Assembly (NCBI GenBank): GCA_025558095.1
Contig: JAIVFI010000007.1
Coordinates: 558,001 to 622,000 of the forward strand
Origin: Hyaloraphidium curvatum SAG 235-1
Lineage: Eukaryota; Fungi; Monoblepharomycota
DNA length: 64,000 bases
Direction: 5' to 3'
The position numbers and the translations under genes were made by a program. This document shows positions 1 to 64,000 of the stretch, piece by piece. Numbering within the stretch: position 1 is the first letter of the stretch; every line of letters starts with the position of its first letter. The notes beneath the pieces were generated by a model, which was not told where the DNA came from, made no database searches, and worked only from the letters and a program-made list of their open reading frames with translations.

Positions 1-857
1 TCTTGGAACAGGAGGCCAAGGGCCGGATAGCACCCCTGCGCGAGCGCGAAAAGGAGGCGCGGGATTCCGGGCTCGCGGCTCCGATACCGAAGGACAACGT
101 CGGCTTCCGGTTGCTAGAGAAGATGGGATACAAGAGCGGCATGGCCTTGGGCAAGCCGGCTCCGGAGTCTCCGCCCCCCGAAAGCGCGCGGACGCCGTCG
201 ACGGACCCCGAATTCGAGCGTCCGTCGTTCAGACAGGCCGAGAGCTCGGGGGACGACGAGGACAGGGCGACACCGGGGCCGCGACCGGCGTTGGACGACC
301 GCGGCCGCCTCTTGGAACCCATTCCGATCGCAATGGTCGAGAAACGGACAGGGCTCGGCCTCCAGGCCGTGACGGAGAAGCGCAAACGGGAGCACGAGGA
401 AGCGGACAGCCGGAAGAAGGCCGCGCTCGAGAGGGACTTCCAGGCGTCGCGGAGGCAGCAGTTTGAGGACAAGCGCGTGCGCGGGGAGGTGGAAGCCATG
501 CGGCGCGAGCTGCGGGCGCTGGACGAAAAGAACGGCATCGACGCGGGGGAGATGTGGCCCGAGGTCAAGGTGCCTGTCCCCGACGGCGCTGAAGCCGCGG
601 AAGAGGGGCTGCACGCGACCGCTCTCTCAAAAGAGGAGATCATCGGTCTGGACGGCGAGGACGGCAACAGTGAGGCAGCCGAGGGGCAGGACGGCGAGCC
701 GCCCTTCTCGGCGCTCGAGCCGGTTGTGCAGCGCGAGAAGCTCATCAAGCATCTGCGGACTCAGTACCACTTTTGTCACTATTGTGGGGTCGAGTGCGCG
801 AACGCAGAGGAACTGGCTCAGGACTGCCCGGGAGAGGATCGGGAAGACCACGAATGA
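1..857 (+). CDS. G-patch domain protein with C-terminal DUF4187 (GPATCH11-like), 5' end outside window
   Basis: G-patch motif NVGFRLLEKMGYKSGMALGK; C-terminal HLRTQYHFCHYCG...CPGEDREDH typical of GPATCH11/DUF4187. Confidence 0.85.
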   Translation, partial: LEQEAKGRIAPLREREKEARDSGLAAPIPKDNVGFRLLEKMGYKSGMALGKPAPESPPPESARTPSTDPEFERPSFRQAESSGDDEDRATPGPRPALDDRGRLLEPIPIAMVEKRTGLGLQAVTEKRKREHEEADSRKKAALERDFQASRRQQFEDKRVRGEVEAMRRELRALDEKNGIDAGEMWPEVKVPVPDGAEAAEEGLHATALSKEEIIGLDGEDGNSEAAEGQDGEPPFSALEPVVQREKLIKHLRTQYHFCHYCGVECANAEELAQDCPGEDREDHE

Positions 858-928
858 ATGATTCTGGTGTATCACGACAAAGGATTACACTGGTATCAAA
901 TGGAACAAATGATGAGCAGATGTCAGTC

Positions 929-3900
929 TCAATTCCGCGCGAGCTCCGTCACTTTCTGGAGCGGCCGCCGCGGACCAGCTTCTTCGGAGGTCCGGCTGGA
1001 CCCCTTGCTTTCCCGACCGCCTTCTTGGCCGCGGCAGGCATTTGGATTTGGAAAACTGCGCGCCCAGGGAGTCAGAGGCTGCGGAACTGCAAACTGAGAA
1101 GACCAACCTTCGTCGTCACTCGAGCTTTCGGTGGAATCGCCCCCGCGATCGACGCCCGGTGCTGCCTTCTTCTTGCCAATGACATCCGGCTCGGAGCCCG
1201 AAGAAACCGTCGTAGGCTCGGCCTTGCGTGCCTTTGCAGCCTTCTTGCCCGCGGGCGCCTTGCCCTTCGGCTTCGAAGCGCCTCCTCCGTCGCTCTCCCC
1301 GCTTTCGTCGGAGGCGACGGCCCGCTTATTGGAAGCAGCTTTCCTTGCCGGCTTCTTCCGCGGCCTCTTCTCCTCCTCGCTCTCTTCGCTCCCGTCCGAA
1401 GGGTCATTCCCGCCCTCCTTGTTGACCCAGCGCTTGACGATCTTTTGCACGCGATTCGAATGGAGCCGCTTAAGCTTATCCGTGGGGCCGAGCACAGCGT
1501 CCACGGGGAAGAAGCGGTCGATCGTCTGTTGCACGCCTTCGGTCTCGTAGCTTCCGATCTGGCGGATGATCGGAAGCACCACCTCGTCCGTCTTGTCGTG
1601 CGTCCAGCCTAGCTTGCGGTCGAGAAAATCGCGGAGCTGGTCCAACGAAGGCACGCCCCATTCGAAGGGTTCGGTGGAATCGTCCACGGTCGGGTTCATG
1701 TAGGCGTTCCGCACCTCCGGGGCGGGAAAGCTGTCCGGCAGCTCGACTTTGAGGCACAGGTTGGCGAGCCGCTTCTTCAGCGCGCTGCTCTTGTCCGCGT
1801 CGGTCAGCTGGTTCATCTTTGCCCGCCACCAGAACTTGGAAAACTCGCGCAGTCCGCCCAGCCCGTCGCCGCCGGCATTCCCCGAGTCAAACGAATCGAG
1901 GATTTCGAGCGCAGTGACACCGCCGACGCCCTTGATCCCGTCGGTGTAGTCGCTTCCAAGCAGGTACGCCAAACGGATGAGCTTCTGCTTGTCCAGGGCC
2001 ATCTCGCGCTCCAGGTCGCCGGCCACGTAGCACTCGACAAACTTGGTCTGGCTGAATAGATTGCGGTAGACAAGCTTCCCGCCAAACAGGAACACGTCCG
2101 AATCGTCTGTCACTATGCCGTCCACGAGGCCGAGCTGCATGAGCTTGGCGCACTGCGCTTCGGCCTCAAGAGGGGCGACAATAAACGGCAGGCCGAACAG
2201 CCGGAGCAGCTCCTGCGACTCGGCGATCATGGCGTTGGTCACCGTCTGCGACAGGCGCTCGTCCCGGCCGCGCTGCTCCTTGATCGAACGGACCTCCCGT
2301 TCGAGCTCCCTCCGCACGTCCAGCTCGTCCTTCCGTGCAAGATCGGCAACGAACCGCGCGTATTCGGCCATCTCGGCGTCCATGTTTGTCTCAACGTCGT
2401 TGCGAACCGGCTCGGGCTGCGCTTCCTCCTGAGCTTCAGCTTCGGCGTAGTCGGGGGGTTGCTCTTCCTCGGCCTCGTCTTCCCAATCCTCCTCGTCCTC
2501 CTCGGCATCTGCAGCAGGCATCTCCGGGGCCTCTTCTGCGGCGCTCCGAGCCGGTGAAGCCGATGCCGCAGGTTGCGGGCTTGCCGGACTTGGCAGGTCC
2601 GCAGCACGCGTTTCCTCAGCCCGCCGCACAGATTCCACGCTCTCGGCCGGGGACGCTGGCCTTGCAGTCGCAATAGAGCTCAGCACCGGCGGCAAAGCTT
2701 CAACCTCCTCATCCTTCTCGTCCTCGTCCACCACGACCATCGGCGTGACGTCGTCCAATCGGAGAGAAACGTCCGCAGGCGGCACAGGAACTTTGAGTGG
2801 CGCGTTCGAGCCGGTCGCAGTCCGCCGCGAGGCGACGACGGTGACTTCCTCTTCCGGCTCGCTCGAATCATCAACCAGCTCGGCCGTTTCCACTGCAGCG
2901 CCGCGTACGGCTCCCCTGACGCGCGCAACAGGGGGGGGGCGCTCGGGCTCATCGTCCAAAGTCACGACCTCGGTGGACGAAGGCGGCAAATGCGCTCGAA
3001 ACTCCTCTGCTGCATCGAGAAAGGTGCACCACCACTGCAGGCATTCGCCCTTCGGGGTACCGACGTCCTCCTCCTTCATCTTTCCGAGCTTTCGGCGAGC
3101 GGTCGACAGGGCGTCCGAGACCTCCTCGTCACCCTCTACGCCGGGAGGCAGCGACAGGATCCTGAGCATTTCCTTGCCGACGTTCCTCTTGAGCTTGAAG
3201 CGGGTGATGGTCACCTCGTCCTCGTCCTGCTCGGACGTCTCCTCGGGAACCTCGGTCGGGAAGAGCGACTGAAACTCCTCGAACACCGCTGGAGTCATCA
3301 TCGAGTACCACGTCTCGTGGAAACTTCGGATCCGAGCGGGTACGCCGGCTGGGATCCGAAACTCATCCCGATCGCGCTTTTCGGCGTCGCCATTCGCAGG
3401 TTTCGCCTTTGCAGCCACGGGCCGACTTGCGGGTTGCGGTTTGCTCGGCGCCTCGTCCGCGACGTCCTCCCACAGCTCGTCGTCGCTGTCGTCCGCATCG
3501 AGCGACACAGGAGCCGGCACGGGGTCCCTGCGGACGCCGCTGGAAGATGCCTCCGAAGCCCGGCCCTGCCGCACCGCAGCCGATCCGTTGGCCTCCACCT
3601 CCATGAACCGGGTCATGACCTGCTCCACGCTCTCATCGTCGGCGACAAACGCGGCGGGATCAATCGCAACGGGAAGGTCCTCCGCCGGCGTGACTTTCTT
3701 CGTAGGCTTGGCAGCCGGCTTGGCCGCCTTGGCCGGCCCGGTGTCGCTGAACCGCACGCGCTTCGCTGCGGGAGAACGGTTGGCTGCCCGAAAACGTCCG
3801 ATGTCCGTGGACTGCGGCGCCGGCTTCCTTGCGGCGCGGGGAAGCTCAACCTCGGGTTCGACCTCCACGAACTCCTCGTTCTCGTCGCTGTCACTGGCCA

Positions 3901-5379
3901 GCAGCCGCACGTCCTCGTCGTCGAGATCGATGAGCGTGGGATGCCTTTCCATGCCGGATTCGAAGCCGCCGTGCCCGTTCGCGAACCCCATTTCCTCCTC
4001 CTCGTCCTTGATCTTTATCACGGTCTGCGTCTCGGTGCTCCCCGGCTCGGCCCGCGAGACCTCCTTGACCTTGAAGCTCCAACCGATCCCCGTTTCGTCG
4101 TTCTTGATGAGCACGTACTCGCGGTCCCGCTCCCCGATGATCCGCCGCGGGACGTAGGCGGAACCCTCCCCGCGCCCCATGCTCCGGTTCTTGACCACGA
4201 TCGTCTTGCCGCCCACGAGCTCGGCCTGCTTCTGCGTCAGCTCGTTCCGCCGCGTGAGGCCCTTGAGCTGGAGCAGGCTGAAATCCATGGCCGTCCGCGT
4301 CTGCGCGAGCATGTTCTCGATCCTGTCCATCTGCGTGGACCGGCTCCGGATCCGCATGTCCTGGATCAGCTCGTACTGCGCCTCGAGGGGCAGCGAGTTG
4401 AAGTAGGATGAGTCCACGTCCATGCCATCGAGCTGGTCCCTGTGCTGGCGGATGAAGCCCCGCAGCTCGTTCTGGGACACGAGCCTGGCGTCCTTGACCG
4501 CGTCTCCGCGCTGCAGCTTGGCGAGGCGGGTCTCGTCGTCGGGCGGGAGCTCAAAGTCCTCCGCACGGAACCGCTTCCGCGATCCGAGCACCTCCGGCGA
4601 GCTTCCGAGCCCGGCTGGTCCAGCCTGGGCCCCGTTCGAAGGGGCAGCGGGCGAAGACGACACGCTTTGCGCGGTCGCCACCTCCAGCGGCCGCCCGGCC
4701 GGAGATCCGGTGCCCGGACCCTCGAAGTAGGCACCCAGCATGCTGTTGTCCGTCACGACCTCGTCCCTTCGCCTCCCGCCCGCGGTTCGCACCGTCCGTG
4801 GAGTCTGCGGGGCTGATCCGGGCGCAGATCCAGGGGCGGAACCGGCAGCAGAACTGTCCCCGCCCTCCCCCCGCTGCTGCTTCCTGGGGGCGGCGAACCG
4901 GTGAGACGGGTACCTCCGCGACGGCTTCCGCGAAAGATCCCCCACTGTTTCTTCAGCGCATTCAGCCGCGAGAGCTCCATCTGGGCAAACACCAGCTTCC
5001 GCGCCGCCTTCTCGTAGTTGTTGCGGTGGCCCGCCTTGCGCTCCTTGCGCTCGGCCTACAACGGCAGACGCCGTCAGGACGCGATGCCGGGCGACGCCGT
5101 GATACGGCAACCCACGATTGTCTTGCGCTTGAGCACCGGCACGCCGCCGTCGAACACGAAGACGGGCTTGATGTTCCAGAAGAGCAGCTTACAGATGCGG
5201 CGGAAGAAGCCCAGGATGTGCGCGCCCGGCAGCGGGTTGCCTGCGCCGTCCTTCATTGCCTGCATGAACTGGTGCAGCCAGATGGACGCGTCGACCGCGA
5301 GCCGCTTGTTGCGCAGCGACTCGAGCCGCGTCGGCCGCGCGACGGGCTCGAGCAGCGACCACAGCGACTTGACGCCCAT
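929..5379 (-). CDS. RAD2: Rad2/XPG structure-specific DNA excision repair endonuclease (spliced)
   Basis: XPG-N MGVKSLWSLLEP...LAVDASIWLHQF...PVFVFDGG (5379-5116); intron 5115-5056 and a second near 4913-4884; XPG-I/H3TH APLEAEAQCA...GIVTDDSDVFLFGG...LLGSDYTDGIKGVG; long low-complexity spacer. Confidence 0.95.
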
Positions 5380-5680
5380 CGCGGCGAAGGGGCGCGCGGC
5401 CGGAAGATGTCAGGCCTGGCACGGAGCGGTCTCAGGGCATCGCGGCGGGAACAGGGTGGGCGTCTCCCGGGTTGATTGGTTGGAGTTGTGGGACAGCCAT
5501 CCCCTTCGGACTCGCCCGTACTTTTCTCTGCCAGAGGCCAACTCATCGGTCCGTCGCTCATTTCCGCGTCAACGCGTTTGGAAAGAGAGCCATGGTTAGC
5601 TTTGGTCTCGATGCCCCCGCCCTGCCCGCGACGCGTGCCAAGGCTCGATGCTCTGCCGCCTCTGGTTCAGCGAGGGAGGC

Positions 5681-6120
5681 ATGGAGGCGCTCAGGAGCAT
5701 GGGAGACACGGCCAAGGGGTTCCTCGACGGATCCCTGCACGAGATCGCGCCGCAGCTTGTCGCCAGACTCGAAGAGCCCGGCCAACAGCCCCTGCGCGCC
5801 GTCACCGCCACGACCGCTCTGATCACGCAGATCGCGACGGGCGCTGGGGCGCACCCCGCCGCAGAAGCCGTGATGCGCAACTGGGACATTGCCGTGGAGT
5901 ACAACCCACTGTTCGCCAGGTTCCGCAAAGAGCACGTCAGCATCTGCGCGACGCCTCCCTCGTTAGCCGCTAACTCTCCGTTCCCCAGCCCCACGGACTC
6001 ACGGACGCCAAATCTCGCACCCTGCTCGCCGAAAATAACGGATTATACTCCTTCTGGCTCGCGCGCGAGCTGTGGGAGCAGGGGATATTGCCGGGCAGGC
6101 CGGCCAGGTACTTCTGGTAA
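5681..6120 (+). CDS. small hypothetical protein (two exons)
   Basis: ATG 5681; removing GT-AG intron 5936-5988 (CTAAC branch point) restores the frame to ...LARELWEQGILPGRPARYFW* (TAA 6118-6120). Confidence 0.55.
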
Positions 6121-6286
6121 CCGGCAAACCTATAGCCGCCCACCTCCAGTGTAGCACGTCGACCATTCATCGAACCAATGCACTCGTGAACAACTGAACA
6201 TGGTACCGCCCAAATCCACCCTTTTCCGCTACCGAGCCCCGCAGATCCTTCCGCCCATGTCCAAGCGCCGCCAATCCGCCATCCCT

Positions 6287-7330
6287 TCACTCGGCACCCA
6301 GGGCCGCAGCCAGCACCATTGCGGCCCCCGCCCACGCCACCGCGTCCCCTCTTCGCACCCACGCCGCCACCGCGAGAGCCGCGGCGGCCCTCATCGCAAT
6401 CGGAGCGTTGCCCAGCGCCTCGGCTGCCCAGGCCAGCCCCCACGCCCTCGTCCGGTGGCCGGCTGAGGAGGGCTCGAAGGGAAAAGGACCCGAGGGGTCG
6501 GCCCAGGAGGGCAAGGCGCGCTTGGTCGTCGAGACGGAAAAGGTCCGCGTCGTCGTCGTGCGCGAGGTGCGCCGGCCGGTGCTGCTCGTCTCCGTCGTCC
6601 CGTCCGTCGTCTCCGAGTCCACGGAAATGACAAAGGTCGCCTCGGGGGACTCGCTGCTTCCGCCCGGGTCCACGGTGGGCACCGTGGGGTCACCCGGGTT
6701 CTCGGTCGGCGTCGGCTCCTCCGTCGTCGTGGTGGTCTTTTTCCTCGTCGTCTTGATCTTACGCGTTGTCTTGACCCGCTTGGTCGTCTTGACCTTTCTC
6801 TTGGTCGTCGGCACGGGCGCGGGCTCCTCCGAGAGCGTCGGCGTGATGGTGGGGAAGAGCGGGTCGCCCGGGTCGGGCGTGGGCGACGCGGCGCGCTTGG
6901 TCGTGGTCTTGCGGCCGCCGGACGTGGCAACTGCGCAGAGTCTGGGCTGAGGGTCAGCCGGCGCCCTCCCGGTGCCGCAACAAGGCCTCACGTGTTCCGC
7001 CACCACTGCCGCACGGCCACGGCGTCCGTGCACGTCAGGTCCCCGTCGAAGCACTCGGTCAGCCTGGCGCCAAAATCCGCGCCCGACGCCGCCCCGCACG
7101 CGCAGGAGGGGTCGGGCACGTACAGGTTGACAAAGGTGCAGCCGGCGCCGTTGGCCGCGGCGCGGATGCAGCGCAAAGCGCAGGCTGCGAATGCCGCCGG
7201 GATTGCCGGGGCCTGGGCGGCGGCGCCGGAGAGGAGGAGCAGGAGGAGGGCAAGGGGCGCAAAGGAGAGGGGGAAGGGGGAATGCGCGAGGAGCGTTGTC
7301 GGCGGGCCGGTGCGTCGGCGGCGCTTCATT
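6287..7330 (-). CDS. secreted/cell-surface protein with CFEM-like cysteine-rich domain, Thr/Pro/Lys-rich stalk and hydrophobic C-terminus
   Basis: Signal-like LALLLLLLSGAAAQ; CALRCI...CTF...CAC...EC...TC...C pattern; intron ~6991-6938; Thr-rich stalk; hydrophobic tail AAAALAVAAWV...MVLAAALGAE; start codon uncertain. Confidence 0.6.
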   Translation of the reverse strand, partial: NEAPPTHRPADNAPRAFPLPPLLCAPCPPPAPPLRRRRPGPGNPGGIRSLRFALHPRRGQRRRLHLCQPVRARPLLRVRGGVGRGFWRQADRVLRRGPDVHGRRGRAAVVAEHVRPCCGTGRAPADPQPRLCAVATSGGRKTTTKRAASPTPDPGDPLFPTITPTLSEEPAPVPTTKRKVKTTKRVKTTRKIKTTRKKTTTTTEEPTPTENPGDPTVPTVDPGGSSESPEATFVISVDSETTDGTTETSSTGRRTSRTTTTRTFSVSTTKRALPSWADPSGPFPFEPSSAGHRTRAWGLAWAAEALGNAPIAMRAAAALAVAAWVRRGDAVAWAGAAMVLAAALGAE

Positions 7331-7809
7331 CCCGCGCAGGGCGGGCGCTCCTGACCCGGGAGCGCAGAGAACGCGGACGCAACGCAGATTCCGCGGGGGC
7401 GGAACGAGGAGCGGACCTGCCGCTCGTGTTGTGCGGGCGGTGCTTTGGGCCGACCACTGTTTGGTCGCACGCCCTCGCCACATTTTTCAGGGGGCGGCGA
7501 AGACAAGCCACGACCGGCAGCATTCCGCAGCAACGGCCCTATATCTGCCCCTGCGTGCGCATCCATCATCCCGGCCTCCTGCCCAACCGCACTGGCGAGA
7601 GGCGCCCGAAGTCTCTCTCTGATCACATCAACGCCGGTCCCCTTCCACCCGCCCGACCCCCTCGAACCCCGCCTCCCACGACGGACTCAAGGCACAACGT
7701 GCCGGCCGCAGGGAGCAGGCATTGCAAAAGTGTCCGTGCACGTGGTCGTCAGATCGACGCAGTTCTCGCATTTTCGGAAGCTACAACTCGCTCCCACGGC
7801 GCTGTCGTA

Positions 7810-8116
7810 TCACTCGCGGACGTGTCCAATGATTGAAATGGCAATGTTGACCTTTTCGTCGTTTACGGAGCCCAGAACTGAATATGCACATGGGGTAAGC
7901 TGGCGGAAAGGGCCGCCACCTCTGCGGGTCGAGTACTTGCCGCCCTTCGCTTGGACCACCTCGTCGACGCCGGCCGCTTGGGCCTCCGCGGGGGGCTGCT
8001 GCTGCTCCTGCTCTGCCTGCTGCGGCGCGGGGTCTGGCGGGGACGGGCGGGGCGCGCCGGCGGTGAGCGCGACCGGCACGGGTGCTGCCGGTGCGGCGCG
8101 CCGGCTCACCGGACAT
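7810..8116 (-). CDS. short hypothetical ORF (Gln/Ala-rich) or gene relic
   Basis: ATG TCC G|gtgag...ccgccag|AC gives MSDPAPQQAEQEQQQPPAEAQAAG...; canonical intron but short product. Confidence 0.35.
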
Positions 8117-8457
8117 GGCGGGCGCTCTGTGTCGGGGGGCGGGGGCTCGAAGACGATGGGGGACGGCGTCTGCTCGGCGTTGGCGATGGTTTGGGGTGGG
8201 TCTCTCTCCTATATCCCTCCCGATATCCCCGCTCCGAGGCAGGTGGACCCTGATAACCGAGCCTGAGCCCACCTGCGATCAACCACCAGCCCATGCCGTG
8301 ATGGAAACGGCTGCCGCATGGGCGGTCCACCTGGACGGCGGGACGAGGAGCGCGCGCCGGCCGGCGCGGGGATCCCGCCGGGCAATCGGAACGGGCGGCA
8401 ACCGGCCGCGGATCACCCGGCAACGGCCTTCCCATTCGCTTCTGCAGCACGCATCCG

Positions 8458-9420
8458 TCACGCTTCCGGCTTCCTTCCCACCAGCACCGGCTGGAAATAC
8501 CCCCCGTCCCCCTCCACCCTCCCCACCCCCTCGAACCCCGCCTCCTTCATGAGCTGTAGGACCCTCCCCACGCCCACCATCCTGTACTCGGCCTTGAAGC
8601 TCCTGCACCCGACGCCCCCGGGGGAATCCTCGACAAAGTACATCCCAAGGGAATACACGTCCGGCCTCGCGGGGTCGTCGAACGCCCACGTCTGGAACAC
8701 GAACGTCCTCCCCCCGCCGGGCCGCTCGCGGATGCCCGGGTAGGGACGGAGCTGCAGCCTCTCCCTGCTTTCGTTGTCGTAGTCCCGCAGGGTGACGATG
8801 CAGACGCCCCCCGGTGCCAGGCAGAGGAGGAAGGCGCGCAGGGCCCGGAGGATGTCGGGGTCGGCGGGGAGGTGCGGGATGCAGTTGTCCGCGCACACGA
8901 GCGCTTTGAACGGGGCGCCGGCAAACATCCCCGGACGCAGCGAGCGCATGTCGCATGCCCCCCTGAGCTCCCTGGCCGCGACCCCGCGCTCGGCCAGGAG
9001 CTCCGCGCACCGCGCCACCGCCCCCGGGCTGAGGTCCGCGCCGGACGCCGGGTACCCCAGCCGCAGGAGGCCGAGGAGCTGCGTGCCGATGCCGCATGCG
9101 GCGTCGAGCAGGGGGACGTCCCGCGGTGCGGTGCCGGGCGGGAGCTGCGAGAGGATGATGGAGGACAGCTGCGAGGCCTGCCGGGAGGAGGCGGCGTCAA
9201 AGTCCTCGAAGATGGCGTCGTCTGAGTGGCGGGTCGGCGGTCAGATGGGTCCGGGATGGGGAGAGGGGGGCGCACAGTATGGGGCGAGGGCGGAGTAGAA
9301 GGAGGCCGTGCGGGCGGTGCCGTCGTCCGCGGCCGGCGGGCCGTCGCGCGGGCCGTCGGGCGCATCGCCGGCCTCCGATGCGCGGGGCGGAGCTGCGGTC
9401 CCGTCTGTCGTGTCGAGCAT
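8458..9420 (-). CDS. class I SAM-dependent methyltransferase (glycine/sarcosine N-methyltransferase-like), paralog 1
   Basis: FYSALAPY|YDAIFEDF, motif I LLDAACGIGTQ, GADLS, CADNCIPHL; one intron ~9275-9223. Confidence 0.85.
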
Positions 9421-9726
9421 TTTCAGTTTGGATTTGATTCGGGACGCTTGGGAGTCATCCGACGATCGTCGGACTCGAGTGAGGACCCTGGATGGCTCCC
9501 ACGGAACCCGCCGTCGTATCGGGCGCCGATCCCGGCTCTTGCCGTTCCAATCCATCCATGATCCAAACCGTAGTATCCGCGGCGCTACAGCCTATCCCAT
9601 ATGTACATCCGCGCCTGCGGCGCATGAAAGAGTGTCCGAGCATCCCCTGTCCATCGTGGTGCGAGCGCTTGAGCGTGTGCGGGGTGCACTCCCCGAGCCC
9701 TTCATCCCCTTCCCCCATCCGTCCAA

Positions 9727-10506
9727 TCACCTCGTCGCCATGGGCATCGGCATCTCGCCCGCGCAGGCGGCGACCAGCGCGTCCAGCGCGCCCGTGCCCG
9801 CGCCCCAGGCCGCGGCGTCCCAGGCCTGCGGGTGCGGGTGCTGCGGTGCGGGGTCGTAGGCGGTGCCGTCGCTGGCCCCCGACGACGACCACGAGGAGGA
9901 CGAGAGCGAGGTGCCCCTGCGCGGGCGGGGCTTGGCGTCGGCTTCCTCGGGCGCCGCGAGGAGCGTGTCCCCCTGGCTGTCTAACGGGCAGCCCGCGTCC
10001 GATGCGTGCGCGGGGCGGCCGCAGCACACGCGCAGGTGCCTGCGCAGGTTGGACAGCACCGAGAAGCGCTTGCCGCAGCCCGTGTTCGGGCACGGGAAGG
10101 GCCGCTCGCCGGTGTGCGAGTGCAGGTGCGTTGCCAGCGAGGAGGGGCGCGGGAAGCGCTTTGCGCAGTGCGGGCACGGGTAGCGCTTGCCGCGCGGCTC
10201 GTCGGGCGGCGAAGGGGGCGGCGAGCGCGGCAGGGAGGGCAGCGAGAGGCGGCGCGCGGGCGCGGCATCGGGGCGGCGGTCGGGGAACGCGAGCCACGCG
10301 GCCATGTCGGGCGAGAACGACGAGTGCGCCGAGGGCGCGGGCGAGGCGAGCGGGGGGGCGGGTGCAGCCGCGGGGCGCGGGGCGGGGGCCGGCTGCGGCG
10401 CGCCCCACAGCGGCGGGAACATCGGCAGCGCGGGCGCGCCCGCCGACAGCGACGGCACGACGCGCAGCAGCGCGTCCAGCGGGGGCAGCTCGGGCGACGG
10501 CGGCAT
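9727..10506 (-). CDS. C2H2 zinc finger transcription factor (two fingers)
   Basis: YPCPHCAKRFPRPSSLATHLHSH-TGERP-FPCPNTGCGKRFSVLSNLRRHLRVC. Confidence 0.88.
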   Translation of the reverse strand: MPPSPELPPLDALLRVVPSLSAGAPALPMFPPLWGAPQPAPAPRPAAAPAPPLASPAPSAHSSFSPDMAAWLAFPDRRPDAAPARRLSLPSLPRSPPPSPPDEPRGKRYPCPHCAKRFPRPSSLATHLHSHTGERPFPCPNTGCGKRFSVLSNLRRHLRVCCGRPAHASDAGCPLDSQGDTLLAAPEEADAKPRPRRGTSLSSSSWSSSGASDGTAYDPAPQHPHPQAWDAAAWGAGTGALDALVAACAGEMPMPMATR

Positions 10507-11557
10507 CGTCCAGGCACGGGGCCAAACAGGTGGGGCGGCACTCACGCCGGGGCGTCGACACGGGTCCTCCGGGGGCAAATTAAAGCGCCCCGCGGGCGTC
10601 CGATGCCGGCAGAGGGCTGCTGCAGGAGTCGGGTGTGGCGTCCGTCGGTCGTTCAGGCAGGTGCAGATCCGCGCCGCCGATCCGATTCGCCAGGACGCCG
10701 CCTGGCCGCACCAGAGGCCCGCTCGGCAGGGCACCGCCGCGGCCGCACGGCAACGGACCGTCTCGGCAGTGCTATCGGAGGAGCAAGCCGGGCCGCCGAT
10801 GCGACGCCGTGGCCGTGGGGTGCCCTCGTAGTCCAGGGCGTCAGCTGCGGGATCCAGACCGCCGCCGGCCGGACACCGAGTCATGTCACCACCCACACAC
10901 CCGAACGGCACCCAAAGGCCCCGCCTACGGGCGATGAACTTTGCCACCGCGTTGCGGAACTCATTTTCCCGGTTGCGGTGGCGTGGAAATGCCGGAGAAC
11001 CGACCGGGCGGTTTCCACTGCCCGATCCTCCTTATCCCACAAATCCCGCTCCAGCCGGAAAGCCTAATTCTGTCCCCCGCATTTCGGCACCAGCCGATCC
11101 CTGCCGCTCCCGGCCCGCGCCGATCCCGCCCGTCAGCACGCGCGCCGGGGAGCGGGATGCGCCGGCCGTCTTGCCTCTGCGGCGAGAAATTGTCCCGCCC
11201 GCGACCAGCACCACCGGCGACGCCACGCCGCGCGCGGGCGGCACGGTCGGAAAATCGGGCCCGCGCGGGATGGCGGGTGGCGAAGGCGGATCGGCCGTCC
11301 ACATCGGGGGGCCGATTGGAGGTGGACGGAATCCGGAGGCGCGGCGGCGCGCCGGCGGGCGGGGAAGGCAAGGGGATGGGTGCGCCACACGGCCTGACCG
11401 CCCGCCGGGCATATGACGGACGCCCTGACCCGGACCCCTGCGTGCTCCCCGTTGCCACAGACCGTCGGACGCTCCTCATCCCCGAACTGGTGTAACAAAC
11501 CCGCCGCATCTCCACCTCCCGTGCCCGAGCCCAACATCCATCCACGCCCCTCCCCGC

Positions 11558-12210
11558 CTAGAAAGGCCACCACCCCCCACCCCGCCCCGCAAACGCCTCG
11601 TCCTCCGCCTTCTGCCTCTCGGTCCTGATATCGTCCAGCCTGGGCGCGCGGACATCGGGGCGGGTCAGCGAGCCGGGCCGGGGGGCGCGCAAAGGGGCGC
11701 CGACCAACCATTTCACGGGATGCCGCTTGAATACCGGCCACGGCGGGATGCAGATCTACCACCACGGACGGCAGGGCACGGAAACGCGTCAGCACCGTCC
11801 TCCCGCGGGGCAAGCGCGGCGGACGCACCGCGGAGCACGCGAGCCCGCCGAAAAAGACGACCGCGAAGCACAGCCGGAGGCTGCCGGCCGCCAGCCCGAG
11901 GAAGAAGCCGAGCACCTGCACCGGCGGGGCGGGAGCGTCCGTCAGGGGGGCATTTTGGGGAGGGAGGAGGAGAGAGTACCCCGGAGGAGACCATGATGAT
12001 CTGGACGAGCAGTTCCGCGAGCCGCTGGCCCTCGTAGTCCTGCCCCGCATTTCCTGTCAGCCAGCAGCGCGGAAATCGCGCGGGAAGGGGGCCCACGATG
12101 TTGTCGGAGAGCCAGTGCGGTTCCGGTTTGGGCGACGGGGAAGGGGGCGCGTCGGCGGGGGAGGGGTCCGCGGGGGACGGCGGGTCGGGCGAGGAGGCGG
12201 AGGAGGACAT
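11558..12210 (-). CDS. SPC12: signal peptidase complex subunit Spc12/SPCS1 (spliced)
   Basis: Spliced reading DYEGQRLAELLVQIIMVSSG-VLGFFLG...CIPPWPVFKRHPVKWL matches the SPC12 family; four short introns. Confidence 0.85.
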
Positions 12211-12327
12211 GGGGAGGAGGGCAGGAGGGTAGGAGAGGGGGCTTAGGCCGGTTGGACGCGTTCCGCCGGTCGACGCGTCGATCTCCAAGGGACTTTCGCA
12301 AACAACCATCTTCACCGCGCAGCGAAG

Positions 12328-13678
12328 ATGGCGGACGGCGTCGCCGCCGAGCCCTCGCCCGCCGCCAACGGCCACGCCTCCGCCGCGGACGCCGGCGATG
12401 CCTCCGACCCGCCCGCGCACCCGTGCTCGCTCCCGGGGTGCCCGGCCCCCGCGCGGCAAAAGTGCCCGACCTGCCTCGAGCTCGCCCTGCCCCCCGCCTA
12501 CTTCTGCTCGCAGGAGCACTTCAAACTGGCGTGGAAGGAGCACAAGCTCCGGCACGCCTCGAAGCCCAGGACGTACGACCCGTTCCCGTCGCACGTGTAC
12601 TCGGGCAAGATCAGGGCGGTCTACGACGCGGACTGGAAGCCCCTCAGGATACCGAGGAGGGCGGTGCCGGACCGGATCGCGAAGCCGGATTGGTACGAGG
12701 GGGGGATCGCAAAGGGCGAGGAGCGGCTGGGCCCGTCGACGCAGATCGAGGTGCTCAAGCCGGGCGAGATCCAGAAGATGCGGCGCGTGTGCAGGGTGGG
12801 TTGCCCGGGCCGGCGTCCGCTTGCGGAACCTGATGGATACCTACTCCGGTGTAGTTGTCGCGGGAGGTGCTCGAGGAGGGCGCCAAGGCCGCCAAGGTCG
12901 GCGCGACGACCCTCGAGATCGACCGCGTGGTGCACGAGGCCGCCATCGAGCGCGACTGCTACCCCTCCCCGCTCAACTACTACCACTTCCCCCGCTCGTG
13001 CTGCACCTCGGTCAACGAGATCATCTGCCACGGCATCCCGGACCTGTACGAGCTGCAGGACGGGGACATCCTCAACATCGACGTCAGCCTGTTCCACGAC
13101 GGGTTCCACGGGGATCTGAACGACACGTACTGCATCGGGAACGTGGACGAGGCGGGGCGGAATCTGGTGCGGGTGACGCGGGAGTGCCTCGACAAGGCGA
13201 TCGAGATTGGTGGGGAAGGCGGCGTCAAGGTGCCGGCTGCGCCCGTTGCTGACTGCTTCCTGGACCCCGCAGTCAAGCCGGGGGTGCAGTACCGCGACAT
13301 CGGCCCCGTGATTGCCAAGCACGCCAACGCGCACAACTACGCCGTCGTCAAGACCTACTGCGGCCACGGCATCGGGCGGCACTTCCACTCCCCGCCGAGC
13401 GTGCCGCACACGGCCAAGAACAAGGCCGTGGGGACGATGCGGCCGGGCCACGTGTTCACGATCGAGCCGATGATCAACGAGAGCAAGAATCCGGGGGACA
13501 AGACGTGGCCGGACAAGTGGACGTCGACGACGCTGGACGGCAAGAGATCGGCGCAGTTTGAGGAGACGATACTGGTGCGTGCTTCCCTTGGGCGAGGCAA
13601 ACGGGGCCAAGGTTGCTGACGATCAGTGCGCAGGTCACCGAGACGGGCTGCGAGGTTCTGACGGCGAAGCTGCCTTGA
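12328..13678 (+). CDS. MAP1: methionine aminopeptidase 1 with N-terminal zinc finger
   Basis: CPTC...FCSQEHFK...HK zinc finger; [51 protein letters not shown]; exons ~12328-12795, 12855-13209, 13272-13575, 13634-13678. Confidence 0.96.
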
Positions 13679-13769
13679 ATATACCAGGGTTGTCGTCAGC
13701 TGTGGAGGTGGTTCATTGCCGGGTCCAGTCCACCACTGCCCGACACCGTCCCCCTCCCGGCCGATCCCG

Positions 13770-16168
13770 ATGGCGACCCCGGCCACGCCCACGGCCCGCC
13801 CGTGGACGCCGCCCGACGCGTCGCCGTCGTGGTGGGCGCGGCTGCGCGACGCGATCCGCCCGTCGCGGCGGCCGCCGGACAGCGCGGCGGCGGGCATCAA
13901 CCGGCACGTCCGCGGCGGGCGGCCGGCGCCGGAGCCCAAGCGGGACGACGGCGAGCCCGACCCGTGGCGCGAGTGGCGGCTCGCGCTGAAGCGGTCGCGG
14001 ACGCTGGCGTACTCGGTGGTGTCTGCGCTGTGGGGAGGCGTCGCCTTCGGCTTCAACCTCACCGCGCTCAACTCGCCGCGCGGCGTCATCACGTGCGCCA
14101 CCGTGGCGCCCGCCGCGCAGGGCCTGGCGTTCCTGCCGCCGTGCCTGGCCGGCTTCAACAACCTCGCGTGGGGCGGCGCCGTCGCCGCCTTCCTGTGCGG
14201 CGCGCTGGTCGGCTCGCTGCTGGCCGCTCGCCTGGCAGCCGCATTCGGCCGCAAGTGGACGCTCGTGCTGACCAACCTGGCCGTGGTGCCCGGCCACGTG
14301 CTCGTCTTCTTCTCCGTCGGCCCGTGGATGTTTGCCCTCGGCAGGCTGCTGCTCGGCGTCGGCGGCGGCTCGTGCGCCACCGTCGTCTCGGTCTACCTCG
14401 CCGAGGTCGCGCCCGCGGCCAGCAGGGGCGCCATCGGCGCCACCTACCACCTCTCCATGACCGTGGGCATGCTGCTCACCATGATCCTGGGCAACTTCCT
14501 GTCCACCCCGCGCTACTGGCGCGTGCTCCTGGCCATCGGGATGGTCTTTTCGGCAGCCATGGTCGCCACCATGCCGTTCGCGGTCGAGAGCCCGCGGTGG
14601 CTCGTGTTCTCGGGCCGCTTCGCCGCCGCCAAGCGCGCCCTGCGCAAGCTGCGCGGGATCGCGCACGGCGAGCCGTCGCCGGCCGTGGACGCCGAGTTTG
14701 CCGCGCTGCTGGACGGGCTCGGGGTGCGCAGCCAGGTGCAGGACGCGGCGAGGGCGTGGTTCGAGGAGGCGGAAAAGGCCGGCGCGGCGGACGCCAAGTC
14801 GGGCTGGGTCCCGCAGCCGCTGTCGCCCGTGTCGGCGGTCAAACCTGCGCCGCCGTCGCCGCCGTCGGGGGACGCGGGCAAGCCGGGGGAGCCCGAGGAC
14901 ACGCTCTTCACCGAGGTGGAGGACGACGTGGGGCTGGGCCCCGAGACGGACGAGCTGTTTGGGCTCAACCACCACGCGTTCGAGGAGGAGGACGACGGCT
15001 CGGATTCCGAGGAGGAGCACAGCCTGCGCGCTTCGCAGGAGAGCTCGCGCGACCCCGCCGACCCGCGGCGGTCTATGTCTTCGTCTTCGCGGCGCCGCCT
15101 CCTGGGCAACGGCGCCGCCCGCTCGCCGCTCCCCATGCGGGAACTGCTCACCTCTCGCTCGCTGCGCAAGAACCTCTTCCTGGTCTGCATGCTGCAGGTC
15201 GCCCTGCCCCTCTGCGGCATCGCGGCGATCAACATGTACTCCACCACGGTGTTCTCCCGCGCCTTCCCGCAGAGCACCTCCCTCATGCTCACCGCCATCC
15301 TCGGCCCCGTCCTGCTGCTCTCCTCGCTGCTCGCGATCCCGCTCGCCGACCGCGCGGGGCGCAAGCCTCTCCTGGTTGCGAGCTTCGCGGGCATGGCGCT
15401 GTGCTGCGCGGCGATGGCCGCCGCGGGGCCGTTCTGTGGGGTGGGGGGGAGCGAGGCGGGGAGCATGGCGGCGATGGCGCACGGGCACAGGGTGGTGTCG
15501 AGGTCGGGGTCCGGGCTTGGCCTGGGCTACGGGGCGGTCGGGCACGGGGTGAATTGGGCGGAGGTGCATCGCGTGGTGCCGAGACAAGCGCCGGACAGCG
15601 ATCCGGACGACGATGACCAGGATGGGGACGACGATGACGACGACTCGGACGCGGACGGCGACGGGCAGGTGGAGCTGTCGATCGAGGTCAGCGTCCACAA
15701 GACGACGACCAACATGGTCGCCGCGGGGCTGTTCGTCGCGTTCGCGTACCTCTTCGTGGCGCTGTTTTCGGGGGGGTTGGGGGCGATCGGGGTCATGATC
15801 CTGCCCGAGCGTGGGTGTTCGCCCAGCACGAAGCGCGCTCGGATCGCTGACCGCCTTTCAATTGGCAGTGATTCCGCTGCCGGCGGTCATGTCGGCCTCG
15901 TCGCTGGCGTCGGGCCTGCATTGGATCTTCTCCATCCTCGTCTCCTTCCTGATTCCTGTGAGCCGTCCCGCCTTCGGTTCCCGCACGTCCCTGACTGACC
16001 ACACCCTTCAAACCTCAGACGATGCTCTCGGGCTTGGGAACCTACACTTTCGTCGTCTTTGGCGGCCTCAACCTTGCCTTTCTGGCCGCGGTGCTGCTCC
16101 TCATGAAGGAGACGAAAGGGTACTCGATCGACGTGCTTACGGCGGGGCTGCTGGCGATCGACGGATAG
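13770..16168 (+). CDS. MFS sugar porter family transporter with acidic insertions
   Basis: FGRK, LGRLLLG, YLAEVAPAASRG, VESPRWL, DRAGRKPLL, C-terminal KETKG; two 3' introns (~15811-15867, ~15958-16018). Confidence 0.88.
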
Positions 16169-16563
16169 GGATGCGATGCGGAGGGCTGGCTGCCAAATTA
16201 ATGGTTTCTCGCCTCGTCTACGAGGTTTCGAAGCTTGTACGGTCGCTGCCCACATTGACTTGCCTCGTCGCGCCGTGGCCCATTCCTGTCCAACCTGAAG
16301 GCGGTGGTGCTGGGGTACGAGCCACAGTGGAGCCTTTTCGACTCTTACACGGACGGGGATTCGTCATGGTCGGGAAGAACCGGTTCCGGTTCAAGTGGGG
16401 GCATGTCCCGACCTCGCGCTAAGACATCGCGTTGGTGGCTGAGGCATCCTCCCATTGCTCAACGTCCCTCTCGGGACGCCACACCTCACCACACCTCCCG
16501 CCCCACCAAGAGCAAAGCGCACACTTAGCGGGTCAAAATCACGTCAGTAGGCAGACAATGGCC

Positions 16564-16627
16564 GGCCTCTTCGCCGCTCACAATGTTCGCGGCGGCCTCT
16601 TCGCCGCTCACACACGTTCGCGGCGGG
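16564..16627. repeat. two-copy ~30-nt tandem repeat upstream of the PLA2-like gene
   Basis: cggcctcttcgccgctcaca(atg/cacg)ttcgcgg occurs twice in tandem. Confidence 0.7.
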
Positions 16628-16639
16628 GCAGACCTCAAG

Positions 16640-17441
16640 ATGTTGAACATGCCCGTTCTCTGTCTTCTCTTCTTAGGCGCAGGGAGACGCGCGCTCCGCA
16701 TCATCGCCGTCTGGGCACTCGTTACCGTGCTATCTTGTCACATTACCCTCGCGCACGCGGCACCGCCATCTACCGGTCTGCCACCCTACATCTCCCTGCC
16801 CCCCAGCATCGGGACGGCCGCCGCGGCCAAAGCCTATCTCGAAAAGGAGTACGCCGCCAGGGGCTACTTTCGCAACGCATCCTCCGTGCAAGGCAACGCC
16901 GTACAGCCCAACAACGTGGGACCATGCAACATGTGCAGGGACGGGCAGAGGTGGAGGCCCGTCATCAAATCGTATCAAATTGATGGGTATGTGCATGGCA
17001 AACTCGAACCCGACCGGCCGAAATAAGTGACTATAGAACGTTGCAGTTGCTCCGTGCCTAGCGGGGTCACTACGACGGCATTCAGGACGAGGTTCAGGAC
17101 CACCTTCGAGAACTGTTGCAACGCCCATGATAGGTGCTACCGTGAGTAACCGCCCCGAAGAGCAAATGTCGAACGCTTGACGTGGCCGCCCGGCAGAGAC
17201 ATGCAACAGTAGGAAAGGCTCGTGCGACAGCACATGGTACAATTGCATGTGGAACAGATGCAACAGCTTCAGCGGGAGCAGGCGCCAACAGTGCCGAAGC
17301 GACGCCGGATGGGGCAACACCGCCGTTGACTGGTTGGGTGGATTCGCCTTTTGCGGGCGTCAGAGGGAATACTGCGAATGCTATGGCACCCCTTGCCGGA
17401 AGCCGTGGTATTGCCCGTGGTCGTGGTGCTCGTGCGTCTAA
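16640..17441 (+). CDS. secreted phospholipase A2, group XII-like (spliced)
   Basis: Hydrophobic N-terminus; spliced DG|CSS...FENCCNAHDRCY|QTCNSRKGSCDSTWYNC carries the sPLA2 CCxxHDxCY catalytic motif; introns ~16987-17046 and ~17142-17195. Confidence 0.8.
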
Positions 17442-17568
17442 ATGCTTTCATGCAGCGGTCGTGCGGCGTATGTAAAGGATTTGGGGGAGTGGCGAGGAGC
17501 GGACCACTGATCGGAACCGAGGGAAGGAATGCGGCCGGGGGCTTAGATGAGATGTTCCCCTTTTGTAA

Positions 17569-19259
17569 ATGATGGGTCTGCACCTTCGTCGTGTGTCTGT
17601 TGCCCCTCATGAAGGAGACCAGGTGCACACGACCCAGCCAGCGATCGTCACTATGATACTGTCTCCCTCCACAAACGTCGAGATGGCCGCAACTGCCCAA
17701 GAATACCGCGCTCCGTCCGATTTCTCGCAGGCCGAATGGCTCGCGCTGTTCCCATGGCCCGCCAAGGACCGCGGCGCCGGACTTCCCCCCGACGACGAGG
17801 GCGCGCTCCCGGAGCCCGCCGAGGCCCAGTATCCCCTGGACGCACGTTCCGTCGCGGCTGCGCTGGCGCCTTGGCCACACTTGCGGAGGCTGTCGCAGTT
17901 CCAGCGGTCGACGGCGCTCCTGACGGTCGGGTCGACGAACCTGTGGATGCTAGTCCGCCTCGCCGCGGCGACGGCGGCCAGCTGCGCGCTTCTCGCGCTC
18001 ACAGTCGTCGAGTCGGGCGGGCGGTTCGGGCTGAAGCAGACAATTGCATTCGCCGTCACATTTTGGGGCGGCCTCTGGGTCGCAATCCTTCAGTCTTCCC
18101 CGCAGAGGCCGGGGAAGGTCGCGTCATGGAACTACGACTCGGATCCCCTTGCCGGATTCATTCGCTGGCGCCAGCTCGTTGCTGGAGACCTCAACGCGGA
18201 GGCAGGAGTGCCGGGAAGCCCCGCCCCATGCGATGCGGACGAGGACTGTGAGAAGGACGGCGGGCGTTCCGGGCGGGACTCCGTCCTTCTGCAGCACTGG
18301 GAAGGGGACGACAAGTGCCCCTGCACGACGTGCTTGGCCGACCTGGGCCCGTCCATCCTGCGGCAGCTCGTGGCTCTAATCGCGTTACACATCCTAACGG
18401 GCGGTTGGGCCGCATGGCTTCTCTCATCCTGGACGCCGCTCGTGACCATGGGTAGCAAGGCGTGGTACGGGCCCTGGGCTGTCGCCGGAGTCATCCTTGT
18501 GATTCACATTGCGGTGACTTGGTATCCGGTCGAGGTGCTCGCGCTGAGAAGCACGCGGTGCTCGGGCGTCATGACACCCACCCTCCGGCTTCTCCGGCGC
18601 GCCGTGGCCGCGAACCTCATGTCGGTCCTGGACGTTTGCCGGGGCGCTGCTGACAACTATGACCGGCACATCTCTCTGCTGATCCAGCTCCGTCATCGCC
18701 TTGGAGCTGCAGGTGCCGTGAGGCTTTCGGCCGTGGATGCCCACACCAGAGGGTGGATCTTCGTGAGCATGACGTTCGTCCTTTCCGTTATCGTGGTCGC
18801 GGTGAGAGTTTCGTGCTCTTGCTGCGGTCGTCCGCAGTCCTGATTCTGCCGCAGGCCGTCGGAGGGTGCATCACCGCAGGAAGCATTGCCAGCATCGGGG
18901 CCCTGTTCGGCATTTTTTCTTTCGACATCTATCTCGCCGCGTACAGCAATGGGCTGGCCTCGGATGCCGGCAAGCTCTACGACGCCGCGCTTGTCCGGTT
19001 GCGGGAATGGCGCGCCCGCGACTACGCCACCATGATCATCGACCCCGCCCACGCCGAGCGCATTGCGCGCGTCGAGAGCCTGCTGCGCTCGTACAGGGAC
19101 GTGGCGGGTCTGCAGGCGACGCTGCTGGGGTTCCCGATCACGTTCCAGGTCGTGCGGACGTTCCTCGTTACCACAGTGACAGTTGCGATCGGCCTGTGGA
19201 GTCTGCTGCGGGGCGCCGGGCTGTTTTTCACCATCGAGAGCATATGTCCCTCCTACTGA
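17569..19259 (+). CDS. 7-transmembrane orphan protein, gustatory-receptor-like (7TMIC/DUF3537-like) candidate
   Basis: Intron 18802-18854 joins two ORFs in frame; seven hydrophobic segments; C-terminal LQATLLGFPITFQVVRTFLVTTVTVAIGLW; start codon uncertain (17569/17655/17682). Confidence 0.6.
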
Positions 19260-19438
19260 TCGCGGCACCTTAGGCGAACGAGCCGCGGACCTACATGCAG
19301 CTCCACTCCCCGCCAGCGTCGCGTCCTCCCGCACCGCGACGGATCGCACGCGCTGTTCCTCGGGGACACGGGGGAGTGGGCGGTGGTATAGTCCTGAGCA
19401 TCGTGCCACGGGTGAATGGCTGGTCCGGGAGCGAGGCT

Positions 19439-21394
19439 TTACAGCGTGTCCCTGTACGCCTCGCGCAGCCAGCCGCCGACCGTCCCCGCGATCTGCAGCG
19501 CGAGAAACTTGGAGTAGTACCTCTGGTGTGTCGCCGCCCCGCCAAAGATATAGAAATCGTCCAAGTGGAGGTGTCGCTTAAAGCATCCCCGCAGCTCGCC
19601 CTCAGAGTCGAGCCCCCAGGTGGCGTCCATCCTCGCGCCGATCTCGGCGCCTCCCTCGCCAAAGACCCGCTCTGCCACCGCCGCTGCGCTGATATCCATA
19701 AAGCCGGTGCACCAAACGATCGCATCGGCGTCAATCTCGGTGCCGTCGCTCAGGAGCAGTCCGCGCTCTGTGTAGGCGGCGGGCACCACGCCCGAGCGGA
19801 TCCCCACAGAACGCTCCGAGATGAGCTTGGTGCCGCCCATATCAATGTAGTGGCGCCCGGCTTTCTCCATGACGTTCTGGGTTATGTCTCCTTCGGTCGT
19901 TACCACCTGGAAGCCGGCCTCGGCGAGGGCCTTGTATCTGTCACTGGGGGACGGTCGGCTCGCGAAGCAAACAGAACCAACACCACCCACGGCTCAGCCA
20001 GCGCCTTCATCCTGTTTCCCATCCTCGCCAACTGGCCCTCACGGCAATCGGTTGGCCCATGGTCGCCTTGTCCAGAAGGTCGGCAGGGATACCATCGTAC
20101 CGCCCAAACGCGGCCTCGACGTAGTCCACCGGAATCACGTACGTCGGAGACCGCTGGATCATGGTCGTTCGAATGCCGGCGCTGTGGCAGTCTTCCAGCA
20201 CGTCGAACGCAGTGTTGGCGGACCCAACGACTACTGCGGATTGGCAGCCACGCTCCACGAGCTGCTTGGCGTTCTTGTACGCGACCGAATGCACGCTCAC
20301 GCCGCGGTAGGTGTTCTTTCCTGGGATCTCCGGCAAGTAGGGAGCACTGGAGCCTAGGCCTGTGGCCTGCACTAGTTGACCGGCACTGACCGTCTTCCTG
20401 CCCTGCGGGGTTGACAGCTCCGCAATCCAGCGTCCGGAGGCGGCGTCCCGGCACGTGGAGAGCAAATGGGAAGAGAGGAGGAGGTTGATGCCCAGGTTCT
20501 TGACGAGGAGCTCGACCTGGTCGGCGAGGTTGTCGCGGGAGAGGCACCGCGGCAGGTCCTTCGGGTATGCTGTCGCGGGCTGGCGGTCAAGGACATTCCT
20601 AACTCATGCCATGAAAACCCACGGACATACGGCATCTGCACGGAGCTTGCGGGCAGGTGGAAACGCATTGGATCGTAGCGCAGCCGCCAGTTGTCACCCG
20701 GGCGCGCGTTGCGCTCGACGACGAGGTAATCCATGCCCAGCTCCTTCAACCGCGCGCCGAGGATCACGCCCGAGTTGCCACCCCCGACGATGAGCACGTC
20801 CGTGCTGATATCGGTCTCGTCCGACACGTTTCGCGCGGGGAGGGCGAGGTTGGAGGGGACCCACGGTGTCGAGTCAACGGCATCCAACCACGTGGTGAGC
20901 GTCCAAATCTTCCAACCGGACGAGCCGTCCGGCTGCTTCTCCGAAACCAGCTTGGCGCTGCCAGTGCACCGAGCCGCCGGCTCCCCGGTTGCAAACGCGA
21001 ACGAAAAGTCCACCACCGTAAGGTTAGGCCCCGACGGCATGCAACGTGCCGAGTTCGGCATCACGGAAAAACCGGAGGGTCGCCGGAGCCTTGCCAGTGC
21101 GGCGAGGTTCCGCGGCGCGGAGCTGTCCGCGAAGGTCCTGAAGTGGTACGTAAAGGCCAGCGTGTCCCGCCAGTAGCATTGCTCCTTCAAGAAGCACTCG
21201 GCGAGTCGGTCCGAACTTCCGTTGGCCAAAGCGTCGGCGAGGCGTGTCAGCGCGGCGGAGGCGAGCTCCGCGGCGGCGCCCTCGGCGGAAGGCGGCGCTG
21301 CGCCGCCGTCCGTTGGAAAAGGCCGGTATATTTCAGAATGGAGGTCCGCGCGTCGCGGATATCCCGCCGCGGTGCAGTTGGCGGCCGAAGGCAT
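19439..21394 (-). CDS. flavin-containing monooxygenase (fungal FMO/YUCCA-like with N-terminal extension)
   Basis: FAD motif IVGGGNSG, FMO signature YRGVSVHSVAY, NADPH motif VVGSANTAFD, WCTGF; several short introns. Confidence 0.88.
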
Positions 21395-21810
21395 CGCGCA
21401 CAGAGGTCTAAAAGGACTGTCTCCCAATCCAGGGTCCAACGGTTTTCAGACCCAGCTGTAACTGGACGCGGATTCTGATTGCTGGAAGTCTCCGCACTTT
21501 CAAAGCTTGTATATCTCGGGCTCAGACCGATCTCGGTGAAGAGTTACAGGATCGCGCATTCTGGCATTGACGGTGCGTCTGAGCCTCGAACAGGCTGGTG
21601 TGACTCCCATCCTTGGTCTCAACCTGAGTGCACAGCGGTTGTGGCCACGCAAGCATAAAGGGGACACTCTCCGTGCTACCTCCTCATCGAACTCGTGCCG
21701 TCGAAAAGGTGGGCGAAGTCGGTTCCCGCACGCTTGAGCCCTCACAAAGCTTCCGCCTTGCAGACTCGCCACCACCAAAGCGGATCCGTCACAACACCGA
21801 GCACACCACA

Positions 21811-22161
21811 ATGTCCGGAAGCGGCGACCAGCCCAGCAATGTGGTCCTCTTCGACTCCCAGGTCGCCGGCGGGGAGGACCGGCGCAAAGTCGACGAGTTT
21901 CTCTCCAGCACCTTCGGCGGGTACAAGTACACCGCAGAGACCGGCAAGGACCCCACGGTTTACGGAAAATACGTGGAACCGGTGCTCCACGCGACCGAGC
22001 ACTACGCCAGGGGCGTGGCTTACAACAATCCGGTCGAGATCGCGAGGGCCAAGGACGAACTCCGTGCCGTCGGCACGGGGCTCAACAACATGGATCACAA
22101 GTACCAGAAGGAAGCAAAGGCGGTAGCAAACGCCAACACCAAGCCCGCGCCGAACAACTGA
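21811..22161 (+). CDS. 116-aa intronless hypothetical protein
   Basis: Clean ATG-TGA ORF with natural composition and GC3 bias (MSGSGDQPSNVVLFDSQ...). Confidence 0.65.
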   Translation: MSGSGDQPSNVVLFDSQVAGGEDRRKVDEFLSSTFGGYKYTAETGKDPTVYGKYVEPVLHATEHYARGVAYNNPVEIARAKDELRAVGTGLNNMDHKYQKEAKAVANANTKPAPNN

Positions 22162-22325
22162 ATGTCGTTATTGACTTGCACGGGAGGAGAACGTGGCCGG
22201 GCTTTGGGGACGCATGACCTGCGTCCGGATGCGCTGGTGCCCATCATCAACGCGGGAGCACCTCAATTTGGGCCACCTGTGAAACTAGATCTAGATGGAA
22301 GTGTGTTGGAAGGAACAAGAATGTT

Positions 22326-24332
22326 CTAGGCACCGCTGCGTTCCCATTGGCCAAACTCCTCCGCATTCGCCATCTCTTGCTTGGAGAGGCTAGTTATGCC
22401 GATGCTCTGATCCAACTGCTCCTGTTCCAAAGGAGAACCCGCGTCCTTCGCGAGGGCAATGGCCAGCCTCAAGGCGTTCTTTATCTGCCTCCCGTTCAGG
22501 GTGTGCTGCGCGAGCTGCCCGAAGTCCAGAGTACCGACTTCGATGCCCGCACGAGCTACGAGGTTCCTCCACACCTGCTCCCTGGCCTTGGGATCCAGGT
22601 GGAAGTACCGCAACGCCAACGTGACGCGGGATTCAAAGGCGGGATCGAACTCGCGCACGCGGTTGGTCGTGAGGAACAGGATCCCCCGATGGTACTCGAG
22701 CAGCCTGAGCATCACGCATACCATGGCGTTTCGAAGAACGTCCGAAGTGCTGCGCTTCTCCAGGAACACGTCGGCCTCGTCGATGAGCACCAGGGCATCC
22801 CACTCGGCGCAGAGATCCAGCACCTCGCCGAGCCGCTTCTCCATTTCCTCGGGAGTGATGCCGAGCTCTCCCATGCTCACGTAGTACAGGGGCCGCTTGA
22901 GGACCTCGGAAATCGCCTCGGCGGTGAGGGTCTTCCCAACGCCAGGCGGGCCGTGCAGCAGGAAGATGCTGCCGCCGCTCTTGCCCTCGATGATGTCCTC
23001 AAAGCTGTCCGCGCCGAACGTCACCAACGCTCTGATCAACCGCTTGTGGTCGGCGGGGAGCACTAGCTGGTCGAAGGCCTTTTCGTTGAACCGGATCTCG
23101 CGCAGTCCCTCCACAAGGACGTGTCCCCATGCCTTGGACGAGAAGCTGAAGCCCGTCAGGGCCGGCCAGGTGAACTTGAGAAGCTGCTTGGGGAGCTCCC
23201 GCATTATAAAGAGCGAGTCTGGAGCGGTGCCGCCGGATTTCGACCGCTGGTCCGCGATCCAACGCCGGTAGCGCCCGGCTGTCTGGATAAGCGCATTCGA
23301 CGCCTCGTCGGCCGCCTGCAGAACTTCGGTGTTAGTTTGTCGGTGCGTATGCGCCGAACGCTACAGTACCTGCGAAGGGTAGTGCCCGAGCTGGATTCCG
23401 CGCGCCGTGTCCAACATTAACCGCCCCGATCCCGAGGCAGCTAGACCGCCCTGTTTCTTGGCACCGCCGTGAATGAAGAACGTGCCCGAGTCGTACTGTA
23501 CGAAGGCCGGTCCTCCGATTCCGTACCGCGAGTAGGCCAAACCTCGCTCTTCGAACCTTGCCTGGTCCGCTTCGTTCATAGGCACATAGGCGAGGTCTCC
23601 GAGCGGTCGTGCTCTGACGCCTTGCCAACCTGAGAGTACTTCCTCAAAGCGCACGACAGCAAAGTGTTCGGCACCGACGGCGACGACAAACTCGAGCACG
23701 AGGTGGAAACCCTTCTCGAAACCCATCAGCGTCCTCTTGACGTCGTAGTAGGACTCGACGACAAAGAAACCGGCCTGCACGCCTCCCAGCCCGGTCGCGC
23801 CGGCGACGGCGGTGCCCGGCACGTACAGCTCGCCGAGGGCTTCGAACGTGATCTTGCCGCCGGCGATGAGAGCGCGGTACGCCGCATTGTCCTCGGCAAA
23901 CAGCCCCTCCGCAGCAGCAATGAGCTCGTCCAGGCCCGGCACGCTGAGGGGCCGGCTCGCGCTCTCAATCTGGAAGCCGAATGCGCTCAGCTGGTCCAGG
24001 GTCCGGCGCCGAATGTAGAGGGAGAACCACGGCGCCGAAGGGTCCTTCAACCCCGCGTTGTACTCGCGAATCGAGAAGCTTAGGGACTGCAAACGCCCCA
24101 GGACGTTGAAGAGCTCGTCGCGGGTGACCAATTTGAGGGGCCCGGCGCCGAGAAAGTGCCTGACCACGGCGGACAGGGCCACAGTGCCCGGCTCCGCTTT
24201 TGCCCGCTGGGGAAACGACACGCGCTCGTCGCCGGTGGCTCCCTCTATCACAAAAGCGGCCTCGGGATCCGCATCGGCAGCCGCACGCGGAGGTCCCGCG
24301 GGCGTAGGAGGGGGCGGCGGGGCAGGGGGCAT
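22326..24332 (-). CDS. fungal-type single-module AAA+ ATPase
   Basis: Walker A LHGPPGVGKT, Walker B LIDEADVFL, LFLTTNR, DPAFESR, LNGRQIKN; intron ~23368-23317. Confidence 0.9.
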
Positions 24333-24551
24333 CCTCTCGTCGCAGCCGAGGGCACTTCGGGCGCCGAAATCGGATTTAGGGCCACGGCAGGGGGGAGCCC
24401 CTTGTCGCAGCAAGGAAATTGCTTGCTTGTCGGCGCTTTCTGCCGGGGATTAATGCGGAGAAATGCCGTTGCGTCAACGCGATCGATCCGCCTCAGCGCG
24501 CGGGCCGGTGGGCGCGGGCCGTGATCGGAAGGCTGATCGTGTCGTCAAGCA

Positions 24552-26123
24552 ATGATGCTCCCTGCCGTTCCGCACTACATCGGCGGCCGCGAGGTCCCTC
24601 CCGCCGCGTCGTCGCGCTATGCCGACGTGTTCGACCCGGCGCGGGGCGTCGCGACGAAGCGCGTCCCGCTGGCCGACGCGCTGACGGTTGACGCGGCCGT
24701 CAAGGCCGCCGCCGCCGCGTTCCCCGCGTGGGCCGCGCAGCCGCCTCTCCGCCGCGCCCGTGTCATGTTCAAGTTCAAGGAGCTTGTGGAAACGCGTGCG
24801 GAACAGCTGGCCGCGGCGATCACGGCCGAGCATGGAAAGACTCTGTCAGACGCGTTGGGAGAGGTCACCCGCGGCCTGGAGGTCGTCGAGTTCGCGTGCG
24901 GAATCCCGCAGCTGCTCAAGGGCGAGCGGACGGACGAGGTCGGACCCGGGATCGACGCGTGGACGGTGCGCGAGCCGCTGGGCGTGGCGGCGGTCATCTC
25001 GCCGTTCAACTTCCCGTGCATGGTGCCACTGTGGTTCGTGCCGGTCGCCCTGGCGTGCGGAAACACGGTGGTTCTCAAGCCCTCGGAGCGGGACCCCTCG
25101 GCCTCCCTCCTGCTCGCAGCCATGTTGAAAGAGGCCGGGCTTCCCGACGGCTGTTTCAACGTGGTCCACGGCGACGCAGCGGCGGTCGACGCCCTGATCG
25201 CCCACCCCTCCGTCGCCGCCGTTAGCTTCGTCGGCTCGACCCCCGTCGCTCGGCACGTGCATGAGGCCGCCTCCCGCGCGGGCAAGCGCGCGCAGTGCCT
25301 CGGCGGCGCAAAGAACCACCTCGTGGTGATGCCCGACGCGGACCTCGAGGCTACCGCGGACGCGCTGATCGGCGCAGCGTACGGGTCGGCGGGGGAGCGG
25401 TGCATGGCGGTCAGCGTGGCTGTGGCCGTCGGCTCCGTGGCGGACAGGCTGGTGGCGATGCTCGCGGAGCGCGCAAAGGGGGTGAAGGTGCGCGACGGAC
25501 GCGATCTCAAGGCGGATATGGGGCCGCTGGTCACGGGGCAGCACCTGGCCAAGGTCCGGGGATACGTGGACAAGGGCGTTGCCGAGGGCGCGCAGCTCGT
25601 CGTGGACGGGCGGGGCCTCACCGTCGCCGGGAACGAGGGAGGATTCTTCCTTGGCCCGTGCCTCTTCGACCGCGTGACGCCCGGCATGACCATCTGGAAG
25701 GAGGAGATCTTCGGCCCCGTTCTGTCGATCGTGCGCGCCCCGGACTTTGAAGCGGCGCTTGCCGTGGTGAATTCGCACGAGTACGGCAATGGAGCCTGCA
25801 TCTTCACCCGCGACGGCGACGCCGCGCGCGAGTTCACCCGCCGCGCGCACGCCGGAATGATCGGGGTGAATGTGCCGATCCCTGTTCCGGTGCGTGTCGC
25901 GCGTCTCGTCGCCCGCTTTGGCTGACAGCTCCGGCAGCTCGCCTTCCACAGCTTCGGCGGCTGGAAGCGCTCGAACTTCGCCGACCACCACGCGCACGGG
26001 CCCGAGGGCGTCAGGTTCTTCACCCGCATGAAGGCCGTCACGCAGCGGTTCCCGCCCGGGGTGCGGACGGCTTCGGCGTCGGAGAAGGGGCCGGAGTTTG
26101 CGATGCCGACGATGAAGCTGTGA
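24552..26123 (+). CDS. mmsA: CoA-acylating methylmalonate/malonate-semialdehyde dehydrogenase, bacterial type
   Basis: [45 protein letters not shown]; intron 25890-25937; C-terminal SFGGWKRS...GPEGVRFFT. Confidence 0.92.
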
Positions 26124-26221
26124 GGGTGCAGGGTGGTGGACGGGTATTTTCCATTGTGTGGCGGTGTACATCTCGGGCAAAAAGGGTATGGAGCGCGTTG
26201 ACCCGTGAGCGGGGCTGCACG

Positions 26222-27542
26222 TCAGCCGGCCTTGGCGGCCAGGTCCGTGGCGATGGAAAAGGCACCGATCAGCGCGCCGAGCTGGATCTTTTCCGTGCAG
26301 CCCGTGTTGAGCCGGTGCCTGGTCACGGAGAGAGGTCAGGTCCGTTGTGCGCCGCGCGGTCGGGCCACCCACTCGATCTCGGCCATGCGGTCCAGCACGA
26401 ACACGCGGCAGTTGGGCGGCATCTCGAGGCCGTGGACAAACTCGTGGACCTCGGTGAGGATGTCGGCGAGTGCGTAGCCGCGCTCGACCTTGAGGTTCTG
26501 GATCCCTGCAACGCGGGCTGAGCCAGGAAGGAGGGCCACCCGTCCGGGGAAACCCACGGGAATAAGCGAGGCTGATCTCGTCGCCCATCATCCACTCGAT
26601 GATCCTCTGGATGTCCTCCGGCAGCGGGTTCCCCGTGCACATGTACACCTCCCTCTCCCCCACGGTCCCGTACGCCGCGTGGCACGACTGCAGCACGTTG
26701 AGCGCCCTGCGCATGTCCCCCTGCGACAGCTTGAGCACCGCCTGCAGGCCCTCGGGGGTGATCTTGGTCCCCTCCTTCTCGAGGATGTGGTCCAGCCGGC
26801 TGCGGACCTGCTCCGCGCCCAGGGGGGCGAACCGGAACCGCGTGCACCGCGACTGCAGCGCGGGGATGATCTTGGAAGCGTAGTTGCACACGAGGCAGAA
26901 GCGCACGTTGGACGTGTACCGCTCGATCACCCTGCGCAGGGCGGCCTGCGCGGGCTGGGTCATGTTGTCGGCCTCGTCGAGGATGATGAGCTTGAACCCG
27001 GAGGAGAACATGGTGCGCGTCGAGGCGAAGGACTTGATCTGCTCGCGGACCACGTCGATGCCGCGGTCGTCCGACGCGTTGAGCTCCAGGACCATGGAGC
27101 GCCACCGCGGGCCGTAGAGCTTGCGGGCGACGGCGAGGATGGTGGTGGTTTTGCCGGTGCCGGGCGGGCCGTAGAAGAGGAGGTGGGGGAGGCGGTTCTC
27201 GGCGATGAAGCGGTCGACTGGAGCGGGGTCAGGGGGCGTTGGGGGGGTGGCGGCGGCACGCACTCGTGGAAATGATGTCCGCGTGCGAGATGATCTCGTC
27301 CATCTGCGTCGGGCGGTATTTTTCCACCCTGGGAACCGGAAGGGGGTGCGGGACGCGGGTATCAGCGCGGTTCCTTGGGCAGGGGGGGCCACGCACCAGG
27401 GCAGGTTCTCTGCGGTGGCGCCGCGCTTTTCGGGCGCGTCCTCCTTTTCCTTGCCCTTGAGCTTGGCGCCGCCGGGCCGCAGCGGCGACGGCGGCCTGTT
27501 ATCGGCATCGCTCATCTCGGCGTCGGGCGAATCGCCCATCAT
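26222..27542 (-). CDS. RFC3: replication factor C small subunit (yeast Rfc3 / human RFC5)
   Basis: LPW|VEKYRP, LPHLLFYGPPGTGKT, ELNASDDRGIDVVREQIK, IILDEAD, ALQSRCTRFRF; four introns. Confidence 0.93.
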
Positions 27543-28006
27543 GGCGGCGCGGCGCCCCGCGGGAACGGCGGTCCGCGGGTGTGGAGAGGGGAAACGCGCG
27601 GCGGCGGCGCTACGACGCGTGCGCCGGTGGTGGAGTGGGCGGGGAGGCGGTGAAGCGAGGCAGCAAGAGTGTCTGCCGCGCGAGACCTCATCCACCCATC
27701 CAACTTACTTCCGTTCCATAAGACCACAACGGAAACAACACTCTGGGCATTCGAATGAGTTCCTTGCATCGAAATCCGCTTGAACGGAGCTGGCTCGGGC
27801 GCCTGCGCTTTCGCTCGATCGATCTGCTCCCGCACTACGCCGCTTCCAACCTGGCAAGGCCAGCTGGTCCATCCGTCAGCTCACTAGAATGCTAGGAGGC
27901 AACGATCCGATGGTATCTGGAAGCCGGGGAAGGGTGCGGTTGTGGAGCCCGAAAAGGAAGCGGAGCAAGTCAGCGCGACCCTTCAACGGCGGACGAACAC
28001 CCCAAC

Positions 28007-31000
28007 ATGCCGAGCCAATCCGGGCCCCCGGGGCCGACGCCGCCGTTGCTTGCGGGGCCGGCCGGCGCGGAGCCCGACGAGCCCGCGCGGGCGACCGCGG
28101 GGAGCGCGGGGCCGCAGTTAACCGCCCCGGCGCCTTCCCAGCCGGCCCCGTCACCGCTGGCGGCGAGCGAGCCCGAACCTGCCGAAGACGCCGACAGTGC
28201 AGCTGAGAGCGGCGACGCGGAGCTCGCGGTGCCGCCCGCCGCCGAGCCGGAAATGTCGGCCGTGAAAGTGGAGGCGACGCCGCTCTTCTGGCACGCCGCG
28301 ACGCACTCGGCGCCGCCCGCGCTCCCGCAAACTGCCGCTGCGGAGGCGCCGGCGCGCTCTTGGGACTCGCGGCAGATATCTGCGACGCACTCGGCGCCGC
28401 GCGTGGCGACCACGGAGGCGCCCGAGACGTATCTGCTGGCCTCGCCGCCCGGGACTTCTGCGCACCCAGAGACCTCGGCCACGGCTGTCCGCCGCCCGGC
28501 CACATCTCTGGTGGACTGGGTCACCTCCTTGCCGGCAAGCCCCGTCTCGGAGCCCCTGCCGCCGACCCAGACGGCTCTTCCGACGTGGACCACGGACGCC
28601 GCGTCGGCCGCCGAAACATGGACCACCGCCCCCTCCCGCCCCTCCCTGCCCCCGCCATCCTGGCTGTGGACTTCTTCTTACGCCCTGCCGACCCCCTCCG
28701 AGTGGAAGCACCGGCCGGACCACGACCCGCCGGAGGAGACCGAGACCTCGGAGCTCCCGACCCCCACGCCGACGCTGTCGGACTGGCCGTCGTCCACGAC
28801 GGAGCTGTTCACTACGTCGACCATTGGGCCGCCAGCACCGCCGTTTCCATATCCCGGAAGGTTGGTTGCGGCTCTCCTTTAGACTTCCACGTTGCTGATC
28901 CTTTTGCCGGCAGACCGGGAGGCGGCAACGACGACTACTTCTACCTGCAGGACTCGTCCGTCAAGGGCCTGTACTGGCAGATCGTCCTGGCCGCCATCTT
29001 CTGGCTGGCCATGATCGTCGTCTTCATGCTCGGCCGGCTCCTGGGCCGCTCGGGCCGGCGCATCTTCGCGACGCGGTGCGAGGTCATGCGCAAGGAGACG
29101 CCCGAGTTCTTCAAGAACCCGATCGAGTGCTTCAGGAAGGTGATACAGGTGACAGACAAGGAGATCGTGCAGAACGTCGGGTTGGACGCGATGGTGGGTC
29201 GCAACGGCGCGAGCGTTCGTTGGACGAGTGCTCACCCCAAGATGTGCGCGCCCACAGATGTTCCTGCGGTTCCTCCGCGTCTCCTTCTACACCATGGCCA
29301 TGATCGCCATGGTCGTCTTTCCCATCATCACGCCCATCAACTACTACGCCACCATCCCCGACGACGATCCCGGGCGCCCTCCCCCCTTCATCTCCGCCAT
29401 CCTCGGCCACGACGGCCTCCGCCACAACTCCACCGACCCCGGCCGCAACGAGACCGACCCGCCCGCCCCGCCGCCCCCGGGCAACTTCACGGACCCCATC
29501 TCGCGCTTCGCCTCCACGGGCCTGGTCCGCTTCACCATCGCCAACGTGCAGCCCGGCTCGCGCCTCCTCCTGGCCCACACGGTCTTCACCTACCTCGTCG
29601 CGGCCATCTTCTTCGGCTGGCTGTACGCGACCTACCGCGACTACGTGGCCGTGGAGAACGACTACATGCGGGAGGACTCGAAGCTCGGCGGCGCGCACCG
29701 CCGGCGCAACGAGCTCGTGCAGTTCCGCACGGTGATGGTGCGCGACATACCGCGCGGGCTGCGGACCGACGGCGCGCTGGAGTCGTACTTTGCCCGGCTG
29801 GGCCTGGGCGAGGTGCAGTACGCCGTCATGGACAGGCGCGTGGATCCGGACCTGGAGAGGATGATCAGGGAGCGGGAGATGGTGCTCGGCGGGCTGGAGA
29901 GGGCGTACGTCGAGTGGCACACGAGGGTGGAGGACCGGCGAAAGGGCAAAAAGTCCTTCTGGGAGGCGGTCCGCGAGGCGTGGGACGAGGCGTGGAGGCC
30001 GCACGCCGCATCGGCCAACGGCGCCGGGCACCCGGGTTCGCCGGCGGGGCAGCACCACCACGAGGGCTCCGATTCGGAGGGCAGCGCGTCGGACGAGGGG
30101 GAGAGCGCGCCGCTGACGGGCAAGTCCCGCCCCGACGCGCCCGAGGCGCTGCGGCCGCGGCACTTTGTCGGGCGGCGGTTCGGCTTCTTCGGCGGGCGCG
30201 AGGTCGACTCGATCGACTTTTACACGGGCCGCTTCGCCTTCCTCAACGCCGAGATCGAGCGCAAGCGCAAGCTCGCCCTCTCCCCCGAGTCGGTGCAGTA
30301 CAACTCGTCGGGCTTCGTCACCTTCCGCACCCAGCGGAGCGCCACCATCGCCAGCCAGGTGCTCCTGCGCTCCTCCACCAACCCCTTCACCATCACCACC
30401 AACCTCGCCCCGCACCCGCACGACGTGGTCTGGTCTGCGCTCAACCTGAGCATGCACCAGAAGGTCGTGCAGCAGTTCTGCGTGACCGTGCTTATCCTCG
30501 CCATCACCTTCTTCTGGGGTATCCCCATCGGCTTCATCTCCACCTTCACCTCGCTGTCGTCGCTCTCCAAAGTGCCCTTCCTCAAGCCCGTGCTGGACGA
30601 GATCCTCAAGATCGAGTGGCTCAACATCATCCTGCAGACCCTGCTGCCGCCGCTCCTGTTCCGCGTCTTTCTGGCGCTCGTGCCCACCATCATCCAGTAC
30701 ATCATCGACTTTGAGGGCATCGAGGCCCGCTCGTGGAGGGAGCTCGCCGTGTTCGACCGCTTCTACACCTTCCTCCTCTTCAACGTGCTCTTTGTCTTTG
30801 TGCTCTCCAACGCCGTCTACAACTTCATCGGCGGCCTCTTCGACAACCCCATCTCGGTCATCAAGCTCCTCGGCACCGTGCTGCCCAAGGGCGCCTCCTT
30901 CTTCACCAACTACGCCGTCTACACCTCGTCCTACTTTGCCTGGGAGCTGGGCCGCCCCATGGTCATCATGCTCTACGCCTGGCGCCGCCGCAACTGCCGC

Positions 31001-32318
31001 ACCCCGCGCGAGTTCTTCCAGCTCAACCGCGAGACGGCCTACATCGACTACGGCGTCTACTACCCCTACCACCTCAACATGCTCGTCATCTGCATCGTGT
31101 ACTCGGTGCAGGCGCCCATCATCCTGCTCGCGGGCATGTTCTACTTTGGTTTCGGTTACCTGGTTTACAAGCACCAGCTCGTCTACGTCTACGTCAAGGA
31201 GTGGGAGAACCACGGGCGGCACTGGCCGCTGGTGTTCAACCGAACCGTGCTCGGGCTCATCATCTTCCAGCTCGTCATGATCGGGCTGCTGGCCGTGAAG
31301 CAGGGTGCGTCGTTTTGCTTGTCGTTGCTGGAAACGAGTTTGCTTACCGACTGGTTTCGCAGCCCCGCTCTACGCCACGGCGATCGTGCCGCTGCTCCTA
31401 GTCACCATCCTCTTCTACACGTACTGCAACCGTGCCTTTGCCAAGCGCACCGAGTTCGTGCCCCTGGACCAGCTGCGGAGGGAAGGCCCGCCCAACCCCG
31501 CGCCTCCGCCCGGGACCGCCGCCGCCGCGGCCGCGCCCGAGCCGGCGGTCTCGGCAGAGGACATCGGCGCGATCGAGGTGTACGAGGAGGCCACGGCGGC
31601 CGCCATGGGCGACGCGTCGCCGGCGACCGCCGGCCCGTCGCCCGCGACGCCGGGCGTCGTCGAGACGGTGATCATCCTCCCGGGCTCGGACGCGGCACCG
31701 GACCAACGGCGCGTGCAGATCCGGGGAGCAGGAACGCGGGGGCGCATACGAGCCTTCACGGGGGACGGCGCCGACATCGGCATGGCCCGGCACCGGCTGT
31801 ACATCAACCCGGCGTTTTCCTCGGACCTGCCGCAGCCGTGGCTGCCCGTGGCCGTGGTTTCGGCGCTGCCGGCCTCGGATCCGCTCAGCTTGTTTGCGCC
31901 GCTGTACGAGGATCTGGCGCCCGAGGCGCGGCGCGCCGCGGGGGGTCGGACGATCGGCGGCGTGCCCGTGGGTGCCGGCGATGCGCTCGAGAGGATGCTG
32001 GGGAGCGCGAGGGAGCTGGAGGAGCTCGGTGCGGCGGAGGAGAGCGAGGAGCTTGCGGCGCACGCGACGGAGGAGCTGGAGGGGGACGAGCAGGACGAGG
32101 AAGGGGACGACGGCCGGCTGGGCCCAGCGAGCCTGGGGCAGGCGTTCGTGTCGCGGCTGAGCGGCGACGCGTCGAGGCGGGCGTCGGCAGCAAATTCGGG
32201 CGCCGTGTCGCCGCGCATCATGCCGTCGCCGGATCCGTTCGGCAACGCGTGGGACGCGGAAGGGGAGGTCAGGCCGCTGAGGGCCAGCGCGGACGGGGAC
32301 GGCGGGAGCCCCGTGTAG
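28007..32318 (+). CDS. CSC1/OSCA/TMEM63 family stress-gated cation channel with long Pro/Thr/Ser-rich N-terminal extension
   Basis: VGLDAM-FLRFL, RTVMVRDIP, GFVTF, APHPHDVVW, YKHQLVYVY..E..GRHWP; introns ~28861-28912, 29194-29258, 31305-31362. Confidence 0.9.
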
Positions 32319-32403
32319 GCGGGGGCGTTGGTAATGCAGACTGTCGCAGCATGTGCTTGATTGTTTAGATTGCAGATTGCTTCGCTCGCAAGACCTTTGC
32401 CTT

Positions 32404-33290
32404 TCATTGCGGCTTCACGCCTATGATTACGGGCTGATAGTAGCCTCCGTCGCCTTCCATCCTCTTTACCCCCACGAACCCAGCTTCCGCCATCAGCTTG
32501 ATCAGCCTATCCACCGAAATCATCCTGTACCGCGCCCTGATCACCCTCACGGGAGGCCTCGCGGTCTTGTCGTCTTCTGCAAACCACATCGCAACGTCGT
32601 ACACGTCCGGCTGGTTTGGGTCGTCGAACGACCATGTCTGGAACGCCGCGATCCGCTTTCCGTTGCGCTCCCGGTACCCGTAAGGCCGGAGCTGTAGCTT
32701 GTCCCGCGACTCGTTGTCATAGTCCCGGACGGTGATGCAGCAGCCGCCGCCGGGTGCGAGGCAGGAAAGGAACGACTTGAACGCCAGCAGAATATCGTCG
32801 TCGCTCGTTAGGTGGGGCACGCAGTTGTCCGCGGACAGGAGCACGCGGAACGGGGCGTCCGAGAACGAAGCGGGATCGAGGAACCGCATGTCAACCCCTC
32901 CCCTGAGCTCGTGGGCCTTGAGCCCGCGCTTCTCGAGCTCCGACGCGCATCGTCGTACGGCGCCCTCGCTCAAATCGGTTCCCGTGGCCCTGTAGCCGAG
33001 CTTCAGCAGCCCTATGAGCTGCGTCCCGATTCCGGTGCCGATTTCGAGCAGGTGCGTCTCCCGGGGCTCTGTGATGCCGAACTCCTGCCGGAAGAGGGAG
33101 TCGAAGATGGTGGCCTGTCGTGCGATGGTCTCCTCCCAGTTTGCGAAGATTGTGTCGTCTAGAAGTCGAGCGGGTGGTGAGCGGTTGCGGACAGGAATGT
33201 CGGCAAGTGAAACCTACAGAGCGGCGCCAGCTCATCGTAGAACGACGCGGTCTCGTCGGCTGCTTCCCGTGATTGCGCTTCGTTCGCCAT
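32404..33290 (-). CDS. class I SAM-dependent methyltransferase, paralog 2
   Basis: FYDELAPL|YDTIFANW, LLEIGTGIGTQ, GTDLSEGA, SADNCVPHL; clearly homologous to 8458-9420. Confidence 0.85.
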
Positions 33291-33349
33291 TGCGACGATT
33301 CCCTGGGATTCGAGATTGAATGTGGGAGACGCGACTGCTCCACAAGTTT

Positions 33350-34355
33350 ATAGCGCTCGAAGCCTCCAGCGAAACATATTGACTGCTGAAGACCTCAGAA
33401 AGCACCTTTCGGCGATTCCAAGATCTTTCGCGAGCTTCCAACACTGGGAGCCCGACTTGTCTGCTCTTCTGATGGCGACCATGCCCCGCCTTGAGAGCTC
33501 GAGATGGACAATCCCAGGCTGTCGACTTTCCGGGCCGTCTGGCGGGCCTTTGCCGAAGTCGGGGCGCCGAACCTCATCGAGCTGGACATGACAAGGTCCT
33601 CACTCATGAGCAAGACGGTTTTCTTTGACGGTTCGCACGATCTTCCGAGCTCGTTGAGGAGGGTCTACGTGAGCATGCAGACGGACTACGACGAGATCGA
33701 CGCCGTCTTGAATGCATGACGGATCTAATACGCGCTAGCCACTACAATAAATTAGGCCGCGTCGGCGGCCGTCTTGAAGATGATCGAGGATCTCCCGCAA
33801 CTCGAGGAGGTCGATCTGGGCCTCGACTACTGCCCCAGCGTCGACCTGACCGACTTCCCCCGGATCGCCTCGAAGCTGCGCTTCGCCTGCCTCGACATGC
33901 CCTCCGTGCGGCAGCTGGCAGCAATCCCCGGAGCCCACGTACAGGAGCTATACGTCGTCACGGAAGAGACGCCGCTCGCCTTCCCGGACGACCTGCCCGT
34001 GATAGCGAGTCTGCGGGGGCTTACCTCTCTCACGGTCATGTTCCTCGAGACGCCCCAGGTGGCCTCTGTGCTGCGGCACCTGCCGAATCTGAAGACGTTG
34101 AGCCTGCCGAACGTGCGGTTCGGGCTCGCCCGGGCGCAAAAAGCCGAGGCGCGGGCGGCGGTCGAGGCATCCTCCGTGGAGCATATCGAGATTGCGTTCT
34201 TTCGGCTTTCGGGGGATTCACCCAAGACGCATGAAATGAGGTTCTGGAGAAGCATTCCTCGCGTCCATTGGGTCGACTACGACAGGGACATGCCGATCCC
34301 GTGGGCCTCGACTGGTTGCCCGACACGTTGGCGGCTTGCTGACCCAAACGTCTAG
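33350..34355 (+). pseudogene. degenerate LRR-like (F-box/LRR-type) gene
   Basis: LxxLxL repeats (LPQLEEVDL, LRGLTSLTV, LPNLKTLSL); frameshift near 33498; stop-containing 42-nt segment 33714-33755 with GC..AG ends. Confidence 0.5.
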
Positions 34356-35778
34356 CGCGTTGGCATAGTTTTGGTTGTCTTTTGTGGTTCAGGGGGGATT
34401 CTTGGCCCGCTGCCCCCCAAATTCATCGCCATGGCACTGCGAGAGCTAGGGATTGCAATGTGCGGGCCGTGGTGTTCGTGACAGGTGGCCGGCGGGAAAC
34501 GCGGATGGGGGCGGGCGGGATTGTCTTGCCGCACTGCTGTGCAACCCGAGCCGTGGCAAGGACCGGACTTGGGCCCTGCGGCTTCCGGCCTGCCTCGGAA
34601 CGGGAGTTCGGGTGCGCAGAATCGGGCATTCGGGTTCGGTGCGGCAAGGCGCGCGCATATTCATTTGCCACGGTTATATCGACGGTTGCCGTTGCGTTAT
34701 CCTTCGAACGCGGACCCTTGCGGATCGGGGTCCTTTGGAATGGACCTAACCGGTATGCTGGCGGATGCGTCGGCCGAGGTGGTGGCGCACCGATCGGCGA
34801 TTGGTCAGTGGAGATCGTCCGCGGATGCCCGGCCCGGCACAGCCGAGCGGACCCCGACGGCCGGGCGGCGGCACTGCAAACCAGGCTGCCTGGCCGCGGG
34901 GGCTTCCCTCCACGCACCCCTCGTTCTGACCCGCCTAATGGCCGACGAAGAGCGCCGTAGGAGGCTCCGAAGTCTACGGTGGTTTCGTCGTCGTCGGAGC
35001 GTCGGCAAGTCGGGCACCGCATCGGCCGGCCGTATAGACAAACAGGGATCCGCATCCGTGCACGCCCGGCGCCCCCGATCCGCGGCCGAAACCGTGCCGC
35101 AACGACGGATAGGGTCCCCAATGTCCGCTTGCAAGCTGCCGCGGCGCTCCCGCGGGATCTTGGGTTCAATGACTCCGAGCCTAAGCGCCTTCCGAGTTCT
35201 CCCGTGCGGTGCCCTGTCCCAAGATCATCGGCCGAAGAAGAGTCCCCTCACTCACCACACACCACTTCTCCCCGCTCGCCTCCGCCGGTGAGCGCGGCGT
35301 GCCTTTGCGGCGTGCGCCGTTGACGCGTCCATTCCATTCGGGCGGCGGCCGCGGCAGTTGCGGGCGCCGAATGCAGGCCGCGGCGGTTCGGGCAAACGGA
35401 GTCGCCTGAGGAGAACGCGGAGCGTCGAGAGCGCGGGACGCGGCGGAGTTTGAGGCGTTGCGGAGTGCGAAGCGTTGCGGCCGAGGAGACCACGCGCCGA
35501 GGAGTTGTTGGTCGGAAGCCCCGAGGAGGTGAGGGCTCGGGCACCACCCGGCGACGCTCCCCCCGGCCGCCGCCCGCGGCCGCGCTCGGCGGGCCGGCAT
35601 TTTCGGCCGAGTCTGCTCGCCTGCGCGTGGCGGCGGACGGCCACGGGGCCCCGGGAGCGGCCGCCGGTCTTGCCACCGGAGCGGAGCCCGCTGACTCTTC
35701 CCCGCCCCAGCGCAGTTTTATCTATTTCCCCTGAGTCTGTTTCTCTGTGTCTCTTTAGCCTAGTTCCAGCAGCCAACC

Positions 35779-37044
35779 ATGGACGACCTCGCGCTCCACC
35801 TCGACGGGATGGGCCTGAACGGGTCGGCCGACGACGTTGGGGTGACTTGCTACAGTGGGCCCGCCTTGCCGCCCGACCCGGCCCCGCTGACTTTCGTCTC
35901 CCAGGGTGCGGTGAGCAGGGCCACGTAGCGCAGAACTGCAACCAGCCCATGGCGCTGTGTTTCAAGTGGGTGCGGTCGTCCGGTTTCCGCGGCCCTGGCC
36001 AACCGTTGGTCTTGCCCGCAGCTGCAAGAAAGCCGGCCACGTGTCCAAGGACTGCCCCGAGCCGCATCCTCCCGTGATCTGCTACCGCTGCAACGAGGAG
36101 GGCCACATGTCGCGCGAGGTATGTGCCCAGCTGCGTCCCTTGGTCCCTGGCTAACGGCAACTCGCCTCCAGTGCCCTCAGATCCGTGTGCCGACGTGCTA
36201 CAAGTGCGGCCAGGAGGGCCACGTGGCCAAGGACTGCCCCGCTGCCCAGGTCAACGGAGGCGGCGCGGGCACGGCCAACCTGACCTGCTACTCGTGCGGC
36301 AAGGTGCGCTTCTCACGGACACGACCACAATGTGCCCGATTCGCTGACCCTCGCGATTCCTCAGACCGGCCACGTGCAGCGCAACTGCCCCGCGGCTCCC
36401 CCAGCGCCCTCGGGCCCCGCCGCGCGTTCTCGCATCGTCTGCAACCGCTGCCTGAAGCTCGGCCACACCTCGCGCAACTGCATGGAGCCCCTCCCCCGTA
36501 CCGGCGCCCCCGTCCGTGCTCCCTTCCCCAACGGCGGACCCGCGAGGCCTCCGGCCCTCGCGAGGCCGCCGCCCTTCCTCCCGCCCGCCGTCAACGGCCG
36601 TCCCTCCCCCAACGGCCCGCCTGCCGGGATCGCCAACGCCAACGTGCGCTGCTACGTGTGCCAGGGCTATGGCCACCTCCAGAGGTACTTTCTTTGCGCC
36701 AGTTCCGCCTGTTGTGCCCCTCTGACGTTTCCGCGCCAGGTCGTGCCCCTCGAAGGCCACGCTCGGCGTTCCCGCGGGCCCGGGCGACGGCGGCGTCAAC
36801 TGCTACTACTGCGGCCAGCCCGGGCACGTGCAGAAGAACTGCCCGGCGGCGCAGAGCGAGAGCAAGTGCTTCCAGTGCGGCGAGTCGGTGCGTTCGCGCG
36901 CGTTCCTTCTGCGACCAAAGGGCAATCGCTTATGCGCCGCTTCCCCAGGGTCACATCTCGGCCAACTGCAACAAGCTCGAGTGCTTCCAGTGCGGCGGCC
37001 CGCACTTTGCCCGCGCGTGCCCGGAGCGTGAGGCGCGGATGTAG
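35779..37044 (+). CDS. CNBP/Gis2/Byr3-like multi CCHC zinc-knuckle RNA-binding protein
   Basis: After splicing six short introns, ten CX2CX4HX4C-type knuckles (the last one shortened). Confidence 0.88.
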
Positions 37045-37287
37045 GCCCCGCGATCGCGCGACTCTTTGACCAGGTCGGACAAAAAAGCAAGCAAGCAAGT
37101 CAAGTGTGTCTTGTAAGAGTGTGTGCGTGTGTGGGTGGCGGAGGATGGATCGCTCTGGGGTGGGGATTATGGATATGTGACTAGGCCGCGGTGGAGGACG
37201 CTCGAACCCCGGGTGCCGGAGCTTGTCGCGGAGGCGTGCGAATAGACGGTAGAAGCGCGCTATCTCTTCGGTTCCTGCCACGACCGG

Positions 37288-38404
37288 CTACATCTTCGAC
37301 TTGCTGGCCTTAGAGTCCTCGGCCGCGAACCACTTCTCAAAGGCCGGGATGATGGCGCCCCTGACAATGTCCCGCACGTTGTCCGCCTCGTACATGGCAA
37401 AGTGGTCGCAGTCCTTCTCCTTGGGCAGCACGTGCATGGCCTTCTCCCCGCCTATGCGGTCGTAGAGCTGCTTGGCGTGCGCGGGAGGGAGCACCGCGTC
37501 GGCCTCGGACGAAACGAAGATGGCGTTCTTTGCTAGGGGTGCGACGGCGCGGAGGAGGTCGGGAGGGAACTGCGAGGTTTCCTCGAGGAATGAGCCGGGG
37601 ACGGAGGTGACAGCGGGGCCCGAGGCGAGCGATTTGCGCTGGGCTTCCGAGCTGCGGGGCGATCGGGACATGGGTGAGTTTCAGGCAGCCTTCAGAGCTT
37701 CAACAAACCCACCGCTGCTTGGACCGTTCGTCCATCCGCATGATCCGGTCCCGCGCGACGGGCTCGCTCGTCCCCTCGAGCACATTCCGTCGGCGCTCGG
37801 CCTCCATGATTTTCCTCAGATCCAGCGCCTGTGCTGCCCGCTTGGCTTTCTCCTCGGCCGACACCGCGGCCGCCTCGGCCTTGGCCTCGGGGCTTCCAGG
37901 GGGCGGCGCAACGCCACTGGCCACCACCGCGATGCACTTTATGCGGCGGTCGATGGCCTGCAGGAACACCGACGTCAGCCCGCCGAAGGAGATGCCGTAG
38001 GCGGCCAGCCGGTTGGGGTCCACGTGTTCGTGCAGGGAAAGGTAGGTCGCAGCGGCCTGCGCGTCGAGCACGCGCGAGAAGGGGGCGAGGCGGTTCGGGT
38101 ACGGAGCCGGCTGCGAATCGCCCCAGCCTGGTACGAAGGCGTAAATCAGCGAAGCGAAGAGGCCCGTCGACGACCAGAGCCCACCCTTGAAGTCGAAAGT
38201 CACGCAGATGTAGCGCCCGGCCCGGCAGAGTTCCGCCGCCATTCCGGGCAGGTACATGTCCCTCGTCCCCATGTAACCCGTGATCAGAACAATGCCCGGT
38301 CGGCGTTCGCCCGGAGCGAGGTCGCCCGGGAGGAACAGAGTCGCTCCCAAGCGGTACCCCTCCGAGTAGAAGGTCACGTCCTTCGTGACCACTTCGGAGG
38401 TCAT
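37288..38404 (-). CDS. alpha/beta-fold hydrolase (S9/S15-like, bacterial-like)
   Basis: VTFYSEGYRLGATLFLP, FDFKG|WGDS, nucleophile elbow GISFGG, SEADAV and CDHF candidate Asp/His; two introns. Confidence 0.8.
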
Positions 38405-38674
38405 GGCGTTGGAGTCGCGCGAGCACAAGTGGACAACGCGAGTCACGGGCCGGATTTGAGGCAGATAGCGCGTTGGGAGACGTTGAGTTAGGAGACGTGG
38501 ATGACCCTTGACTTCCGATCGCAGGCGCCCGGGGATGCATGCGTCTATGACTAGTAGAGGACCAGCAAAACGCAGATCATTTCTTGCTCTTCGAAAGCTA
38601 TTGTCAGCTGCTCTCTCAAGACCTAGAGTTACTCCTCGTCGTGCTCAGCCCCGTAGGCGGCTAGCTTTGCGTCA

Positions 38675-40237
38675 TCAAAAGTCTCTCCATTTAGATTCCG
38701 GGTAGATCACGCGAATGACTGGAGCGGTGAGAAGGGAGGTGATGATGGCCATAAGCACCATTACTGCGAAGACAGGCCCGTTTATGGTGCCGTTCCCGAG
38801 GCCGACGTTGAGGACGACCAGCTCTACGAGGCCTTTGGTGTTGAGCAAAACGCCCTGGGGAGTCGTGAGAACCTGGAGAGATGGAAAACCAAAATCCGGA
38901 CTCACGATGGCGCAAGATTCCCTCCAAGGAATCTTTTGGAGCCTGGCTGCCACGGTGGCTCCGATGAACTTTCCGGCACACGCACAAACCGTCACAAGAA
39001 CCACCATGGCCCACGCCATGCCCGTATTGAGATCTTGGATGTTGGTGTTGAGTCCTGATAGGCAGAAGTAGACCGGAAGGAAAACCACGATCAAAAGGTC
39101 GTGCAACTTCGCAACGATCTCCCTGGCGAAGCCGTTCGTGCGCGGCATTGCGACTCCCGTCCAAAAGGCGCCAAAAATGCAGTCCGCACCGATGAACTCG
39201 GTAATCCATCCATTCAGGATTGCGAGCATGCAGGCAAGAGCCAGGGTTTCAAGCGTCAGATACGATTGCCCGAATTCTTCCACGGCTTTACCATCCCGCA
39301 CGGTGGTGCCATCAGGACCTCGAAGCCAAATCTCCATGGGGTGCTCCTCACTGGGAACAACATCGCTCTTCAAAACTTCGTTGTCCTTCTTCTGCGTCTC
39401 CACGTCGTCAGGCTTGGTGGTCGTCTCGGCGACGTCCAGGGCAGATCGCTTTCGGGGACAAAAGATGCCGCATCCACGGCGTCCCGGGTCGAAGTACCAC
39501 TTTAGGCCCCAGTCCAGAGCCGGCCTCACGGCAAGCATGAGCGCCACTACAAGCCCCACGATGCACAGCAAAGTGTACAGCGCGTTGATCGGCGTGCCGG
39601 TCAGGCTTGTAAGGGAAACAACGACAGCTAGCAGGCACCACGCAACCATATCGTCGGCCACTGCAGAGGCCAGCGCGGCGACGCCTACAGCGGTCCCACC
39701 GATGCCCAGCTCCCCCAGAAGCCGTGCAAGCACCGGCAAGGCCGAGATCGACATCGCCACGGCGATGAAGAAAGCGAAAACGCCGAAGCTGGTTGTCTGA
39801 TCCTGCGGTGGCATCAGGTTGTTCCAGAGGGGCACGGCAACAGCGAACCCGAGGCCCATGGGAAGAATGATGGACCCCAAGCTGACAACCACCGAGCGGA
39901 CGCCAAGCGATTTGAGGTGCTTGAAGTCAAGGTCGCAGCCGACCGAGAATAGGAACAAAACTAGGCCGAGGTTTGCAATCCCGGTGAGCGTGTTCGAGAC
40001 GGTCGCAGGCGGAAAGATGGTGGCACTAAAGCCGGGAATGGCTCCCATTGCGGTTGGTCCTAGAAGAATCCCGCCGATGACCTCAGCCATGACGTCCGGC
40101 TGCCGAAACAGCCTCATAACGAGGGCCACGACGCGAGTGAAGGACAGGATAAGAAGGAGCTGGACGAAAAGGAGCTCGACGGCGTTGGCCGTGACGCCAT
40201 CGCCGTCAAACACGCTGTTCGTCGCTCCCGTCGACAT
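38675..40237 (-). CDS. CPA2 cation/H+ antiporter (Kha1/CHX-like), lacking C-terminal tail
   Basis: QPDVMAEVIGGILLGPT, SALPVLARLL, ADDMVAW, IFGAF, LLNTKGLVELVVLNVG; in-frame short intron ~38904-38857. Confidence 0.88.
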   Translation of the reverse strand: MSTGATNSVFDGDGVTANAVELLFVQLLLILSFTRVVALVMRLFRQPDVMAEVIGGILLGPTAMGAIPGFSATIFPPATVSNTLTGIANLGLVLFLFSVGCDLDFKHLKSLGVRSVVVSLGSIILPMGLGFAVAVPLWNNLMPPQDQTTSFGVFAFFIAVAMSISALPVLARLLGELGIGGTAVGVAALASAVADDMVAWCLLAVVVSLTSLTGTPINALYTLLCIVGLVVALMLAVRPALDWGLKWYFDPGRRGCGIFCPRKRSALDVAETTTKPDDVETQKKDNEVLKSDVVPSEEHPMEIWLRGPDGTTVRDGKAVEEFGQSYLTLETLALACMLAILNGWITEFIGADCIFGAFWTGVAMPRTNGFAREIVAKLHDLLIVVFLPVYFCLSGLNTNIQDLNTGMAWAMVVLVTVCACAGKFIGATVAARLQKIPWRESCAIVSPDFGFPSLQVLTTPQGVLLNTKGLVELVVLNVGLGNGTINGPVFAVMVLMAIITSLLTAPVIRVIYPESKWRDF

Positions 40238-41384
40238 TCCGAAGGCGAGACCCCGTGTGCTGGGGCGCGAGAGCGATTGGGATGTCAGGGGATCGCTGGG
40301 GACGCAAGGGACGCAATCGATCAAAATGCCGCCGCGGGCCAAGCACACCGGGCAGGCATCAGGAAATCCGTGGAGCAGCTCCGAAACGTGCAAGAACCAC
40401 TAAAGTGCTACTACTCCAGCAGGCAGACAAAGATCGGCTACTGTACACGCCCTACGTGACTGCGATCAAGCAAGATCGTCCAGAAGCGAACGCTCGTCCA
40501 TCATCCCAGCGCCAAGTTCCAGCACTATGTCCATCCATGTTCAAGTTTCTGACTGTCGAAGTGTCCGCGAAGCAAATCGATTGCTCGCCGCTCAGAGCTT
40601 GGGCGATGCCCAGCTCATCCCCTCCCCATCCACGTTGATCTTCCCCCCCTTGCGCTCGATCTCCTCGTCGCCGTCATCGCGGTCCGGCGTGGTCTCCGGG
40701 AGCCGCGTGTCGTCGAAGGTGGACGGGGGATCCAGATCCGGCTTCTCCTGCTTGGAGTCCTTCTGCGGGTCCTCCTGCGGAGCGTCGTCGGATCCAGAGT
40801 CGGGGAGCGGAAGCGAGAGCAGGTGCGAGACAAAGGGGTCGTACTCTTGCTCCGTGCTGTCGGCAAAGGAGCGTGTGCGAGCTGTGAGCGATCCCCTCTA
40901 GCACCGCGGAAGCCCGGCTTCACAGACCTCCCCGAGCCCGAGCCCCACACTCTGCCCTCCGGGAATGGCTCTTCGGACACGCAGCAGTTCGCATGCGGCG
41001 GTTCCGGGGCGTAGGAGCGGTCGCCTTCCATTGTTTCGGGTGTTTGGGTTGTATGACGTGTCGTTTGGCCGACTCGACCTGCCATCACTTCCGGTGTCTT
41101 TCTGTCCTCCGATCACATCCTGCTGTGCCCGCGAATGAAGAAATGATGAAGCGAAATTTATATTGTTTGCTATATGGTTCTTTTCCGATCGGTCGGTTCG
41201 GCTCAGCAGGCTTTACCATCCGCCTCATCAGCAGGCCCAGGGATGGCCAGTCCCCGGTTCCGCTGCCGGCTTCGCGCTCCGCACAACCTCGCTCCACCTC
41301 CCGACTCCTTCCATGTTCGAGCTCGTTCCTTCTGGTCCTTGCGGGACCGCCCCGGCGACGTGGATCCGCGCCGGGGTCGCGGAC

Positions 41385-41407
41385 GGGGGGGGGGGGGGGG
41401 GGGGGGG
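41385..41407. repeat. poly-G homopolymer (23 nt)
   Basis: Run of G from 41385 to 41407. Confidence 0.9.
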
Positions 41408-41441
41408 AAAGAAGGGGGGAGGGCTCCTGCTGTTGCTTCCT

Positions 41442-43322
41442 TCAATCGTCGTCTTCGTGTGCCCGGCCGCGCAGGTCTCGCGCCGGGCCTCGAGTGTCCC
41501 TCCTCACTGCGCAGCATGCGCACAACCCTCGCACCGGCGCTTCCTCAGGGAAGCCAGTTTCCCCAGGGACGGGGACGGGTCGGGGCCCTTGGGACCATCC
41601 CGTTTCTCCCGTTTCCGAGCCACCGGCTTGCAGCTCCAACGCGTTTGCGTCCGTAAGCTGCGCCGGGGCTCCCATCAACGTGGCTTCCTCCTCCGATGCG
41701 GGCTCGGCGGCGACGGTCGGCACCGCGCTCCTCCTAGCCACGGGGATCCGAGAAGGCTTTGCGTCCTGTGCCACCGTGCGCGTCGGCGGCTGCGGGGCCG
41801 GCAGGCTCGCCAACGCCTTCGTCGGGCGAGGCAGGCGGGAAGCCCTCGCCCGTTCAGTCTTCCCTGCACGCCTCCGCAGAACCGGGATCCTCGAGGGCTT
41901 CCCGATCACGACGAGCGCGCTCCCCGAAGCCATCAGCCTTCCCTGGGCAAGGGGCGGGCGGGGGATGCACGACGGCTTGAGCTGCCGAGCCTCCTCCGCG
42001 CCCGTGCCGCCGGCATGCGTCTCCTCCGCGTCCGCGTTCGTCCGCGGTGCCGGCGGTCCCACTGGCTGGTGCTCTGCCTCCTCCAATGCGTCCTCGGCGG
42101 CGAGGTCGGCGGCGGCCTGCTCCATAAGGTCGAATAAGTCGAGCTGGAGGAGGTTCTGCTTCTGCTGCTCCTCCCACGCCGCCCTCGTCGGCTCCAGGCG
42201 CGGCTGGTCATGCAGCGCGAGCCCGCAGTCCATGTCGTCCGATGCGGCGCCGCCAGAGAGGCCCACTGTCTTCTCCAGAGCGAGAAACGCCGCCAAATTG
42301 CTGCTCTACACGCGGCACTCCACATCCCAGTCCGCGACCATGAGCTTCAGGCGGGGCTCGTCCTGCAGCGCGCTGCTCCCGATCTCGACGGACTCGTACT
42401 CGGACGAACCGCTCCCGGCCTCGTGTGCCACGTCCGCAAGGAACGCATCGGCTACCATGTCGGCTTGCACGATGCTCCCAATGACGGCGACGGGCTTGAC
42501 CGGGGACAGGTCCTGCGGAGACCTGCCCTGCAGCGCGTCCGAACCCGACTGGCTGTCCTGGTCCCCCTGCGCCCCGGCTTCCGCAACGGCTTGCACAAAG
42601 GGCGCGGCGACGACCTCGATCTCAACCCGAGCCTGCATCCCGGCTTCGGCACGGGCTTGCACGAAGGATGCAGCGCTCGTCTCGATCCCAACGTCCGGTT
42701 CCTCGTCGGCGACGGGCAGGCCGGCTTCCGCGCTGGCTTGCACGGCGGCCCCGTCGTCGAACTCGTGCGCGGCATCGCTCAGCTCGCCCATGAGGGCGTC
42801 GGGCTGGGAGCATGCGTGCGCATCGATGCGGGTCTCCTGGGGGTTGGCGACCTCGGACGCGCTCAGGGCAACGTCCTCGCGCTGCGTGGTGTCCTCGACG
42901 AACATCTCCTGCACCCCGACTGCATCCTGCTGCTCCGCGGGAGCGGCGGCGAGCAGGTCTGCGGTGCTGCCGACGACCAGCGTCTCGGCGCTTTCCTGCG
43001 CGGCGGGGCCCGTGATGGGCACAGCGCCGATGCAGGCGGTTGTGACCTCGAGCGCGGGAGCCGGGCGCGAGGCACGGGTGGGCGGCGGCGCGGCGGGGGC
43101 GGTGCCCGTTTCGCCAAACAGAGACGTGCGGGCGGGCATAGTCTCCGCGATTATCGCGACGCCGCCGATCAGGTAGATACTGGCGGAAAGATCGTCCGAG
43201 GCGCCCCGGCGGGCGGGCGCGGAGCCTTCCTTGCGGTTGCGAAGAGCTTCTTCAGCGGGGCCGCGACCTTGCGCAAAACGCGGCGGGCGGCGCCCCCGAG
43301 CGAGCGCACACGGCGGGGCATG
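41442..43322 (-). pseudogene. Ala/Glu-rich low-complexity gene interrupted by in-frame TAG and probable 5' frameshift
   Basis: ORFs 43889-42306 and 42296-41442 are in the same frame, separated only by TAG 42308-42306; the ATG at 43322 opens a different frame; internal VQAxAEAG repeats. Confidence 0.5.
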
Positions 43323-44402
43323 TTCGCCTTCGAAGTCGCTTCGCGGCTGCGTGCAGCGGAGGCGGCGGTGCGGCGGCAATGCGAGGTCCGTGCGGGCGTG
43401 ATTGCAGCGAACTTGCAGTGCCAAACATTGCCCGGCGCGCCACGCGCTCAATAGCACGGCTCCAGTCACCCGCCGTCCCCTGCCATCCCTCGCCCTTTCC
43501 CGGGCCCGCAGGCGGAAGCAGAGAGCCGAGACGGCGTCGGGAGACCGACACGTCATCGGCCAGGCGCGATGGCCGGTCCGGCGCCGGGATTCGCGGCGGG
43601 AGGAGCGCGTGCGGTGCCCCGTCCCCACTTGAATCCCAGACGGGCATTCGAGGCCGAACCGCGTTCTCCGCAAACCATCGAGCACGATCCGAGGTCGGAA
43701 CAATCGACCACGTGATTGCACGTCCCCGGGCGCCCGGATTCGCCAAGGAGCACCCCAAAATACGACCGGAGGTGTCCCGCTGAATGTGAGCTCGAATCGG
43801 ATGGCGAAATGCACAGAAAATGGTCCGATCTGCTCCTTTCCGAGGCTTCGCGAGGTCCTGAGAGGCCGTGTGGTGCGAGACGGTCTCACATTCGACTCTG
43901 GCAGGGCGATCGAAGTGTCCCTGCCTTCACCGGATGGAGGCCGCCCTACATCAATCTAGATGCCATTCGAAACCAGCGACGACCTCGTGGCCTCTGGAAT
44001 CAGTTTCCGAAGGCCGAGGAGGGTCAGGGACACGTCCAGCAACCTGCCACCTTCCAGTCAAGCTGCACAGGCTCAGCGAGGCTCCAGTCTAGTCAACGAC
44101 TCCGGATCCGGCCGCATAAAATACGCTGTTCTCAACCGGCCCGGGCAATCCGCGAATGAGAAGGTTCCGGTTCCCGAATTCGAGTCGCGAGCCCGCCTGG
44201 TCGGTTCGAGTGGCTCCGCGGAAGGCCGCCCGCCGGTGCCATGCACGGGCCCTCCGAGGTCGCCGCATTGGATCCATCCTTCCTGCCTGTCGCGTGAATA
44301 GATCGTAGGTACTGCTCGGTTGCGGCGCGTCTTCGGAGTCGGAGGTCGTGAGGACATCAATCAAACACGCGGCCAGCACATTCCGCCCTGTCCCCCGCGG
44401 CC

Positions 44403-46103
44403 ATGCACGGCCGCTTCCCTATCGCCCGGCAGCGCCCGCCCGACGGCGATGCGGGCGACGACCCCGCGCGGCCGCGGCTGCCTGCACGCCTGGGCCAGCC
44501 GCGCCCGCGGCCGGAGGTGTACGGCCCGCACGGGGTCGCGCGGCCCGGAGACCGCGCTGCGGAACGGCGCGTGCCGCTTCCCAACCGGGAGGCCGATTTA
44601 AGGCCCGCGGACTTGACTGCGGATGACTTGAGCGGCGGCCTGGAGGAGGAGGAGGCACGGGAGCGCCCCGCCAAGCGCGCCCGGCTCGCGACCCCGGACA
44701 TCCCCGCGTGGGCCTTCCACGCGCCATATCTCTCGACGCGAGGGGCGCCGCCGCTGCACGCGCTGCTCTCGCTCTCGCAGCTCGCCCCGCCGCCCGCGCA
44801 GCGCCGCCTGCAGCTCGCGCTGACCACGCTGCGGTGGCGGGCAACCGATCTCTCCCTCCTCAGGCGCTTCCCGACGGCGCACGGCCGCGCGCCGGGGATG
44901 CTGTGCCTGGACATAGAGGCCGCCGAGGGGCGCTACCTGCTGGGCGGCGCGGGCGACGGCGGCGTGCGGCTGTGGGACCTGGAAGACTGCGTGGAGGAGG
45001 CGCCCTCGCGGACGGGGGCCTCACGGACAGCAGGCACCGCAGCGGCCGGCCCTGCGCTGCCCCGCCGCACATTCCGCCTCGTCGCGCAGGCCGAGCGCAA
45101 CTACGGCCACCGCAACGCCGTGGCCTCGCTGCAGTGGTACCCCGTCGACAACGGCCTCTTCGTCACGGGCTCCGCCGACGGCTTCGTCAAGGCCTGGGAC
45201 GCCGAGAACATGCAACCCGCCGCGGAATGGGACATGGGCGGGCCGGTCAACGCCGTGGCCATGTCGCCGGCGGGGCAGCACGGCACCGTGGCCGTGGGCT
45301 CCGCGTCGGCGCAGGTGCGGCTGTGCGACCTCCGCACGGGGTCGTCGGCGCACACGCTGCTGGGGCACTCGGCGGCGAGCTCCAGCGGCGCGGTGCTGGC
45401 GGCGAAATGGCACCCCGTGCACCCGCACCTGCTCGCGACGGGGGGCAAGGACAGGACGGTGCGGCTGTGGGACGTGCGCCGGGCGCGGGCCTGCGTGGCC
45501 GTGCTGGACAAGGACAACCGCGCCGACCCGGACTCGCAATCCGTCCTCCTCCCCTCCTCCACCGACCCCGTCGTGTCGCACTCGGGCGCCGTCACCTCCC
45601 TCCTCTTCCTCCCCCCCTCTGGCCGCGTGCTCCTCTCCACCGGCTCCGACGGCCGCCCGCGCGCGTGGCAAGTCGACGCCTCGCGCCCCGAGCGCGCGCA
45701 CAACAGCATGGCCAACTTCGGGCCGCACCTCTCCACCTCGTCCAAGCCGTGCCAGCCGTGCGCCACCCCGGAGACGGAGTGCTCCCCGCCGCTGGCGTTC
45801 CTCCCCGGCGCCGAGGAAGGGGAGATCCTCGCGTTCGACCTGCTCCTTTCCGGCCCCGGCCCGCGGCTGCGCGCAAGGCTGAGGGCGCACCTGGGGAGGT
45901 GCGCGGCCATGTGCGTGAGGCCGGGGAGGGGCGAGATGTACTCTGCAGGGGCGGACGGGGCGGTGCTGTGCTGGTGCTACCGGGGGGACAGGGACGAGGT
46001 CGAGGGGATGGAGGAGGAGGAGGCGCGGGCTGAGATCGGGGCCGAGGCGAGGGGGGGGAGGCTGGGGGATCTGTTCCGGGATTCGTGGTCGGACGAGGAT
46101 TGA
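44403..46103 (+). CDS. ERCC8: WD40 protein CSA/ERCC8 (Rad28)-like
   Basis: LDIEAAEGRYLLGGAGDG, GHRNAVASLQWYPVDNGLFVTGSAD, VRLCDLRTGSSAHTLLGH, VRLWDVRRA match the CSA family. Confidence 0.85.
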   Translation: MHGRFPIARQRPPDGDAGDDPARPRLPARLGQPRPRPEVYGPHGVARPGDRAAERRVPLPNREADLRPADLTADDLSGGLEEEEARERPAKRARLATPDIPAWAFHAPYLSTRGAPPLHALLSLSQLAPPPAQRRLQLALTTLRWRATDLSLLRRFPTAHGRAPGMLCLDIEAAEGRYLLGGAGDGGVRLWDLEDCVEEAPSRTGASRTAGTAAAGPALPRRTFRLVAQAERNYGHRNAVASLQWYPVDNGLFVTGSADGFVKAWDAENMQPAAEWDMGGPVNAVAMSPAGQHGTVAVGSASAQVRLCDLRTGSSAHTLLGHSAASSSGAVLAAKWHPVHPHLLATGGKDRTVRLWDVRRARACVAVLDKDNRADPDSQSVLLPSSTDPVVSHSGAVTSLLFLPPSGRVLLSTGSDGRPRAWQVDASRPERAHNSMANFGPHLSTSSKPCQPCATPETECSPPLAFLPGAEEGEILAFDLLLSGPGPRLRARLRAHLGRCAAMCVRPGRGEMYSAGADGAVLCWCYRGDRDEVEGMEEEEARAEIGAEARGGRLGDLFRDSWSDED

Positions 46104-46201
46104 GCGGTGGTGGCGGCGTGTGGGATGTCGCGCGTCGGGCGGCACACGGCGATGCCGACCAATGAGGATACCCATTCTCTCTCTTTTCGGTCTAGGGAGG
46201 C

Positions 46202-47029
46202 CTACGGAGCCAATCGGACCATCTTCCAACCCTCGCCGTCCCGCTCGTACGCGATCCGGTCGTGCAGCCTGCTCGACCTCCCCTGCCAGAACTCGAACCT
46301 CTCCGGCACCACCGCGTACCCGCCCCAAAACTCGGGCCTGGGCACCTCCCCCTCCTCGCCGAACCGCTCCGCCATCCCCGCCACGATCTTCTCCAGCTCC
46401 GCCCTCCCGCCGGGCAGCTCCCGCGACTGCGGCGACGACCACGCGCCGATCCTGCTCCCCCTCGGCCTGGAGGCAAAGTACGCGTCCGAGTCCTCCGCGG
46501 GCACCTTTTCCGCGCTCCCTTCGATGCGAACCTGCCGTTGGCCCCAGTGGAACAGCAGCGCGCACCGCGGGTTCTCGGCCAGGTCGCGGGCCTTGCGCGA
46601 GGTGTAGTTCGTGAAGAAGGTGAATGCCCCTTGGTGGCCGGGGGAGGGCAGCACCATCTCCTTGAGCAGCACGATGCGCGAGCTGGGCATGCCCCCCGGG
46701 GCGCAGGTGGAGAGCGCCATGGCGTTGGGCTCAAAGTCCGGGAAGGCGGGCGGGTGCATGCGGGCGTCGGCGAACCACGCCGCGAACTGCGCGAACGGGT
46801 CCGGCGCGGCGGACGCCTCGTCGAGCGTGGCGGCGGTGTAGTCGAGGCGGAGGTCGTGCAGCGCGACCTTGGCGGGCGGCGGCGTGGCGGGCGCGCCGTT
46901 GGGCGACGCCATCGCGTGGGTGCGGAGCGCGGCGGGGCGCGTAAGGCGGAGAGCAGTAATGCGATGGAGTCGATGGAGGCAGAATGTTCGTATCGGCCGA
47001 TGCGAGGTCGCCAGAAGGCCGCGGACCAT
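46202..47029 (-). CDS. pdxH: pyridoxine/pyridoxamine 5'-phosphate oxidase
   Basis: PNAMALST, SRIVLLK, FFTNYTSRK, YFASRPRGSRIGAWSSPQS, EFWQGRSSRLHDR, RLAP; in-frame ATGs at 47029 and 46912. Confidence 0.95.
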   Translation of the reverse strand: MVRGLLATSHRPIRTFCLHRLHRITALRLTRPAALRTHAMASPNGAPATPPPAKVALHDLRLDYTAATLDEASAAPDPFAQFAAWFADARMHPPAFPDFEPNAMALSTCAPGGMPSSRIVLLKEMVLPSPGHQGAFTFFTNYTSRKARDLAENPRCALLFHWGQRQVRIEGSAEKVPAEDSDAYFASRPRGSRIGAWSSPQSRELPGGRAELEKIVAGMAERFGEEGEVPRPEFWGGYAVVPERFEFWQGRSSRLHDRIAYERDGEGWKMVRLAP

Positions 47030-47224
47030 CGATCGGGCTCGATCTGTGTTTACGCGCGTCGCTGGCGGCGGGCGTCGAATCTCAAACACCCTGGTACAAC
47101 AACGAATCCCCCGGCAACTCCCGCAACGCCGCATCTCTCCCGCCGGGGATCCGTCTCCAAAGCACCCGCCACTCCCATCGGCACCGCCGCCCCCGCGATC
47201 CGCGGCCAGCAGGCCCCGCCCGCC

Positions 47225-49283
47225 ATGGAGGACCTCGCCTCCCAGGTCCGAGCGCTCAAGCGGGAGCTCAAGGAGTGGGAGCACGGCTTCGAGGACGCGT
47301 ACGGGCGCAAACCGACCAAGGACGACATTGTCGCCGCGTCGGAGGAGGAGGATGGGGACCCGAAGGAGTCGCTAGGTGGCCTCGCCCGCTCGACGCCCCG
47401 GGGCCGTGCCGACCCGTCCGCCCCGGCCAGTCTACAAGTTCAAGCTCTACGCCAAGCTCAAAGCCCAGCTCGAGCTCCTCTCGAACCCGCAGCTCTCTTC
47501 CCCCGGCCGCCGCCGCGACGACGCGCAGCCCGACTCGTCCGAGACCGCGAAAGGCTCGCCCGACCGCCGATCCCCGGCCAAGTTCTCCCCGCCCGCCCAC
47601 CTCGTCCCCAAGGGCATCGTCACGGGGCGGTCGCCCATTACAGCGGAGCCCATGCCCGTACCGCAGCCGCAGCGGGCCCCGGCGCGCCCGGCAGAGAGCG
47701 AGTACTCGGATAGCGGGTCCGAAGGGGAGGACGACGACGACGACCTCGAGAGCGAGGCCGGATCCCGACTTCCCCCGCAGGCGAGGGCCTACCTGGGCGA
47801 CGACTCGCGGCGATACCAGCAGGCCGCGTACCAGCAGCCCCCGCAGTCCTACGCCTGGCCCGCGGGCTACCCGCAGCAGCCCTACGGCTACCCGGTGCAG
47901 CAGGCGCCCCGCGGGCCGCAGGGGCAGATGCTCTCCCCGGCGTTCGCGTACGGGGTCGCCAATGCGGCGACGAGCACGCCGGGCCTGGCGCACCAGGACA
48001 GCTACCAGAGGCAGCAGGGGCTCAGCGTCGGCACCGGCGCAGCGAGGCCGACCACGCCGGGGTACCAGCAGCAGCAGGGGTATCCCGTGCCCGGATCGCC
48101 CAACAGGGTGTTTGCGCAGGCGCCGGATCCGAGCGCCGTGGTGCCGGTGGTGCAGGGCCCGTACGGCCTCCCGTGGATGCCGCACCCGGTTATGGGCGGG
48201 GGCTTCGGCGTCCGCGGTTTCGGCGACGGCCTCTTCAAGTGCGTCTTGCGTGCGCTCCGATCTGACTTGATCTGACCCCGCCCCGCGAAAGGCGCCTCCC
48301 GCCAAACACCATCCTCCGCTGCACCATCCACCGCCGCCACACCGGCCTCTTCTCCGACCTCTCCGCGACCTACTACCTCCACAACGAGTCCGACTCGGAC
48401 TCGTTCATGCTCGCCGCCCGCCGCAGGAAGAAGACCAAGGGGGTCAGCTACATCATCGGGACGGACCCTGTGATGCTCAAGCGCGGGGCGGCGGCGGGGT
48501 ACGGCGCCGCGGGGGGGTACGTGGCCAAACTGAGGTGTGGCTATCGGTGGCGGTGCTGCTTGAAAGGGGGCTGACGGCGCGTGGCAGGGCCAACCCGCAG
48601 CGGACCATGTTCGTGCTGTACGACGCGAGGTCGTACGATCCCATCCGCGCCGACAAGGGGCTGAAGGAGCGGATGCTGGTCGAATACGTGTGCGAGGATT
48701 GGGTGCGTGACTCGAAGGCTTCCTCTCTCGAGGCCCCTGCTCACGGTCGTCCGCAGTCTCGCACGGCGCTGCCCCGAGAGATGCACGTCGGCATCCCTTC
48801 CGTCTCCCTCCCCGACCCCGAGGAGCGGTCCTCGGCGCCGGACATCATCACGGACTACCGTATGCACGACCAGAACCGGCTGTCGTTCCTGCGCAACAAG
48901 CCGCCGAGGTGGAACAGCGGTGGGTCGCGTGCCCCGCCCAAAGCGACCGCGGCTGACGTGGTGCTCGTGATCAGGCACGCAGTCGCATTGCCTCAACTTT
49001 GGCGGGCGCGTGACGGTGGCGTCGATCAAGAACTTCCAGCTGGTTATGGAGAACGCCGTCGGCGGAGCACCGGGAGGTGAGCAGCGAGCTCGCTCCGGCG
49101 CAACGCATCCGCTCACCGCCCGCAGAGCAAACGGCATCCGCCGAGGACCTCGCATCCCGCCCCGTGATGCAGTTCGGGCGCACGGGGCCCGACAGCTTCT
49201 GCATGGACGTGACATACCCGCTCAGCGTGGCCGAGGCGTTCTCGCTCGCGCTGTCGACCTTTTCCGCGTACGATGCGTCGTGA
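47225..49283 (+). CDS. Tubby C-terminal domain protein with N-terminal Sld2/RECQL4-N-like helical module (spliced)
   Basis: N-terminal LKRELKEWEHGFEDAYGRKPTKDDI...YAKLK; C-terminal FMLAARRRKK, YVAKLRAN, LRNKPPRWN, CLNFGGRVTVASIKNFQL, MQFGR, MDVTYPLS..AF..ALSTF. Confidence 0.85.
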
Positions 49284-49378
49284 CTGGCAAACGAAACTCG
49301 TACATACTGTAGTTAATGCGTCTCCTTCGGAAGATTGTTGTAATTGGTATACTATTACAAGCCAAGACTCCTGCGGCT

Positions 49379-52300
49379 CTACGCTGCCCCAGCACCACCC
49401 GGACCCCCGAACTCCGCCGGCTCGGGCTCGTAACCCACCACCCTGGCCACCCAGACGTTGGTCGCCGGCACCTTGGACTCGCTGTCCATCTCGGCCATGT
49501 CCTGGTGCCCCTTGCCGTGCCCCTTGAGGCTCAGCATGTGCTTGAGCTCGCGCAGGCGCTCGACGTGCAGGGCAAACTCGAGGACCGACTTGCTGCCGGT
49601 TTCCTTGGCGTCGGGGTCGGGGTCGATCTGCGTGATCTGGTGCAAGATAGTGAGCTCCGGCGCGGATGCGATCATCGAGAGCAAGGATGACGAACCTCGC
49701 ACCAGTTCCGCCGGCGCAACAACTTGCGCTTCATCATCTTGCGAGTTTCGTGGTCGTCGTGCCGTACCTTGCCGCCGCGGGCTCCGGCGACGAGCTGCAG
49801 CTCCCCAATCCGCAGCTGCGAAACAAAAGTCAGACTCGAGCACATGGCGAAACGATGGAGCTCACCAGTCCTTCCTCGACTTTTCCGAGAACGACCTGGC
49901 CGTTGCCGGGATCGTTCTTGATCGGGCGAGCCACGAAGTCCTCGGCGTACTTGTTGCGGAGCTTCTCGTGGTAGGTGTTTGCGCGGTAGAAGCTCTTGAC
50001 TGGCTTGCCGTTGCTGGCCATCGATCGCACGCTTGCGGCACCGCCCGGGGTGACGGTGGGCCGGCGGAGCGGCGGCTTCGTGCGCTTCCGGAATGCGCCC
50101 CAAGGCGGGCCGTCCGTGTACTCGAACACAGCCCGGACGAACACGGGCGGCGGCGCGTTGCCGATCGCGGAACTGATCACCTGGTACTGCGTCATGGGAT
50201 CGCGGATCTCCGTCTCGGTGGTGACCCCGATCGTCCGCAGGCGCCCGAAGCCCGCGCAGTGCACGTCGCCCGTGAGCCACGAGACGCGGAGCTCGAACTC
50301 CTTGGCGACCTGGCCGAAGCGGGCAAAGAGGAGCTGCCGCTCCAGGAGGTGGTGCATCGACGTCCAGTGCTGGTCAAAGGACACCACTCAGTGGGTGGTC
50401 AGACGCAAGCGGCGACGTCAACAACTTACGTCCACCATGTCGTCGAGAAGCTGCGGTTCGCCAAACTTGAGCTGGTCACTCCTATAGAGCTTGAGCTTGG
50501 CGATCACCTCGGTGGCGAACTTGTTGTTCCGGATGAACTTTGATATCCGCTCCAGCGGTCTCTCGAGGGAGCCGATGTCCCCAAAGATCTGCAGGGTGGG
50601 ATCAGCTAGCGGAAGAGTCGGCAATTGACTTGACTCCCACCATCGGCACCGCCTGCATGACCAGCAAGTGCTCGCACGTGCGAGGCACGGTGGCGTTGAT
50701 CCGCTGGAAAATAGCATCCAGCGTCGCGGGGAAGAAGACTTGGTCGATCTGCCGTTCCGTCCTGGTCAAATGCGGCGTGAGAAGCTTGCGACGGCAAGAC
50801 CAAACGGAGCCTGACCTGTTGTCCAAGCCCACAATCGACATCGTCGGGCTCAGGTTGTACACGAAGTTGAAACCGGAAGGCCTTCCGAATGGTCCATTGG
50901 GATCGGCGGGGATCATGCAGTTCTGCGACGCGGCCAGCTCCGGGGTCGTGTGATGCTGGAAGAGGAGAAACTGCTTGGTCGCGACCTTGGCGATGCCCTG
51001 GAAAACCGGGCAGTTGTTAAGATGTTCCGGGTAGCTTCCGAAGCCGTCGAAGAAGTCGTGGTCGTCGGGCACGAAGACGTGAGGGATCCGTGCCATGGCC
51101 TGCAAAGCGTCTTTCAGTATCGAGTGACCACGCCGAGGAGCTGACCCACGTCTCCGACCACGGTCGTCCCAAAGTGCATGCAGCAGTTCCGAAAGTAGAA
51201 CTCGTTGGCCCCGTGCTCCATCTCCTGCGTCCAAGGTGCCGCCTCGCGATCCCGCTGGTAAGGAATGTCGTACATCCAATCGTGCAGCGCGTGTACGTCG
51301 TCAAAGACGTCATCATTGTAGACCTGTTCGAAAGAAAGGATAAGCTCGAGTCGGCGAATGATCATCCAAGCTTCTCTTGACCTGATCGCCTCCGCCTATC
51401 AAGAGATGGAAAGGTCGAGGCACGTTTTCGTCTGGTTCTTCACTCTCCTCGTTGGCGTCCGCCCTCCGTCCACGGTGAACACGCAGAATGTCGTGCCCTG
51501 TGGACAAAGACGAGTTCAGCGGCAGCACCGAGGCCGTGTTGAGTGATCTCACAGAGACCGGGCGTACCGACCCCCTGATCCGCCTCCCGATTGGTGTGCT
51601 CGAACCCGGAGCAGGAGAAAAAGGCACAGTGCCACTTTTGGTTGACGGCTGGAACATGAAGATCGTACATGTCGAGTTCGTCGTGGCGGACCCGGTAGAG
51701 TTCCGGGTTCTCGATCATGACACGGTAGCGGACGAAGGTGGTAAACACTTCGTCCTGCGGGATCTCCAGATCAAAGCGAAAAGCGGTGTAGCCACACTCG
51801 TTTCGGTAGAGCACCGTCGGGGAGCGCAGTGTCGCGAGCGGCACTTCGGGCTTGCCGGAATCCATCTTGGTGGCAAAGACCTCGATCCACGGCCGCGCAG
51901 AAATATCTTCATCCGTGCCGTCGGATCCGGCAAGAGCTCCAGCACCGGGTTTGGCCGATGGTAGTGCTTGGCGATTGCGGAAGTCCTCCAGCTCGTGCGA
52001 AGAGGTACGCCGGAAGGACAGTCCTACCGGGCGAGCCCCTTCAGCTGTCCTATCTGGCTCCGGCGGTGGCACGTCGGTGGAGACTATGGTCACTTCCGAG
52101 TTCGACCGCATCTTGTTCGGCGACGGTTCGAGCGCCTCGTCGCCGTTCTGGGTCAGCTGCGAATCGGTCGGCACCAGGTCCCCGTCCCCATCTTCGGGTG
52201 CGGCGGCCCGTGTAGGCTGCAAAAAGGCCGGAGAGGCCGCCCCCCTGGTCCGCAAATCCAGGTCTGCGAGGGCGAGAGGCTCGAGAACAGAGTCCTTGAA

Positions 52301-52537
52301 CGGGTCGGCCTTCTTCCGCCGTTCCCCCTCGTCGTCTTCGTTCCCGCGCGGCTCCCGGCGCACGAGCACGAGAATGGAGCCCCGCCATGTCTTGGTGTCG
52401 AGGTCGACACCGTGAAAAGCGACGAGGGGACCGACGATATCCTGGGGAACGTCAGGCCTATTGAGCGCAGGAGATGCCGCCGTGCGGTACCCCGGCAGCA
52501 GGCCCCTCTTGCTCAGCTGCGGGTCTTTCAGCGGCAT
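49379..52537 (-). CDS. PhoD-like metallophosphatase family protein (fungal type, many introns)
   Basis: FFSCSGF, LLIGGGDQ|VYND, PDDHDFFDGFGSYP, LTGDVH, VISSAIGN motifs across exons. Confidence 0.82.
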
Positions 52538-53120
52538 CGCGGAGGTTTGGCGAGGGATCGGAAGCCGCGGCGGCCGAACGGCCGAGTGTTCACCGCCAGC
52601 TCAGCCCGCGCCGCCGAGCCGAGAAAGCCTCCACAGCACCGGGGAAACGCGATCGCTGCGGCACGGCTTCCCGCCATTTCGCCGGGAAAGGCAGAAATTC
52701 CGCGTCGAAGACAGTCCCGACAGTTTTCCATCCTGAATGGATTGACGAGTTGGGCGGACGCGTTCCGATGCACGTACGTCGCAAACAAGGACCGCGAGTT
52801 TCTACTCTTCTGCCCACTTGAACCGCCGTCTCTCTTTGGATCTCATCCGGCATTGCTTTTTCATGGCGATTAGGGACTGGGTTCGTCTGAAGACCTTGAA
52901 TGGAAAGGAGACATGAGACCTCGGTGCGCGGTCGCGACGCGTTCAACTCTGCACGCGGTGTGCCGCGAATGAAATGTCGAGACTAAGGCGAAAAGAATGA
53001 ATTCAGTTGCAAGCAACTCCCTCTGTGCTAAACTGGTTCAAATCGACGAAGGAGCTTGTCGACCGGTGCCGTAACCGACGTAAAGCTGTTCTCGCCGTGG
53101 GCAAGCGCAACGCGCTGTTG

Positions 53121-54460
53121 CGACGGAGCTCCACGGACCACTGGAAGACGGCATCCACTTGTTCAGAACGCTCTGGGGCGGATTCTGCCTGGACGTATCC
53201 TGGCTAGTTCGTGGAAGAGCTTCAATGGACCTGACCCACAATTGAGGACCGAAGTTTCCATCTCCAGGCCCCATGACGCCTCGTGGACGCCCCTTAGCGC
53301 CCGTTGTCGATGATCACTATATTCATCTTCAAGTTCCATGGCTCGGAAGTCCCAGAATCGGCCTCTCGGAAGAGTTACTGGGCAAGGAATCTCCGCAAGG
53401 TGGATGGCTGGCGCGGGGCGAGAAAGCACAAAAGCAGGGCCCTGCGCGGAGCTCCATCGTCCCCTCTCATCACTGCATCGCGGCCGCCTGCAACTCGCGG
53501 ACTACTTCATCGCATAGCCACCTGCACAGCGGAGGACAGGTCAGCGCTCCGTCGGCTTCTCCCTCTCCGCAGCCCGACTTGACAGCTCTCTCCCCGCAGC
53601 CCTCCCCGCTCATCACTCATCACTCACCACGATGCCGGGCACCCGGGCCATGACTGCCGACAAGTACCTCACGATGGGCCCGCACGCCCGCCGCGCGGCC
53701 CGCGTCGCCCCGCACGTCGAGCGCAGCGGCACCGTCGGCGGGCACTCCAAGACCAATGCCGAGCCGCCGACGCCCATCGCGGTGCCCGACTTTTTCCGCC
53801 GTGACGGCGAGGTCGACTCGCAGAGGCGCACCGACCAAGCGGCGAAGAGCACCGTGCGCGACGAGCTGTGGGCAGCAATGGCCGGCGCCCTCAACGAGCA
53901 CCAGCTCGGGCAGCTCAAGCGGGTGCGCACGTGGACGTTTCCCCTCACGCTCATCGGCAAGCGCCGGGCCGCCGAGCCGGCTTTGGCGCTGCTGGATGCG
54001 CTGCGGGCGTCCAGGCCGCCGCCCAAGGTCTTTGCCTTTGAGGACGTCGTCGAGAGCCTGATAAAGGGCCTCGCCGTGCTCAAGCCGGCGCTCGAACGGT
54101 ACCTGGCCCACCGCAAGGACTTTGTCAATGCGTGGAATGGCCTCTCGGACTCGGCTTTGCGCTCATGCGCCCGGCACTTCCCCTTCGCCTGGCCCCGCGA
54201 CGTCGAGGAGCAGGTGCGCCGCTTCCTCACTGCGGTTGCGACGGCTATGTCGCCTTTCTTCACGGACATGGGCCGCAAGGCGGGCACGGACTGCTTCGCC
54301 GTGCGCGTGCTCAGGCACGAGCTCGCCAGGGACATTGTCCCCTGGTTGGCCGAGGTAGTCGAGATGAGGCTTGCACTCGATGCCCTGCCGGCCGCCCTTC
54401 ACTGATGGATTGGACGATCGACGAGTTGAATGCGAGATTATTGTGACTGTGTCATTGAAT
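53121..54460 (+). repeat. left arm of ~1.35 kb inverted repeat
   Basis: Reverse complement of 61440-62825; contains ~510 nt upstream sequence plus the 257-aa ORF. Confidence 0.93.
53632..54405 (+). CDS. orphan 257-aa protein, copy A
   Basis: Intronless ORF with intact frame in both repeat arms; 247/257 residues identical to copy B. Confidence 0.7.
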   Translation: MPGTRAMTADKYLTMGPHARRAARVAPHVERSGTVGGHSKTNAEPPTPIAVPDFFRRDGEVDSQRRTDQAAKSTVRDELWAAMAGALNEHQLGQLKRVRTWTFPLTLIGKRRAAEPALALLDALRASRPPPKVFAFEDVVESLIKGLAVLKPALERYLAHRKDFVNAWNGLSDSALRSCARHFPFAWPRDVEEQVRRFLTAVATAMSPFFTDMGRKAGTDCFAVRVLRHELARDIVPWLAEVVEMRLALDALPAALH

Positions 54461-54529
54461 TGAACAGAAAAACAAGCACGATACCATGCGCCAATAGTTC
54501 TCATTCCCAACCATGTGCCAAGCATAACA

Positions 54530-55837
54530 TCAAGCTCCCCGCACGTTGTCTAGGTCCTTGCCCTCCACGCCGACCTCCACGTACGGCGACCGGCATTTGG
54601 CGACCCAGATGCACCTCAGCTCGTCGATGAGGCGGTTCCAGTTGGACCCCCTCGTCCCGACCCAGGCGTCGCACTCGAGGGCCATGAGCAGCTGTCCGAG
54701 GTAGTAAAGCGTGTGCTCATCGCCCTTGTTCAGATGGCCCTGGCCGTTGAACCCGACCCGCGGGATGTCGGAGTGGTACGTCTCGAAGCCCGGGGGCAGG
54801 GTCGCCGCCTCCTTGATCACCTTGGGCTGCTCCGACGACACAAAGAGGGCCGGACGCAAGCCCAGCACGTTCTCCTTCTGCAGGCGCACCGCGGTCTCGG
54901 CAAAGACCGGGTACTCGACCAGCGTCATCTCGCTGCCCTTGTCCCCCAGGCGCACGTGCGCGCCGATGGTCCCCGGCGGGAGCGGGAACAGCGGTGAGGG
55001 CGGGAGCTTGCCGTGCGTCATGGTCATGTTGGGCCGCATCCGGATTTCGCGCAGCGCGTCGATCGTCCGGTCGTTGAAGCGCGCGATGAAAGCAGCGGAC
55101 TGGGCGCGCCACCAGTAGGTCAGCGAACTCCCCTGCATGTCCGGCCGCACCCGCTGGACCGCCTTGCGGGCAGCGGCGGGGATGCTCGGGTTCCAGCCCG
55201 TCATCCCGGCCTTGTCCTTCAGCGCGTCCAGCTTGGCCGTGTTGCCGGCCTTCATCCATGCGGTGCAGTTGGTCGGTTCCCGGAGGTAGCACAGCCAGTT
55301 CCGCGGCGTCCCGTCGCAGAACGCTCCCCTCGCCCACATGTGCCCATGCGCCGGCGAGAACACCATGATCGCGCCGGTCTCCACCGCGACGCCGAGCACC
55401 CTCCCCGTCTGGTGCCAGTCGCTGCCTATGCCGCTGACGATGTGCGCCACGACGAACGTCGCGCGGGCGCACTCCTCGGCGGGCCGGAACTGGTGCGCGT
55501 ACAGGAGCGCCTGCACCTCGCGGGTGGCGGGGGCGAGGCCGTCGGGATCCAGGGACGCGGGGGCGGAGTGCTGCATGCCCTCGCGCGAGTAGAGGAACTC
55601 GACGGAGCCGGGCGCGGGGCCGGAAGTCCGCGGCGGTGCTGCGCCGGAGAACGCCCCGCCGGTTTCTGTCCGCTCCGCGCCCGAGTTGGCGGGCGGAGCC
55701 ACATCGGCGCGAGAGGACGCAGTCCGCGGGTCTGTCCGCTCCGCGCCTGGCTTGCCGACTCCCGCCGCCGCAAACGCATACAGCAAAGCCAAGAGAGCAG
55801 CGACGGCCAAAACAAGGCTCCATGCCGGCCGTAGCAT
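54530..55837 (-). CDS. GT23-like (FUT8/NodZ) alpha-1,6-fucosyltransferase, type II membrane protein
   Basis: N-terminal TM LVLAVAALLALLYAFAAA; motif I IGAHVRLGDK; motif II LFVSSE; motif III WVGTRGSNWNRLIDELR. Confidence 0.8.
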   Translation of the reverse strand: MLRPAWSLVLAVAALLALLYAFAAAGVGKPGAERTDPRTASSRADVAPPANSGAERTETGGAFSGAAPPRTSGPAPGSVEFLYSREGMQHSAPASLDPDGLAPATREVQALLYAHQFRPAEECARATFVVAHIVSGIGSDWHQTGRVLGVAVETGAIMVFSPAHGHMWARGAFCDGTPRNWLCYLREPTNCTAWMKAGNTAKLDALKDKAGMTGWNPSIPAAARKAVQRVRPDMQGSSLTYWWRAQSAAFIARFNDRTIDALREIRMRPNMTMTHGKLPPSPLFPLPPGTIGAHVRLGDKGSEMTLVEYPVFAETAVRLQKENVLGLRPALFVSSEQPKVIKEAATLPPGFETYHSDIPRVGFNGQGHLNKGDEHTLYYLGQLLMALECDAWVGTRGSNWNRLIDELRCIWVAKCRSPYVEVGVEGKDLDNVRGA

Positions 55838-55883
55838 CGCGGTCGAGAGCGCCCGCGTGGGCGGTTGACGGCGCGTCGATCGC

Positions 55884-56779
55884 ATGACCCGATCGGACTT
55901 TCGCACACTGCTCCCTCGGATGGCCGCCAAGCAGGCCAGAGGGCGCAGCAGATTGCTGCTCCTTCTCCCTCTCCTCCTCCTCTTCCTACTCGCGGCCATT
56001 CGGGCGTTTACGACGCGCCGGCGACCCGGCGCACCCCCACGCGACCTGCCAGCGTTCCTCCGAGCCCTCGAGGAGGGCAGACCACAGAACGTGGTGTTCT
56101 ACGGGACCAGCCTGACCGACGGCCAACCTTGGGTCGCTGCCGTCGCGGAGGCGCTGGAGGAGCGGTATCCTGGCTTGCCGCGCGTTGAGAACGCGGCCAA
56201 GTCGGGGATGTGGTCCGGTTGGGGCCTGGAGAACTGGAAGTCGAGGGTTGCCGTACACTGTGGGCCGCTTCCGGTATTGAGGCGTGGAAGGGGCCTGATC
56301 GAACGCGTTCGGCAGCACCGGACGCGGTCTTCATCGAGTTTGCGATAAACGATGCATACCTCGCACTCAACACTTCGGTCCAGCTGGCGAGGTGGAATTT
56401 GGAGGACATGATTGCCCTGGCGTGGTCGGCTCAGAAGCCGGCAGAGGTCATCCTCATGACCATGAACCAGCCGATCGGCGAGGCGCTGCGCGACCGGCCG
56501 CGCGTCGAGGCTTACTACGACATGTACCGCCAAACAGCCAGGGACGATGGGTTGCTGCTCATTGACCACGAACGGAACTGGAAGCGGCTCTGGGGACGGG
56601 ATCGGGACGAGTGGAGGCGGCTCGTGCCCGACGGGCTGCACCCGGGCGAGGAGGGGCAGCGGAGGGTGGTGCTGCCCGAGATGCTGCGGCGGCTCGGGCT
56701 GGTGGACGGGCTGGACGAGTTGCCCGCGGCGCAGGGCGGATCTGCTCCCCTGGATGGCGAGCTTCGCGCCGTTGAGTGA
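55884..56779 (+). CDS. SGNH/GDSL hydrolase with N-terminal membrane anchor
   Basis: Block I VFYGTSLT, block II NAAKSG, block III IEFAIND, block V PDGLHP; one intron ~56247-56313. Confidence 0.85.
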
Positions 56780-56990
56780 TGCTGTGTCGATACTGAGGCC
56801 GGAAACCCCGAGACCGCCGATCAGCGCGGATCATATCCATGTTTGACCTCGTAGCTTAATTCTCTGATGTTCTGCTCTGTCGATTTCGGATCTTTAGGGC
56901 GTGTGGCGCCTGCGATGCGGGTGACAGCTGAGAGCCAATTCCTCGCCCATAGCCGCACGGTCCGGCAGTCCCGCCCGCAACCCGCGGCCG

Positions 56991-58894
56991 ATGGCAGCGC
57001 CGGCGGTGCCCGCGGCGTCCGCGGAGGGCGAGCCGGGCATTGCGGCGGCCGGCGCGGGCCAGGGCGGCGGCGGGGCGCCGGGGCCGCCGGGCGAGGCCGG
57101 GCACGCGGTGTCGGGGCAGCCCGCCCCGCGCCCCGCGCTGCCGCTGCCGCTGCTCGACCGCGTGCTCTGCTTCACGACGCTGCGCGAGTTCCCGCGGCTG
57201 CTGCGCGTCTCAAAGGCCGTCAACGAGCTCGCCGCGAAGCCGCACGTCGTCTGCGCCGTGTTCCGCAACTCGTTCCACCCGTGCGCCGCGCTGCTCAAGG
57301 CGCTCGGTGCGTTGTCCCGCGCTTGTTTTATTGCTGCCCGGCTCGCTGACGCGTCCGATCCCCTCTCCGGCCCGCCTGCTCTCCCCCGTCGCCCCTCTCA
57401 ACACTCTCAACGCACCCTCGCCGGATCTCTCCCGATCGCGCAACAGAGCTGTACCCGCGCTTCGACCTCGCGCTCGCCCAGTGCTTCTGCAAGTGGTACC
57501 TGCCGCTGCCGCGCTACGTGCTGCAGTGGCTGCGCCAGGACCGCCACGGCACGCCGCCGCCCGCCTCGGACACGGACTCGTCGCTGTCGTCGCCCACCGC
57601 CGGCATGTGCCGCGTGCCCAAGGACGCGTACATGTACCTCATGACGCAGGGCTACTGCCGCTACGTGCGCCCCGAGATGAACAGCTTCCTGGTGGACGAC
57701 GACGACGTGGACCACTACATCGCTCTGCTCTCGGACCTCGTCGAGGAGCCCGACCGCAACGCGCAGCGCGAGATCCTGGACGAGCTGTGGGAGCTCGTGG
57801 TCTCGTGCCAGCTGCCCGTCACCCTGCTGCCGCAGCGCATGGGCCCGCCCGAGGAGGCCGCCTCGCTCCTCCACATCCTGTGGGAGCGCAGCATGGCCCT
57901 GCGCAGCGACGCCTTCACCGCCCTCGCGCGCGCCGGATTCGAGTTTGCGCGCTTCAGCGACCCGGACCGCCTCCGCAGCTCGGACCCGTGGACGCGGGCC
58001 GTGGCGGACGACGTGTTCGTGCACCGCAACGATCCGGACAGGATGCACGCCCTGCGCCGCACCGGCCTGCCGTTCCTCGGCGTGCTCTCCTACTTCGGCA
58101 TTCGCGTCGCGCGCTCGCTGGTGATCAAACTGCTCGCGCTCGCCTTGCGCATGGACGAACGGGACGCCGTGATCGGGCTGGTCCGCTATGCCCGGCACAC
58201 CCGCGCGGTGCCGCCCGAGCAACCGTCAGCCTTTGTCCGCAGCGCGGTCCAGCAGGTGCAGACCCTGACGCCGCGGCACGGCACCATTCTAGCCTACATC
58301 GCCGACCACCACCTGCCCGTCTACGACGTCGCCACGATCGTCGTCAACGAGTGGCTGTACCAGGCAGGGGAGCAGAACGCCCGCTTGGTGGAGGACATCG
58401 CCAGGGCGGTGGAGATAGCCCACCCCGACGCGCCGCGGATCTGGGGCCTCTGCAACAGCCAGGCGCAGCTGACCCGCGAGGAGGTGCTCGAGCTCAGGGT
58501 GGCCGCGCAGGCCGAGGGGTGGGACCAGGAGAAGATGGACCGCGAAGTGGAGCGGTACCGCACCTCCCGGGCCCAGGAAACCTTCCATGGCTACACCACG
58601 CATCGCATCCAGGCGCGGTGCGCGGCGGTGGACCGCTGGGATACCATGGAGCGGCTCGCCCTCGCGTCGGGGAGCCTGGGCACGGAAGCCCTCCAGATGC
58701 TCGTGCAGCGGACGGTCAAGGCAAAGGAAAGGTACCGCGATGTCTGGGTGTCGCTGCTTGAGGAGCAGCTGCAGCCGATCGTGGCCTCGGCCGCCAGGGA
58801 GCTCGTGGGGCGGCAGGCGCCCCAGTTCGCCGAGGCGGACGACCACGACGTGCTGAGGTACCTGCTCGTGAGGACGGGGTTGAGGGTCGACTGA
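56991..58894 (+). CDS. hypothetical protein with F-box-like N-terminal motif (spliced)
   Basis: LPLPLLDRVLCF...LLRVSKAVNELA resembles an F-box; long GC3-biased ORF 57518-58894; introns between 57307 and 57447. Confidence 0.6.
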
Positions 58895-59289
58895 GCGGCC
58901 GCGCGGAGCGGACGGGGCGGCCCGCGGCGTCTATGCGGCGCCCCTTGGCAGGCGGTTTTGGACGAGTACCCAAGTTGGTTGAGCTGTCGTCGTTAGACAG
59001 AGAACGGACTCGTTCGCCGGAACTTTCTCCGGCCGGGTTCGGAATCGATACCTCGCGTGCCGCCTAGGCGGGCGTGGAGAAGCTACGTGTACAGATTTGG
59101 CGCCGTGATCCTTCCCAGATAGGTAGACTGCGTCGGCGATTGGCTCTGTTGCCCACAGACAAGGCATGATTGTAGTTCAACCAAAAAAGCAATGGTACAG
59201 TTGATCTTGCCGAGAAGCGGCTCTAGCAGTTCCAATGAGTGCAATCCAGACAGTCCAACGCGTGCTCCCGGGGGAGGCCTCTTCGGGCG

Positions 59290-60040
59290 CTACCAGCAGA
59301 CGATCTCCTTCTTCACCGGCCGCGACAAGGGCGGCAAGTCCTCGAGCATCTCCTTGAGCTCAGTTTCGAGAACAAAAGGTGCTCGCTCGAGGAACGACGC
59401 GGGCACAATCAGGTTGTCTGGGACGCGAGATCGGGGTCAGGCGAGATTCGAGGTCACGTGGGCGTCGCAGGGAACCCACAGTGTCGGATTCGGAGATTGA
59501 GAGCTGACGAGCCACGTAACAAACGCAGTAAGAAAAGGATAGCACGTTCGAACGGGTCGGAAAGTCACCTTCGGCTCGGCGGTCGAGGTCCTGCCTCCAC
59601 GGTCCCTCCAGGACGTCTGGGTACCGCTTCCTTTTGATCCACTCCTTCCGCATCCACGTTTTGAGTTCCAACGCGTCCTTCTCAATCGCCTGCCCCGACT
59701 GTATCCATTCGGGCGACACCCCGTTCCGTATCATGATCCGATTCAGGATCGCCTCGTGCGAGTCGACGAAGGGCGACGAAGGCAGGTCGATCGGCCTGCC
59801 GTGCCCCTCGAGCTCGTCGAACGCGCCCTGGCGCTGCGCGGTGCGGATCCTCATTTCCGCCATCGCGGCCAGCCCCGTGCTGGGCCCGACCGAGGCCATG
59901 GCCGGGTCCCACAGATGCGCGGGCGACGCGCGGGGCTGCGCCAGGATGCGCGCGACGTGGAGCTCCGCCTCGGTGGGCGGCGGCGCGGGAGGCGCGGGAG
60001 GTGGGGCGCGGCGCAAGAGGCGCAGGAGGCGCGTGGCCAT
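59290..60040 (-). CDS. DUF1992 (DNAJC28-like conserved domain) protein with mitochondrial-type presequence
   Basis: MATRLLRLLRR presequence; AEMRIRTAQRQGAFDELEGHGRPI...NRIMIRNGVSPEWI; later exon YNLIVP; two introns. Confidence 0.75.
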
Positions 60041-60185
60041 GGCGAAGCGGGGGGACGAGATAAGTGGGAGACGGATCTTTCGCGCCGCGCCGCGGCCTGG
60101 GACTCCGGCCCCCTGCATGGACCTCGATCGGATCGAACAAAAAGGAAAGCTTGGAGCAGATGTAGTGCTACGTGCGCAATGTCAA

Positions 60186-61145
60186 TCATGTGTACACCTT
60201 TTCCACGGAGCGCACTGGCCCTCGGCAGACGGGGCAGCTCCGAAGGCGCGCGTCCGCGGAGCAGGCTCCACAAAGCACCACGTGGTTGCAGGGCCGGATG
60301 AGGGTGTCCCGGGGCATATCCATGCATATCAGGCACGTTAGATCCGAGGAGTCCGGTGGCACCGGGACTTGTGTTGGGCTCGGAGACGCCTTCGATCTCG
60401 ACGGATCGATGTAGTAACCAAGAACGGTTGCTGCGACGACGACGGGCCCAAGCAACACAACCGCAACCACTGCAGAGAACTGAAAGAAGATGTCCTGCAG
60501 AGTTCCAACGACGGCCATGGCAGCCAGCAGGGCAATGCCAGACCGCATGAGCCTCCTGGCGGCCACGTCCTGGGCCAGTTCGCGGGCCTCCTCATCCAAC
60601 CTCAGCCGCGACCGTTCCCGTTCTTCCCATCTAGTCTTGGCCAGCAACGCCCGGAGCTCGGTGGCAGCCGCTTGCACGGCGTCGAGGCGGCGCAGTTCCG
60701 CCTCGGCGCGGTCGAGGTTCGCCTGTGCCGCGGCCACCTTGCGTTCCCACTCCTGCACGTCGGCCTGCGCTTGGACCAACTTTGCTGTTTTGGTGTCGAG
60801 CTTCGCGGCCTTGTCGCCCTTGACGGTGGCCACGAGGGAGGCGAAGCTCGCCCGCTGGAGGTCGTGCACCTTGTCCTGCCTCCGCGCGAGCCAATCAACC
60901 GCGGCCCGGTGCCCAATCTGGGCACTCGCAAGGCCCTCTGCAAGCCCGGCGGCGATGCGGCGCTGTTCGGGCAGCCGGTCGAGGTCACCGCGCAGCGCCG
61001 CCAGCCGCGCCTCGAGCGCTGCGGCGGAGCCGGGATCCGCCCCCGACGGCCGCCCGCCCGCCGGGTTCCCCATTGACGGATCATCTGTCGCAAGCGGCGT
61101 GTACGGCGGCGGCTCTTCCTCGTACGGCGGCGCTGCCTCGTCCAT
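60186..61145 (-). CDS. membrane-anchored C3HC4 RING E3 ligase-like protein
   Basis: PPxY-like motifs, coiled coil, two TM segments, C-terminal CLICMD...PCNHVVLCGAC...CPVCR. Confidence 0.85.
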   Translation of the reverse strand: MDEAAPPYEEEPPPYTPLATDDPSMGNPAGGRPSGADPGSAAALEARLAALRGDLDRLPEQRRIAAGLAEGLASAQIGHRAAVDWLARRQDKVHDLQRASFASLVATVKGDKAAKLDTKTAKLVQAQADVQEWERKVAAAQANLDRAEAELRRLDAVQAAATELRALLAKTRWEERERSRLRLDEEARELAQDVAARRLMRSGIALLAAMAVVGTLQDIFFQFSAVVAVVLLGPVVVAATVLGYYIDPSRSKASPSPTQVPVPPDSSDLTCLICMDMPRDTLIRPCNHVVLCGACSADARLRSCPVCRGPVRSVEKVYT

Positions 61146-61439
61146 GACGGAGTTGCGGGCAAGGACCCTTTCCACGCGTCCCAAAACGCTGACGTCCTCG
61201 CGAGTCCCACACCCTAACGCTAGAGTGCGACGATGCGAAACATGCCATGTGCGAGGAAAGGCACGCTCGTTGCATGGCTGTGCAAATATACCTGCGTAAT
61301 GCTACGGCGCAGGAACGGAACACGCACCCGTTGCTGCGACTACGAGCACGCTTCTGTATCCCAGCACATCGCTATCCGAAATCCGCATTCGGAACGCCGA
61401 TCACGTTTACGGTCGAGCACTTTGGTTGGTATCTAGTGT

Positions 61440-62825
61440 ACTCAATCACGACACAGTCATAAATCACCTCGCAGCTCCAACTCGTCTATCAAACAATCCT
61501 CTAGTCCATCCAACGCGCAGCAATCCACATCATGCAGCTCCTCAGTGGAGGGCGACGGGCAGGGCTTCGAGCGCAAGCCTCATCTCGACCACCTCGGCCA
61601 GCCAGGGGACAATGTCCCTGGCCAGCGCGTGCCTGAGCACGCGCACGGCGAAGCAGTCCGTGCCCGCCTTGCGGCCCACGTCCGTGAAGAAAGGCGACAT
61701 GGCCGTCGCAACCGCGGCGAGGAAGCGGCGCACCTGCTCCTCGACGTCGCGCGGCCAGGCGAACGGGAAGTGGCGGGCGCATGAGCGCAAAGCCGAGTCC
61801 GAGAGGCCATTCCACGCATTGACAAAGTCCTTGCGGTGGGCCAGGTACCGTTCGAGCGCCGGCTTGAGCACGGCGAGGCCTTTTGTCAGGCTCTCGACGA
61901 CGTCGTCGAAGGCAAAGACCTTGGGCGGCGGCCTGCACGCCCGCAGCGCATCCAGCAGCGCCAAAGCCGGCTCGGCGACGCGGCGCTTGCCGATGAGCGT
62001 GAGGGGAAACGTCCACGTGCGCACCCGCTTGAGCTGCCCGAGCTGGTGCTCGTTGAGGGCGCCGGCCATTGCTGCCCACAGCTCGTCGCGCACGGTGCTC
62101 TTCGCCGCTTGGTCGGTGCGCCTCTGCGAGTCGACCTCGCCGTCGCGGCGGAAAAAGTCGGGCACGGCGATGGGCGTCGGCGGCTCGGCATTGGTCTTGG
62201 AGTGCCCGCCGACGGTGCCGCTGCGCTCGACGTGCGGGGCGACGCAGGCCGCGCGGCGGGCGTGCGGGCCCATCGTGAGGTACTTGTCGGCAGTCATGGC
62301 GCGGGTGCCCGGCATCGTGATGAGTGATGAGTGATGAGCGGGGAGGGCTGCGGGGAGGGAGCTGTCAGGTCCGGGCGTGAGGAAGGAGAAGCCGACGGAG
62401 CGCTGACCTGTCCTCCGCTGTGCAGGTGGCTATGCGATGAAGCGTTGCCGCGCTTCGAGGCGGCCACGATGCAGTGATGAGAGGTGGCGATGGAGTTCTG
62501 CGCTGGGCCCTGATTTGCGCTTTCTCGCCCCGCGCCAGCCATCCACCTTGCGGAGATTCCTTGCCTAGTAACTCTTCCGTGAGGCCGATTCTGGGACTTC
62601 CGAGCCATGGAACTTGAAGATGAATATAGTGATCATCGACAACGGGCGCTAAGGGGCGTCCACGAGGCGTCATGGGGCCTGGAGATGGAAACTTCGGTCC
62701 TCAATTGTGGGTCAGGTCCATTGAAGCTCTTCCACGAACTAGCCAGGATACATCCAGGCAGAATCCGTCCCAGAACGTTCTAAACAAGTGGATGCCGTCT
62801 TCCAGCTGTCCGTGGAGCTCCGTCG
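61440..62825 (-). repeat. right arm of ~1.35 kb inverted repeat
   Basis: Reverse complement of 53121-54460. Confidence 0.93.
61542..62315 (-). CDS. orphan 257-aa protein, copy B
   Basis: Ten amino-acid differences from copy A, no indels or stops. Confidence 0.7.
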   Translation of the reverse strand: MPGTRAMTADKYLTMGPHARRAACVAPHVERSGTVGGHSKTNAEPPTPIAVPDFFRRDGEVDSQRRTDQAAKSTVRDELWAAMAGALNEHQLGQLKRVRTWTFPLTLIGKRRVAEPALALLDALRACRPPPKVFAFDDVVESLTKGLAVLKPALERYLAHRKDFVNAWNGLSDSALRSCARHFPFAWPRDVEEQVRRFLAAVATAMSPFFTDVGRKAGTDCFAVRVLRHALARDIVPWLAEVVEMRLALEALPVALH

Positions 62826-63256
62826 ACGGAGCCCCGTAACGTATTCCAGTTCAAGCACGAGTGGACTTACCCGCGTCCAGCCCACGAGGGCGTATTTCTT
62901 CTTTCCAATCGGCTACAGAGAGACGATCAAAAATGGATTCTAGTTCATTTGATTGGCTTTATCTCCAGATTCCATCAGCAGGCAAGGTGCTCGACGCGTT
63001 CCGCAGACCATTCGAAAAACGACCCGCAATGACACTCTTGACGTGATTCCGGGCCCTCCAACAGCAGCTCCATTCAGAAAGCATGCTGTAGCGTGGTGGA
63101 GCGAGATCCGCTTCACCCTGACGTTCATTGGACGTCTTCGTGCGACGAAATCGGTGATGTTTGGGACGCGAGATTCAATCAACCACGCGTCGACGTCTCC
63201 CAACGGGCCGACGTGTCGTTTGAAGAACAGAAGCAGAGCAGCGAGCGAACCGTGCG

Positions 63257-64000
63257 ATGCTCACCTACATTGTTACGGGCGCCAATCAGGGCATCGGGCT
63301 TGCCTGCGTCCGACAGCTCGCCCTCCGGGCCGAACAGCCGTCCACAATCTACCTGACGGCCCGGAATGCGGACAAGGGACTCAAAGCCCTAGCGGATCTC
63401 AAAGGGGAGCTCGCTGGGAAGAAAGTCCTTGCCGCGGAAGGCGGGAAAGCGGACATTGTGTTCCACCAGCTCGACGTCACTGACTCCAGCTCCGTCGACA
63501 AGCTGACAAAGGACGTCGGCCCGTCGGGAGTCGACGTTATCCTCAACAACACCGGCATCGCATGGAAAGGAGATGCCTTTGACGAGGAGGTCGCGAAAGG
63601 CACGCTGGCGACGAACTTCTGGGGCACGCTCGCCGTCACGCGGTCAATTTTGCCCTTCCTGAGGCAGAACGGGCGCGTCGTGAACGTTTCCAGCACCGCC
63701 GGACGGTTGCAATCGCTTTCGAAGAAGTTGCAGGAACGCTTCAGGGACCCGTCGCTGTCACTTGAGGATCTGGGCCGCCTGATGGACAAGTTCGTAAAGG
63801 ACGTCGCAGAGAACTGCTACGCTGCCGAGGGCTGGCCGCGGACAGGTGGGCTGCGGCATTTCAGGGTGAATCTACGTGGGTTTTTCGTAACGCGTTCTCG
63901 TTCCTTTTCCATTTCGTGCTCATGTGGGCTCAGCCTACGGGGTGTCAAAGGTTGGCGTCACAGCTATGACCAAAGTTCTGGCAAGGGAGATGGACAAGGA
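63257..64000 (+). CDS. carbonyl reductase-like short-chain dehydrogenase (runs off window end; absent from ORF track)
   Basis: IVTGANQGIG, HQLDVTD, LNNTGI, VVNVSS; intron 63846-63933 then AYGVSK (YxxxK). Confidence 0.9.
   Translation, partial: MLTYIVTGANQGIGLACVRQLALRAEQPSTIYLTARNADKGLKALADLKGELAGKKVLAAEGGKADIVFHQLDVTDSSSVDKLTKDVGPSGVDVILNNTGIAWKGDAFDEEVAKGTLATNFWGTLAVTRSILPFLRQNGRVVNVSSTAGRLQSLSKKLQERFRDPSLSLEDLGRLMDKFVKDVAENCYAAEGWPRTGGLRHFRVNLRGFFVTRSRSFSISCSCGLSLRGVKGWRHSYDQSSGKGDGQG

Follow-up and report, generated by a model that had tools for sequence, protein, structure and literature searches.

A gene at positions 17653..19259 (+) of the window, the whole 64,000-nucleotide stretch of Hyaloraphidium curvatum (phylum Monoblepharomycota) DNA analysed here, encodes a seven-transmembrane protein (P0001) that, judging from its structural models, very probably has the fold of the insect Or/Gr proteins (the 7TMIC fold). 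We class the protein as a probable 7TMIC that belongs neither with the narrow-sense Gr/GRLs nor with PHTF. It belongs to a family that is likely to comprise 100–200 genes in this fungus, a figure that is an estimate and not an assembly count.

Excision of a 53-nt GT..AG intron (18802..18854, +) leaves a frame that is open through the stop at 19259 and counts 545 codons from 17569. Exactly these 53 bases are absent from a contig of run X1, a run that is RNA only by guess. The same contig also lacks the GT..AG and CT..AC introns of both neighbouring genes and therefore behaves as spliced RNA. It joins exactly across 18802–18854, so transcription and splicing of the 7TM gene occur on the + strand, and the intron proposed in the sequence-only reading is confirmed; 14 alternative in-frame GT..AG choices were dropped, as the contig joint fixes this one. 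The start given in that reading, 17569, is by comparison probably 28–38 codons too early. P0001 is annotated as a ‘hypothetical protein’ of H. curvatum of 517 aa, with 100% identity to the exon 1 query, and its sequence is that of the spliced product beginning at Met 17653. Contig coverage of exon 1 runs over 17672–18800, so the transcript-type contig starts just 5' of an ATG at 17683, although a contig end is no proof of a start codon and the lack of coverage over 17525–17671 says nothing on the 5' end. The conserved motif E-W-x-A-h-F-P lies at a median of 21 residues after Met1 in the 49 full-length relatives in which it was found, and at 56, 28 and 18 residues from the candidate starts 17569, 17653 and 17683, respectively. 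Given the annotation, the contig start and this spacing, the true start is more likely to be 17653 or 17683 than 17569. With the annotated start, coding exon 1 (17653..18801, +) holds residues 1–383, and coding exon 2 (18855..19259, +), an open frame with a family-profile match at E 9e-49, holds residues 384–517 and the stop. The C-terminal sequence quoted earlier for this locus is present in the protein.

The upstream gene at 16637..17441 (+), with three introns in the transcript contig, encodes a Cys-rich and probably secreted protein with a CCxxHDxCY motif, which we take to be phospholipase A2-like, and a weak Pfam match to PLA2G12 (E 0.021). The convergent gene at 19274..21445 (-) is flavin-dependent oxidoreductase/monooxygenase-like (Pfam FAD_binding_3 and Pyr_redox), and a single contig covers both it and the 7TM gene, a sign either that their 3' ends overlap or that the assembly has merged them. 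Also nearby are an MFS sugar transporter at 13773..16000 (+; Sugar_tr, E 6e-65) and, at 22326..23360 (-), an AAA ATPase that carries a fungal lid domain; neither has an evident tie to the 7TM gene. A small ORF of ~143 codons (21730..22161, +) has no Pfam match.

Hydropathy gives seven hydrophobic segments, with TM2, TM4 and TM6 each followed by a long polar loop, and an N-terminus free of hydrophobic stretches, in agreement with the layout and the lack of a signal peptide claimed earlier; the seven segments are also helices in the predicted model. K+R counts of 6–9 in the N-terminus and IL1–3 against 0–1 in EL1–3 and the tail predict, by the positive-inside pattern, an intracellular N-terminus and an extracellular C-terminus. 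This charge pattern upholds the N-in topology that had been proposed and argues against a GPCR/rhodopsin-like (N-out) identity. Over 104 alignment rows, median loop lengths are 9, 15 and 5 residues outside versus 65, 75 and 63.5 inside, and IL1 measures 87 aa in P0001 against a median of 65 aa in its relatives. The cytosolic N-terminal motif E-W-x-A-h-F-P (17734..17754, +; P34 in 88/104 rows) precedes TM1, a short EL1 and TM2 (17938..18096, +; model helices 96–120 and 127–148). Beyond IL1 lie TM3, EL2 and TM4 (18343..18543, +; helices 231–258 and 274–297), with TM4 resuming as 304–330 after a break. The predicted anchor, consisting of TM5 (336–386), TM6 (391–442) and TM7a (447–462), spans the intron (18658..19091, +) and includes the invariant C388 and N415. 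It is followed by a beta-hairpin turn (472–477, with G475) and TM7b (480–503), the predicted pore helix (19113..19214, +), in which R484, T485, T492, G496, S499 and L500 are residues of note.

Several expectations for the insect fold, set out in advance, are found in the model. TM7 is split, with a beta-turn at L474–G475, the long TM5 and TM6 helices are both continuous, and the P0013 model has the same split-TM7 layout. Insect Or/Gr structures are the top matches in the structural search, and in two models only Or/Gr chains top the list, aligned over ~80–95% of length at 6–13% identity and an rmsd of 5–6 Å. GPCR, rhodopsin and AdipoR chains were not among the structural matches listed for the two models. 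Foldseek TM-scores to known 7TMICs reach at most 0.47, against a criterion of >0.5, and the accepted member Vitrella GRL1 also has 0.47 (criteria as given in 10.1101/2023.08.30.555482). The Pfam HMMs 7tm_7, 7tm_6 and DUF3537 matched 0/92 members at E<=0.1 and none of P0001–P0003 at E<=10, and the one-round family profile had no match by sequence in the PDB. Language-model neighbours of P0001 (Atlas) are ciliate-rich or unrecorded clusters at 0.95–0.96, with DUF3537 at 0.91. A TMEM39/Tmp39 cluster (PF10271) scores 0.93 and 0.89 in the same resource. TMEM39 has 0 occurrences in the available text of the two 7TMIC screening papers, and may thus have the 7TMIC fold without having been recognised.

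Conservation is highest in TM7b (entropy 1.58 bits) and lowest in TM1–6 (2.86–3.27 bits). The canonical TYxxxxxQF had been described as lost, and (T/S)Yhhhhh(Q/K/E)(F/L/M) is indeed found in TM7b of 0/92 full-length proteins, on which ground a narrow-sense animal Gr/GRL identity was rejected; the motif is termed diagnostic, not definitive, for GRLs (PMC7746228). What had been missed is a degenerate T-h-hhGhh-S/G/T-V/I/L, probably in register with TYhhhhhQF, which in the form T-h-x2-G/A-h-W/F/Y-S/G/T-V/I/L occurs in 122/152 proteins. As a paralog marker, the suggested LLGF..T...RT did not hold up (0/152 literally and 1/152 with four spacers, versus 135/152 for a relaxed form). In 8/11 aligned rows, read from the last aligned residue per row only and restricted to AbOrco, MhOr5, BmGr9 and Gr43a with other Or/Gr left out, L500 coincides with the outer gate and G496 with the inner gate (BmGr9 I440/Gr43a I418), and T492 and T485 match T436 and T429, respectively, the hydroxyl rings of PMC11100771; the register is displaced by one residue in the other 3/11. 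Family columns show T492 in 98/104 rows, T485 in 61/104, G/A at 496 in 99/104, S/G/T at 499 in 102/104 and V/I/L at 500 in 97/104. If the majority register is right, the inner gate would naturally carry a small residue, while the shifted register would give two Leu gates. In insect Grs, TM5 links the ligand pocket to TM7b, and the substitutions I440A (BmGr9) and I418A (Gr43a) increase resting current (PMC11100771).

Tetramer modelling with four copies of residues 270–517 scored 0.66 versus 0.00 for the best control, with contact agreement of at least 33% and pLDDT of at least 56, although the job is unlike the calibration set and its pass may reflect memory of solved Or/Gr tetramers. The pass mark had been calibrated on microbial (21/30 homo-pairs vs 0/23 single chains) and eukaryotic proteins (17/29 vs 0/30). 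Confident inter-subunit contacts link 426–440 with 452–465 and 336–344 in the anchor, and there are none in TM7b. The model thus predicts assembly as a tetramer via the cytosolic anchor of TM5, TM6 and TM7a.

The expansion guessed at from this one locus exists and is much larger than a single locus could reveal. A phmmer search of 1.84 billion 50%-cluster representatives gave 252 proteins at E<=0.001, of which 113 also passed E<=1e-10; the best 150 of the 252 formed the listing, and 152 proteins were analysed in all. Of these, 146 reach the C-terminus and form 144 groups at 95% identity, and are therefore not pieces of a few genes. Among the 92 proteins of 440–600 aa, nearest-neighbour identity has a median of 36.7% and a maximum of 57.5%, and the all-pairs median is 28.5%. 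The tree is star-like, with long terminal branches (median 0.76), and six environmental or Logan records marked on it interleave with named ones. Source records were checked for 30 matches, chosen non-randomly as three sets of ten with long-branch outliers as the last; 9/10, 5/10 and 8/10 belonged to H. curvatum and the remaining 8/30 were environmental or Logan records. Together with P0001, P0002, P0061 and P0066, this makes 26 named H. curvatum genes, on many contigs, and extrapolation of 22/30 gives an estimate of ~110 such genes in the top 150. No other named species, Spizellomyces included, occurred among the 34 source-checked relatives, and word-indexed searches returned just 3, 3 and 4 proteins, an insensitivity that makes the absence of, for example, Gonapodya weak evidence. 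Within the window, the family profile matches only the 17653–19259 gene, and in a metagenome DNA scan 0/167 pattern hits were confirmed.

P0003, P0016, P0022, P0079, P0107, P0120, P0125 and P0144 are JGI, ENA or Logan records in the family, P0003 clustering with P0001 and P0002 at ~42% identity. Uncultured relatives probably share the expansion. Four proteins of 710–788 aa (P0055, P0103, P0121 and P0119) resemble gene-model fusions by eye: P0103 comprises two partial receptors and so hints at tandem copies, and P0055 continues into an unrelated signal-peptide-like protein.

Two family-wide elements had escaped the sequence-only reading and were not met in the published 7TMIC descriptions consulted. 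One is a Cys/His motif, H-x3-D-x2-C-x-C-x2/4-C, located in IL1 just N-terminal of TM3, which at relaxed spacing occurs in 86/92 full-length members and in 0/1840 shuffles; in P0001 it reads H215-x3-D219-x2-C222-x-C224-x2-C227 (18295..18333, +). Its columns are H in 102/104 rows and C in 103/104, 102/104 and 103/104, and it is about as conserved as the pore helix (1.67 vs 1.58 bits). A His with three Cys is a usual Zn ligand set. Because of this set and the cytosol-facing position, where disulfides are unlikely, the motif is likely to bind Zn, with acylation or an Fe-S site as possible alternatives; we found no report of a Zn site in a 7TMIC in the literature. The other element is an extracellular Cys pair, C388 (104/104 rows) and C514 (100/104), the latter in the extracellular tail (19215..19256, +). 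As both residues lie outside, are near-invariant and adjoin the short model strands 388–390 and 507–509, they likely form a disulfide that ties the pore-helix tail to the TM5–TM6 loop.

By analogy with the insect receptors, we consider it moderately probable that the protein forms tetrameric cation channels gated by ligands and is part of a chemosensory repertoire, with ligand gating and chemosensation as the parts carried over from insects. A small molecule from the water would bind the variable TM1–6 pocket and shift TM5/TM7b; the pore, with T485 and T492 along its wall and L500 as its cap, would open, and cation entry would then signal to the cell. The Zn-bound IL1 motif may brace or tune a cytosolic module, and the C388–C514 disulfide would hold the TM5–TM6 loop and the pore-helix end together. 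H. curvatum has lost its flagellum and is non-motile (PMC6899921), and the channels would therefore feed into growth, spore formation or defence, not into swimming.

The same fold and tetramer could instead serve a surveillance system that detects non-self (bacteria, parasites, grazers or incompatible cells) and sets off ion influx or the death of the cell, in place of sensing nutrients or cues. Non-self receptors of fungi typically form large families that evolve fast, and the large, star-like, lineage-restricted radiation, its low all-pairs identity and the non-motile host recall them. This is nevertheless unlikely, as no fused effector or NLR-type domain was seen (Pfam yields only single weak matches among 92 members) and the long terminal branches speak for a radiation that is old, not for an arms race still under way. 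Channels partly open at rest and regulated from inside, with Zn2+, redox state or acylation acting on the IL1 cluster, would account for the IL1 motif being as conserved as the pore helix and for the small inner-gate residue at the site where the insect Ala substitutions raise resting current; paralogs would then differ in selectivity or location, not in outside ligand. We regard this too as unlikely, since the register is off by one in 3/11 rows, a structural role is simpler for an invariant metal site, and the diversification of TM1–6 over >100 sequences would be left unexplained.

A further reading keeps the fold but replaces the channel with a role inside the cell, such as an ER scaffold or the handling of lipids or proteins, as suspected for PHTF, or takes the protein to be TMEM39-like. 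PHTF1 is chiefly in the ER (PMC9998090), the Tmp39 cluster scores close to P0001, and only some insect 7TMICs have a known function. PHTF proteins are, however, conserved, with one or two copies and an IL1 of >300 aa (PMC9998090), whereas the short IL1, the hyper-expansion and the conserved TM7b of the present family make such a role improbable. The whole resemblance might be convergence of helical bundles in an unrelated transporter or membrane protein, as 7–11% identity, an rmsd of 5–6 Å, TM-scores <0.5 and the lack of a sequence match would allow; with Or/Gr chains alone leading in two models over most of their length, and with split TM7, anchor contacts and motif Thr register all concurring, this is highly improbable.

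We found no report of the P0001 family, nor of Hyaloraphidium gustatory receptors, in the literature. Fungal 7TMICs in a 2023 screen were confined to Chytridiomycota and Blastocladiomycota, and ‘Gonapodya’ and ‘Monobleph’ are absent from the available text of that preprint (Himmel 2023; 10.1101/2023.08.30.555482); the PSI-BLAST matches in the screen's data could include some H. curvatum proteins. It is possible, at slightly less than even confidence, that a non-swimming early-diverging fungus independently built a ligand-gated 7TM channel repertoire of insect scale (100–200 genes). This would be the first large fungal 7TMIC expansion and would define a new subfamily, marked by a Zn module in the cytosol, a pore helix tethered by a disulfide and Gly/Ala at the inner gate; it would serve as the main chemosensory or non-self-sensing system. 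Variable pocket helices combined with a constant pore helix in many copies are a genomic signature of sensory diversification, and the probable Zn site and Cys pair would be new structural elements on the 7TMIC fold. The function of 7TMICs is known almost only for insect proteins (10.1101/2023.08.30.555482), and unicellular members are candidate chemosensors. The repertoire bears on whether the receptor role is ancestral or has arisen repeatedly, its dozens of natural variants from one fungus are a resource for expression screens, and its non-swimming host raises the question of what such channels control without chemotaxis.

Among known systems, PHTF (Class-B 7TMIC) and P0001 have a similar Z to Orco (11.8–12.9 vs 11.0), and both have an extended N-terminus and IL1. 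PHTF is conserved and low-copy, with an IL1 of >300 aa (PMC9998090, 10.1101/2023.08.30.555482), and the far shorter IL1 here led us to reject a PHTF/Class-B identity. Plant DUF3537 proteins (PF12056), like the P0001 family, have no recognisable TM7 motif, and they form families of 4–12 members (PMC7746228); the P0001 family has no PF12056 match. SpunGRL1 and SpalGRL1 of Spizellomyces, fungal 7TMIC candidates with one gene per species as against many in H. curvatum, share the N-in 7TM layout and keep 1/4 TM7 motif positions (PMC7746228), and visual inspection of the first ~400 residues of each, as given in the PMC7746228 supplement, showed no H-x3-D-x2-CxC. The insect Or/Orco/Gr structures compared were AgamOR28 (8v3c/8v3d), AaegOR10 (8v02), MhOR5 (7lic), AbOrco (6c70), DmGr43a (8jm9) and BmGr9 (8vc1). 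Unlike these, the P0001 family has no TY..QF and no identified Orco-like conserved co-receptor, and it adds a structured N-terminal/IL1 module with H/C/C/C, a pair of extracellular Cys and, at the probable inner gate, a small residue. Common to both, by prediction for the P0001 family, are the N-in 7TM fold, long TM5/6, split TM7 and anchor tetramer, together with a conserved pore helix, variable TM1–6 and many paralogs.

Follow-up and report, generated by a model that had tools for sequence, protein, structure and literature searches.

A probable local inverted duplication of an orphan gene encloses five resident genes in the early-diverging fungus Hyaloraphidium curvatum

Organization of the locus

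The window analysed here, a 64-kb stretch of a Hyaloraphidium curvatum contig, contains one pair of inverted repeat arms with five genes between them. The arms lie in opposite orientation on the same chromosome and are separated by unique DNA, at 611–621 kb of the 891-kb contig and away from its ends. Each arm carries a copy of a gene for a 257-aa protein, called the orphan here. The arms and their genes are as follows.

53121..54464, plus strand: left arm of the inverted repeat, with 511 nt of upstream DNA, the orphan coding sequence and a diverged 3′ tail of about 58 nt
61442..62825, minus strand: right arm of the inverted repeat; about 41 additional nt (61500-61541) follow the stop codon directly
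53632..54405, plus strand: left orphan copy, 257 aa, intact ORF; codon-usage log-likelihood ratio of sense over antisense 97.5 bits (0.38 bit per codon)
61542..62315, minus strand: right orphan copy, 257 aa, intact ORF; codon-usage log-likelihood ratio 99.3 bits

An inverted-repeat search of the window resolved the arms into three paired blocks: 53121-53432 with 62514-62825 (312 nt, 97%), 53431-53489 with 62458-62516 (59 nt, 88%) and 53505-54418 with 61529-62442 (914 nt, 95%). Self-BLAST gave one joined match, 53121-54409 with 62825-61539, at 95.3% over 1293 nt, and this pair is the sole repeat of at least 80 nt in the window. The homology is interrupted by an indel of approximately 41 nt directly 3′ of the orphan stop codon and continues in the 3′ tail (54407-54464 with 61442-61500) at about 78–80% identity, with z = 12.9 against shuffled sequences. 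A possible outer extension (52898-52936 against 62872-62910) is marginal (75%, E 0.05). Up to the stop codon, 65 aligned positions differ between the arms, and the indels and 3′ tails differ as well; this divergence is that of two sequences compared without an outgroup, in one H. curvatum assembly. A previous sequence-only reading had described the arms as reverse complements with limits at about 54460 and 61440, each holding an intact, inward-pointing 257-aa ORF (247 of 257 residues identical) and some 510 nt of upstream DNA. The two repeat searches, the reach of the tail homology, the ORFs and the 511 nt found upstream bear out this description.

Between the arms lie five genes, referred to below as the cargo.

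54530..55837, minus strand: cargo gene 1, FUT8/GT23-like glycosyltransferase with an N-terminal membrane anchor; called product of 435 aa, P0001 100% identical
55884..56779, plus strand: cargo gene 2, SGNH/GDSL hydrolase (PF13472, E 3e-15), in two ORF pieces, head-to-head with gene 1
56991..58894, plus strand: cargo gene 3, weak F-box-like N-terminus (PF00646, E 0.18 only), in two overlapping ORF pieces
59360..60118, minus strand: cargo gene 4, DnaJC28-type (DUF1992) protein (PF09350, DJC28_CD, E 7e-18)
60186..61184, minus strand: cargo gene 5, coiled-coil membrane-spanning protein with a C-terminal RING finger (PF13920, E 5e-13)

The labels that the sequence-only reading had given to these genes hold to different degrees. 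SGNH, DUF1992 and RING were matched by Pfam directly. The GT23-like label stands only through homologues that bear PF19745 (FUT8-like), as the protein of cargo gene 1 itself reaches no Pfam family, and the F-box-like label remains weak. Gene 1 has 107 homologues, many of them with PF19745 and the closest in chytrid fungi, and two paralogues elsewhere in the genome. Its paralogue P0002, which NCBI lists under Hyaloraphidium curvatum, is encoded in this assembly at 100% identity. On the contigs of the glycosyltransferase homologues (environmental chytrid-like and Spizellomyces) the neighbouring genes are quite different, but the comparison is uninformative because the relatives are too distant and the gene has paralogues. 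The two ORF pieces of gene 2 are probably split by an intron. Gene 3 reaches a GC3 of up to 0.99 and is single copy in the genome. Gene 5 is also single copy, while its RING domain alone has paralogues. The GC3 of the cargo is the same as that of the neighbouring genes. All in all, the cargo genes are ordinary residents, with Pfam families or with homologues in other chytrids.

The orphan gene

Both orphan copies have an intact reading frame, are real genes and evolve under purifying selection. They differ by 10 amino acids and 27 nucleotides, and 18 of these 27 differences fall at third codon positions. The pair has a dS of 0.092 and a dN of 0.018 (dN/dS ~0.19; Fisher test of synonymous versus non-synonymous differences, p = 3e-5). 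Codon usage supports the annotated strand, at 0.38 bit per codon compared with 0.22–0.45 in known genes, and GC3 is approximately 0.9. Codon usage marks the ORFs on the opposite strand of the arms (53613-54335 and 61426-62334) as high-GC artefacts, and they were rejected.

An exhaustive phmmer search of 1.84 billion representative proteins returned no relative of the orphan at an E value of 0.001 or better. No relative was found by word search or by Atlas features, no family was matched in Pfam, and a comparison with the PDB sequences gave nothing significant. The AlphaFold model is all-helical and of low confidence (pLDDT 48.5). Two candidate assignments found no support. The protein gave no significant match to a pentatricopeptide-repeat (PPR) motif, with no Pfam PPR match at E up to 10; residues 92-157 gave only summed 5-bit alignments against designer PPR units, and no single stretch passes. 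Similarity to the Centroid family (YNL018C/YNL034W-type) was not seen by phmmer against the 1.84 billion representatives or by word search. Judged by its sequence, the 257-aa gene is a true orphan that is restricted to its lineage.

Mosaic divergence and the breakpoint palindrome

The divergence between the arms is unevenly distributed. Patch by patch from the outer end it is 2.6, 26, 0, 33, 2.4, 1.8 and 4.8%, and then about 20% in the 3′ tail. The following elements are relevant here.

53195..53365, no strand: non-coding block of 171 nt, identical between the arms; nearest differences at 53194 and 53366
53428..53504, no strand: diverged patch (26%) inside an otherwise near-identical upstream region
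53563..53589, no strand: second diverged patch (33%) in the upstream region
62817..62832, no strand: perfect 16-bp palindrome (GCTCCGTC followed by GACGGAGC), with its centre 1 nt from the outer end of the right arm

The outer 307 nt of non-coding DNA are 2.6% diverged and include the identical block. An identical run of 171 nt was matched in 0 of 20000 permutations of the non-coding part. A tract of 164 nt is also identical between the arms, and the 5′ third of the coding sequence is less diverged than the remainder (p = 0.009). This mosaic suggests an old duplication in which gene conversion has homogenised part of the arms. Function could instead explain why the outer non-coding DNA is conserved almost perfectly. 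The 171-nt block has no codon periodicity and no excess RNA structure (folding z-scores of +1.4 on both strands), and the conserved upstream block had no match in Rfam at E of 1 or better.

Only four palindromes with a half-length of 8 or more occur in the 64 kb, and one of them is at the breakpoint of the right arm. By our own arithmetic, the chance of such a coincidence of palindrome and breakpoint is about 2e-4. From the palindrome we infer an origin by hairpin or fold-back repair, and from it alone which arm is the derived one. Alternatively, an ancestral right copy might already have contained the palindrome, which then need not be a repair scar.

Interpretation

We consider it likely that the locus is a nuclear, local inverted segmental duplication whose arms were partly gene-converted. 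The orphan gene, together with about 0.5 kb of upstream DNA and a short 3′ tail, would have been copied once, in reverse, about 8 kb away, and five resident genes would thereby have become enclosed by two inward-facing copies. The copying may have occurred by DNA-break repair via a hairpin or fold-back intermediate, which would have left the 16-bp palindrome at the right outer junction. The duplication is probably older than its overall divergence of about 5% suggests, because conversion and selection would have held most of the arm at 0–5%, while the unconverted patches and the tail stand at 20–33%. Local duplicates are frequent here. In the first 200 kb of the same contig (contig 7), three inverted and four direct dispersed pairs were counted. 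A local inverted duplication was the third of the readings offered from the sequence alone, and it is favoured by the presence of only two arm copies, the lack of mobility machinery and the resident cargo.

Now and then the arms could recombine homologously and flip the 7-kb interior, and a rare accidental inversion, or one on an evolutionary timescale, is possible. Only the 3′ flanks of the two near-identical genes would then trade places, while every promoter stayed with its gene, and the inversion would therefore be a by-product and not a switch.

We regard as unlikely a recurrent flip/flop, in which recombination between the arms re-inverts the interior on population or evolutionary timescales and the same recombination keeps the arms alike. 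The enclosure of ordinary genes by gene-bearing inverted repeats agrees with it, and the mosaic with its 171-nt and 164-nt identical tracts fits arm-to-arm conversion. However, mismatch-repair anti-recombination should strongly suppress crossover between arms of about 95% identity, and the inversion would have no evident functional consequence. There is a precedent in Saccharomyces, where an inverted repeat consists of fast-evolving duplicated genes (PMC9731477), but the inverted repeats of Saccharomyces and Ogataea are almost identical. We note that recurrent flip/flop overlaps with the duplication described above; the sole difference is that inversion really happens and recurs.

A further proposal is distinctly unlikely in our judgement. 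It holds that the locus is a naturally flipping segment, in which a fast-evolving orphan inverted pair drives the recurrent inversion of five genes. It would be the counterpart, in a Monoblepharidomycete, of the Saccharomyces chromosome XIV region, and would exemplify a tendency, present across the Hyaloraphidium genome, to form inverted-repeat cassettes when breaks are repaired via hairpins or fold-backs.

It is very improbable that the structure is an artefact of assembly, such as an allelic copy that was inserted the wrong way round. Zoosporic fungi can be diploid. However, the 65 aligned differences up to the stop codon, their bias to third codon positions, and the distinct indels and 3′ tails speak against misplaced alleles, and both arms sit in mid-contig between unique sequences. 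An artefact would give neither a sharp junction at the palindrome nor two intact, selectively constrained genes.

The sequence-only reading had also proposed an invertible cassette, which is not favoured as a programmed switch. We think it extremely unlikely that inversion is programmed and regulated here as at the MAT loci of methylotrophic yeasts; the geometry of long inverted repeats around a multi-gene block is the only point in favour. A Pfam search of the arm and cargo ORFs turned up no HMG, alpha-box, homeodomain or recombinase domain. The repeats are not near-identical, at 95.3% with patches diverged by 26–33%, and the locus is not at a contig end. Whichever way the block faces, each arm gene also stays next to its own upstream DNA, and no change in expression is predicted.

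A cargo-carrying mobile element with 1.3-kb terminal inverted repeats is scarcely credible, even though long terminal inverted repeats do enclose unrelated genes here and the orphan in each arm might in principle serve mobilisation without being recognised as such. Searches of the 31.9-Mb genome (55 contigs), at the DNA level and with the protein in six frames (E up to 10), each returned two copies and no more, and the further paired copies that such an element might have left were not found. The outer flanks, GCGCTGTTG directly before the left arm and ACGGAGCCCC directly after the right arm, are unmatched, with no target-site duplication, and Pfam detected neither transposase nor integrase nor recombinase domains in the main ORFs. 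Coding periodicity fills the whole interior with five ordinary genes, and there is therefore no room for a transposase. The F-box-like and membrane-spanning RING genes are single copy, the cargo GC3 is host-like, and the searches of genomes and metagenomes found no relative of the orphan, in contrast to what is usual for mobile-element proteins. The novel cargo-mobilising element entertained in the sequence-only reading is contradicted by these results, and its own remark that a transposase motif and a target-site duplication are absent agrees with the main ORFs and the flank comparison.

Gene-bearing, partly homogenised inverted segmental duplications are already known from yeast to mammals, and as a further local inverted duplication a single locus matters little. 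Its value is modest. It adds a pair of orphan genes, real and kept by selection, from a fungal lineage that has received little study, and the breakpoint palindrome offers a concrete hint at the origin of such duplicates.

Comparison with known inverted-repeat systems

Inverted low-copy repeats and palindromes with gene conversion between their arms are found on animal sex chromosomes, for example at FLNA-EMD and in the Y-chromosome palindromes. These share with the Hyaloraphidium locus the gene-bearing arms and the unique spacer. Their arms evolve in concert, and the spacer is occasionally inverted by non-allelic homologous recombination. They measure from 10 kb to megabases and are >99% identical, whereas the Hyaloraphidium arms are small, more diverged and located in a compact fungal genome.

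In yeast, short fold-back inverted duplications have been documented at repaired double-strand breaks (PMC11724301). Those insertions are short inverted copies of junction-adjacent sequence, as is the 16-bp palindrome here. The yeast scars are 5–34 bp long and follow an induced break (PMC11724301), whereas here the scar would end a captured copy of 1.3 kb.

The mating-type flip/flop of Ogataea polymorpha and Komagataella also has kilobase-scale inverted repeats flanking a multi-gene block that is invertible by homologous recombination (PMC5720833). In those yeasts the block carries MAT genes, one end is under centromeric or telomeric repression, the repeats are identical and inversion is induced by starvation (PMC5720833). 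None of these traits was seen at the Hyaloraphidium locus, where no mating-type domain was found and the repeats are about 95% identical.

On chromosome XIV of Saccharomyces, a 24-kb flip/flop region is bounded by an inverted repeat made of the YNL018C/YNL034W ("Centroid") and YNL019C/YNL033W gene pairs (PMC9731477). Its arms are 4 kb long and almost identical, in contrast to 1.3 kb and about 95% in Hyaloraphidium, and both of its orientations are documented within and between species (PMC9731477), whereas our locus is known from one assembly. The Saccharomyces genes are sporulation-specific and centromere-linked (PMC9731477), while the Hyaloraphidium protein is similar to nothing found. The two loci have in common an inverted repeat of duplicated, fast-evolving genes of obscure function around unrelated resident genes, with neither a recombinase nor a transposase; the arms are homogenised by recombination in Saccharomyces (PMC9731477) and may have been so in Hyaloraphidium. 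If both orientations exist in Hyaloraphidium, the locus would suppress recombination over its five genes, as the yeast flip/flop region does.

The inverted repeat and the genes it encloses

The repeat search of the window resolved three collinear inverted blocks: 53121-53432 with 62514-62825 (312 nt, 97% identity), 53431-53489 with 62458-62516 (88%), and 53505-54418 with 61529-62442 (914 nt, 95%). Self-BLAST merged them into a single 1293-nt match (95.3%), and this arm pair is the sole repeat of at least 80 nt in the 64-kb window. By MAFFT and the repeat search, homology apparently stops approximately 13 nt past the stop codon of the gene in each arm. Past an indel of approximately 41 nt, homology restarts (54407-54464 against 61442-61500, approximately 78-80% identity in local alignment; z = 12.9 against shuffles; BLAST E 1e-4), and the limits given by the sequence-only reading (approximately 54460 and 61440) therefore stand. 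The repeat is thus confirmed as placed by that reading, as are the approximately 510 nt of upstream DNA per arm (511 nt) and the intact inward-pointing ORFs. Outside both arms, 52898-52936 and 62872-62910 form a marginal collinear inverted match (75%, E 0.05), which may be the decayed remainder of a formerly longer duplication.

Features of the locus (window coordinates, strand, description)
53121-54464, +, left arm
53632-54405, +, left orphan ORF, intact, 257 aa, inward-pointing
54530-55837, -, cargo gene 1, FUT8/GT23-like membrane glycosyltransferase (homologues with PF19745)
Cargo gene 2, SGNH/GDSL hydrolase (PF13472), head-to-head with cargo gene 1
Cargo gene 3, single-copy protein, weak F-box-like N-terminus only (E 0.18)
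Cargo gene 4, DnaJC28/DUF1992 protein (PF09350)
Cargo gene 5, coiled-coil, membrane-spanning RING protein (PF13920)
61542-62315, -, right orphan ORF, intact, 257 aa, inward-pointing
61442-62825, -, right arm

Coding periodicity and ORFs show that five genes fill the whole 7-kb interior. They leave no space for a transposase, integrase or recombinase, and no trace of any was found there. The gene list proposed earlier largely holds: the SGNH, DUF1992 and RING assignments are borne out by Pfam and the GT23-like one through homologues; 'F-box-like' is the weakest label. The glycosyltransferase itself reached no Pfam family; PF19745 is carried by many of its 107 homologues, the nearest named ones being from chytrids. 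It has two paralogues in the genome (45-49% identity), on contig 17 (50820-52394) and contig 9 (800221-801222); the former has one TGA read through, probably an intron. Approximately 46 nt (55837-55884) separate the called start codons of the glycosyltransferase and hydrolase genes, so either the two share an extremely compact bidirectional promoter or one start has been called wrongly. Outside its RING, the cargo gene 5 product is unique in the genome.

The arm gene

Judged from its sequence, the arm gene is a genuine protein-coding gene. GC at third codon positions is approximately 0.9 throughout the ORF, the same as in neighbouring genes, and the upstream region 53121-53500 has lower GC and no codon periodicity. 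An antisense frame with common wobble positions is likewise open in this high-GC genome, so sense and antisense codon tables were trained on six confident genes of the window. The annotated strand was preferred by 97-99 bits in both copies (0.38 bit per codon); known genes, left out one at a time, gave 0.22-0.45 bit per codon. The copies differ at 27 nucleotides, 18 of them third positions, and at 10 amino acids. The rates (dS 0.092, dN 0.018, dN/dS 0.19; Fisher p = 3e-5 for synonymous against non-synonymous differences) mean that purifying selection has acted on both copies ever since they parted.

The protein is an orphan. Pfam gave no family at thresholds as loose as E = 10, a word-indexed search found nothing among 5.8 billion proteins, and HMMER, reading all 1.84 billion cluster representatives, found nothing at E <= 0.001. 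The protein had no usable Atlas neighbour, and a search of its own genome (E up to 10) revealed no paralogue. A low-confidence single-sequence AlphaFold model (pLDDT 48.5) has approximately 110 disordered N-terminal residues and a helical C-terminal half. A pentatricopeptide identity for residues 92-157 was rejected. The designer-protein matches in the PDB are summed alignments of approximately 5 bits, one query segment against every repeat unit, and no single stretch was significant in that search. At most, these residues resemble one and a half pentatricopeptide-like hairpins, a faint hint of helical hairpins.

Divergence between the arms

Divergence is strongly heterogeneous along the arm.

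Arm-to-arm divergence (left-arm coordinates)
53121-53427: 2.6%, including 171 nt without difference
53428-53504: 26%
53505-53562: 0%
53563-53589: 33%
53590-53631: 2.4%
CDS, first 339 nt: 1.8%
CDS, remainder: 4.8%
3' tail: approximately 20%

When the non-coding differences were permuted 20000 times, no permutation gave an identical run as long as the observed non-coding 171 nt (53195-53365). This block folded no more strongly than expected as RNA and matched no Rfam family; it could be an element of the promoter or 5'UTR, or else a tract that was converted recently. Within the CDS, divergence is lower towards the 5' end than towards the 3' end (p = 0.009), even though the 5' part encodes the region predicted as disordered in the low-confidence model, and disordered regions normally evolve faster. 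Neutral divergence of the copies would be closer to 20-30%, and most of the arm would later have been homogenised through arm-to-arm gene conversion, with selection on CDS and promoter contributing; conversion and constraint are formally inseparable in two sequences without an outgroup.

Origin and comparison with known systems

The locus is probably an ordinary local inverted duplication of a genuine orphan gene, partly homogenised, that was produced by break repair, with five resident genes caught between the arms by chance. This option of the sequence-only reading is favoured: arm and protein occur only twice in the genome, and mobile-element traits are lacking. A perfect 16-bp palindrome (GCTCCGTC followed by GACGGAGC; 62817-62832) is centred 1 nt from the right arm's outer end; thus the 7-8 nt directly outside repeat, as reverse complement, the bases with which the arm ends. 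The 64 kb contain just four palindromes whose half-length is at least 8, and by our own arithmetic the chance of palindrome and breakpoint coinciding within approximately 1 nt is approximately 2e-4. No palindrome borders the left arm, whose flank shows just a small hairpin-like GCAAC-GCGCT-GTTGC (53107-53121). The palindrome on the right is what would be left if the copied segment had ended in a hairpin or fold-back intermediate. It hints, short of proof, that of the two arms the right one is derived and was captured at a break. Alternatively, the palindrome may already have been present in an ancestral right copy and have acted as a fragile breakpoint. In yeast, short templated inverted duplications form at repaired breaks with no transposase needed (PMC11724301).

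In a 200-kb sample of contig 7, self-BLAST revealed seven pairs of dispersed local duplicates, three of them inverted and four direct (approximately one per 30 kb, orientations about equally common), plus tandem arrays. At 18414-22041 of the contig, about ten units of approximately 372 bp form a tandem array (95-97% identity). An inverted pair (64497-64810/80282-80609, 87%) surrounds a direct one (67464-69018/77383-78924, 82%). Another inverted pair, approximately 15 kb apart (13271-14862 and 29178-30086), is 78-91% identical and internally repetitive.

With two fully identical tracts (171 and 164 nt) and an overall identity of approximately 95%, the arms would allow occasional homologous recombination; mismatch-repair anti-recombination should suppress it. 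By analogy with yeast, recurrent inversion of the block is conceivable, if improbable. Since each arm has its own upstream DNA and CDS, inversion would turn the interior round and swap nothing but the short 3' tails. Each promoter-gene pair would stay intact, and no switch-like effect is predicted.

A transposon bounded by the arms, the cargo-mobilising element proposed earlier, is unlikely. In the assembly searched (31.9 Mb, 55 contigs), arm and arm protein each occur exactly twice; the sequences flanking the arms on the outside show no target-site duplication, which agrees with the first description, as does the lack of a transposase; and cargo composition is host-like. No genome or metagenome searched yielded a relative of the orphan, which sets it apart from mobile-element proteins. 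Mis-assembly is also unlikely. The locus lies in the interior of contig 7 (890,790 bp, with the window at 558001-622000), not at a contig end. The genome is that of Hyaloraphidium curvatum, a zoosporic fungus of the monoblepharid lineage; a protein assigned to this species by NCBI is encoded with 100% identity on contig 17.

The programmed MAT flip/flop of Ogataea involves identical inverted repeats, MAT genes and a silencing centromere beside one end (PMC5720833). None of these was seen in the Hyaloraphidium block, and as inversion would leave its promoter-gene pairs unchanged, a programmed switch is unlikely. The closest analogue of the block is the flip/flop region of Saccharomyces chromosome XIV, where the inverted repeat consists of duplicated, fast-evolving genes and inversion recurs on evolutionary, not laboratory, timescales (PMC9731477).
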